The notes below the pieces were generated by a model. It made no database searches. It was not told the DNA's origin and saw only the letters and a program-made list of their open reading frames with translations. This document shows positions 1 to 64,000 of a stretch of 64,000 nt of DNA, one piece after another. Source of the DNA: Paecilomyces variotii (lineage: Eukaryota); the NCBI GenBank assembly GCA_004022145.1, contig RCNU01000009.1. One strand, written 5' to 3'. The position numbers were made by a program, and so were the translations under genes. The stretch's first letter is position 1; each line of letters starts with the position of its first letter.

Positions 1-1388
1 GATGGGCTGCTTCAACAGCACTGTCGGAGACTGGATTTGTAACCACGATTATTGGAGGCTGTCGCGTACCGCTACCATCTTCTGATGGTCTATAAACAGT
101 AATATGAAGCGTTCCCGGATCCCTAGTTTGGACGGGAGACAGTGGGATCCCATCATGGCCGACAAGGGCTGCAATCTTTCGTTTTGCGAGAGCCGGATGA
201 CGCAGTTCATACCGCTTCTGGTTATTATTCCATACCAATCGGCATGATTCATGAGCAACTGCTCGTCTAATGGCATCCGTTTCTACCTCAACAGCCTCCG
301 TAGGTGCTAAACGGTTTTGTCTGCTGAGCTCTGCCGCCTGATCAACAGCAAGCATTGCTGCTAACCTTGAGAATATCAGCGTCAGGAGGCCATCGTTAGG
401 TGGCTGGCGACGGTTTCGATCTTCCAAATTAAGCATCATGACGGGCACGCTCTTATTAGGCTTGCGAGGATACGTCCTCGTAATTGCTAATTCGTTTGTA
501 GAGAACGTCTGCATTGCATAAAATGGCACGTGCGGGTCACCGAATGTAAATGTGGCTGGGTCAATCCTATGAAGCACGTCAGGTCCTGTTCTTCTGTAGT
601 TCGGTGGTGTACTGAATCTTAACTCACCGTGTCACCCGAAGATTGAAGGTCCCAGCCCTATTTTGAGGCTTTTGCCCATTGGCAATTTCCCAGAGAACCT
701 CAAGGTCTTCTGCGGAAGAGTAATGAATAGTCGCATTGTCAAGGGCATCATCGGGAAAGTTCATCACGCTTGCTGGCACAGTTTTTGGACCGAGGACAAA
801 GTCAATCTCTGCGGGTTGCGATACCGCGAGTCTGTCTTGTCCCCGAGATGCATTAACCGGTTCGATATCCACCGGATAGTAATTTTGCTCGGATAGAGGC
901 AAATCGGGATTGTAGCGTGGAAATATGGATCTTATCGGAACAAAAGGAGATTCTGGAGACCTCGAATCCGATTGAGGTGAGGTTGTCCTGTGCTGAGAAA
1001 CCCCAACACTGCCCGCGACCAATGTGGTGGAGCTTGACTTTGCAGTATACGACTCCGGCGATGTCTTCTTTTCAGAATGGCTCTTCGGACCTCCAAAGCC
1101 ACGATCGGGTTCAGCGGGCTTAGATGGTAGCGATGGCTCAGGTGCTTTAGCAGGAGACGTCGACGACTTCAGATGAACCCTCTGCGGTGGCTGTATAGAA
1201 TTCGTTTCCTCTATTATTCGAAGAAGTACAGCTTCTGTATCCTTTGATGCTTTGATTTCCTCTGAAGAAACAGGACTGTGAGGCTTTTCTTCTTCCTTTC
1301 GTCTTCGACTGGCCCTGAGGAAGGGATCGGTACCGCTCCTCTTTGGTGAAGAAGGAGGAAACAGTTGAAACTGTGCCGCTGGAGACAT
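1..1388 (-). CDS. Conserved fungal hypothetical protein, Pro/Ser-rich N-terminus; 3' end runs off the window
   Basis: ORF 624..1388 plus GT-AG intron 567-627; exon 2 continues in frame (IDPATFTFGDPHVPFYAMQTFS...LTLIFSRLAAML). Confidence 0.75.
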
Positions 1389-2298
1389 CTCGAATATAAT
1401 TAGATTAAGATAATTCGTCAGTGGTATTGTATCTGATATAAAAGTAATAGAGCCCAGCTCGTTGTTGAATGTCGAAGACGCCCAGCGCTCAACCAGTGCC
1501 TAAGTATAGAATACTAAAATAAATCAAAGAAAGTCAAGAGTTGAGAATAGAGGGATTTGCGAACGGTAAGCTCATCGATCAAATCGACCAGGAGACATCA
1601 GAGGAGAAACGAGTAATTAAAGGCCCTTTCCACGGCGTGCAACCCCTCATAACCAAACCCAGTTTCTCAACTGAAATCACGGTTGTCGATAGTCAACATC
1701 GCAACTAATGGGAACCATCACGCCAGCCCTGCACCTTGGCGAAGTAGCGTGTTCTATAACAGGCCAGAACCTGTGAAGGAAGTTAGGAAATAACAGGCCC
1801 ATATTCGCGACTTGGTGTGTCTTGATGGCGATTCGAGGATCTCACCCCGTTGATCAAGGCGGGCGGTTAAGCAATCTGCTCTTCGTGGGGATGATTGGGC
1901 GAATCCGTTGACAGTCACCCGGCTAGAGCTTTAGGGGCGGTAAGGTACAGCACTCACAGCAATAGCCATTCCCAAATATAGATCAGATGGGGGAATAATT
2001 GGCCTATGCTGGGTGCTTTGCTTATCCAAGTTATACTTAGGAACGGCGCGGATTAGCCCACAAAACAGACGAGGCTTTATGCTTACTAGATACACCAAGG
2101 ATGTTCGCGATCTATCGCCACATATATGCCATTGGACCCCGGGGAGTGAGTTACCTTGGCGCCATACATATAGTTACTTGTACTTCCACGGTGATGCTCT
2201 GGTGCCGAGATATGCAAGGTCGTGGTATCATTCTGTTATACACTCATCCAAGTCTATACTAAAGCGAAGCCTATAATACATTTGTTTTGATTTGTTCA

Positions 2299-3876
2299 CT
2301 AGTCACGTCCAGCTGCCTGAGCTTCCTCGTACACATTATGTGCTAGAGCTTCAGCCATTTCAACCGCACCTTCCATGTTTCCCTTATTGTACAAGAATAA
2401 TCCTTGCAGCGCAGCTGTGCTGGTAGATCTGGAACGGTCTGGCTTACGGCCATTGGCATCTTCAATGAGGCCAAGCTCCTCCAGCCGTTTAAGGAAAGCT
2501 TCTTTGTACCTACCATCCGTGTCAAATTCACTGTAGAAGCGATCCCACAGACAGCCAACTTGATAACGAGTGGCTTCACCAAAGCGAACTGTCATGTCGA
2601 CACGGCCGGGGCGGACGAGTGCCTCATCGAGTCTCTCGACATGGTTTGTTGTTAAGAAGATTATACGCTCTTCAGCACTTGCAACCCCATCGAGAGCGTT
2701 CAGCAGGCCGGAAAACGTAACGTTTGCCCCACGATAACCATCGGCATCTGTCTGGACCCGTCGGTTTGAGAAGGCGGCATCTACGTCCTCCAGCAGGACG
2801 AGAGTTCGATTCGGAATAATGGTCAGAAGGTGGTTGAGTCGGTCATCGGTCAATCCACGCTCGCTGAGATTGAGAATGGCGATATCATAATCAAGCTCAC
2901 CAGCCAGAGCCTGAATGAAAGAGCTTTTACCGCTCCCTGGAGGACCGTAGAGAAGATAGCCTCTCCTATACGGGATTCCACGGTCATAATACCATTGGTG
3001 GCTACTCATGAAATCCTTCACGTCTGCAACAATCCGCTCTTTCACTCCCTTATCAAGAATCACGGACTCAATAGGACGCTTGCGTCGCGGCTGTCCAAAC
3101 TGTCGCCACTCTGTTCCCCAGCTATTATATATCGATGTCTTTCCCTCGTGCGATTTCGCCGCGTATTCATGGGCTTCGGTGAAGAGGTCCTCGAAAATAT
3201 GACGTTGAGAATACAGGGTGGTCAAGGTAACTGTTTCCCACGGACGGCCGGTTTGATGGTCTCTCGACTTGGATTCTCGGACCCGGTTCACGAAGATAAA
3301 TGCATTCTTATAGCGAAGTACATGTTTTCCGGGACCGGGAATCAAGGTGAAATGGGTGTGAATAGCTCCGTTTGAGTGTTCGACCTTCTGTGTCTGGATA
3401 GACAGATGGCGCATACCCGGCGTCAATTTCTGAAGCAGAGACTCCATAAACCCAGATTTGCCAGCGGCTGTACGAGCTCCCTGTAGCTGCGACTGCTGGT
3501 AGAGTGTCATCCAGTGCAAGAACCATGCGTATGAATCATCCTTGATACTGATCTCAACGTCGACCAGCATCCGTCGGCGGAGAAGCGCAGCGCCATGTCG
3601 AACCCCTCTCTGCGCAAGAGTGAGACCCGCTGTCAGACCTGCGAGACCAAAACCCTGGATTAAGAAGGAAGATTAGAATGTACTCCATATATTTATTCAC
3701 TGAACATGACCTACCGCTGTGAAGAACGGGTTGTTGGCCAACTGTGAAAAGAGTCCACCATCTCCGTTGGGCTGCGATACAGCCGGGGTCGTCGCATCAC
3801 GTCTTTGCTGCAGGATCAAATCAGCAGGCGACAGCGTGCCTTGGTCCTTGGCCAGCCCATTTGTTTCCATGCCCAT
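2299..3876 (-). CDS. bcs1: Mitochondrial AAA chaperone BCS1
   Basis: NNPFFTA|GFGLAGL across intron 3655-3714; WETVTLTT, GIPYRRGYLLYGPPGSGKSS Walker A, LEDVD Walker B, RPGRVD. First in-frame ATG is 3876 (the ORF-track start at 3912 is GTG). Confidence 0.95.
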
Positions 3877-3984
3877 GAAGTGGTTGTGATCGCGCCGCGT
3901 CGCAGCTTTCACATGGCGAAGCTCTTCCTATGTGACGGAGAGATGTCGGACTTACTACGGGCCGAAAGTCCTCACCTTAATGTT

Positions 3985-4112
3985 TGAAGGAAGCGGGAGA
4001 AAGCTTGCTTAATTGGATCTAGGAGCTAGGCGAAGCCTATATGGGCTTGCTAGGTCACGTGATCGCTAGGGAGCAGGGCGCCGAAAGGGGCAGCCAGAGG
4101 GGGCCTTTAATA
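3985..4112 (-). repeat. Copia A 3' LTR (128 bp)
   Basis: Direct repeat of 29092-29219 with 6 mismatches, all transitions. Confidence 0.95.
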
Positions 4113-5257
4113 CCTACCCTCGCACTAAGTATTAGGGAACATATAGCAATTATTTAAATAATTAAATATAAATAAATAGGACTAACTAGAAAGCAGATAA
4201 TATATAAAAATAAAGAAATAAGCAGTTTAGTTATATAATTAAGCAGTTATAGTTAAGCTAAGCTGCTTAAGCTATATCTAGAATTTTAAGATTATTAGCC
4301 CTTTAATAAAACTATTAGCAATATTATCTATAGAATTAATATATTTTAAATTAATTATATCTTAGGCAAGCATATTATAAATATAATAGAACTATATATT
4401 AATATATTTAGAGTATTTAATACTAGCAGAAATATAGATTAGATCTTAGGCTTTATTATTATTAATATTTAAAGTAATTAGACTAATATTCTTTATAATA
4501 CCTATATTAATTATTAAATAATATATTTATTAGGCTTTTCTAGCAGCTTTAGAAGCAGCTATATATTCTGCCTTATTAGAGCTAATTAAAATACAGGTTT
4601 ACTTATAAGTCTTTTATAAAATAAATCTGCTAGTAAGTATAAAAATATATTTTAATATAGAATAATATTTATTATAATCTCTAATATAATTAGAGTTATA
4701 ATAGGCTTATAGAAGTCTAATATCTTTATTATCTTTATAGTATATAATACTATAATTAGGGTATTTAGCTAAATAATATATAATATACTTTAAAGCTATA
4801 TAGCTCTTTAAAATTAAATAAGAGTTTCTCTTAGCTAGTAAGCTTATAATCTTAGATAAATTAAGATAAGTCTTAGTAGCTAATTATTAATAATAGCTAA
4901 TACCCTATTAATATTTTTTAATATTAACTATAGAATTAGGCTTATTATTAATTTAAAGCTTAAAATCTATAAGAGATTTAATATAGCTAAAATCTTTCTA
5001 TTTAAAAGATTAGATAAATTTATATATATACTCTGTTTAAATAAGCTATATGCCCTTCTTATTATAAGAGACTTCTATTCTTAAATAATGCTTAATAGGC
5101 CCTAAATTCTTTATTTTAAATTGCTTAGAAATACTATTATAGACTGCCTAAATAATAAATTACTTAGAAGTATATATAGAGAAATTATTAATATAAATAG
5201 TAATATAAATATTTTCTATAATAATTAAAATCTAGAGGTAGAGATTATATAGAGTAT

Positions 5258-5611
5258 TATAAACTAGGGCTATAATACTTAATTTAAACCTACTAAGACC
5301 TAAGATAGATAATAAAAGATAATAAGATAACTAGATCTATATATAATAGTTAGATTAGCTAGTTATAGATAAAGCTGTTAAGACTAAGTTATCTAGATAA
5401 CCTAGTAGAATAGATAAATAGATAAATAACCCTTAAAAGAATAAAAGTTAGATAGATTAATAATTTATTCTAATTATTACTAAATCTAACCTTTAACTCT
5501 ATTATATATAGATAGCTACTCGCTTATATCTCTACTTCTTATCTTATATTCTATTTAATTAGTCTAACTAGTTACCTCTAATAAAAAGCTTTCTTACCCT
5601 AGCTCTTTATA
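5258..5611 (+). repeat. Gypsy B 5' LTR
   Basis: Direct repeat of 12305-12658; similarity extends 3 nt further on each side (TAT, GTT), so the exact ends are uncertain. Confidence 0.85.
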
Positions 5612-8600
5612 GTTTAAATTGCTTAACTAATAATATATTAAGAAAAGAAGAGATATTAAAAAGTAATACTAGAGATTAGTATAGAGAATCTAAATATAGC
5701 CTAAAGCCTAATACTTAACTTAAACTAATAAATATTACTAATTTTAAGCAATTAAGATTAGTAAGTAATACTAGTTCTAATTAGCCTAAACTAATAACTA
5801 TTATAGGCTTAAGAAATCTAATAAATTTAAGAAGTATTATAGACTCTAAGATTTAATAAAAATTAAATATTATTAGTACTAGACCTATTATCTTATTAGG
5901 TTCTTAATATTAATTTAATAGTATAGCAATAAAAGCTCTATAAAATACAATTCAGAGATTATTAAAAAAGATAAATATAGCTGCAGTTATAGAGCTAATA
6001 AAATAAATAAATATAGCTCCTAAATCTGGGTTTATTATTAAACTGCTTAAACCTTATTAATATTAAGCTAAAGATCTAAATATTTACTATTATTAGTGCC
6101 GCTATATAGACTAATACTTTACCTATAATATATTAATATTTTAAACTAAAGCTAATAAGATAAATTATGCTGCTATATTACTTTTAGATAACTATAGAAT
6201 AGCTTAAAGTTACAGACTTCTTACTTCGGCTATAACTTTATAATAAAGATTTTAATAATAGCTATTAAATTATCTTAAGAATCTATAATATTAACCTTAA
6301 ACAGCTGCTATATAATTCTAAAGATTAAAGTAATAGCTAAGACAGACTGCTTAAGAATTTTATAATAAATTTAAGCTTTATAGAGCTAAATTAGCCCTAG
6401 AAAATAATATTTAAAGCTAAACCTTCTTCTCTATATTATAGGAAAATATATAGAATTAATTATTTAAGTGTATATATATTCTAATTAATCTAAACTAACT
6501 AGCTTCTAAGGCTATAATTATTAAATAAAGTCTTAAAAACTCTATTAAATCTTAATTAAAAAACTTTAAAAAAAAGGAATAATCTTAACCTTATATAAGG
6601 AAAAAAGACTAATTCTATCTATATGCACAGGATAAGTAAAAGGATAAATTATTTTAATTAACCTCTATAAAGACCTATTTAAAACGCAAAATAAAAAATT
6701 TTAGATTCTTAAAGGAGTAAAAATAGTTAATAAAAGAAGGGCAATGCTTTAATTATAAAAAAAACAGATATATTAGTAAATAATATCCTAATAAGATAGG
6801 GAAGAACTCTAAACCCCCTAAAGATAAAGGCGTTAGGCTTAATATATTTTAGCGCCTTAAAGGTATAGAGCTAGAGTTTATAACTTTAATAAGTATATTA
6901 ATTAAGGATTATATTATAAAAATAAATATACTTCTTAATTCTTAAGCATACGCTAACTTTATTAATTATAATTTTTTACTATATTATAGATATAAGAGGT
7001 TTTTATAAAAGCTAATAGGTTATACCTTATAAATAAAAGACTAAATAATACTAATTTATAGCTACTTCTCTATTACTATTAATATAAAGAACTTAAAGGA
7101 GAAGATAAAATATTATAAGATTAACTTTTAGATTATTTTTATATAAGAACTTAATATAGTTAAGAAAAATTAAAATATAATCTTAAGATTATTATAATTA
7201 TACTATAATAATCTTATTATAGATTAAAAACGCCTAACTTAAAAATACTAATAAAAGGCTTTACCCTAGATTAAGATTTAAACCTTATAAGTATTTATAG
7301 AGATAGTATAAAATTAACTAATCTATTATATATAAGGGGAATATATTAAAATAGATATAGAAGAAATTTAACTTCCTCTATATTATATATAATTCTAAGA
7401 TATCTTTTTAAAAAAGGAAGCTAAAATATTACCTCTATTAGAAGATATTAAGATTTATATAATTAATCTAATTAATAATAAGTTGCTATTATAGGGGTCT
7501 TTATACCTATACTTTATTAAAGAACTAAATGCATTATAAAAATATTTAAAAGATATATAATAATAAGATTAAATCTAGGCTTTAACTAGCCCAGCTAAAT
7601 TACTAATTATTTTTATCCTTAAAAAAGATAATAAATTACACTTATATATTAATTATTAAAGACTAAATACCTAAATAATTAAGAATTGCTATTTATTACT
7701 ATAAATAGATAAAATACTAGATTAATTAATAAATATAAGATTCTTTATAAAACTTAATCTTTAAAAAGCTTATTATAAAATCTATATATAAAAGGGAGAT
7801 AAATAGAAGATAATATTTAGAACTAGATATAGCTATTTTAAATATCTTATTATATTATTTAGACTATATAATGCTTTAGCTATATTTTAAGCCTATATTA
7901 ATATAGCGCTAAGGGGCCTATTAAATATCTACTGCATTATATACTTAAATAATATCTTAATCTTCTTAATAAATAAGAAAAAATATAAATAGTATATCTT
8001 TAAAGTACTAGAAAGACTCTATAAATATAATTTATATATAAAGCTAAGTAAATATAAATTCTATAAGGAGAAAGTTTTCTTTCTTAGATTTATTATAAGA
8101 TATAATAAGATTAAAATAAATCTCTTTAAGATTAAAACAATTTATAATTAGCCTATATTAAAGACCTTTTATAATATTTAAGTCTTTTTAAAATTTATAA
8201 GTTTTTTTAGAAGATTTATTTATAATTACTTTTTTATTATAATACTATTAATAGACTTACTTAAAGATAGTAAGAATAGTAAAAAAATAGGCTTATTAGA
8301 ATAAATACTTAAAATATAAAAAGCATTTAAAAATTTAAAAACTATATTTATTAAACTACTAATATTATAGTATTATAATTTAGAAAAGCCGATTATAATA
8401 GCTATAAATACCTTAAAATTTACTTTAACTGCTATTTTACTATAGCTTATAAGTAAAATAATAGAGTAATAGTACCTAGTCGCATATTTCTTAAAGAAAT
8501 TTACTGAAATTAAATATTAATATAAAGTATATAACTAGGAACTATTAGCAATAATTAAAGCTTTTAAATATTAAAGATACTATTTAAATAGTAATAAATA

Positions 8601-11600
8601 CCCTGCTTAAGTATAGACTAATTATGCAAACCTATATTACTTCTTTATAATAAAGATTTTAAATAATAAGTAAGTAAAATAGGTAAAGTTATTAGCGGGC
8701 TATAACTTTTATATTAAATATAAGCTAGATTATTTAAATATAGCTAATATATTATCTTAAAAACTAGACTATAAACTCTTAGAAAAGAAGTAGGAGATTA
8801 AATTATTACCTACCCTATAAAAAAAACTAAAATTATATACTTTAAATAAAAAAAATAATATAGATAGTTATAAACACTTACTGCTAAAACTATTAATATT
8901 AAAGATTATTAATAAGGAGATAATCTAAGATCCTCTAAAGCTTAATTTTCTAGAGTTACTTAGGTAGCTCTAATAGAGAGATATCTTTATATTAAAGAAG
9001 ATTAATAATTTAGAGACTAATTAATCTAAAAGCTCTAAATAGATTATAAATAATAAGAATCTGCTATAAAGATAAGATTAAATTTATATTCTAGATAAAT
9101 ATTTATTAAAGTAAGAATTACTGCGAATTTATTATAATAATCTATATACTAGCTATTAAGGAGTTAAAACTATAGAAAAACTACTTAAATAAAAATTCTA
9201 TTAGCTAGATATATAGAATAATATATAAAAATATATAAAGACCTATAATATCTATAAAAGAAATAAAATTCTTAGATATAAATTATATAAATAATTAAGC
9301 TTACTACTTATAGTAAAAAGACCCTAGTAAAATATATTAATAGACTTTATTATTAGCCTATTATTATTAATTTAATAAGGAGTTAAATATAATATAATCC
9401 TAGTAGTTATAGACTAATACTCTAAAATAGCTCTATATATCTTAACCTAAGAAATAATTATAGCAGAAGATTTAGCTAACCTAATAATAGAAAGAATATA
9501 TTACTAGTTTAGTCCCTTAAAATTAATTATTTCTAATTAGGGATTAGTATTTACTAATAAATATTAGATTAAGCTTTATTAATATATATAAATTACCTAA
9601 TTAATAAGCACTACTTTTTATCTATAGATAAATAAATAGATAGAGTACTAGAATTAGACTTTAAAATATTATTTAAAGGTATATATAAATTATTATTAAA
9701 ATAACTAGGTATTATTATTAAATACAGTAGAATATACTTATAATAATATAAAGTATTCTATTACTAAATACTCGCTATTTAAAGCCCTTTATAGCTTTAA
9801 TCTTAATAGCTAGGATAAATATAATATAAAAATAAGGTTAAATATTTTTACTGTTAAAGAATAACTTAAAAAATTATTAGATATTAGGGTAAAGTTAAAG
9901 AAGTACTTATAATATACTATTAAAGTATAAGCAAAATACTATAATAAGAAACATATACCTAAGTTATATAAGATAGGGGATTAAGTTCTTCTATTAATAA
10001 AGAATTTATAAACTAATTAATTAAATAAGAAGTTAAACTACTAATTTTCTAAACCCTATAAAATAATAGAGATAATTAGAAAGTAAATATACTAATTATA
10101 ACTACTAAAGAGCCTAGGCAAGATATATCTAATATTCTATATATTCCTGCTAGAACCCTATAATTAATAAGAAGAGATAAAATTTAAACAGCTAGATCTA
10201 GTTTTTATTAATAAAAAATAAAAATAAAAAAGAAATCCTTAGCGAATAAACCTTTTATAAGAAAAAATAATTCCTAATAAAATAAAAAGAATATCCTTTA
10301 TATAAAAACTTATAGCAAATATTAGAAGATCTTATATATATAATTAAAGCTTTAAAGAAATATTATAGCAAGAATCTTAATAAGACTCTTAATATAAATA
10401 AGCTACCTAAATAAAGATAAGATAAAAAAAAGCTAAGAATTAAAAAGCAAAGTAAAATAAATAGATAATAATACTTTTTCTCCTATTAGGTTTTTTAACT
10501 ATTATTAAATATATTACTATATATATTACTCTTTCTCTGATTTTTTTATAAGATTTAAGAGTTTTAAAAAGAATATAAAAAAAAGGAATTTTAATAAAAA
10601 CAATTTAATTTAACTAGGCTAGCCCTAGCTAATAATCTAAATATAGGCCTATAAAATTATCTTATTTAACTACTTTACTACTATAAAACCCCTTAATAAT
10701 ATCTTTCTCCTCTTTATTAGAGAATAGAGGCAGTCCCTATAATTAGGCAAGTATATTTGCTATATATAAGATATTGCAGTTTAATAAATAGATTATTTTA
10801 TATAACTCTTAAAGGAGATATAATAATTTTAATTTAAAATATAATAGAATTAGTAGAATAGTAATAATACTAAATTAATATTTAATAGTCTTAAATATAG
10901 ATTTCCGCATATATGCCTTTATAAAAAAAATATATATATTTATAGCCTTATTAAAAGACTCTAAATTATTTAAAAGATAAGCTTTTTAGCTAAGACTCTA
11001 AATATAAATTAACTTAGCCTTATATATTAATAGTATAGAGATATATAACTTATAAAAGCTCTTATAATAGAGATATTTTATATTAATATAAAGATAAATA
11101 TACTATTACTTTAAATCTTATACTAAGGCCTTTAAATAATAAAGATATATCTCCTATAGGATAAAAGAAAAGTCTTTAATTAAACTCTCTAGGCTAAAAG
11201 GATTTATAATAAAATCTATCTTAAAGATAATAAAATAATTTATTATTATATTAGTATTAGTAATAATAATTAATATTACTATCTTAATAAGAGCTAAATT
11301 AATTTAAGGAGGAGGTATTTTTAATAGCAGTCTTAACTCTAGGAATAGAAGTTATAATAATATCTTAGATTCTTTAAGTCTTTATACTAGGGACTTCCTT
11401 TATTTTTAACTTTTTTTATAGTTTTTTAATTAGCTAAATAGGAATTTCTTCTATTATAGGTATAATAAGAGTAGTATTATTATAACTATATTTTAATCTT
11501 TAAAGAGAATATAATAAACTAGCCTATACTTTCTTATATATAGGAGGAATTATATTGCTAGATATAAATTAATCCTTATATATCTTAGGTAAGAGATACT

Positions 11601-12304
11601 TCTCTATTAAAAGGTCCTCTACAGATAATTTTAATAAAGATATTTTATTATTATTATTAACAGCAGTAAATAAAATAATCTATAAAAAAAATTATTAATT
11701 CTAATATTATATTAGTAATTAAAGATATAAGAGAAGGAGATAGCTTATTAAACTGCTTATTATCTATATTAAGCTAATAATTAAATAAATAATCTTTAGT
11801 TAGTAGCTATAATAGCTTAAGGCCAGTTATAAGGGCTTTATTAAGAGAGCCTAAAATAAATAAAATATATTTAAAGTACTTAGGAGGTATTACTATATTA
11901 ATTAGTATTATTATATAAACTTAAAGGATTATAACTTATATTAAGTATATATATAGGACTTATAAAAAAAAATAACTTAAAAATCTTATTTTTAATATAC
12001 TTATATAACTATTAGCTATTTTTATATTTAAACTATTAAAAATAGCATTAAATAAGCTATAGAAATAAAAAAAGAATAGCTTAATATATAAATAGAAAGA
12101 TAGGAGTTAGTTAATAAAGAATAAAAATACTCCTAATCTCCTAAATAAAAATATTAAAATAAAGCTAATATTAGATAAATTTATATAATAAATATATTTT
12201 AATAATAACTTATTATTATTACTATAGCTACGCCTAAATATTTAGACCTATATAATAAACTTTATATAGCTTAAGATAAGCCTTTTAATAAGAGAGGATA
12301 TTAT

Positions 12305-12658
12305 TATAAACTAGGGCTATAATACCTAATTTAAACCTACTAAGACCTAGGATAAACAATAAAAAATAATAAGATAACTAGATTTATATATAATAGTTAA
12401 ATTAGCTAATTATAGATAGAGCTGTTAAGACTAGGTTATCTAGATAATTTAGTAAAACAGATAGATAGATAAATAACCCCTAAAGAAATAGAAGTTAAAT
12501 AGATTAGTAATTTATTCTAATTATTACTAAACCTAACCTTTAACTTTATTATATATAGATAGCTACTCGCCTGCGTCTTTATCTCTTATCTTATATTCTA
12601 TTTAACTAGTCTAACTAGTTACCTCTGATAAAGAGCTTTTTTACCCCAGCTCTTTACA
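12305..12658 (+). repeat. Gypsy B 3' LTR
   Basis: Preceded by a PPT; ends in unmutated TTTACA. Confidence 0.88.
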
Positions 12659-12659
12659 G

Positions 12660-13233
12660 TTAGTTCACGTGATCTAGAGCCAGCTAGGTCCTTGACAGAA
12701 TAACTACGCCTAACAGTTAAGCCCTGAGTTCGATTTCGCCCGAGGCCGTGAGCTTTTTAAGCTAGGTTCACGGTGCTTAGTTAAGCACAGGCCGGGCTGA
12801 TGGATGCTTAGTTAAGCACGAACCGACGGGGTGCTTAGTTAAGCACGGGCGGGGTAGGCGCGGGGCAGTAGTTAACCGGCAAAATCTTAGTAACTTTCGA
12901 TTTTGGGGCCTAACGAGCTTATAGCGAGGGTAAAGCCCGTAGCTTAACTATTAGTCGGGGCGAAGAAGTCCTAGCTAGGGGGAGCTAGGCAGATCTAGGC
13001 GTGCGCTGCGGCGGCGTGCTAGCTGAACGGCTCGAGGGCGAGCCTGATTTAGGGGAGAGATGCTGTAAGGCGCTGGCCTTAGCAGTGCCCCGCGAACCCC
13101 CGGGAACCCCGACTATTAGGCTATATAGTTCGGTGCTGGCTTAACTACGCTTAGGCGTAGTTATTGTGGTCTTTTTAGCTGAGTGGTTAAAGGATCCAGT
13201 TCATGTGACCTAGAGCCAGCTAAGTCCTTGACA
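12660..13233 (+). mobile_element. Non-coding miniature LTR retroelement (TRIM-like, element D): truncated 5' LTR, 366-bp internal region, complete 170-bp 3' LTR
   Basis: PPT AGGGGAGAGA at 13051-13060; LTR TGTAAGG...CCTTGACA at 13064-13233; 12662-12697 repeats the last 36 bp of the LTR (13198-13233); TAGAG TSD follows at 13234-13238. Confidence 0.75.
13064..13233 (+). repeat. Element D 3' LTR (170 bp) with TATA-like CTATATAG (13121-13128)
   Basis: TG...CA ends with near-perfect terminal inverted repeat (TGTAAGG / CCTTGACA); PPT 3 nt upstream. Confidence 0.75.
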
Positions 13234-15983
13234 TAGAGATAGTTTAAACCCGGCACTAAGTAAATACTCTGCTAAGGTATTATATTATATCTTTATAGAA
13301 GAGGTTAATCTATAAAAAGCTTAGTCTAGTTTATAAATTAAGATATTATCTTTACTTTTATAAAAGCTAGTAGGCTAAAGTATATAAATATTATATTTTA
13401 ATTTCTTATTTAAGAAGGCTTATATAATATTAGCTTAAAGAATAGCCTAGCTATAATAAGTAATAAATACTATTAATATATTAATAGTTATAGTAAAGAC
13501 TACTAGAGTATAGGTTATTATATTAAATATAATCTTATTAAGTATATTATTATAAATAATTTAATAAGCTTTATAAATAATTAAACTATTAAAACCTTTT
13601 TTCTTCTTATATACTTATCTGCTAAGTATAAGATAAATCTTAAAGAGAAGCTTATCTTAATAAATTAAATATTAGTACTTTTATTATATTAGCAGGTTAA
13701 TTTCTTTTTTTATAGCTTTCTGCTATTAAAGAGCTTTAGTATATATTATAATAGTTTTATAAGATTTAAAAGTATTTAATTCCTTCTAAAATAAGATTAT
13801 ATAAATCTTTATTAAATTAGTAAATTAGTACTAGATAATATTAAAATCTTTAATAAGGTTAATTTCTTTATTATATGCCGCAGAATTCTTAAATTCTATT
13901 AAATTTAATATAATAGCTGAGATAGTAAGCACTAGCTTATAAAGCTTAGGGTTAAGCTTTACTAGCGCAGCAATATTATTTATATAAAAATATAGAGTTT
14001 ATATTACTATTTTAATAATAATATCTAATAATAATATATTATTTTTATTAGATATACTAAGAAATAGGGCTAATTTACCCTTTAGGAGAAGCTTACTTAA
14101 TAGAGCTTTAGGGCTAGTTAGCAAATAGTATATTAAAGCTTTAAATTAGTATAGATATAAAGCTATAATAAGAGTATTTCTCTAAGCTTAAGCTAGGATA
14201 TACTATTTAATAGGCTTAATATTACTGCTATAAAATATAGCTCTTAAGATATAATTATAAAATAATAAAATTAAAGTAGAGATTTAATTTATAATATATA
14301 TATTATATTAAATAACATATAGCTAAAGAAAATACTTTAAGCTAAAGTTAATTATTATAGCTTAAGTATATTTTATAATAATTCTTATAGAGCATTTACT
14401 TATATTATTTTATTAAAGTATATAAGTAGCTATAGGTTTATAGGTAATACTTAGTATTTTAAAGAAAATATCTAGAGCTTTAATATAGAGCTTATTATTT
14501 AACTAGATATAGGCAATTTAAAAATCCTCTATATTTAATTAATATATTAAGTTATTAATAAAAGATAAGATATAGGCTCTATTTACTATAAGATATACCT
14601 ATTTATAGTAGATAATATTATCTGTAATTAATAGTATATATCTTATCTTAATATAGTTAAAAAGGTCTTTATCTATTTTATAATCTAGCATATACCTGCT
14701 ATTAATAATATTAATATAGAGATATTTAGCAGGTACTATAGCTTTAAGTATAGGCCTTTATAAGATCTATCTTATAATTTTAGCCTATTAGTAAATAGTA
14801 TAGAATAAAAGATCTTTAGCTCTTATAATAATAATGCTAAAAAGAGAGTTATATATTAAATAAAGTAAGTTACCTTAGTTAGCATAATTAAAAATTTAGT
14901 ATTATTCTATTAAGGATCTAGTAATATAATAGAAAAATAGAGCTTTAAATAGCTTAAGATTAATTAATTAAGCAATAATATTTTATTTAAGAGTACTTAT
15001 AGCAATAATAGGTAAAATAATATAGACTTATTTATTAAAAGGGGGTATTATAAAGTATATAAGATATTTTTACTCTCTAAGAATAATAATACTATAAAAG
15101 TAATTACCTTCTAGAGTCTTTATAATAAAATATTTATTATCTTTACCTATAAAGATCTTAAATCTCTAGCTCTTTAATAAAGCAAATAATAAGATATTAT
15201 TATTAGCTCCTAGAGCATAGTAAATATCTAAGATAAATAGTAGAATATTATTAAATTATACTAGAATAGTACTAGTTTTTTAAGATAATAATTATTCTCT
15301 ATAAATACCCTTAAAGTAAGCTATAGAGATCTTTATAGATTTAAATATTAAGAATACTTCTTTTTAGATAGTAAAATAGATATCTAAGCTAATATCTAGT
15401 ATTTAATTCCTCTTTATATAATATATAGGTATTGCTCCTAATATAATAGAAATACTATTAACTCTATAAATTATAGATTAAACTAAGAGATTAAGATTTA
15501 ATAATATTATAGATTTAGAGATTATATTATCTTAATTCTATAGTAGATATAGATTAAGGTATATTATCTAGTACTTCTCTATAGTATAGCTTATTTTATT
15601 ATAGATACTATATAGTTTTTATAGAACTTTATATTTTAAATCTATAGACTTTATAGCGGGCTTTAATATTATTAAAGTATTTTAAGCTATTAGTCTCTAT
15701 ATAGATCTAATATTAGTAATAGCCTTTTTATATTAGATAAGGTCCTTTAATACCTCTTTAATATTTAGATTTTTAATATTTAAGTGCTTAATAATACTAA
15801 TAGTATAAAACTGCTTAAAATAATTATTTATTTAGTTAGGCTCTTATTTAATAATAAAATTTAAGAATTAATTATAAAAGAAATCCTTTAATATAATATT
15901 AAGACCTTAAAGCTTTATAAGAATATATTCTACCTTTATATAAATAGAGATAAATAAGATTAATATAAGAAGATTAATAAGCT

Positions 15984-18900
15984 TATTAAGGTATAGGCTT
16001 AAGGAGTAGGTTAGAATAAATAGAATAAGGTAATTAATACTAGGACTAGCTATAAGATCTCTATTTAGCTAATTTAAACTAGAATAGGCTATTATAAGTA
16101 GGCTTAGTAAATAAGATATAATTTAAGGAACTTAAATTTAGATTAAGCTATATACTAAAGATATCTTTATAAGGTTATATAATTCTTTATATAATCTAGA
16201 AGAATATAGACCTTACTCTTTTAAATTAAGTAAGTATTAGCTAATAAATTAATTATTCTATCCCTTATACTAGTACTATAATAGTATTTCTCTTCTTAGG
16301 GTTAAGCTCTATTAAGATTATCTCTAGGCTTTAGCTTATTTAAATAGCGGCAATAAAAGTTTATAATAATCTTCTAAATATATTATAAATAATATATAGA
16401 CTCTTTAATTAAATTATTATAACCTAATTATTTAATAATATATTATAATTAGAGGCCTCTATATTTATAATATTCTTATTAAGAGTTTAAGATATTTTTA
16501 ATAATTTATTTTTTAAGGCTATTAACTTTAATAAGTAGTAATAAAGATTATCTTTATTTAAGTATAAGGTCTTTAGTAATAGGGCAGAATAGGCTAATAT
16601 TAAATATAAGATAAATATATATTAAGGCAGGCAGATTAAGCTAATAAATATATAAGCTAATAACTTTAATAATATAGAATAGGCTAAGATTCTTTTAATT
16701 AAATTTCTTCTAGAGATACTAAGTATAAATATTTTAAATATTTAATTAAATAGACTATTTTATATAATAATAGTAGGCTAAGGTTTAGTAATAATTAGTT
16801 TACTTTTTATAATAAGCTTAGGCAGTATAAATTTAAGTATAGATATAATCTATAATATCTTATATTTTCTTAATAAAGGCTTTAGTATCTTTAGCGGCAG
16901 ACTAGTTTATAGGCTAAATAGATTTAAATCTTATATATAGATAAAACCTATAATTAGTAAAGAAAAGTAATATTTTAATAATCTTAAAATAGTAGGAATT
17001 TAATATAAACTTAGCTAGAGATAGCTAGTTAACCTAGTTATCTTATAGATAATTAATATAGATATATAAGTATTATTTTAGGATAGTATTTATCCTCTTA
17101 ATTTAATTATTAGTTTTAAGATAATAAGTAGTAGATAGCAGGTTTATAATATTTAAATATTAAGTTAAGTATTTCTAGAAAGCAGTAATAAATTAAAGGC
17201 TTTAATTAAATATTATAGTCTTTAATAGCCTATAAAGCTTCTATATATAATAAATATATAATTATACTATTCTTTTAATATTATAAATAGCCTAGCAGAG
17301 AATAAAATATCTTATCTTTATAAATTAGTCTATAATAACTAATATAGTATTATAATCTTAGTAAGGTATAAGTCTAATAATAAAATTTATTAAAATATCT
17401 TACTAAGAGTATTTAGGGATAAGAAGCTAGTATAAGACTTTTTAATAGCCTTTATTTAAGGATATAATATAGTAGTAAATATAGTAATTCTAGGTCTAGC
17501 AATTTATATATTAATATATATTTAATTAATAATACTCTTATAAGATTAAGTTATAAAGCTTATATTTTTTAAAATATTTAAATATATACTTATTATAGTA
17601 TTCTTATAATAGGCGAGCTTTTAGCTTATTATAGTTAAGAATATATAAGCAGTCTCTATTAAGGTATAGGCTCGGGGAGTAGATTAGAATAAATAGAATA
17701 AAGTAGTTAATACTAAGACTAGCTACAAGATCTTTATCTAGCTAATTTAGACTGAAACGGGCTATTATAAGCAGGCTTAATAAATAAGATATAGCTTAAG
17801 GAGCTTAAATTCAGATTAAACTATACGCTAAAGATATCTTTATAAGATTATATAACTCCTTATATAATTTCTTATACTAGTACTATAATAGTATTCCCCT
17901 CCTTAAAATTAAGCTCTATTAAGACTATCTCTAGGCTTTAGCTTATTTAAATAATAGCAATAAAGTTTATAATAATCTCCTAGATATATTATAAGTAATA
18001 TATAGGCTCTTTAATTAAGTTATTATAACTTAACTATTTAATAATATATTATAATTAAAGGCCTTTATACTTATAGTATTCTTATTAGGAGTCTAAGATA
18101 TTTTTAATAATTTATTTTTTAAAACTATTAACTTTAACAGGCAGTAGTAAAGGTTATTTTTATTTAAATATAAGATCTTTAATAATAAGGTAAAGCAGGC
18201 TAATATTAAATATAAGATAGATATATATTAAGGCAGGCAGGTTAAGCTAATAAATATATAGGCTAATAACCTTAGTAATATAAAATAGGCTAAGATTCTT
18301 CTAATTAAATTTTTTCTAAAAGCGCTAAATATAAATATTCTAAGTATTTAACTAAATAGACTATCTTATATAATAGTAATAGGCTAAGGTTTAATAGTAA
18401 TTAATCTATTCTTTATAATAGGCTTAAGTAATATAGATTTAGGTATAGATATAATTTATAATATCTTATATCTTTTTAGTAAAGGCTTCGGCGTCTTTAA
18501 TAATAAGCTAGTTTATAGGCTAGATAGGCTTAAATCCTATATATAGATAAAACCTATAATTAGTAAAAAAGGGCAATACTCTAATAGTCTTAGAATAATA
18601 GGAGTTTAATATAAACTTAGCTAAAGATAGCTAATTAACCTAATTATCTTATAGGTAGCTAATATAGGCGCGTAAATATTATTCTAGAATAGTATTTATC
18701 CTTTTAATCTAATTATTAGTCTTAAGATAATAGGTAGTAAATAGTAGATTTATAATATCTAAATATTAAATTAAGTATTTCTAAAAAGTAGTAATAAATT
18801 AAAGATTTTAATTAAATATTATAGTCTTTAATAGCCTATAAAGCTTCTATATATAGCAGATATATAATCGCGCTATTCCTTTAGTATTATAAGTAGCCTA

Positions 18901-21900
18901 GCAAAGAATAAAGTACCTTATCTTTATAAATCGGTCTATAATAACTAGTATAGTATTATAACCTTAGCAAGGTATAAGTCTAATAATAAAATCTATTAAG
19001 ATATCTTATTAAAAGTATTTAGGGATAAAAAGCTAGTATAAAACTTCTTAATAGCCTTTATTTAAGAGTATAATACAGCAGTAAATATAATAATTCTAAG
19101 TCTAATAATCTATATATTAGTATATATTTAGCTAGTAATACTCTTATAAAATTAAATTATAAAGCTTATATTTTCTAAGATATTTAGGTATATACTTATT
19201 ATAATATTCTTATAATAAATAGACTCTTAGCTTATTATAATTAAAAATATATAAATAGTCTTTATAGTATAAATATCTTTCTCTTTACTAGTAATTAGCT
19301 AGTGTAATCTTAAGGTAATAATTAGCTTTATAATCTAAGGCTTATAGGATAGACTATATTAAGTTATTAAATAAGTAAGCTATATCTAATAAGTCTTTAA
19401 TACCTAATAAGTACTCTAGTTTATTAGGCATAATAGAAAAACTTAACTAATCTTACTTAATAAGCGAGGCTACTTCTTTAATAGGCTAAATAGTCTCTTT
19501 AATAGACTAAATTATCTCCTTAGCAGGTTAAATAATCTTAATAGACTAATTAGGCAGTAGAATAGACTAAATAGCTTTTTTAGGCTAAATAAATTAACTT
19601 TTTAAAGTAAATTAAATAAATATTCCTATAAGTTTAGCAGGATTTTTAACCTCTTAAGCTATTAAATCGGCAAAGCAGATATACCTTATTATTTAACTCC
19701 TAATAATAGCTTCTAGTTTTAAAGATCTTTAAATCTATAAATTAAAATTCTCCTTTTTTAGGACTATTTAGCTTTAATACTATAATTATTTATCCCCCTT
19801 CTTAGGGAGATCTTCTAACCTCCTAGTTAGGGTATTAAGCTTTATTTCTTACTTTTTAGGATAATATATAATTTAAAAATTAAACTAGGATAAAAACTTA
19901 AACTAATAAGCCTATTACTAGTTTAGCAGCTTAATTAATATAAAATATTCTAGATTACAATAGTTTATAATAACTTTAATTAGTAATAGTATATCTTTAA
20001 GCTTAAAATACTACTTCTTAAAGTAGCAGATAATTACTAGCAATTCTTTATTATAAATCTTATAATTATACTCTATAGTAAAGAGCTTCTTTAAGAAAAA
20101 TATAATAAGATATAAGATTCCTTTATTATTATATTAAAATATAACTCTAGCTAATATATAGTTAAATAAATTAATTTTAATTATAACCTTATAGGTCTAG
20201 TTAAATAATTTTAAAATTAGGGCTTAAATAAATATTTTTTTTAAGGCTTTAAAACTAGACTAATAGGCGGGTATTTAATTAAAGAGAATTCCCTTCTAGA
20301 TTAAATTTATAAGCAATATAATTATCTTAAAAAAGTTATAAATAAACTAATAATAAAAATTACTAAACTTAATAAAGGCTTATATATTAATTATATAAGT
20401 TAGGGTCTTCTATTTAGCAATTATTTTTACCTTATCTAAATCTATCTTAATATAGTCTCGGCTAATAATAATACTTAAGAACTTAGTCTTAAAGATAATA
20501 AACTTATACTTCTAGATCTTTATATATAGGCCTATTTTATATAGCTTTTATAAAATAATATAGATATATTAAATATATTTAAAACAGATTATACTATATA
20601 TTAAAATATTATTAAGGTATATAATATAAAAGATATTAAAATAATCTTATAGGGTATTATTAATAAACTATTAGAATATTACTAATACTTCTATTAAGCT
20701 AAATAATATTACTAATAATTTAAACAGGCTAAATTAAATATAAAAGATAATTAAATATTCTTATCTCTTTTTAATATAAAAATTATTAAATATAAAAATA
20801 ATATTAATCTTTATAAAATACTTTATTTCTTTTAAATTATTTAGGGTCTCCTTAATTAGGGGTAAAAAATATTAATCTTTAATAATTATTATATTTAGGG
20901 CTTAGTAATCTATATAGATCTATATCCCTTTATTAGGCTTCTTAATAAATAAAATTAGAGATATAGCAGGCAATAAACTTAAGTAAATAAATCCCTTTCT
21001 TAAATTTTCTTTAATCTATTTTTTTAAAACCTTTAATTTATCTTAAGATATAGTATATAAAAATCTAAAAAAGAGTAACTTCCTCTTTAATAACTTAATA
21101 TTATAGTTATAAAAATAATATAATAGCAGGTATTCAGCCTTCTTAGGAGAAAAAATATTAATATAATCTTTAAATTCCTTAAGCAACAGGCAGGCAGGGT
21201 CTTTTTTTTAGACTTATTTAATTCTTAGAATAGTATTTAAGTCCTCTAAAATAATTATAAACATTTAAATATTTCTTTAAGTATAGGCAGAATAAATAGC
21301 TAAAAAAATAAAGGCTATATTTCTCTTTTCTAATCCTCTAAGTCTTAAGGGTAAGTATTAAGGTAAAGCCTTTAAGAGAATATTATATAAGGCAGGTATT
21401 TTAATTAACTTTAGAGATATATTATAATTTTTTTAATAATAATTGCTATTAAAGGCAATATTATAAGCAGTAAATTATAGATATAGGTTATAATACTTTA
21501 ACTAGAGGAATTCTAAAATAATAAGATAGTGCGCTAGTTAGACAATATAAAACTTAATATCTTTCTTAAAATAATCCTTAATTCTTATATCTATCTAGAT
21601 ATAGTATATAATCTTCTTATCCTCTAATTCTCTTCTATTAAATATATATAGGGTAATTAGGCTTTTTAGGGGGATAAGCTTTAACTTCTAATCTTTAGCC
21701 TATTCTTAATCTATAAATTTTTATCCTTTAGCTCTAGTATTAAGCAGGATATAAATTAATAAGTAGATCTTTTTCTTCTTCTTTTCTAATATTATAGGCA
21801 ATATTATTAATTTTAATTATTATAGGTATTCCTTAAGGTTAATTCTATAAATAACAGTAGCGGAGATTTAAATAATATATAATTCTTAAGCTTAGCTATA

Positions 21901-24900
21901 ACTTACTTTAGGCTTATTCTTTTTATTAAAAACTAGCTAAAAAATAAATTATATAAGTCTAAGAATTAAATTGCCTAGGGAGTTTAGGGATAAGATTTAT
22001 ATATAGCTATAATCTAGATCTTCTAACAGTTATTTAAATATAAATAATCTCTAATATAATATTTTAGGGAGCTATAATAGAAGCAAGCGCTAATTTTATA
22101 ATATAATAAATTATACTCTCTCCTACCCGGGCGTCTAGAAGTACTTAAATTTATTAGGTTATATAATTATATTAGGGCTAATTTACTTTTCTATATAAGG
22201 CTTCTCTAAGGCTAATTATTATATCTTATAGCCGAGGTAAAATTTAAAATAAATAAGAGAGACTAGATATATTAAATAGATTTTAAAATAGCGATATAAA
22301 TCTTTATAATAAGGGGCTAGTTTATAATATACTAGCAGTAATAATTCTTAAGATCTTATAAAAATTTAGCAAATTAATAATACTTATAACTTAAGGGCTA
22401 ACTATATAATAATATTTCTTAGAGTTCTTAATTAATAGCTTACTTAAACAGAGTAAATAATATTCCTTTAAGCATTTCTTCTTCTAGTATTAGGCGCTAG
22501 AACTTAATAAAAAAGATTTTAAATTCCTTATTAATTTAATAGAGGTTAAATAATTTATTATATATATTGTTTATATAATTAGGGTTACTAAACATATACT
22601 TTAAGATATTTAAAATCTCTTAATAGTTGCTAAAAATATAAATTCTATCTCTAATATATAGTAATACTTAGGTATAAAATATATCTTTTAAATAATTAGT
22701 TATATAAGCTATATAGCTCTAGGGAGTTAAAAATTAGTCTTAATTAATTATTATCTTTCTTTAAATCTAGGCTATAAAGTATTAAAAATCCTTTTAGTTA
22801 CCTTTAAACTTATCTAAGTTAAAGAGTCTCTTTAAAAGTCTAGGGGTAAAAAAAGATATAATAATAGGCGCCTTAAATGCTCTTATTAAAGCAGCTGCAA
22901 GTCTTTTAATATTAAGCTTAAGTTTAAATATAAACAAAGATATATTTATAGTAGGTATAACTATATAGCAGGCTTAATCTCTCTTAAAAATAGCTTAGAT
23001 ATACTGCTATTCTTTTTCCTAAAGCTAAATCTTTTAATATTATTAAATAGCCTTAAGTTTAATAACTTCTTATTTAAATCTTTATTAAATAGTAGTAAAT
23101 TCTTGCTAAAGCTCTTAAAAATATATCTTAGCCTAATAATTTATTTTATTTATAATAGTCTTAGCTTTATTAATATATTTATATACTAGGCGATAATAAT
23201 TATACTATTCTAGCCTATAACTAATAGTAATATACTTAATAAATTCTCCTAAAATTATTAGCAGGAATAGAGGAATTAGGATAAATATTATTAATAATAT
23301 TAACTCTTAAATAGAAGCTATATAGTATTAAGATATAGGCTTAAAGAGCAGATTAAAACAAATAAAATAAGATAGTTAATACTAGGACTAGCTACAGAAT
23401 CTCTATCTAGCTAATTTAGACTAAAACGGGCTATTATAGGCAGGCTCAGTAAATAAGATATAACTTAAGGAGCTTAAATTCAGATTAAACTATGCGCTGA
23501 AGATATCTTCGCGAGATCATATAACTCCTTATATAATCCCTTATACTAGTACTGTAACAGTCTCTATAATATAGGTATCTTTCTTTTTACTAGTAGTTAG
23601 CTAATATAATCTTAAGATAGCAGTTAGCTTTATAATTTAAGGCTTATAAGATAGACTATATTAAGTTATTAAATAAGTAAGCTATATTTAATAGATCTTT
23701 AATATTTAATAAATACTCTAGTTTATCAGATATAATAGAAGAACTTAACTAATTTTATTTAATAAGTAGGGCTATTTTTTTAATAAGCTAAATAATCTCT
23801 TTAGTAAATAGAATTATTTCCTTAATAAATTAAATAATTTTAATAGACTAATTGGGCGATAGGGTAAACTAAATAGCTTTTTTAAGCTAAATAAATTAAC
23901 TTCTTAAAGTAAATTAGGTAAGTATTCCTATAGGTTTAATAAGATTTTTAACTTCTTAAGCTATTAAGTTAGTAAAGTAAATATACTTTATTATTTAATT
24001 CCTAATAATAGCTTCTAGATTTAAAGATCTCTAAATCTATAAGTTAAGATTCTCCTTTTTTAAGATTATCTAGCTTTAATATTATAACTATTTATCTCTC
24101 TCTTTAAAGAAATCCTCTAATCTCCTAGTTAGAGTATTAGGCTTTATTTTTTATTTTTTAAGATAATATATAATTTAGAAGTTAAACTAGAATAGAAATT
24201 TAAATTAATAGGCCTATTACCAGTTTAATAGCTTAATTAATATAAAATATTCTAGGTTATAATAGTCTATAATAATTTTAATTAGTAATAATATATTTTT
24301 AAGCTTAGGGCGCTATTTCTTAAAGCAGTAAATAATTACTAGCAATTTTTTATTATAAATCTTATAATTACACTCTATAATAAAGAGCTTCTTTAAGAAA
24401 AATATAATAAAATATAGGATTCCTTTATTATTATATTAGGATATAACTCTAGCTAATATATAATTAGATAAGTTAGTTTTAATTATAACCTTATAGGTCT
24501 AGTTAAATAGCTTTAAGATTAGGGCTTAAATAAATGCTTCTTTTAAGGCTTTAAAATTAGACTAATAGGCGGATATTTAATTAAAGAGAATTTCTTTTTA
24601 GATTAAGTTTATAAGCAGTATAATTATCTTAGAAAAATTATAAATAAACTAATAATAAAAGTTACTAAATCTAATAAAGGTTTATATATTAGTTATATAG
24701 GTTAAGGTCTTCTATTTGGCAATTATTTTTACCTTATTTAAGTTTATCTTAATATAGTCTTAGCTAATAATAATACTTAAGAACTTAGTCTTAGAGATAA
24801 TAAACTTATACTTCTAGATTTTTATATATAGGCTTATTTTATATAGCTTCTATAAAATAGTATAGATATATTAGATATATTTAAAATAGGTTATATTATA

Positions 24901-27900
24901 TACTAAGATATTATTAAAATATATAGTATAAAAGATATTAAGGTAATCTTATAGGATATTATTAATAAACTATTAAAATATTATTAATACTTTTATTAAG
25001 CTAAATAATATTATTAATAATTTAAATAGGCTAAGTTAAGTGCGAAAGGTAATTAAGTATTCTTATCCTTTTTTAATATAAAGGTTATTAAATATAGAAA
25101 TAATATTAATCTTTATAAAATACTTTATTCCCTTTAAATTATTTAGAGTCTTCTTAATTAAAGATAGAGAGTATTAGTTTTTAATAGTTATTATATTTAA
25201 GGCTTAGTAATCTATATAGATTTATATCCCTCTACTAGGCTTCTTAATAAATAGAATTAGGGATATAGTAGGTAATAAGCTTAAATAGATAAATCCCTTT
25301 TTTAGGTTTTTTTTAATCTATTCTTTTAAGACCTTTAATTTATCTTAAGATATAATATATAAAGATTTAAAAGGAAGTAATTTCTTCTCTAATAGCTTAA
25401 TATTATAATTATAAAAATAATATAATAGTAGGCGCTTAGCCTCTTTAGGAGAAAAAATATTAATATAATTCTTAAACTCTTTAGGCAATAGGTAAGCAAA
25501 GTTATTTTTTTAGATTTATTTAATTTTTAGAGCAGTATTTAAATCCTTTAGAATAATTATAAATATTTAAATATTTCTTTAAGTATAAATAAAATAGGCG
25601 GCTAAGAAAATAAAGGCTATATTTCTCTTTTCTAGTCTTCTAGGTCTTAAGAATAAGTATTAGAATAAAGCTTTTAGGAGAATATTATATAAGATAAATA
25701 TTTTAATTAGCTTTAAGAGTATATTATAATTTTTTTAATAATAATTATTATTAAAAGTAATACTATAGATAGTAAATTATAGATATAAGTTATAGTACTT
25801 TAATTAAAAAAGTCTTAAGATAATAAGATAATACGCTAGTTAAATAATATAGAACTTAGTATTTTTTTTAAAATAGTCTTTAATTATTATATCTATCTAG
25901 ATATAATATATAATCTTCCTATCCTCTAGTTCTCTTCTATTAAATATATATAAAGTAATTAGACTCTTTAAGGGGATAGGCTCTAATTCTTAGTCTTTAG
26001 CCTATCTTTAGTCTATAAATTCTTATCTTTTAGCTCTAGTATTAAGTAAGGTATAAGTTAATAAGTAGATCTTTTCTTTCTTCTTTTTTAATATTATAAG
26101 TAATATTATTAATTTTAATTATTATAAGTATTTTTTAAGATTAATTCTATAAATAATAATAGCAGAGATTTAAATAATATATAATTCTTAAGCCTAGCTA
26201 TAACTTATTTTAGGCTTACTTCTTTTATTAAAAACTAGCTAGGGGATAGATTATATAAGTTTAAAAACTAAATTGCCTAGGGAGTCTAAAAATAGGGTTT
26301 ATATATAGCTATAATTTAAATCTTCTAATAATTATTTAAATGCAGGTAATCTCTAATATAATATTTTAGGGAGCTATAGTAAAAGCAAGCACTAATTTTA
26401 TAATATAATAGGCTATATCCTTTCTTGCCTAAGTATCTAGAAGTATTTAAATCTATTAGATTATATAATTATACTAGGGCTAATTTATTCTTTTATATAG
26501 GGCTTCTCTAAGGCTAATTATTATATTTTATAGCTAGTATAGAACTTAAAGCAGGTAAAGGAAACTAAATATATTAAATAGGTTTTAAAACAGCAATATA
26601 AGTCTTTATAATAAGGGGTTAGTTTATAATATACTAGCAGTAATAATTCTTAAGATCTTATAAAAATTTAATAAATTAATAATATTTATAATTTAGGGGC
26701 TAATTATATAATAATATTTCTTAAAGTTCTTAATTAATAGCTTATTTAAGCAGGGTAAATAATATTTCTTTAAATATTTCTCCTTTTAGCACTAGGTATT
26801 AGAACTTAGTAAAAAAAATTTTAAATTCTTTATTAATTTAATAGAGGTTAAATAGTTTACTATATATATTATTTATATAATTAGAATTATTAAATATATG
26901 CTTTAAAATATTTAGAATCTCTTAGTAATTATTAAGAGTATAAGTTTTATTTCTAATATATAGTAATACTTAGGTATAAGGTATATCCTTTAAGCAGTTA
27001 ATTATATAGGCTATATAGCTCTAGGGAATTAAGAATTAGTCTTAGTTAATTATTATCTTCCCTTAGATCTAGGCTATAAAATACTAAAAATCTTTTTAAT
27101 TACTTTTAAACTTATTTAAGTTAAAAAATCTTTTTAAAAATCTAAGGGCGGAGAAAGATATAATAATAAATATCTTAAATACTCCTATTAAAGTAACTGT
27201 AAATCTCTTAATATTAGGCTTAGATTTAAATATAAATATAGGTATATTTATAGTAAGAATAGCTATATAATAAGCTTAATCTCTCTTAAGAATAGCCTAA
27301 ATATATTATTATTCCTTTTTATTAAGCTATATTTCTTAATATTATTAAATAGCCTTAAGATTAGTATTTTTTTATTTAAGCCTTTATTATATAGCTATAA
27401 ACTCTTATTAAAATTTTTAAAATCTTATTTTAATCTATTTAATATATTAGCTAGCTTTATTTATAAATAACTTAGCTTTAGCAATATATTTATATATTAG
27501 GCAATAATAGTTATATTATTCTAGCCTATAGCTAGTAGTAATATACTTAATAAACTCCCCTAAAATAGTTAATAAGAATAGGGGAATTAGGGCAAGTATT
27601 ATTAATAGTATTAACTCCTAGATAAGAGCTATATAATATTAAGATATAAGCTTAGGGAGCAGGTCAGAATAAATAGAATAAAATAGTTAATATTAAGATT
27701 AGCTATAAAATCTCTATTTAGCTAATTTAGATTAAAATAGGCTATTATAGGTAGGCTTAGTAAATAAGATATAGCTTAAAGAACTTAAATTTAAATTAAG
27801 CTATATACTAAAGATATCTTTATAAGGTTATATAATTCCTTATATAATCTAGAAGAATATAGACCTTACTCTTTTAAATTAAGTAAGTATTAGCTAGCGG

Positions 27901-27936
27901 GTTAGTTATTCTATCCCCTATACTAGTACTATAATA
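15984..27936 (-). mobile_element. RIP-inactivated Ty3/Gypsy chromovirus family C, outer copy (about 6.05 kb without the nested copy)
   Basis: 300-bp LTRs at 15984-16283 and 27637-27936; TSD AAGCT at 15979-15983 and 27937-27941; PPT on the minus strand next to the left LTR. Confidence 0.92.
17657..23559 (-). mobile_element. RIP-inactivated Ty3/Gypsy family C, inner copy (5903 bp) nested in the outer C integrase region
   Basis: 234-bp LTRs at 17657-17890 and 23326-23559; TSD GTCTC at 17652-17656 and 23560-23564; PPT AAGGAGGGGAATAC (minus); RT relic FINNTL...YLNNILIYS (YLDD at 20608-20619); chromodomain-like relic at about 18000-18060. Confidence 0.93.
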
Positions 27937-29091
27937 AAGCTCTATTAATTCTTAGTAGAGCTTTACTTAATATATAGATCTAGTAATACTAAATTATTTA
28001 TTTAGCTCTAGCTAAATATTAGTAATAATAGGCTAGTCTAAAAATTAAATAATTTTAAGAATTTTAGAGTCTAGCAATATTATAATCTAATTCTTTATAA
28101 TAGATTAAGTAGTCTTTTATTATTAGCTATTTCCTTTAAGTAAAGTGCTTTAGTTAAAGATATTAAAATTCTTAATATTAAGATTATTAATAGTAAGCTT
28201 AAATTATTAGTTTTAATTCTAAAAATTACTGCTATTTAATTACAGCTAAAGTATCTTTAGCTATTTAAATATATTATTAATTTGCTTATATAGTAGATTA
28301 ACTTTAGTACTATAATATTTCTCCTGCTACTATAATAGGGGCTAATTTAATAGAGTAATAAGGTTTATTACTAGCATTAACTGTAGTATTAATTACTAAT
28401 AGCCTTAGGTATTTAAATATAAGAATAAACCCTAATATATTTCTAATATAATAGGATAAATATTATTTAGTTCTTATTTTATAGATTAGTATAATATCTC
28501 CTATAGAGGAATATATAGTAAAAAAGTAGTTTTATAAACTAACTTTATTAAAGTATTACAGGAGATCTCTATATAAATCTCCTCTAGCTATATAAATACT
28601 ATCTTAGTCTCCTCTTATAATTATTTATTAGGAGTAAGGTCTATAAGCTCTATAGAAAGGATTAGTTTATTTAATAAAAGGTTAGCTACTTATTGCAATA
28701 CTAGAATAGCTAGAAATCTTTTAAGTATAACTGCCTATATATATATAATAAGTATTAGACTATAATTTAGATTTAATTAAATAATTAATAGAGCTTCTTT
28801 AAATATAATATAGCATCTAAAATAATAGTATTATTATATTATATTAAACTATAATAGGTAACTAAATAGATCTATTTTTAAGCTAGTATTTTTAATAATT
28901 AGGGCTTTTTAAGAATTTATTAGAGAAAAATTTTCACAGGTTAATAAAATACTAAAACTAAGCATATTTTAAAGCTATAAAAGCTTAAAATAAATAATTA
29001 GAACCTAAGGAATTTAATAGGATAATTAAAATATCAATTTAACAGGTAACTAGCTTATAGCTCAAGGGGTAAAGATAAGGGCGATATAACC

Positions 29092-29219
29092 TGAAGGAAG
29101 CGGGAGAAAGCTTGCTTAATTAGATCTAGGAGCTAGGCGAAGCCTATATGGGCTCGCTAGGTCACATGATCGCTAGGGAGCAGGGCGCCGAAAGGGGCAG
29201 CCGGAGGGGGCCTTCAACA
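29092..29219 (-). repeat. Copia A 5' LTR (128 bp), minus-strand TGTTGAAGG...CCTTCA
   Basis: TG...CA ends with short terminal inverted repeat; followed on the minus strand by GGTTATATCGCCC (29091-29079), a putative PBS. Confidence 0.95.
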
Positions 29220-29717
29220 ATGTTAAGTTACTTAATGCTGTGCACTGACATAGGTACACTTGTTTTACATCTACTGGAAACCTAAATATTCAAAAAGGTC
29301 ACTTGATATAAATAGACCGCGTCTCACAATGCCACCTAGCAGAGGTAGTCTGTATTTATAGACAACTGCCTATGGAAATCCCTGAAAATGGCTGCTGTCA
29401 ACTTGTCAAGCAGCTTCGGGCGATGCTCCCCCAATCGTCTCCACATTCTCGGCCTCGTCCTTATTTTCGACCGAGCCTCCGCGTGGAGTTAGATCCGGAG
29501 ATAAATGATGGTCGAAAATGCGCCCCCAAAGAGAATTCTAGACGCAATAATAATAGCTCAGCTGTACGCTGTGAACTGGCGCTTAGGCAGCAGAATTTCT
29601 CGACTCCGGTCTGTCGACTTGCTCAGAAAAGAAAGAGCTTTAATACGCAGTGGTTGCCCATCTTAGGAGTACGGAAGCCGTGAGATACAATATTGTCGCG
29701 TTGGGAAAGGACACCAG

Positions 29718-31183
29718 ATGTGTGGAAGAAACTGGCAGACACACGCATTTTTTCGACGCTTTTTTCGACATCACTCTAGACGCGCTGAAGGCCCAAGGAA
29801 GCCAATTCTTGGAGCGCGCGGGATGAGTTCCTCGACGAGTGCCGTCCTCTATGCGGTCACGATATCCTCTTCGCCAGCAGGCGCGGTCCCTGACGATGCT
29901 AGCAAGAAGGCGCATCATTTGAAAGGTGGATTTAGAAATCCATGGGAGTAAGCCAAGCCAGAGATAGAGCTTGAACAGGAAAACATGCTGACCTAGTCGC
30001 AAGCTCCTGGAAGGACCTGGAGCCGTTGAAGATTGCCTCGTCCTTGATTCGGTGCGTATAAATTTGGTTTCAGTATGCGCAATTAATTTCACCGGTCCTG
30101 ACTTTTCTCTTCCTCAGTCGTCGATTGGCTGGAGAGGCAAACGTCCCGGATACGACTCCTCCCACAGTTCCTGTACATACCCCGAAGTTCCTTCCGACCA
30201 GACAGACACCAAAGCTAAGAGCAACTTGGCTTGGTCACGCTTGCTACTATGTCGAATTCCCGAGCGGTCTTCGAGTGCTGTTTGACCCTGTATTCGAGGA
30301 TCGGTGCTCTCCATTGTCGTGGTTGGGCCCGAAGCGTTACACAGAGGCGCCTTGCAAGATCGGTGATATACCTATGATTGACGCCGTGGTGATCTCTCAC
30401 AACCACTATGATCATCTCTCCTATGACACTGTTACGGAAATTGCGCAGAAGCACCCGAATTGCCATTTCTTTGCGCCCTTGGGAAACAAGAAGTGGTTCA
30501 CTGAGTCGGGAATTAATAACATGACGGAATTGGATTGGTGGGAGGAGCGCGACATGACTCTATCGCCTTCCCAGTCTCCATCTACGGATGTTGTTGAAAC
30601 GGAAGACGGATCTTCTAAAGCCGTCGAGATTCTGGGACGTGTGACCTGCTTGCCTTGCCAGCATACAAGCAACCGAGGCATCCTCGACAGATCGAAGACC
30701 CTGTGGGCATCCTGGAGTATTGAATCTGGAGGTGCTAAAGTCTACTTTGCCGGGTATGTAGCTCTCGTGTGATGTCGGGAACTCTACTGACTGATTATCT
30801 TTAGTGATACGGGATACAGAGCCGTTCCAGAACTGCCAAAGGGTGCCGATGACCACAGTCCAGAATACAAACTTCCCACCTGCCCTGCATTCAAACAGAT
30901 CGGCGAATTCAAGGGGCCTTTTGACCTCGGTTTGATCCCCATTGGTGCTTATGATCCTCGATGGATTATGAGTCCTATGCATGCGGATCCTCATGATGCT
31001 GTAAACATCTTCCAGGACACTAAATGCAAAAGAGCTCTTGGAATGCACTGGGGCACATGGGTTCTGACGGAGGAAGATGTTCTAGAGCCTCCTAAGAAGC
31101 TGAAGGAGGCTCTGGAACGTAACGGCCTTCCTCCAACAGGGACGTTTGACGTCTGTGATATCGGTGAGTCTACAGAGTTTTGA
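29718..31183 (+). CDS. N-acyl-phosphatidylethanolamine phospholipase D / Fmp30-like metallo-beta-lactamase-fold protein
   Basis: GFRNPW, TWLGHAC, DPVF, SHNHYDH (HxHxDH), [22 protein letters not shown]; three GT-AG introns. Alternative start at 29823. Confidence 0.92.
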
Positions 31184-32286
31184 ATGGCCTAATTCCACTG
31201 CTCTAGTGGTGGAATGGCTTAATGCGGTCGTTCCTTTCGGTTGGCCTGTGTATACAGCGAAGAGCGGTGGGCTATAAGCCTCGAGTGATTATGTACCTGT
31301 ACAAACACGACTGTACGTTGACGATGGGTTTGCACTTTGATACCTTTGCTGGTGGTGGCTCGCCTGCCCTTCCAGTTTGTTATTCTTCAGTATTATTATC
31401 TTTTAATGGCCATCCCCTATCCTTAGTTTGAATTAATTTCACATTTCCCGCCTTTATGCTCCTGCGCAAGGGTAGGGGTCTAATTCGTTGACAAAACATC
31501 TGTGTAATCTGTGTAATAATATTCTTGATAGCCCTGATTCAACTTCAGTAAACTCTGTTGACTGATACTACCCTGTTATTCTGGAACTCGACAATGACGC
31601 CAAAGCAGGATAGAACCTACATAGTATTCCATAGAGACCATATCTCGTCAATTATGATTCAGATAATTGACTTGCAGGACAACCCCTTCAGATTAATAGC
31701 CCTTTTGAATGGCTCATATCATCCAACTTGCTGTTCCAATAACCCCGGCTCTATATTCCATTCATTCCCGTGAAAGTACAACCCAAATGGGCCAATATGG
31801 ACAGTGGGCTATCTCCTACAGAATAAGAAATGCTGTTGATATAAGTAGAATCATACAAGAACTGCGGATTAACAGACGTATTTTAAAGGAACTACCCGCT
31901 ATACCATGTTTGGGTGTTGTTCACAGAGATCAGACGGTTTCGCACACGCAAACACCTTAGATGAAAGGGCTTTCACGCTGTAAATATTCTAAGCTTGTTT
32001 CCTGGTCGCGTTCATGACCTCCTACACGTGAAAGATTTCAGTCACCGCGAAGACCTGTCCTTACCGCGAAGACCCTACCACCATAATCGACAACATAATT
32101 GCGTATGCTGAAGCCCTGGAGTGTTCCTGAATACTGCATTGTTAGATGGCCTTTGTGCGTTGACCGGCAGTTGACTTGGTTTTGATCGTGTAGGTTAGTC
32201 CCTGACGTTTCTCATTGGTCATGAGCATTCTATATACTGATATCTCCTGACAACCCAGTTCTGAATAGACTCAGACTTTTATCGAC

Positions 32287-33060
32287 ATGACCTTTACGCA
32301 ACATTTTCCGCGTGACTCCCATCTCGATAGAAGCAGCCAGGAGTCATGGTTGAGTTGGATGGAGAGGATGCAGAGGAGGGGATCAAAAGAAAATATGGAA
32401 GACGAAGACGAGGTTCTTTATGAGCTGGATGATTTCGCCATGGCTCAGCTGCCCCGTCATCTCCAAGAAAACATGCGAGAAATACAAATGGAGCGTTTCA
32501 GCAGACTGTCGGCGCAGGACCCAAATCTTGAGATACTTGCCAATCCGCACCGGATGCACGCAAATCGTCAACATACTACCAATGAATACTCGACGCATCC
32601 GCCGTGTGTGGGCCATCAAAACGTCCACATTGGGGCCGAGACAGGAGAGCGTTTGTTGAACTCAGTGATGAGATCAGCCTCCCTTCGTACGAGGCCCCCG
32701 AGGCCAAGAAGAGAGAGACCGGTTACTATCATGGAAGATACGTGGATGCGCGTTGAGGAAAGTTATCAGTATGATGACTATACCATGGCTGACATGGGCC
32801 CGAGTCTCGCGCCTCATGAGTATCGCGCACCTCTAGCGCCGTCATCAGGAAGAAGAGCGAGGCGTTCAGTAAGTGATGGGTTCCTCCAACCGAGCCACTT
32901 TCACGCACGAGGAAGGACTGCTGGAGGTCATCGCCGCGGTCATGGAAACACGTTCAGCCCGGGCTTGGGGAAGAAAGCATCACGACTTATGTCAAGGATT
33001 CGTGTTCCTGTCAAAAAGAGCTTTTGCGCACTGAGGAGATTCTTGAAGAAAGAGACATAA
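32287..33060 (+). CDS. Hypothetical protein, 257 aa, single exon, no recognised domain
   Basis: ATG-initiated 774-nt ORF in otherwise gene-free space; protein-like composition, Arg-rich C-terminus. Confidence 0.6.
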   Translation: MTFTQHFPRDSHLDRSSQESWLSWMERMQRRGSKENMEDEDEVLYELDDFAMAQLPRHLQENMREIQMERFSRLSAQDPNLEILANPHRMHANRQHTTNEYSTHPPCVGHQNVHIGAETGERLLNSVMRSASLRTRPPRPRRERPVTIMEDTWMRVEESYQYDDYTMADMGPSLAPHEYRAPLAPSSGRRARRSVSDGFLQPSHFHARGRTAGGHRRGHGNTFSPGLGKKASRLMSRIRVPVKKSFCALRRFLKKET

Positions 33061-33958
33061 TTGGCATGTTATACCTTTCTCCGTCGTTACAAGGAGATCG
33101 ATTCTCTATAGTTGGATAACACGAAGATAATCCAGGATAGATCTGTCGACTTCTGGTACAATATGGAAGACAATACTTGCATTCCGCTCTTGGAGAAGAG
33201 AAGTTAATTTGGCTATTTTCGATTTGATGTCATTCTAAGGTTTTTGAGAAGTGAATTCGGAGAAGAAATGATGGAAGCTTCAATGGTGTTATGCTTACTG
33301 AATGCCTCACTGAACCGTGAGATTTTTTATGTCTAAGTAGTCTGCTTGTCTCTGTTTATTACTTTTGTGTCCCGATGTGCGTGCGATTCCAATGTGAGTG
33401 AAATGATGGTCATTCCAAAGCTCAGGACTGGACCATGTTCCCAGTGGCCATTCTCTAAACACATATCTCGAGACTAATGCCCTCGCCTCTGGTGTTGAGA
33501 GTACAAAGCACAATTGAGGGGTTTTACTGTGTAGGATAGGGAATTTATTGATAACGAAAAGCAGTAGTCATGGCATGTTATACATGGATAGTTTCCAATG
33601 ACAGTAACTGGTGATGATACCGGAGAAGAACTGACACAATAATTCTCTGCAATTATAGCTCCGTCTCGTATACTGGAGGACGATTCGAGGTCGAGATTCG
33701 AGAAGCTCCCCTGAGTGGGTGGGATATGCGCTAGTACATAAATGGTTTAGTGGTCGGGGACCTCATCGCTCCCACTTCAAGAGGTTCACTGGAAATTTGA
33801 TAGCAAGTGACGCGCGCGAGAGCACCACACACCGAGCTGTAGTGGTCGTTATCTCACCTCCGACGTCTTTGGTACCTTGAAAGATTTCGGATTTACCTTC
33901 TCATTTGTTTAGTATACTTTTCATCTTTCTAATTTAGCCCCGCACCGACACCGCCAAC

Positions 33959-35853
33959 ATGCAGGCACCGGTGGTGGTTATGAGTACGTTCACCCCGCGC
34001 TGTCCATATGAGCTTGAGCAACAGTGGACAAGAAAGCTAACAAGACCCCAAGACACCCAAAATGGGGACAGACAGGTCGGCCGGAAAGCTCAGCTATCCA
34101 ACATCACAGCTGCTAAGACGTGCGTGTACCCGAATTTTTTTTGCCGTTCGACCCTGACCTGACCATTGTAGCGTCGCGGATATTATTCGATCGTGTCTGG
34201 GCCCGAAGGCAATGCTGAAGATGCTTCTGGACCCTATGGGTGGTATTGTCTTGACGAACGATGGCCACGCCATTCTCCGAGAGATCGAGGTTGCGCACCC
34301 CGCCGCAAAGAGCATGATCGAACTCAGCCGAACGCAGGACGAGGAGGTTGGTGACGGAACAACTACGGTCATTATATTGGGTATGGTGGCCTGTCTAGCA
34401 TCTCCATAGAACCTTTATTGACAACCCGACAGCCGGAGAAATGCTCGCCCAGGCGCTCCCTCAGCTTGAACGCAACATCCACCCGGTCGTCATCATATCC
34501 GCATTCAAGCGTGCTCTCGCAGATGCCCTTGCTGTCGTGGAGGAGATTTCACTTCCTGTTGATATCGACGATGACAAGGCCATGTACAGCCTTATCCAAT
34601 CGTCCATTGGAACGAAGTTCGTATCGAGATGGTCGGAGCTCATGTGCAGTCTGGCACTCAAGGCGGTGAGAACTGTGTCATTCGACGCCGGTGGCGGAAA
34701 GAAGGAAGTTGATATCAAGAGATACGCACGTGTCGAAAAGATTCCTGGTGGCGAGATTGAGAGCAGCGAGGTTATTGATGGTGTGATGGTCAACAAAGAC
34801 ATCACGCACCCCAAGATGAGGAGGAGAATAGAGAACCCGAGGATCATCTTGCTCGACTGTCCGTTGGAGTACAAGAAGGGAGAGTCTCAGACCAACATTG
34901 AGATCACCAAGGAAGACGACTGGAACCGCATTCTGGAAATCGAGGAAGAGCAGGTGAAGCGCATGTGTGAGGCTATTTTGGCACTAAAGCCCGATCTGGT
35001 TATCACTGAGAAGGGAGTATCAGGTATGCCTATCTCCTAGTTTTGTCTTGGAATTTTCTAACGGTCAACTCCACAGATCTCGCCCAGCACTTCCTCGTCA
35101 AGAACAACGTCACAGCATTGCGCCGCGTTAGAAAGACGGACAACAACCGTATTGCCCGTGCTACTGGTGCAACTATTGTGAACAGGGTGGACGACCTCCA
35201 GGAGTCTGACGTCGGAACGCAGTGCGGTCTATTTGAAATTGAGAAGATCGGCGACGAGTACTTCACCTTCCTCAGGAAATGCAAGTCTCCCAAGGCCTGC
35301 ACGATCCTTCTGAGAGGACCATCGAAAGATATCCTGAACGAAATCGAGCGTAACCTTCAGGATGCTATGTCTGTCGCGCGGAATGTTATTTTCCACCCCC
35401 GACTATCTCCCGGAGGAGGTGCTACCGAAATGGCCGTTTCTGTGAAGCTGAGCCAACTGGCCAGATCCGTTGAAGGAGTCCAGCAATGGCCCTACAAGGC
35501 CGTTGCAGACGCTCTGGAGGTCATTCCTAGAACGCTTGTGCAGAATGCCGGTGGCAGCCCTATTCGAGTTCTCACCCGTCTGAGAGCCAAACATGTTGAG
35601 GGCAACACTACGTGGGGTGTGGACGGCGACACTGGAAATCTCGTGGATATGAAGGAATATGGTGTCTGGGAACCCGAAGCTGTCAAGCTGCAGAGTATTA
35701 AGACAGCTGTAGAGGTTAGTCCACTAACTTTGATTACTCGAACTCGACTAACACTCTTTACAGTCTGCCTGCCTCCTTCTTCGTGTCGACGATATTTGCA
35801 GTGCTAAATCGGCACAGCAGGCCGGTGGAAACGTCGGCGGTGGTGACGATTAA
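33959..35853 (+). CDS. cct3: T-complex protein 1 subunit gamma (CCT3)
   Basis: [50 protein letters not shown]; five introns; stop TAA at 35851-35853. Confidence 0.97.
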
Positions 35854-36007
35854 TCCAAAAATGTGTCGGTAATAAAATGCCTTATAACGCTGCATTATGC
35901 ATATCCATTTTGTATGAATATCCTAGATGAACAATAAATGGGTATCTCGGTATTGGTACAGTTTTGGTCCACCTTAATTATTAAATCCTTCCCGTTCGAT
36001 TCGACCT

Positions 36008-36616
36008 TCAGTCGTCTTCATGAATTATTACACCTGGTTCATCGTAGTCTCTTGCCTCTGCTCCATCGGCAGCAGGCTGGGGCCTTTCCTCGTCCTCTCC
36101 TCTGTCTTCCCCAGTATGTCCTCTAGGCCCGCCATCTGGCTTATCCACCTTCATTTCGACATCTCCGTTGCTCGCACCGCCCCTTTTATTCTTTCCGGCC
36201 TTCCTTTTTTCTCTCTTCTTTCTGTTCTTCTCCGTCTTTTCTTCGTCCTTGCGCTTCTGTTCCTCCCTCTTCCTTTCGAATTCCTCGTCCGCCTTTTCCT
36301 TTTTCACCTCCTCCTCCATCAACCGCATCCGCTCATATTCCCTCCTGCGACTGGCTTTGTAGACGTGGAATTCGCCGGACCCCGCACCAGCCGAAGATCC
36401 CTGTACGTTGGCGACGATTTCCGGTGGTGGAGGGAGCGCAGCACTTGTCTTCTCCTTTTTTGGAGGAGGAATCTGGATATCTTTGGTAGGATCCTTGAAT
36501 AGAGATTCGATCTGTGTCGCCTGTTCGGAGACTGGCGTGAGCGCGCGACGCTTCAGCGGTCGCTTGCTGCGCCGGTCCGCGCTCGTGGGTACAGACTCGG
36601 GGACGGACTCTGACAT
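36008..36616 (-). CDS. PRKR-interacting protein 1 / DUF1168 spliceosome-associated protein
   Basis: Signature NVQGSSAGAGSGEFHVYKASRRREYER followed by a charged coiled coil. Confidence 0.92.
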   Translation of the reverse strand: MSESVPESVPTSADRRSKRPLKRRALTPVSEQATQIESLFKDPTKDIQIPPPKKEKTSAALPPPPEIVANVQGSSAGAGSGEFHVYKASRRREYERMRLMEEEVKKEKADEEFERKREEQKRKDEEKTEKNRKKREKRKAGKNKRGGASNGDVEMKVDKPDGGPRGHTGEDRGEDEERPQPAADGAEARDYDEPGVIIHEDD

Positions 36617-37358
36617 GTTGGAAGAGTACGAATTCAGCTTTTCTAGAAGCCTAGAAGACGGTGGGGGAGGCGGTTCAGAATTTAGGTGTCAGCTGTCGCG
36701 AAACGCGAGACGAAAAGCTGACGTAGCTCCGTGACTAGCTTTCCGGAATAGTGAACCTTGTCTCCGGGTCTTTTTGTGAGGATCGGATAAGCTTGGTGGT
36801 GAAGAAAGACCCGAGTACGTGGAGCAATAGTCGAGGAGTTGAAGTTGGCAATGAAGAAGCGATCGCGCAGAGAGAGAGAGATAAGTAGAAGAAACCCGCG
36901 TTCGGCGGATCACTTGAGTAGGAAGCGGGCCAGACTTCCCCGATGGAAGAGATCATCTATTAGTTTACTCTAGCTATGGCAGTGGCTCGCAGCTGCCGGG
37001 AAGCTTCTATTGCATTATAGCTTCGGACAATTACTCCTTGACCATGTAACTGGTATCCATTGGTGTTTGATTGCATGTTCTTAGTGTCGTTGTAGTCAAT
37101 CTGCATCGTGGTTTAGGTAAGACAACTCCCGACTTGTCACGCCTAGACCGCGGTGGGCAGTTACTGCTTGTGATCCATTGATATCTCTAGCGGAGCTCAC
37201 CGCAATTGCCCTTCCGTTCGTTTGATATATATACCTTTTCGGCTGTTGTAAACTACAACGGATCCTATATGCTTTTATTCAACCGGAATTCAGGACTCCG
37301 AGAGTCTATCCCCATTGTTTGAGTACTCCTTTTGGGTCCCTTCTGCCCCGCGTGAGCC

Positions 37359-40300
37359 ATGTCGATGGAATCCCCGGAAGTTGCCTCTGCCCATGCAACC
37401 CAGGCAGACAGAAAGGTCAGTGGAAGCCCGGCCTTATTGACACAATTGATATGACGGTGCAGCTAACTCTCAATTCTATACAGCTCCATCCCGATGATAT
37501 CTGCTTTTTGAAGTCGGATCCCTCGCTGATTGGAATGGTCGATGTAAGCTGATACGGGAACTCATATGAGCGCGGTATCTGACATATCACCAGAGAACAT
37601 ACTACGACGTATGCCTTGTGCTATCCTCCATCCTCCGATCGTCCATCCTGTATTGATACGTGTTCAAGGTCGAGACTCACGAACCGCTGGAAGAAAACCT
37701 GATAGTGTCTCATGCTCCGGTGCCTGAGAACCAGTTGCTGGAATTTCTGAACTCGGGAATAGTGAGGGTAACTCAACACACGCAGAGACGGTGGCTGACA
37801 GGTTGTTCCAGCCTCCAAAGGGATATGTTTACGTCGTGTTCAGTGAACCCACACAAGGAAGTTCCCTGATACACGAAGATGACCTCGAACTTGTCGATCG
37901 ATCGCTGGAAATCGGCCATGTAGTCAAGAGACATCCTAGAGATACGGTCAGTGGCACCGTTATCAGTGCTTCCACAAAATGTACCCTGCAACCTATAGCT
38001 TTCAGGCCGTTAGACCCAGAAACGGGGGAGCGGGGTGCAGTCCGCTTCACAGAGAACGCCATCAAACGCCCAGACGAGCCGTCGGACACTCAAGCACAAG
38101 ACACACCACCGCTACTCTTCGATATTCCTTCAGAGGAGCTTCGGGACTATGACGAGTTCCATGAAGGCGACTATATCATATACAGGCAAAAATTTGGGGT
38201 CATACAACAGGTCGATCGGGATGTAGTATTAATGCTCCCAAACAGGACCCTAGTTTCGCCTCTCAACCCTTCTGTCATTGAGTTGCCAATTTCTCTTGGG
38301 ACAAAACCCATAGTCTCTATGCCTTCAAATCCGGATGGAGTGAGCTCATTCGCTCTTGGAGAAGGACGTTGGTGTACGTCGATGCCCTCAGAGACACTGT
38401 ATCCTGGCCAATTTGCCTTAACGTCAAATAAGAACTTGAGGCGCGGTCATTGGATTTCTGGTGGTTACGACGAGAATGAAAATGTGCGGCCAGAAGGACA
38501 TGTCATAGCCACTCCACCGATGGATATACACGTGGATTGGCTATGCTCCAATATTTTTGCTGCGGGCTGTTCGCCCTTTGGACCGTCGAGTGAAGTTATC
38601 AGAGCTTCCACACTACATGGACAGGCCGTGACGTACGACGAAGGAAAGCTTCCGCGGAACAGTTCCCGCAGTACGGTAAGATCTGATTCTTATCTCTCCG
38701 TTGGAGACAGGGTCCGCTTTAGAGATCCCGCTGGTGCTGCTGTCAAGTACAGCCAGTTCGATCGTATTCCAAAAGACCAGTCCTTTGGATATGATCTTAA
38801 TATATTCAAGATCGTATCTTGTAAGACCGAAGTTACGGTTCAATGGCAGGACCTCAGCGTCACAACGGAACCTTCAACTGAATTGCATAAGTTCTCTGTG
38901 CCTGAAACCGAGCTATGGCCCGGGGAAATGGTTTCGCTGAAAGATGCCATCGAGATTCACGCGACTAATAACCGTGGTACACGTGGACCCCTCGATTTCC
39001 ATACGTCCGAGTCAAACGCTACAGTGCTGCGCCCAAAGAAGATCGGAATCGTACAAACTGTCAACAGCAAGGAGCGCATTGCTTCGGTTCGTTGGTACAG
39101 GGATCCGAAAGTCGAACTCCTTCATCAGGGCAATGTCTTGCGGCCAACCTCAGTACTAGGCGAAATAGGCGACGAGATTACAGAGGTTTCCATGTACGAG
39201 CTAGTTACTCACCCTGTTCTGGTGAAGTCAAGAGGCGATATAGTTTTGATGACCCCGCAACGAGTTCACGAAACTCTCATTCCGCTAACGCCTTCGAATC
39301 CTTCGTCCGCAGGGGCTGGTTCTTGCCTCTTCAGTTATTTGTTTCCGGCAAATTTCAGCCAAGCAAATATGTACCTTGACCACCTGAAGGACGTGCTTTT
39401 GACGCAGGAATGGTTCAGAGATTCTGCGGAGATTGATACCACCCCTCTGCCTGCACGGCACAGTGTACGCAGGGACGACTTCCCTCTCAGCACTCCTAAC
39501 GATTGGATCGGACATATCATATCGCTTGATCTCGATGGCACTATCACGGTACGCTTGGGAGCTCTCCAGGATTGCCGTGATGTACGTGTCCCCTTGGAAA
39601 AAATCCTGTTGGTACTAGATGGGGACGCGGAGCCTAGCAACGGCCCGTCAGTCGAAGCACTAGATGGACTGGATCTCAGAGCCCTTGACTTTTACGGCCT
39701 TGACGGCAGGACTATCATTCAGATGATCGAGTACGAAGGCGGTCAGCGGCTCGATGGGGACAGCGATGATGGACTGTGGGAGACAGAAGAGGAAGAAAAT
39801 GACGAGGAAAATGATGAGGACAATGACGCTGAAATTGATGATGACATTACCGATGACGCTTTCACTGTCCCTGAAGTTGCGGAGATCACAGTTGCAGAGC
39901 AGCCAGATAACGAGGAAACAGAAGACATTCGTGGTCCCGCTGTTGAGGAACGGACTTCCAACGACAGTCAGCCTGCTATTGTCGGTTCTGCTCAGCCTAC
40001 GTCTTGCCCGCCTAGTTTCGCTATTTTGGAAGTTTCGCCCCCGTCTGATCATCATTTTCTTGGCAAACCTGGCCCTGATGCTAGAGCTCAGAGACTTCGC
40101 CGTATTCGCAAGGAATATGAGATTCTTGGGACTTCTTTACCAGAGGGTATCTTTGCGCGCACCTGGGAATCGAGGATTGATCTCCTCCGAGTTCTCATTA
40201 TTGGTCCTCAAGGCACACCTTATGAGCATGCTCCTTTTGTTATCGACTTCCATTTTGATGAACACTTCCCCATCTCGCCTCCAGCGACGTTTTTCCACTC

Positions 40301-40935
40301 GTGGACGAATAATATGGGCCGGATAAATCCTAATCTCTATGAGGATGGAAAAATTTGTCTCAGCATTCTCGGGACTTGGCCACCAAAGAATCCAGATGAG
40401 AATTGGTCCCCTACCAGGTCTACCGTCCTTCAAATACTGGTTTCCATCATGGGTCTGGTATTAGTCAGAGATCCTTTCTACAGTACGTTTGAATGAAACA
40501 GACACCGTTCTTGGATCTATACTGATGACTAGTTTAGATGAAGCAGGATTCGAGGCCTTCGCATCTGAAGGAGACAGTCGGGTGGAAGCGACCCAATACA
40601 CAGAGAGGGCATTCGTCATGACTCGAACTTTCATCAAATATGCCCTAGAAAATCCGGTTCCTAGCTTTGAAGATGTTCTAGTTTGGCATTATCTTCCAGG
40701 CCCAGCTGAAGGTGACGGATCCCGGCGCCCCGAATTGCTGAAACAGGTTATCTCGGAAGGCAATTCCATGATCGACCATTACAATTATAACTCAGATAAG
40801 GCTGTAACGAAGGATAATGCGGCCTCGCCCTTTGTATCCCGTCTGAGTCTCGGGGCTGTAGTCATGCTTCGGAAACATGTCACGACGCTGCAAAGGATTC
40901 TAGCTGCTGCGGTGGAAATATCAAATCAACCATGA
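37359..40935 (+). CDS. UBE2O-like large E2/E3 hybrid ubiquitin-conjugating enzyme
   Basis: C-terminal UBC domain IGPQGTPYE...NPNLYEDGKICLSILGTW with catalytic Cys; long N-terminal region; four short 5' exons before ORF 37791-40496; final intron near 40483-40537. Confidence 0.88.
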
Positions 40936-41662
40936 TAGCTTCAGTTATGTTTCAACCAATTGGAGCCATATTTTTAATGAGGCCGAGTCTTCTCTTATTG
41001 GCATGGGCTATTTTTTGACGATACCGCACCATTAGTATAACTTTCTGCGACGACCCTGAATGAACGTTCTGCCCTCTGTTGACTTGAGCCTTACTTCATT
41101 TTGGTACAATTAGAATCTCTGCCATCACTCGATGGATTTTCTAACTACAAGGACTGCGATAATATGGATAACGGTAATCAGTAGTTAGGTGCAATTGGTT
41201 TTGTCATTCGTATGCGCCCGCAACATCCATGGAGAAATGTAGGAAGCCCACCATCCCTTAACAATGTATTATTTTCGCAAAGTACAAGTATCGATGTAAT
41301 ATGTTCAAGAGGACTCTCTTTTATTATTTCTCCTCTTTAAATGTTCTCGTGGCAGGGTTGTTTAGGAAAAACGTGTCAGCGCCTGCGGGACTGGTCTTTT
41401 AGGCTTTCCGTGGCCAGCGCAGCACTTAAGAAGCGATGCCCGCCTTTCGTCAACCGCAAACAACCTCCCTAGGCGTAACCACGGGACACTTTTTATCCAT
41501 CGTCCACGGTTCTTGTTCCAGTTTTCTGGGAGATCTAATAGCAATTATCAGGCTTAATTGGTTATTGTAATAGGATTTTTCTCTGTTCGAGAGCAGAGCC
41601 ATCAATTCGAAAGTACACGCGAGAATCAACGCGTCGTTGTGTCTCGTCCGCCCAAAGCAAAG

Positions 41663-42896
41663 ATGGGTACCTATCGTCTAGGTATGCAATTCAGACTAGC
41701 CGTTCCTTTCCTTTATACATACATTTGTACTATATTGAGTTACCTTATGTCTTGCTCTCTGTCTCTTTTGGAAAATTCACTTGAACAGCGTTTCGTCTGG
41801 AACAATCAACTCTTTTGCCCATTGGTCCAATGCAGAGAGCGTGGAAATGAAATTGCAACAATTGTATGACCTGCTTTCATGAGCTAACGCTACTCTAGAG
41901 GAGGCATCGACTGGTCGTGCCGGATGCCAAAACAAGGAATGCAAGGACCAAAAGATCAAAATTGCCAAGGGTGAATTTCGCCTCGGCACCTGGGTCGATA
42001 CTGAGAAGTTCCAGAGTTTCTTCTGGAGACACTGGTAAGTCTTGAAGTCAGTGAGAACCCTTGCTGTTTTTGTGTAATAACAGATTCTCTAGGGGCTGCG
42101 TGACTCCAAAGATCGTTGCGGGCCTCAAAGAAATCTTGGACGAGGCAGACGGAGATTATAGCGCCATCGATGGCTTTGAAGAGATTTCTGAGGAGAACCA
42201 AGCCAAGGTTCGCGAGGCCATTGAGCAAGGCCATATATCTGATTCTGACTGGAAAGGGGTAAGGGGATTAAACTCGTCCCGTTTGCTGTATTTGTCCACT
42301 GACAATAATATCACAGGATGTGGAGATGAACCGTCCTGGAAAGCATGGTTACCGTGCTAAAGCTACCAAGAAAAAGGCTTCTGCCAAGGAAGTAAGTGAT
42401 TGATTCCTTCGCTCAATATGGTCCTATCATTCTGACGGAGACGAAGAATGGCTCGAAGAGCGATGCGGAAGAGGAGGCACCGGCAGCCAAAAAAGGCCGT
42501 GCTGGCGCGAAGGCCAAGAAGGAGACTGCAGCCGCAAAGGCTAACATCGAATCTGCTGGTTCCGAGGAAGAAGCGCCAGTTAAGAAGAGAGGTCGCCCAG
42601 CAAAGTCAGCTGCCTCCGCAGAGAAGAAGACTGAAAAGGAGGCAAAACCCGCTGCGAAAGGCGGGAAGAGAAAGCTGGCTGATGCTGATGCTGATGCTGA
42701 AACTGCAGCTGCCGAGAATCCTGATCCAAGGCCATCCAAGAAAGGCCGCAAATCAGCTGCCGCTGAAGAGTCGGTGGCAGTTGAGGAAAAGCCCAAGCGC
42801 GGCCGTAAGAAAGCTGCTCCTACTCAAGACCAGGAGGCCGACAAAGAACCATCCGAGAAAAAGTCTACACGCGGAAGAAAGAAGGCATCCGCCTAA
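41663..42896 (+). CDS. PARP-type zinc finger protein with Lys/Ala-rich, AT-hook-like C-terminal tail
   Basis: Spliced YRLE|EASTGRAGCQNKEC...IAKGEFRLG...WRHW|GC (zf-PARP CxxxxC...HxxC); tail contains KKRGRPAK and KRGRKK. Confidence 0.88.
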
Positions 42897-44258
42897 GTGT
42901 GTCCCCATGGTATTCGATACGAGCAGTTGGCTCCTCGAACATGATGGATACATCGAGCAATTTCACTTCCGCTCTTGCAGCCACGGCCGTCTGGTCACGG
43001 TCTATCTCTATCGGCATGCCTCTGATACCTCAGTAGATGTGGGCGCCTAATAATTTTTCGATTCGTGGAATTCGAAAGAGATTCCTTGTTTTATTTACCT
43101 AGTTAGGTTGCTTATTTGTTCATGTGGCGCAAGCATGTTTTTAGCGCTCATCTCCGAAGACGTTTGTCTCATTACAGTATCATGTACGGTAGATGGGTCA
43201 ATTAAAGAATGGAACAAATAGTTAAACATGTCTTGTCTTTGATTAGTCGATAGAGCGAGACCTACAGTAGGAACTGCCAATACAATTCTGGGTCTGGTGG
43301 TATTTGATACTCTCGCTTGCTGCTTGCAGGAATATATCCTTGCCACCTCAGAATACATAGAAAACGTCCAATAGTAGTCCCTTCCTACTTATAGATTCTC
43401 GAGGTTACAATTTTATTGCCTTCTTCTGTGTTTGCCGCATGCTGCTTTTGTTGCATACCATTCTCCTTGCGATAGAAGCCCCTGAATGAGAATTGCAATG
43501 GTAACTGTGAGCTGTCCCATTAATTATCCCATTCTAAGTTCTTGGATGATAACTGAGGGATCAAATACTTATCGGACTTAATGTCCCAGAACTTCTATTT
43601 CTTCCGCAGGAAGCACCTCTGAGTATATGGCTGACTGGAGGCGACCTTGTCGTTGTTTTAGAGCAAATTCACTACAATTCTCACATGACCTACAACAACA
43701 GCATGTCCACCTACAACGCTCTTTGTTTGCTCAACACCAGCCCCCTCCTTTTATTGTTTCCCAGCCAGAGAATATTGGTTGTGTTCCTCATGTGGTGCTG
43801 CTAGTACAGTGTCTGCTCCCTCTTCTCCTGTTCTCGCTCTTCTGATCTCCTCCTCACCACCTCCCCCCTTCTTCAATCGTACCTCAACCTTCACACAGAA
43901 CGCTATATCTTCGTCATTTCATTCCATCTTCAAAACTGCTGACATTTTGACCAATTGAACTCCACGACGCTCTGCCTCGGTTAAGGCTGTCTAGCTAGTA
44001 GTTCCTGGATTCCTCCGGGAAGCTACGGCCGACCCCTGAGAGCAGAAGCCCACGGCTTCAGGGCTTACTCGATTGCTTCATTCCTGATCTAATCTCCGAT
44101 CTGTCGGCTTTATCTTCCTGTATTCGTCTTGCCAGTGAGCGTACGTCGATCTGTATTGTCGCTGATCACTGTTTGAGACAACTTCTTCATCCCCGTCATC
44201 ATTCTCTTCAGACTTCTGCCTCTTTTCTTCAATCTTATCAAAAACGTTTGGGCTCATC

Positions 44259-47200
44259 ATGGAGACTAAAATCCATGCGCACGAGCCCTCCACGCTTGAT
44301 ATTGGCTGCTCAAACGGCCTATCGAGAACTCGAGCTGTGGCTAGTTCACCGAACTATCTATCTTTCGCGCCAAGGCCAGTTCCAAAGAACGGCCAGTGTT
44401 TTGATAGTGACGGCCCTGGAACTCTTTCCTCTGCTGGAGCTAGGCACGACAATGACTTTGCCAGCATCAAAGACATACGGATTTTGCCAACCACCGACGA
44501 GGTCCTTTGTATGAGACCTCCTTACATGCCTCACAAAAACTTCAACAAGCCACATTTCCTTGAACGTGGTCCCGAGAGGCTTATCGACACGCTCTTCCGT
44601 CAACTTCGCCATGACAATATTGAGAGATTGAAGGATTGCGTCTACGCTGCTGCGCAAAAGCTTTGTGCGATGGAAGTTCCGCCTCAGGAGTACGACCCTT
44701 GCCAAGAGACGCAAGCAGGAAACCGTTACTACATGTACTGGGGAGCAGAACTTGAAGATCTCCGCTTTGACGACCGTAAGGGTCTCTTCTTACAGTTCAG
44801 CTATAACTGTCCGAAGCCTATGAGGGGACGCAAGATGTTCAGGAGTGGTCGATTCGAAAAGGGCATGTTGATGGCAGTTGTGGGCCTCGACGACGACGAC
44901 GTGAGTCTGTCGACTACATTTTTCGAGGTTCTTCTCCCGCAGTGCACGGAGTCAATGGAATCAAGAGGAGGGAATGGAGTGAGAGGTGAGTCTTTCAATA
45001 CCACATTTCCTACGAAGACGAGATTGCTAATCTGCTTCGCCTAACAGCTGCGGTCCAGCTTCTCTTCGCTCAAAAGGACTGCGAAGAGGATATAACAAGA
45101 ATGCTTCTCTATTCTCAAAAGCTTCGATCAGGGCGCTTTGTCTTGGTTGAATTTCCTAAGCACCTCCTCAACGGTTTCTATCCCATATTGAAAAGAATGC
45201 AAGAACTTTCGGGCGATGATCTCGGGTTAACACGCTATTTCGCCCCTCGCAATGCAGATGAAGAGAACCTTGGCCCACTCCCACCCTGTTACGCATGCAG
45301 ATCTACCTCCGTGCTTGACTGCAATTCTCTCAAAGCGAAGAGCGAAGCAGCGACAGCATTTCCCAAATATTCTCTTCGAAACCTTGTCAGGGATAAAAAG
45401 CGGTTCCTGGATATTGTGAAGTCCGAAACGACACTTGACGAGGGACAGGCCTCTGCTTTTGTAGAGAGCTTTAGTAATGAACTCGCTTTTGTACAAGGGC
45501 CCCCTGGAACTGGAAAGAGCTTCCTGGGTGTCGCCCTCACCAAGGCAATCCTGGCAGCCGGAGAATCTGGGGAGAAGCCGATACTGGTGGTGTGTATGAC
45601 AAATCATGCGCTGGACAGCTTTCTGAAGGATCTCATCGACCATGGTGTCACCGACGTTGCACGCATAGGAACCGGCAGTAAAGAAGACTGGACCGCAAAA
45701 TACAATCTCAAGTCACTCGCAAGATCAACAGCGAGGACAGAGAAAGAACAAAAAGACGTGTCGAAGATTCTACACGATGTTAGGCGTGAGTTGAGCTACA
45801 CATTGAGTAATTGTGCAAAGTGACTGACACAAATATAGGTCTCTCAGCTGATGGTATGGACATCTGTGACTCCGTCAGCAATCCTGACAGGATTGGGTGG
45901 TTCACAGTTGCGGAGCACCTCAAAGCCAATAAACGATATCATCACATACTCAAGCAGTTGGTTATTACTCCCACACCTGGAGACAGACTTCACAAATCTG
46001 GACTTGCTAAAAGAGCTTCGGGGTTCCCATATGTCTTCTGGAGTGCTGGCGGAGACCTGAAGGTCTTCGATGAGAGCTTGGCGCAAGAATTTTCGGCATT
46101 CTTAGGTCAGAACGACCCCGACGGCATGAAGTCCATCGATAACGCTAAGATTATCGGATCTGTCCTACGTGAGATCGTTTCCAGGGCGTACGATAATAGC
46201 CAAACTGCAGGGGAAGAAAATATTTGGAAACTCTCTCTTGCTGAGCGCAAGGCCTTGATTTCGAAATGGGCAAAGGAGATAGACCAGAAGGCTATATCAA
46301 GGGAAATCCTCAGAATACATTTTGAGCATCAGGACGCTGTTCGCCAGCTTGAGCTCAATCGACAATCGACAGACGTACGCTGTCTTCTAAAACAGAAGGT
46401 CATCGGTATGACGACTACTGCGTGTGCATCGAAATGGGATCTCCTCAAGCAACTAGATTTGAAAGTTGTCATCTGTGAGGAGGCAGGTGAAGTCATGGAG
46501 GCTCACACACTCTGTACGCTGTTTCAATCATTGGAACATGCGGTTTTTATTGGTGATCCTTTACAGCTAAGGTAAAGTCCAGAGCGGAATCAACCGGAAA
46601 ATCAAGCAGCTTGAGCTAATGATTGACAATACAGACCTCAAATTGACGAGCGTAGCCTGTCTCTTGAGACCAAGGCGGGAAGTCAGTATCGGCTGGATGA
46701 GTCACTTTTCGAAAGGCTCATGTCTGATGATTCCGGGATCAGGAAGCTTCCATATGCTCAGCTTAATGTTCAACGCAGAATGCACCCTGATATCTCGGCT
46801 CTGGTTCGGAGGACTTTGTATCCTGCCCTCACAGACCACCCCAGTACGCATTCGCATGCAAATATCGGAGGCTTATCACACCGAGCTTACTGGTTCGACC
46901 ACCGCTATCCAGAGAGCAAAGCCCCTGCAGCTTCGGGGGCTACAAAGTCTTTCTGCAACAATTTTGAAGTCCAGATGGTGTACGGTCTCGTTCGATATTT
47001 GATAAACACCAACTCCTATGCACGTGGCGACATAGCAGTTCTAGTGAGTTATCTTACAATTCATCGGACGTTTTATTTCTAACAACTGCAGACCCCTTAC
47101 AACGGACAACTTGCCGAGTTGGTCAAATGCTTGCATGGGATGACCAACCTTTATTTGAGCGACAAAGACAAAGAGTCTTTGGTCGACGGTGGCTTACTTG

Positions 47201-49840
47201 ATGAAGAAGACCTCGAAAAGAATGACCGCGTCGATGTTGATATGCTCGACATGCTTCGTGTCTCAACCATGTGAGCATACCTCCTCAGTTAATTATATTT
47301 TACGTCGCTAATTCCTATCAGAGATAACTTCCAAGGAGAGGAAGCAAAGATAATTATTCTTACGACTGTGCGCAGCAATGCTGAAAACTCTCCAGGTTTT
47401 ATGAGAACCGATAATCGGATCAATGTCGCCTGCAGCAGGGCTCGTGATGGATTCTTTATCTTTGGGAACTCCCAGTGCTTGGAGGTCGTGCCGATGTGGA
47501 ATAGTATCATGTAAGTATTCCTTATCAATCATTCAGCTCTGAGGGTCTTGGCTAATGTATCATCAAGAAAAATATTTAAAGAATCAGCACGATTTGGTCC
47601 TTCCCTAGCAGTCACTCCGTGCTCTCGTGAGATGAAACATTGCGACACTGTCTTTGAAATCAAGGAACCTTCTGACTTCGACAAAATTCCACTATGCGAA
47701 GCGATTTGCGGGGGGAGATTGCCTTGCGGACATTCATGCAGCGAAAAGTTAGTAAACCCACTGCTGAGTATTTAAAAATGCTAAATTGTGCAACAGATGC
47801 CACCCTTCCGAGTTTCATGGAACCGGGCAAGTCAAGTGCACAGAGGTTTGCAACAAGACCCATCCCGAGTGCGGACACCCTTGTCAAAAGCGCTGTGGTG
47901 AAGACTGTGGCAGCTGTACCCATAAACAAGCAACTACTGAACTTGACTGCGGCCATATCGGTGTTGTGACATGCGACAAGGACTACTGGGGCGCGACCTT
48001 GCAGTGTGACGTGATAGTCAGCCAGACCAGCCTAAAGTGTGGACATACACTGTCTGTCAAGTGCGACGACAAGGATAAAGAACTTTTCTGCAGCGAAGAT
48101 TGCAAATCCTTGCTTGCCTGTGGTCACGTCTGTAGAGGCAAATGTGCGAGGTGCCAGGAGTCAGGTCATCCCCCGTGCGTAAGTAAATGCGGAAAAGAGC
48201 TGTCTTGCACCCACAGGTGCAGCGTCGAGTAAGTCCTCGGGTCCTTATATTATTCCCCCCTTGGTTATAGAATCTGACAAGTCTTAGGTGCCATGGTACC
48301 AATCCTTGTCCGCCCTGTCAAGAACCATGCGGGAAACGCTGCCTCCACGGCAGATGTGAGAAGAAATGCAGTGATCCCTGTGATCCGTGTACACAAATCT
48401 TAACCCCGACTTGCATTCATCAAGAAGACACTGCAGTACTATGCTGCCTGTCTAGCTGCTTCCCATCCTGCCGAAAGTATGAGTTCCAACTGCAGGAATG
48501 CGGCCATAGTATTCCTGTGTCCTGCTCCGACAAGTCGAGACCAGTCTGCACTGAATGCAAGACTGGTCATCGTCCTAGCAGCCCCGTTATTACTCTGCCA
48601 TGTGGTCATTGCTTTGAGTCCGAGACACTCGATCGCCACGTTGGAATAACTGGCGCATACGAAATTGACAGATACGGATTTGTTTCTTTTATCGACAGTC
48701 GCAAGCTGAAGAATTGCAATATGACATGTCCCGACTGTGGCGCAGAGATCCATGACATTCCAGCTTACGCCATGATTTCTGGGGTCCCAAAGCTCCTGGA
48801 GGAAACGAAGAAGCTTATTGCAAGGATCGGAGGACACATAGGTATCATTGGAAAGCGCTTATCCTATCACGAGATTACGCTTCGAAACAACTTTCCCCTT
48901 CTGAAAATGGGGCTCCGACCAAGTCCTTTATCAGATGGGGCGAATAGGCAATTGATTTCTCAAAGATACCAAGCTCTTAGGGAAGTTCAGGAACAGATCA
49001 TTGCGATACGAGGTATTTACCATTTCGAAAACAGATCGGATATTTTCTAACTCTAGTACAGAACAACTGGTTATCCCTATTGAAGAGAACATCGAACGTC
49101 TGAGCGAAATGCTCAAAAATTCGCCAGAATTCGTTCCATTCAATATGCAATTTAAAACACGCTTCGAGTTACTCTTTGGCAGGGTCCGCCACATATTCTT
49201 GAAAGATGTTTTGGAAGTATCAAAATTCCTCGATACTCTTGAGGATCCATCTTATCAAACAGAAATCCTCGCTCGTACTCTTGCTCGCACAGTGTTCATA
49301 CACGGCCGAGAGAATATAGAGAACATTGAACATTCGATTTCCAAGTGCAGCTCCAAAAAGCTACCCTGTCTTGAGGTTGAGCTTCGACTCCTTCAGCTCA
49401 GCTTCCAATGTCTCGTCCAGCGCGCTGGAAGTGTCGACGACATTACTTGCAATTCTCTTGATATGGAGAAATCTGTGAGCAGGATCCTGGACTTGTGTGA
49501 AAAGTATCCTCGCTCCGCCGGCTTGTACAAGCAGCAGGCAGAATCACTCAGAACTTCTTTCCTGGCCAAGTCAAACCCGGGTCACATCTTCATGGAACAA
49601 ACGCGAACCATGGAGAAAGGATGGAGAGAATGCGAGTCCGGTGATATCACCAGGTGCTCTGCCAGTTCTCATCCTTACCCAGCAACCGCATTCGAGTTTT
49701 GTCCAGAGTGCGAATCGATAGAAGCTGTTCCAGAAGTGATCAATGTGGAGGAAGTCGCGAGTACGTCATCCTACGAGAAAAACCTGGCTCCTGAAGAAGA
49801 CTTTCTTCGCTGGATGCGAAGTCGTCGCGTGCGTGCCTAA
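44259..49840 (+). CDS. ZNFX1/Hrr1-like SF1 (UPF1-type) RNA helicase with NF-X1 zinc fingers, RING-like segment and C-terminal Cys/His finger
   Basis: RHDNDF..I.ILPT motif, [46 protein letters not shown]; many CGH-C repeats at 47.7-48.7 kb; multi-exon. Start codon uncertain. Confidence 0.88.
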
Positions 49841-50760
49841 CTGTGCCACTCTTCGCTCATCTCACTAGTACCGCTGTGTCCGGGTTTTATTTCTCTACTC
49901 TATCCCGTTTTGATCTTTCCTCCCTGTTGTTGCAATCGGCCAAAAAAAAAAGGTTGCAGGCTGCGACCAAATATTGTAACGAAATATTCGGTCCAATTTG
50001 TACTTCATGTTGTCTCTTTTTGTTCAACTATGCACGCGGAGTCTTCAATTTCCCGGCAAGGATCCTTCCCACAGGGTCTGGCCGTATTTCTTTTCTCATG
50101 CTGTATTCGGGGGGCCTGCTAGGACACCATCTCAGCATTTTTCTTTTACTATTGTTTTCTTCATGTTTCTGCCTAGTGACCTCGTACTAGTGAGAGAGAT
50201 ACGGGTAGGGGATTTTTTTACCTTACCAGCCTCGCCCTTGAAATTGGAAGAATTGGCACTAAAGTTTTACATAGTAGCAGCCGAATCCCTGTAGTGTAGT
50301 GCCGTAGTAAGTTACTAATGTGAGATGTATAGTCAACTATTAGTTGAGTAGAATCGACTATATAAATAATGCGTAGCATGCTCACATTTGCATACAGCAT
50401 ATTCCGAAAGTTCTCCGCACTGTACGGGGAACTCCCAGCGAGCCTGGAAATTGGCTTCATTTCTGCGATTGAATAAATTTAAAAAATATAACTGCACCCC
50501 CCGACTGTCACACTCACATAACTACAAGTTACAACGGACAACGGCTGTAGTCGATTATCGACGGCGTTGCCCGGACGACGGCGCTTTACCCGATCGAGAA
50601 AAGCCATATCGTCTCCGCCAGAACTGACATTTGAAGCTCCGACATCATCGATGCCTTAATTTCACATCTAGCACGAGAGACGTATAATTTCCCTTCCTAT
50701 TACTGACGAATTTTATTCCTTTCGGATCAAATGCACACCGGGACTTGAAATCTCATCGCC

Positions 50761-53296
50761 ATGAATCCCCCATCGAAGCAACCGCAGGGACAAACATCGC
50801 TATTTCAAGTCTATCTTCGCCTGCGTCCGCCAGTTTCTCAGCAGCATGGTGCCTCAGGAGAGCGTTACTTGAATGTTGAGCCTCCTGAGATTCATCCTGC
50901 AGCTAGTGGAAGCGAGAACGCATCTGCTGAAGCAGCCGCTCCTACGCATATCACGTTGCAACCTCCAAGCGATTCGAGAAAGCGTGCGGTGGAAAAGTTC
51001 GCCTTTACGAAAGTCTTCGAGGAAAATGCATCGCAACTGGACCTTTTCAAAGGCGCCGGAATGGTGTCTCTTATTAAGGGAGTGCTGCGTGAGGGTAGAG
51101 ACGGCCTAGTGGCTACTCTGGGATGCTCAGGAAGTGGGAAGGTCAGACTATGAAATCATGACTCTCTCAAACAAAGCTCACATAAGTTATATAACAGAGT
51201 CATACTATCCTTGGATCGAAGACTCAGAGAGGCATGACCCAGATGATGCTCGATGTCCTTTTTCGATCTCTAGGTCCCACCATCCGCAATGCAGATGCTC
51301 AAGTAGACCCTGTCCTCCTTTCGTCGCTAGCTGCGACCGACGCCTCTGAAGCACAACTCTTTTCCGCAGCGGCCTTCCTTGAAAGCATATACGGAGACCC
51401 AAACGGTGAACGTGGAAGAAATTCGAGAGCCCAAACACCCATGTCCAGAGCTCAGACGCCTATGACGGTATGGAGCCCCTCACATTCTCATTGGAACCCA
51501 AGCGCTGCGTCCGTAGACTCGCAGTTGCGCAATGTTCCCGGAAAATAGGCTAATTCACAATTTGGATCTTTAAAGGATACGATATCTCTATGCAGCATTT
51601 CTCGTCGTCATATGCCACAGCGGCCCAGCGCACTCCCGCAACTGCCTGATGTCAGCGACCTGGGCATCGATATGGATCCGAAATCAGAACATGTCGTGAT
51701 TGTGTCAATGTACGAAGTCTACAATGACCGCATATTTGACCTGTTATCTCCCATGCCCGGTGGACCAATCACGCGGCTGGGTGCAAACCAGAAAGACAAG
51801 AGACGTCCTCTGCTTTTCAAGCCTACCGGAGCGTCTCCCGACCGTAAGGTAGTGGCCGGATTGCGAAAGATTGTTTGTAGCACCTACGAAGAGGCCCTCA
51901 TGGTCCTTGAAACAGGCCTCACCGAGCGAAGAGTGGCCGGAACTGGGAGTAACAGCGTGAGCTCTCGAAGTCATGGCTTCTTTTGCTTGGAGGTCAAGAG
52001 AAAAATACGAGGAAAGAGATACGGTGAAGAAACATGGGCAGGGAATACATTGACCGTCGTGGACTTAGCTGGTGAGAATCTCAAGACCGAAGCGCCTGGC
52101 ACTACAGCTAATGATGATCATAGGGTCTGAAAGAGCGAGAGCAGCAAAGACTGCCGGAGCTACTTTGGCAGAGGGTGGCAAGATCAACGAAAGTCTGATG
52201 TACCTTGGACAATGTCTGCAGATGCAGAGTGATATCCAGGAGGGTAACAAGGTAAGTCTACAAGCCATATTGCAGGATCAGCGGCATGAACTAATTATGA
52301 CTAGACTGCTCTTGTACCTTTCAGACAATGCAAGCTTACAGAACTCCTGTTTTCTAACTCGTTTCCATCGAATAATGCCACATCAACTCAGCGGTATCCC
52401 CAGAAGGGTGTCATGATCGTGACAGCTGATCCCATGGGAGACTTCAATGCCATGTCACAAATTCTCCGGTACTCGGCCTTAGCTAGGGAAGTTGCTGTGC
52501 CCCGCGTTCCCTCTGTCGCAAGCACTATCCTCTCTGGTTCAACAGGCGGTAAAGGGTCCAGTGGAAGGACAAGTCCGCAGTCCATTTCTATCGAGGAATT
52601 GGAAAATGCCGCTCAGGAGATAGTACGCATAACGAATGAATGCGAGACTCTGGCAGTGAAGCTCGCAGAGGAAGAAATCGCACGACAAGAAGTTGAAATG
52701 AAGCTGAGGGCCGCTGAAGAGAGATGCCTCGTGATCGAGCAGGATGTGCGTGAAGAATGCTGGGTAGAGATGGACGAACGCATGGAAGAGGAAAGAAGAC
52801 GGTGGCAGCTCGCATGGGATGAACAGGTTGGTCGTCATGACCAGCATATCGATAAGAAGATCGAATTGATCTCGAGAGAAGTTAAGAGTAAGCACTATCT
52901 TCCCCCACGAGAGTCAATCTCCGTTTCTTACAAGTCTTTCCCCTAGTCTACGAAGATCCAGAACCATCGAAGGATGAGAAGATCGATGAACTGGAGCGCG
53001 AGAACGACAGTCTCCGCGCAAAAATCGCCGCTTTGGAACGAGAGCTGATGAACCGCTCTCCAACTCAATCTCCGAAGAAGTCGAAATCCAAGAAAAACAC
53101 CATACCTAGCACAGAAAGTGCATCCAGCCACAGCTTGCGAAGCAGCGATGCTGACATTGAGAATGCTCTCCGTGGGCTGGACCATTTGAAATTGTCCGAA
53201 AATAGCGCCCCTGTATCGGCAAAAAAGCCACCGGCCAGGAAGCAAAGAAAGATGACCACTCGGAAGTGGGATTTTGCGCCTGAAGACGAGATATGA
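50761..53296 (+). CDS. Kinesin-6-like (Klp9/MKLP-type) motor protein
   Basis: VYLRLRP, GCSGSGK|S, YNDRIFDLL, NSVSSRSH, VDLAG|SER, KINESL; large loop insert in the motor domain and C-terminal coiled coil. Subfamily is inferred. Confidence 0.88.
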
Positions 53297-53830
53297 TGTA
53301 TCCACCCTGTACCTTTACACACATTTCCATGTTTTCGTGTTTCTCGCGTTTGATGTTTGGTGCTCCTTGATTACCTCCTCTTTCACTATTCCCCTGGACA
53401 TGCTTGGATGGATAAGGCGTTTATTATTTCAGTGACAACATAATTTGGTAGGAGATCACTATTGTAATAGCATGACGTTATTGTGCTCCTGTTTGAAATG
53501 AAACCCTAGTACAAGCAAAAAGAGAAATTAAATACATGCTGTAGTGGTATTTGTATCAGGTATGGTATAATACGAGTATAAAGAAAGCCACCCGCTACAG
53601 CGTAGTGCTGCTACTACTTATCGATGTCCTCTGACACACTTTCCTCAAACCCTCTGAGAATCGGATCTCAGTAGCGTTTCCTTTTTTGATTCTTTTCGTT
53701 TCCCTTGCACTGCACTCCCACTTCAACGCAACATGATCTGTTTATAAAATGATTTCAGATCACCTTCTATGTGAAGGACGTATACGTATCAGCGGGTGGA
53801 TGAAGGGGTTGATGCTACTGCGCTCCATGT

Positions 53831-56371
53831 CTAACCGTCACTTCCGCTGCTTCGGAACATCGCACACAGCTGACAGTAGTGGTGGGTGAGGTCGAGAACA
53901 GGCTGTGGGAGATTGGTTGCCTGGACGATACTGCGAACTTTGACGGCGCCTTCTTCCTCGATAAGTTTGCGGATCAAATACAGGAGCTCGGGAGAGAACT
54001 GAATGTCTGTCAGTACTAGCTTCCTATAAATCTAGGACATCTCCAGTCTTTGGTCTCATGATCCACTAAAGACCATGGCATGTAATTTAATACAGCGTGG
54101 ATGCTTACCTCTGAGTACCAGCGATATTGCCAAGCAATCAACCTGATAAGCGCACCCAACATGCCTCTCGTGTCGTTCTTCTGCTCGTATAGCTTCAGGA
54201 GACCGTGCATCGCCTTGGGTGAGAATCGAATGGATAGACAGTGGCGATACGCTTCAACCGCCTCATCAAAGTGGTGCAGACGTTCGGCGAGCTCACCCAG
54301 GATCTCCCACTCTGTGGCTGTTTTCTTGTAATCAATGGCCTGCTGGCGTGATTGCGCCATCTCTGTTCGCCAAATAGTGTAAATGCGCAGGTCCTCGTAG
54401 AGGACCATGAAGAGATTGTCGAGCCAGCGTTCGCAGAGACGCTTGTTCTTGAACTGTGTATACGATGAATGCGATGGGTCATGCTAGTATCTTCACATTA
54501 GTATCGAAATGGTTAAGACTCCAGGAACATCTAATCCTGCACTCACGTCTTCATTTCCGGACTTTACAACCTCCGAAGCCATGGTCTGCTCTGGTCTCTC
54601 GATAGAGGTTTGCTCAGTTTGGTTAACCTCGCCGTTTCCGTTTGTCTTCTCATCTGCCAGCTCGTCTTTGGATTCTGATCCATCACCGTTCTCGGCACCG
54701 TTGCCATTCACGGGCCGGTCTTCACTCTCAGAGTTGCGCAAACCGATAGTGCTAGCATTCCGAGAGTGGCCAGGCTTCGGCACATGCTGACGTTCAACAC
54801 GATATTCTTCTTCCATGACAAACACGTCGCTCCGGATCTTCAACAGTTGGTCCCAACCGATTGCGGCCGCAATCTTGGTCAACAGATTGTAGGCCTTAAG
54901 GAAGGTTCCCTGATAAGTGGCGGCATGAAGTTTCCTCAACGAGGGGTGAACGAAATCGTGTGGCTCTCCCTGCTTCGGCTGACCCTCATCAATCTCATCC
55001 AGAACGCTTTCAGCGAGTATAGGCAACATGACTCGAGACGGCGGAGGCATCCGTGGAGCATCCTTGTCCTGATAAGTGAACATGGGGCACGAGTTCAATG
55101 TCAAAAGAGCCAAGTCCCACTGTTCGAGGCTCACATAAACCTCGGCCAACCGCGCCCAGGTGCTGAACTCGCTGGGAGCAGCGGTGACGCTGCGCTTTGC
55201 ACATTCTAACGCCATCTCTCCCTCTCCTTTGCTCAGACAGAAAGCAGCCTGACAGTCGAGCAAAGCATAGTCCATGGGTACATCCTGGAGCGCGTCATGC
55301 ATCAGTCGGACCGCCTGCACTTCCTCGTCCGACGAGATCAACACCCGTGCCAGCAGGGATGAGACCTCGACGTCACGCGTGCGAAGCTTCTCAAACAAGT
55401 TGATTCCTGACGTGTAACGGCCAGTGGTATGGATATATTTAAGGAGGCCCGACGTGAGGTGGTTGCTCACGGTGTTAGGCACCTGCGTTTCAGGATCGGA
55501 GCTCAATTGTCTCCCTGGACTATCGTCAGTCTCGAGCTACCAGAGTCAAAGGCAGAACTACAAACCCATAAAAAATAGTCTTTCAGCAGCGTCCAGAAAC
55601 TTGTGTTCCATTTCCGTGTTGGTGACAGGATTGAACCGGCGGACGCCAACGATCTTCTTGATAGTATCACCGCTTCCATCATCGGCATACAGGTATGCTC
55701 GCAGAACTCCGCACAGGAATGTCTCGAGCCAGAGAGCATCCGTGGCCACACGTTTGTCTCCTCGCTCATCGATGCAGTAACTCTCCAGACTACCGGGGAT
55801 TTTGACCTCCACCCGCATGTCGAGGTGTGAGAATGCATTGTAGCAACTGTATGACTGTCAACTAATTGACCCTTTTCTTTCCTTTGGACGGCAGTCTGAC
55901 CAGTAAATTCCTGAAACAACCTTGTGTGTCTTATCCAATGGCGAGAAGGTCAAGGTGTTGACGTAGGCAGCTAGACTTGCGGACGATGAGGCATCAACGC
56001 CAGTAACATGGTGATAGACTCCTGTCTGATAATGCACCATACGGTCAGTTATCAATTATCCTGCGCATCCCATATACAACGGAGGCCCACCTGACGAGTT
56101 GAATTGGTCTTCGGTTGCTTCACCAAGTACACAAGATCGGGCGGGCCCAATTCCCTCAGGTTCTGAAGCGACTCCGTGCGAGCATCGACGGCGGCGAAAA
56201 TATCGTCATCCTCGATTATCCTAGTGAATGCAATCCCATTAGCGTACATGCGCCACGTGGGAATGTAGATGCGACAACTAGTTCGCTCGATAGGGCCTTG
56301 GGATCGATGGGGGAGTAGGGGAACTCTGCCTGAGGAAGAAACACGTACTCAGGGACAGCGGGCGCGACCAT
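53831..56371 (-). CDS. ChAPs family exomer subunit (Bud7/Bch1-like)
   Basis: MVAPAVPE start, LRELGPPDL, CYNAFS, WLETF, ALLTLNSCPMF, IGWDQLLKIRS, KRLCERWLDNLF; multi-exon; TAG stop at 53831-53833. Confidence 0.92.
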
Positions 56372-56987
56372 GGCGCTGGCAGGAGCGCAGATGGACTGCG
56401 CAGTTAGTTGGAGATCAGATGGGAGGGATGGTGGAGGTTGAACGAGACAGACTCCGATAGATAGATTGGAAGTGCTGCAGCGCCGGGGAGATTATTGTTT
56501 AGCTGGCAGTTATACTAGATCAGTAGTTAGTGAGCTTGAAGCTGGTGGAGCGGCGGAGTACTGCAGTAGAGTAAACTACCGAAATGACAGTACGGGAACA
56601 GTTGATATACCAGTTTAACAGCAGAAAAAGCAATATCTATGTCAGGTAATTTCAGTATTACCAATACCTGACGCACACGGGACGGCGTGGCCCTTGGTCC
56701 AAGCGCTGCTGGCTCCATCTCCCGATCAGGACGCGCCGGACATTAAGAAGTTATTAATTTAATGTTAATGAAGCTGGCAAAGGAGCTGGCTAATTCCCCC
56801 GCAATATCCAGCCTGTCGATCTTGATGCCCTGGTGGCGCCCTCTGGTACTACGGCCGGACCTCAGGGCTCTTAATACCCCCCTAGATTGATTGACATATC
56901 CCTTGTCGCGTTTTCTTTTGATGCTCACAGCTGGTCCGTTCGAGCAAGCACTTCCGAAGCTCTGCGCGTCCGTCGCGATACTGCACG

Positions 56988-59900
56988 ATGTCGTCCTGGG
57001 TAGCTCTGAACATCGAGCCCGATGAAGACAGTGAGGAGGAGATCGATGACACGAAGGAGATCCAGATTGAGGAGGCGCTGAAGCTGTACCAAAATGCGCT
57101 GAAACTGCATTCTCAAGGCCCCCAGTTCTACCCGCAAGCTGCGGAGGCGTACAAGGCCCTCTTCAAATCTGAGATCTTCAACTATCCTGAGTCGATATCG
57201 GACTATAAACGCACTACGCTTGAACACGATGGATTGCCCGATCAGGTGGATATACTGGATGAGGTGGTCGCGGAGACCGGCGCATACGATATCAACGAGA
57301 CGTCGAGCACGCTGCTTCAAACCATCTATTTGTCCTACAAGAACTACGGGCAGTTCCTTCTGGACTCGCTCAAAGATTCACTGCAGAAAACCCGAGAAGA
57401 CATCAGGGAGGCTAGCCCAAGCTCCGTGGGCGATATTGCGACCAAGTCCAAGACGGCCTTGGAGATGTTCGCGGAGGCGTTGGAGAGAGACGACACGGAC
57501 CTGGACCTATGGAGGAAAACAGCCAGGATTGGAGGCGCGTTGCAGAGCTATCGAATGACGAGGTTCGGACTCGAAAGTGTCTTGGAAGACGAGGACGAAG
57601 AGCTGAAGGCGCGAACAGCACAGCTGGGATTGGAGGAGGCTTTCGCCATGGAGGACCTCCGCGGGACACTTTTAAAACTTGATGACAGACCATCGCTATC
57701 GCAGATTCCATCGAAGACCCCGAAAAAGGCCCTTCTTAGACTGTTAAGGAGCCAGACCGACCTTTATCCCTATCTTCCTGCTCTCTCACACCAGATCTCG
57801 AGCACCGATCCAAAACACAAACCACTCGCTCCGCCTCCTGTTCGACAAGCAATATCGCCTGTTGATAAGACATGGGCAGCTGTAGGAAAGGCTATTCTAC
57901 AGATAATCGTGGACGAGGAGCAGGGGAACACCCACCTTGGACCGGGGGCCGCAATCGAGATCCAACTACCAGTTGGAGAGGAACCTTCAGTAGCAGCCTC
58001 GATCGAGGATCCTGTCGAAACTACGGCACCTGAGATTCAGACCAAGGTTGAAACAGAGCCTAAAGACGTAGACATGTTGGCAAACAATGAGACGCAGCAA
58101 CCAGAATCCCAAGTTGCGACGAAAGCCCAGGATGCTAACGAAGTGGAGACTACTGAGGATCATTCGTCCATTGATCAACGAGCAGAAACGCAACTTAGAG
58201 AATCTTTGGAGGGTCAATCAGGACAGCCAAACGAAGACGCCGGTCCGCAAGAGGAGCCGGCTGATGAAACAGAGTTGAAATCAGCATCTGCACCGTCGCG
58301 AAAAAGGTCTTCTGGGTCCTTTGGTAATGACGACGCTGGTGAAAGTGGACGGGCAAAGAGCAGAAGAACTCGTGCCCGTGAATCTAACGTCGAAGCTGCG
58401 CAGCAAGCCGATGAAGTTACCTTCGACCAGGAAAAGTATTATGAAGATCGACTAGAAGTCTTTTCACATGCTGACCAGTGGATGTTCGGTACTGTTGGCT
58501 CCCTCCTCTCCAAGGTAGGCGTAGAGGATTTGGGTTCGATTGATGAACTCAAGAGCAAAGTCTGTCTCTTAGACGATCGCAAGGAATCCACAAACCTAGC
58601 CGCGACTCAATCGAACACACTTGAGACTATGCTTTATCGAGATCTCCGCAAGTCGTTGATGAATTGGGACGATGAGAGGTCAAAAGCGGTCCTTCAAGGG
58701 GACAGCTCCACCGGACTTCAAGACCTTCGCGGAATGAACAGGTCAGGCTTAGCAATATTCCTTGAGCACTCAAGAAAGCCGATAAAGAAACCTGGACCCG
58801 ATAAGGTCCTCTCCGGTGGTGACGGACTCTCCGCCTTTGTACAGTGCGTAAATGGGGAGTGGTTGCATTTGCATGAAGTCGCCTTGAGTTGGCTGCAAAA
58901 GCTTCTTATGCCGGGCAACGGCAGATTCTCAACAGATACCAGTGTTCCCAACGGATCTGGATGGCCTAATATGCAATCAACTTACACTTCTTCCCTATGG
59001 CCCGACGCCCTCAAAGAGACTGTGGTCCAGATATCGATCCGGGAGGATGAGTTCATTTACGGCAGAATGGTCGAGAGCATCTCGGAGCTGGAGCAGGAGA
59101 TTCTTCGCCAATCCTCCAAAGGTCCTTTTGAATACACTCTGAAACACTACTCAGAGATGGAGATGATCCAAACTCTGTATGAGCTACATCTGGACGTATA
59201 TGCTCTCATCAACAACCCCAACAGCGAGGTTGATGGTGGGACGCGAATAATTCAAAAAGATCGTTTAGCTAGGTGGGGTCTATTGGCGCGCACTGCTGTC
59301 AATCATTTCATGGATCATGGAGATGACAGAGCATCTCGGACAACTATTGGTCTTCGTCATCTGTGGTCATCTACGTTTCACTCTAACATGGCTGAGGATG
59401 CAGGGCGAGAGCACATCCTCCTATGCCTTCAGGACTTGAGGAACATCCTGTCAGCTCTGGGGGATCCTGAGATCACCCTGCTTAACAATGCAGTAATGCC
59501 CGAAATATCAGCGGCGGCTCTGGATCAAGAGATTTCAAGACTCAATTCAATGGACTTTTTCATGATGATCTTCGGTTCCGATTCGAAGGATCCTGTTGAT
59601 CTCATTGAGAGCATTGAGCCCATTCTTGAGCCCTCTTCCGTGCAATTTATCGACGGTGAGGACGAAGCTCCAGAGATTCCCGGCTCTCATTTACAAGAGA
59701 TGGCCTCCTTCCTCGACCGCGGGGATGCCACGCTCAGACTCTTTCTGTGGCGCAGACTTCAGGATGCATATCGCGCAATAAATTATCCCCCGAAGGTCGT
59801 CTCTTGCAACCTTCGCAGCATCGAAACGATAATGAGGGAGCTTCGAAGTCCGTCGCGTACGGAGATTCCCGAAGAGCAGCGTCAAATCAACCTGCTTAGA

Positions 59901-62900
59901 TGGCTGAAATCAGTCGACGATGTGCTAGCGAAGACACTGGCGCAGGTCTTGGCTGAACCGGAGAAATCGTTTGAGTGCATTGATGCCGATCATTTGCAGT
60001 CATCAATGTCTGCAATTGCCCAGCTCTCGAAACTGCTCCATAGTTTTGCCCTCTACGAAGACTCTGTTCGCGTCGGTCAACTGGCCGGCCCAGAGCTCCG
60101 TGGTCAGCTGTCGAAGTCACTCGAGAGCTTTAAAGATAAACTACGTGACATGCAAGTAAGAGCATGGCTCCTACAATATGCTCTTCTCAAAGAAGCCATC
60201 ATTCAAAACAAGGAACAATTTGACACACCTGCTGACGACCGTGTACATTACTTGCGGTCTGTCCACAATGCTTTAGGGGTTCGTTCAGCTTGCAAATATT
60301 CGAGCAAGCAGCTTTTGAGAGTTATGAAGTCAGAACTACTGACGCTACAAACCGAAGATAATTACGACTCCGACATATCGCAAGTGTTATTTGATCTACA
60401 TGGCGTGAAGTTGTCGGCTTACGATGGAACGGTGGACCACGGATGTCATCCAGAGAAGCTGGATCGGGCGACAGCAGTCATGATGATCGACTTTGTTATG
60501 GCGCAGGCGAACAGGATGAGTATTAAGGATCTCTCGAAATCGGAACTGAAGTCTACTATCGACAAGATGCAGCAGTCTATCGGCATGACCAGAGCCTCGC
60601 CGCCTCTGTCTTTCAATAGGAGGGTTGTGTCGGCTTATCTCAAGTCTCCAATCAATCCTTCACATCTCTTCCGTGCCGTTCAAGGCATAGGCGAACTTTC
60701 CATGATACCTGTTCCGACAGAGAGTGCCAAGATCGCTCAGAAAGGATGGTATTTCCTCCTTGGTCATGCAGCTTTGACGAAATTCCGCTCTCAGAAGCGC
60801 CTGAATCCGGTCCCAACCAATGATCTGGATGACGCGATCACTTATTTCAGACAGGACCTGGAGCACGGGTCAGGGAGATGGGAGTCGTGGTATCGACTGG
60901 CACAAACCTACGACACGAAACTGGAGGAAGATATCACATGGTCTGCAGATAAGATCAACAACAACCGAGCGGAACTTGTCGCTTTACAGCGGAACGCAAT
61001 TCATTGTTACTCCATGGCAGTCGCCACAGCGATCCAAAGTGCGGAATCAACCCCTGAAAATCGTGCAATCCTCTCAGATCTGTATACTGATTTCGGAATT
61101 CGCATGTACTCGTCCTCAAGAGAACCGTTGTCGATGGGTGCCTTTAGCCTTGCTGACTACACTCGCCATTTCAGCAAGGAAGAGACCCAGCAGATGTACA
61201 AGGGGCAGCCTTTCAAAGAGATGCGACTATATTCCGTATGGAACTTTGCCAGCTATCTTTTAAGGCGAGCGATGATCGATAAGCCTAAGCAATGGATGTG
61301 AGTTGTCCCAGGTCTACTCCTGTTTATTGGAGCTAACGATGCTTCAGGAATTACTACATCCTCAGCAAATGTCTCTGGAAAATGTTCAGCTGCGACGATA
61401 CCGTGAGAGGACCGTCAAAGCGCGTAGAAATTGACGATCTAATTGATTGTCTGCTTGACGCTATTGAAGCTCTCCCTCAGAGAAAGGATAGTCGCTCGGA
61501 ACCTATCTTTGAACCTCACTATAAACTGGTGTCTATCGTGCATAAGCTCGTTCGTAGAGGTGTTCTGAAGGTAAACTATCATTCTGTCTTCTTCTGTCTG
61601 TTGCTTACTGACGGTTTGTAGCCTACTGAAGGTAGCAGCACTCTAACGACAACTCCCTGGGCCCGTAAAGTATCGCCACCAGCAGAAGATCTTGAGGTTT
61701 GGCAGCCATATATCCTAGAGGTCCTGAAGAATCTGAGGAATGCCGATAAATCGAACTGGCATCACCGTATCGTGGCAAGGGTACGTTTGCATCCATCTCA
61801 ATCGCATTGTCGTCAACTGACCGTTCTAGACTGCGCATATTCTCTACGATGACCGCAAGGATGAATCTGCTGCCGCAAGTGCGAAGCATGAACTGACGCA
61901 GCAAATATTCACGAAGACTATGACTTTGCAAGTCTGGAAGCCAGAATATGAGCGACCAGGGAGACATTTCGTTTACACTACTCGTTATGTCTATTTCTTT
62001 GTCAGTCTTCTTGATCAGCTTAACGACAGGGCAAATCTTGAGCAATTGCTTCGCCGGGTCAGGAAGAAGCAAGGCGACTTCATCAACCATACCAAGCTCT
62101 GGGAAGACATATGTCTCGTCTACGCGAAGGTGAGCAATGCGAGCATCATGTTGATTTCCAGGTTCAGATCCTAATTAGTTTTCTTAGCTTATTCGACGAG
62201 CGGCCGGCATATCGGAGGGACATGAAGAGGGCATTTTCAAGCCCCTCAGCTGGGATGAGTTTGTTACGAACACTGCACGCTTGGATGCCTTGCCCCAACT
62301 TCCTACCACATGCATGACGCTCCTGGAGTTGATTCGTGATGCGGTGGAGTTGAAGAAGCTGAACAACAACCTCATGAAGGTGACGGTATTGGAGGATCTT
62401 GTGGCCGACCTATATGCTCGACTTTACGAGGTGAACATCCATCATTTCGTTGAGCAAGCGAAGGAGGAGAGTAAAGAAAAGATGAAGGTCGACCATGTTC
62501 TCATGACCAATGACGGTGCTGCTGACACTCCGACTCCTCCCACGTCTGCTCCGCCCTCCGAAGCACCGGTTCCCAGGGGTCGAACCAAGGGTATCGCTCG
62601 AAGAGACATCCAGAAGAGAGCGGAAGCGATTGTCAACCGCATGGTTCCTCGTGCTGCACTACCAAAGCCTGCTGTCCCAACAGAAGGTGAAGGCCCTCGC
62701 CAGTCGGTGCCCACAATTCAAACCACTGCACCGATTCCTATCCGCAACAGCGCCCGCGAAGATGAGCAGCGAGGGCCCAGGGGCAGTCTCCCAGGCAGTG
62801 TACATGACAGCGCCGATGACGAAAGCGAGCTAAGCGAAATCGACGAGGAGAGGCTGTCCAAACTCAATGCTGAACATAAGGATCTCTTGTTCCCCAACCT

Positions 62901-63285
62901 GAACGGACGGTCTCCTGATCCCACGTCCGAATTGTCAGCTGTGGACGGCGATGAAGGGGACGATGGCGAAGGCGAGGGCGAAGGCGACGGTGAAGAAGAA
63001 GATGAAGATGAAGAAGGGGACGAGGAAATAGAGGACGCCGAAGGAGACGGTGAGCAGGCGGAAGAGGGTGCGGAAGGTGAAGGGGTCACAGAACTTGAAG
63101 AAGAAGAAGGTCAAGGAGAAGGCGACGGGGACGAGGTAGAGCCTGAAGCCGAGGACGAAGATGCCGACGAAACGGAACTTGATCCTAATGTCGATGATGA
63201 GGAGACGGAACAACAGGATTCGACGCAGGAGCAAGGAAAGCCTGATGAACCCGAGCCCATGGACACGCAAGCATCGGACGCTTGA
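56988..63285 (+). CDS. hir3: Histone transcription regulator 3 (HIR complex, Cabin1 homologue)
   Basis: ALNIE...DDTKEIQIEEALKLYQNALKLH, IFEPHYKLVSIVHKLV, WKPEYERPGRHF; acidic C-terminal tail; four introns in the 3' half. Confidence 0.93.
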
Positions 63286-64000
63286 TATACGCTTTCTTTT
63301 TCTTTCGTTATTGTATTTTAGCGCTTCTTCGTTTTATCCTTTGATATTGCATTATAGGAGAGGGACCCCGGCGTATGTACCATACGGCGGCGCGTTGGAA
63401 ATTCTGATCCAGGAACCGGGAAACGGAGGAAGGAAGGTTGCTATAAATCATTCTTTACGGGCAAAAATATAGATTTTTCAATCACCTAGTAATAATCAAC
63501 CCTGGAATGCCAGGGCTCTTTTCTTTACGGGCTACCCTACGGAGTAAAGTATTAGTTATCTAGGTATTGACTGACGGAACTGCCTAAATGAGTTAAACGG
63601 AGGTACTCCGAGTGTGCAAGCCACGCCAGGGCACAGCATCCATTCATTCGAGGTCGTATTCGCTCTGGTGTGACACGAATTATTATGCCATTGGAACGGA
63701 ACTAAATACTTCATCTCTAGCACCGTTCCGCTAAATGCGAAGTAGCAACAGTAAATTCTCTTTCCTTAACTTTCATAAACATATCCATTTTGCTCTCTAA
63801 CTACCTAATGTAACTAATAATTATCTAGAGCAAAAGCAAATACTACAATCTATTCTTCCTCTGACCTCCCTTTCAAGACAAGAATCAATTTGAACAGCAA
63901 TGGCAGACTCTTCTCCCTTTTTTTTTAAATTCCAAGGTTTAGATCCTAACTATCCCCCCCAACTCTCCTGATACTTATACGCACGTACCATAAACACCAC

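Follow-up and report, generated by a model that had tools for sequence, protein, structure and literature searches.

The GC-rich island at 12662–13233 of the window, which is the whole 64-kb stretch of DNA analysed, is probably a dead, 5′-truncated copy of a TRIM-like element of the self-priming type (element S) that integrated in a single event while fused with a RIP-decayed Ty3/gypsy element (element A). The anatomy of S, the complementarity between its PBS and its own LTR, the existence of other copies, and a target site duplication (TSD) common to both elements are direct observations. The fused A+S insertion is the more unusual part, more so than S itself, and it had been missed by an earlier, sequence-only reading of the window, in which neither the joining of S to the decayed gypsy element nor the one TSD around the pair was recognized.

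By base composition, host DNA of about 49% GC occupies positions 1–3984 and everything from 29220 on, and a 25-kb block of about 19–21% GC lies between these parts. The block carries the dinucleotide signature of RIP, with a TpA/ApT ratio of 1.3–1.4 compared to 0.7 in the flanks and a (CpA+TpG)/(ApC+GpT) ratio of 0.22 compared to 1.2. The host, an ascomycete, degrades its repeats by RIP; the nearest clusters of a UBE2O-like protein and a ChAPs protein encoded in the window are ascomycete. The bounding repeats of the block and the two host genes are the following:

3985–4112 and 29092–29219: LTRs of the outer element, 128 bp, GC-rich, TGAAGG...TTCAACA
37728–40496, plus strand: gene for a UBE2O-like ubiquitin-conjugating enzyme with UQ_con and SH3-B_UBE2O domains
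54493–55536, minus strand: exon of a ChAPs (Chs5p-Arf1p-binding) protein, beside the repeat block

In a self-comparison, the two outer LTRs are about 95% alike over an aligned 111 bp. A purine-rich tract precedes the right LTR, and the outer element is bounded by a perfect 5-bp TSD, ATGTT, the block and its TSDs together spanning 3980..29224. Given the bounding 128-bp LTRs and the perfect ATGTT duplication, the 25-kb AT-rich block is a single old LTR element filled by nested insertions, and its own short LTRs escaped RIP, as did S. Among the contents of the block are decayed gypsy elements on the minus strand at 15984–27936 (RT_RNaseH_2, E 2e-23), laid out in tandem as LTR–interior–LTR–interior. 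A repeat of about 300 bp is found there at four positions (15984, 17657, 23326, and 27637), and a 4.3-kb unit at 19254–23538 recurs at 23556–27849 (85%). Self-BLAST of the AT-rich block at low stringency returned nothing beyond composition noise.

The island itself measures 572 bp and has a GC content of 0.535, compared to 0.19 in both flanks. Its features are as follows:

12662–12697, plus strand: remnant of the 5′ LTR of S, the last 36 bp, with the first 134 bp absent
12698–13063, plus strand: internal domain of S, 366 bp, non-coding, devoid of a coding signal
12699–12713, plus strand: PBS of the self-priming type, AATAACTACGCCTAA, one base (G, 12698) past the end of the 5′ LTR
12772–12854, plus strand: three tandem near-palindromic hairpin units, GTGCTTA..TAAGCAC, seen as direct repeats and predicted to form hairpins
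13051–13060, plus strand: PPT, AGGGGAGAGA, 3 nt upstream of the 3′ LTR
13064–13233, plus strand: 3′ LTR of S, 170 bp, TG..CA, read from the sequence with boundaries backed by contigs
13122–13127, plus strand: TATA-like box TATATA in the LTR, likewise a reading of the sequence
13142–13163, plus strand: hairpin in the LTR with a perfect 9-bp stem, TAACTACGC, loop TTAG, GCGTAGTTA, found as a self-match and predicted to fold
13151–13165, plus strand: complement of the PBS in the LTR, the predicted first transcript bases (start of R) if S self-primes

The PPT, the 170-bp LTR, the 36-bp remnant, and the 366-bp non-coding interior had all been proposed by the sequence-only reading, and each lies where that reading had placed it. 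The LTR ends in the terminal inverted repeat TGTAAGG / CCTTGACA, and the remnant is identical to 13198–13233 at 33 of 36 positions, with all three differences being transitions. The missing LTR positions 1–134 are found nowhere else in the 64 kb, the best match in an ungapped purine/pyrimidine scan (97/134) being at noise level. With two 170-bp LTRs and the 366-bp interior, S would measure about 706 bp when intact. Coding capacity is absent: the longest stop-free run amounts to 56 codons, and a six-frame comparison of S with Pfam gave no match at E ≤ 1. A search of 12400–13500 against Rfam yielded no family at gathering score and just two chance-level hits (E 0.05 and 1.1). The tandem-hairpin stretch at 12772–12854 is the most variable part among the copies of S described below, with indels in a contig from run X16, and one may guess that these predicted hairpins act as a packaging or dimerization signal.

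The 15-nt PBS had been claimed to be the perfect reverse complement of 13151–13165; this is exactly the case, and the pairing extends to 18 nt at 94%. To gauge chance, the longest complement between a 30-nt leader and the S LTR was recorded in 20,000 shuffles and for 5,000 random genomic 30-mers. No complement longer than 12 nt turned up in either set (0/20,000 and 0/5,000, that is, none in 25,000 controls), as against the 15 nt observed, and the complementarity between the PBS and the LTR of S is far beyond chance. At 15 nt it also exceeds that of Tf1, in which the self-priming complement comprises 11 nt. The TATA-like box upstream of the complement was confirmed; against the distance of about 22 nt given in that reading, position 13151 lies 29 nt from the first base of TATATA and 23 nt from the last. 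The first 30 nt after the 5′ LTR are devoid of TGG, so that no tRNA-type PBS is seen, in keeping with the earlier claim of a tRNA-independent PBS; the window itself offers no tRNA gene for comparison. When 13151–13233 is co-folded with the leader, the first 15 nt are predicted to pair with the PBS at −50.1 kcal/mol, and a U5 stem-loop is predicted between the paired 5′ end and the PBS in the same fold. The hairpin at 13142–13163 has a predicted fold energy of −13.6 kcal/mol; its 5′ arm repeats the core of the PBS, and its 3′ arm is the complement of that core. Transcription may instead start at 13198, the left edge of the LTR remnant, and the PBS complement would then lie in U3. A search for the same kind of signal in element A and the outer element gave best complements of 9 nt in A, where the match is AT-rich, and of 5 nt; this comparison is uninformative since RIP blunts the test.

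From this arrangement a life cycle of intact S can be proposed. First, S would be transcribed from its LTR promoter, using the TATA box at 13122 and a start near 13151. In a second step, the first 15 or so nucleotides of the RNA (13151–13165) would fold back on the PBS one base past the 5′ LTR. The RNase H of a helper reverse transcriptase would then cut the duplex, the resulting 5′ fragment would prime the minus strand, and the plus strand would be primed from the PPT. S encodes nothing and hence needs the Gag, reverse transcriptase, and integrase of an autonomous gypsy element; a Ty3/gypsy element would supply all three. For Tf1, the 5′ RNA primer made by RNase H has been demonstrated by experiment (Lin and Levin 1997, cited in a passage of PMC6934838), whereas for S both the start of the RNA and its cutting by RNase H are predictions.

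The complement of the PBS might alternatively have a function unrelated to priming from the 5′ end of the same RNA, such as long-range pairing that circularizes the RNA, or the PBS might be served by a host-RNA primer. It is true that the extra copy of the PBS core, which sits beside its complement in the LTR hairpin, is more than simple self-priming needs. Yet a PBS one base past the LTR combined with a complement 29 nt after the TATA box is the arrangement of the Tf1 type (passages of PMC2864245 and PMC4600332), and no matching tRNA (in the window) or Rfam family (in 12400–13500) was found. A role outside self-priming is accordingly improbable.

Copies of S were sought in Logan contigs of four public sequencing runs aligned to window positions 12300–13600: X1, the likely source; X8, which carries the same species label; X3, guessed to be RNA, with contigs that cover part of the GC-rich island; and X16, a metatranscriptome. 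The structure of the island is real, since contigs of X1 bridge both of its edges without differences (12592–12969 and 13169–13403). The 170-bp LTR is an independent repeat, since contigs begin to match at 13064 (one from X3) or at 13066 (two from X8) after unrelated flanks, and one X3 contig stops at 13233 and runs on into an unrelated flank. One X16 contig has an LTR end of no fewer than 55 nt, compared to the 36 kept in the window, followed by the same spacer and PBS and then by sequence from 12719 onwards. A single X16 contig of 406 nt spans 12744–13167 with 23 mismatches plus 24 gap letters, continuing through the PPT into the LTR. Two X8 contigs cover 12752–12925, one with 5 differences and the other with 9; variants at 12715 and 12736 occur in four to five X8 contigs, while 12696–12915 is covered in X1 solely by the locus's own contig. 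Scans of metagenomes with a 22-mer of the LTR–PBS junction and a 20-mer of the start of R gave 0 matches each. The other copies by which the sequence-only reading was to be checked thus exist—as the LTR alone with other flanks, as an LTR–PBS junction, and as a diverged internal copy—and the sequences point to S being a member of a small repeat family and not a MITE.

A MITE had been named from the outset as the alternative. Under that explanation, the 18-nt inverted repeat (12696–12713 / 13151–13168) would bound a DNA transposon or MITE about 473 bp long and the LTR-like features would be incidental, and the 94% agreement of its arms, which start with CA, is what such an element might show. 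Against it, the boundaries of copies fall at 13064 and 13233 rather than at the arms, no loose end at 12696/12703 or 13161/13168 occurs among those listed, and the 170-bp unit is found standing alone, preceded by a PPT and bounded by TG..CA termini. The 8 bp outside the arms, moreover, agree at just 5 of 8 positions. This origin of the repeat is very improbable indeed.

A weightier alternative is that S arose once, by internal deletion from an autonomous self-priming gypsy element, and does not belong to a short TRIM-like family that propagates; the remaining matches would then represent leaders and 3′ ends of full-length elements. Two X8 contigs match 12752–12925 and then continue with about 38 nt unlike the window, so that the interior may be different or longer in some copies; in X16, too, one contig shows a loose end at 12925. 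Summed contig depth in X8, a rough guide and not a copy number, is far higher over the LTR (a peak of 2055 at 13136–13179, about 40 times that of single RIP-decayed contigs at about 30–55) than over the interior (1.5–6 times single RIP-decayed contigs), as would be expected of such a derivative. However, the X16 letters past 12925 still resemble those from 12926 onwards, which indicates local divergence rather than a new interior; one X16 contig crosses 12925 in a single piece (12744–13167); and depth is present in X8 over 12916–13003. A one-off deletion is therefore an unlikely, if serious, competitor.

In the RNA library X16, the contigs resembling S have depths of 252, 130, and 62, compared to 3–8 for contigs of decayed flanks. 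This fits transcription of S in a related strain or species, bearing in mind that these are summed depths from a mixed community and that an RNA library may contain DNA. The RIP indices of the island (2.72 and 0.78) lean towards RIP, and at 5 of the 8 listed positions that differ between the island and X8 copies, the window has A or T where the copies have G or C; the remaining three are transversions clustered at 12866–12869 near a contig end. The data fit a copy of S that was lightly mutated by RIP, its long neighbors having been destroyed, and light mutation agrees with short length and low copy number.

Self-primed reverse transcription, in which sequence past the 5′ LTR pairs with the part of the LTR taken as the 5′ end of the mRNA, is described in passages of PMC2864245 and PMC4600332. 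Sections of PMC6934838 and PMC4600332 treat it as a known mechanism, and indeed the rule, in the Tf1/sushi group of fungal gypsy elements, which according to parts of these three papers includes Tf1 and Tf2 of Schizosaccharomyces pombe, Tj1, Maggy, Skippy, Cft-1, Boty, Grasshopper, and Afut1. S shares with this group the lack of a tRNA-type PBS, a fungal host, and complementarity between PBS and LTR. It differs in having neither Gag nor Pol and in bearing the additional PBS-core copy that forms a hairpin in its LTR. S could consequently only be a non-autonomous derivative, relative, or parasite of self-priming gypsy elements.

In form, S resembles a TRIM as defined in a passage of PMC6934838, with a 170-bp LTR, a short non-coding interior that includes a PBS and a PPT, an inferred length of about 706 bp, and related contigs that cover parts of that interior. 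Where a TRIM has two short direct repeats (about 100–250 bp), this copy shows one complete 170-bp LTR and 36 bp of the other, and X16 shows a 5′ LTR of at least 55 nt joined to the PBS. S departs from TRIMs in having a PBS that is not complementary to a tRNA and in residing in a fungus; in addition, this copy is truncated, and whole copies are not among the contigs. The lack of a 5-bp TSD of its own is a property of this copy and not a statement on the family. Retrozymes and Cassandra, which are TRIM-like and have LTRs bearing a ribozyme or a 5S gene, are small and non-autonomous like S, but, the chance-level hits aside, no hammerhead, 5S, or other Rfam family was detected in 12400–13500 even at E ≤ 10. 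The sequence-only reading had overstated the novelty of S: self-priming was already known in fungal gypsy elements of the Tf1/sushi group, and TRIMs have been reported from fungi, where they serve as markers (according to a citation in part of a paper). PMC6934838, the one paper found by a literature search to treat both topics, raises self-priming for bivalve TRIMs only as a possibility, and no described self-priming TRIM was found in that search. S thus combines known kinds, resembling the Tf1 type in function and a TRIM in form, and a miniature self-priming element is to be expected in a lineage where self-priming is the rule. It is otherwise a normal component of a fungal repeat nest.

The island has no TSD of its own, and its left edge is the end of the 3′ LTR of element A. 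The features of the combined insertion are:

5250–5254, no strand: TSD TAGAG, left copy, flanking A+S
5255–12658, plus strand: element A, a RIP-decayed Ty3/gypsy element with its 5′ LTR at 5255–5611 and its 3′ LTR at 12302–12658
12659–12661, plus strand: spacer GTT separating S from the 3′ LTR of A, identical to the three bases following the 5′ LTR of A (5612–5614)
13234–13238, no strand: TSD TAGAG, right copy, flanking A+S

The LTRs of A form a 360-bp direct repeat at 90%, and all 36 of the 36 differences are transitions. The domains of A follow the gypsy order on the plus strand and include RT_RNaseH_2 (E 2.4e-12), RT_RNaseH (E 5.8e-10), a weak Integrase_H2C2 (E 0.043), and SH3_Tf2-1 (27.6 bits at a cut-off of 30). 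A 5062-nt contig of X3 with a depth of 1020 (the locus has about 5) ends with 34 nt that resemble the end of A's LTR (12629–12662) and may derive from an expressed, undecayed relative of A.

A taken alone is not flanked by a TSD: to its left lies TAGAG, to its right GTTAG or AGTTC. Loose ends before 13233 in one X1 contig and two X8 contigs read like 5220–5249, with five transitions and no transversions over 29 nt, and the uninterrupted target in these other copies carries a single TAGAG. The flank mismatch of A and the read-through copies together establish that A+S (5255–13233) occupies a single target site bearing a single 5-bp duplication. At the inner junction, other copies of A's LTR diverge directly past 12658 (two contigs in X1 and three in X8), whereas LTR copies that continue into A's leader match to 12661 (three contigs in X8). 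A match of GTT between A's leader and the A–S junction has a chance of about 1 in 64. No homology between A and S is detectable, the score being reached by 12 of 60 shuffles for the LTR and by 12 of 60 and 8 of 60 for the interior. With the outer element included, the full set of comparisons of the interior and LTR of S with A or the outer element gave 12/60, 8/60, 17/60, 8/60, and 12/60 shuffles reaching the score and are not significant. Given this lack of homology, it is the fusion that points to A as the helper of S.

A further candidate, according to which the island is a complete insertion in A's leader with a 6-bp TSD (ACAGTT / ATAGTT), was rejected on the ground that the downstream flank continues the sequence left of 5250 in other copies. 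The likeness of that flank to A's leader is weak, 5 of 200 shuffles reaching the score. Immediately right of the TSD, 13239–13265 begins with ATAGTTTAAA and resembles the junction of A's 5′ LTR and leader (5609–5635), which may be due to chance or to the target itself having been an A-like leader.

As to how A and S came together, the cDNA of A and a left-truncated cDNA of S may have been joined before integration; alternatively, the two cDNAs may have been integrated together as two donors, their inner ends then being joined by the host. The integrase would have acted in a single event, on the left end of A and on the right end of S. Linear cDNA of an LTR element carries at its right end the bases lying between U5 and the PBS, which the integrase normally trims off. 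The GTT at the junction would represent these bases at the unprocessed right end of linear A cDNA. Later, RIP would have destroyed the long, multi-copy A and touched the short S lightly. That A+S is the fossil of one such two-donor event, preserving the left end of a gypsy element, the right end of an unrelated miniature element, and the spacer in unprocessed form, is a tentative proposal that we regard as possible without favoring it. Somewhat better placed, and at best evenly balanced, is the suggestion, which would follow from a single integration, that S cDNA was handled by the same integrase as A; it would be circumstantial support for the mobilization in trans proposed in the sequence-only reading.

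The junction could also have been made after integration, by nested insertions followed by deletions or recombination and not from fused cDNA. Truncated LTRs arise most commonly from nested insertion with subsequent deletion, elements are densely nested in the window, and a second A–S fusion was not seen. On the other hand, such a history needs a second element to have landed exactly on the TSD of the first and a deletion to have started from the exact end of A's LTR, removing a TSD together with 134 bp of S, and it leaves the identity of GTT with A's own post-LTR bases to coincidence. A post-integration origin is rather unlikely, and a single integration offers the simpler account.

Integration of A and S as one fused unit has a parallel in the complex insertions of grasses (Sabot and Schulman 2007, part of PMC1950507), in which head-to-tail fusion with one 5-bp TSD denotes a single integration. 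Here, too, one TSD encloses both elements and none encloses either alone. The grass cases described in that part of PMC1950507 have outer LTRs that are alike and a middle LTR that is shared, whereas the outer LTRs of A+S are unrelated, the left one belonging to A and the right one to S. A+S also differs from them in that S lacks 134 bp of its 5′ LTR and in that the junction retains the 3-nt spacer that follows A's LTR.

If S is read correctly, a self-priming signal of the Tf1 type can ride on a non-coding parasite of 700 bp, and the cis requirements of self-priming would fit into about 100 nt of LTR and 15 nt of PBS. The fusion of A and S under one TSD would then be a rare natural record of an autonomous element mobilizing a miniature one. 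Should the two-donor explanation hold, a self-priming miniature element shares a particle or pre-integration complex with a gypsy element of unrelated LTRs, and bimolecular concerted integration happens in vivo. S also shows that very short, low-copy elements escape RIP in degraded repeat blocks, where they remain as possible promoters.

The LTR of S and that of the outer element (29093–29217 of 29092–29219) are not significantly alike, 334 of 500 shuffles reaching the score. Two short words are confined to the vicinity of these elements. The 10-mer TCACGTGATC, with CACGTG at its core, has only two occurrences in the 64 kb, at 4055–4064 in the 5′ LTR of the outer element and at 12665–12674 in the LTR remnant of S. 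The 10-mer GCACTAAGTA likewise has only two occurrences in the window, 4122–4131 and 13253–13262, each 10–20 nt past an LTR end, namely that of the outer 5′ LTR and that of the 3′ LTR of S.
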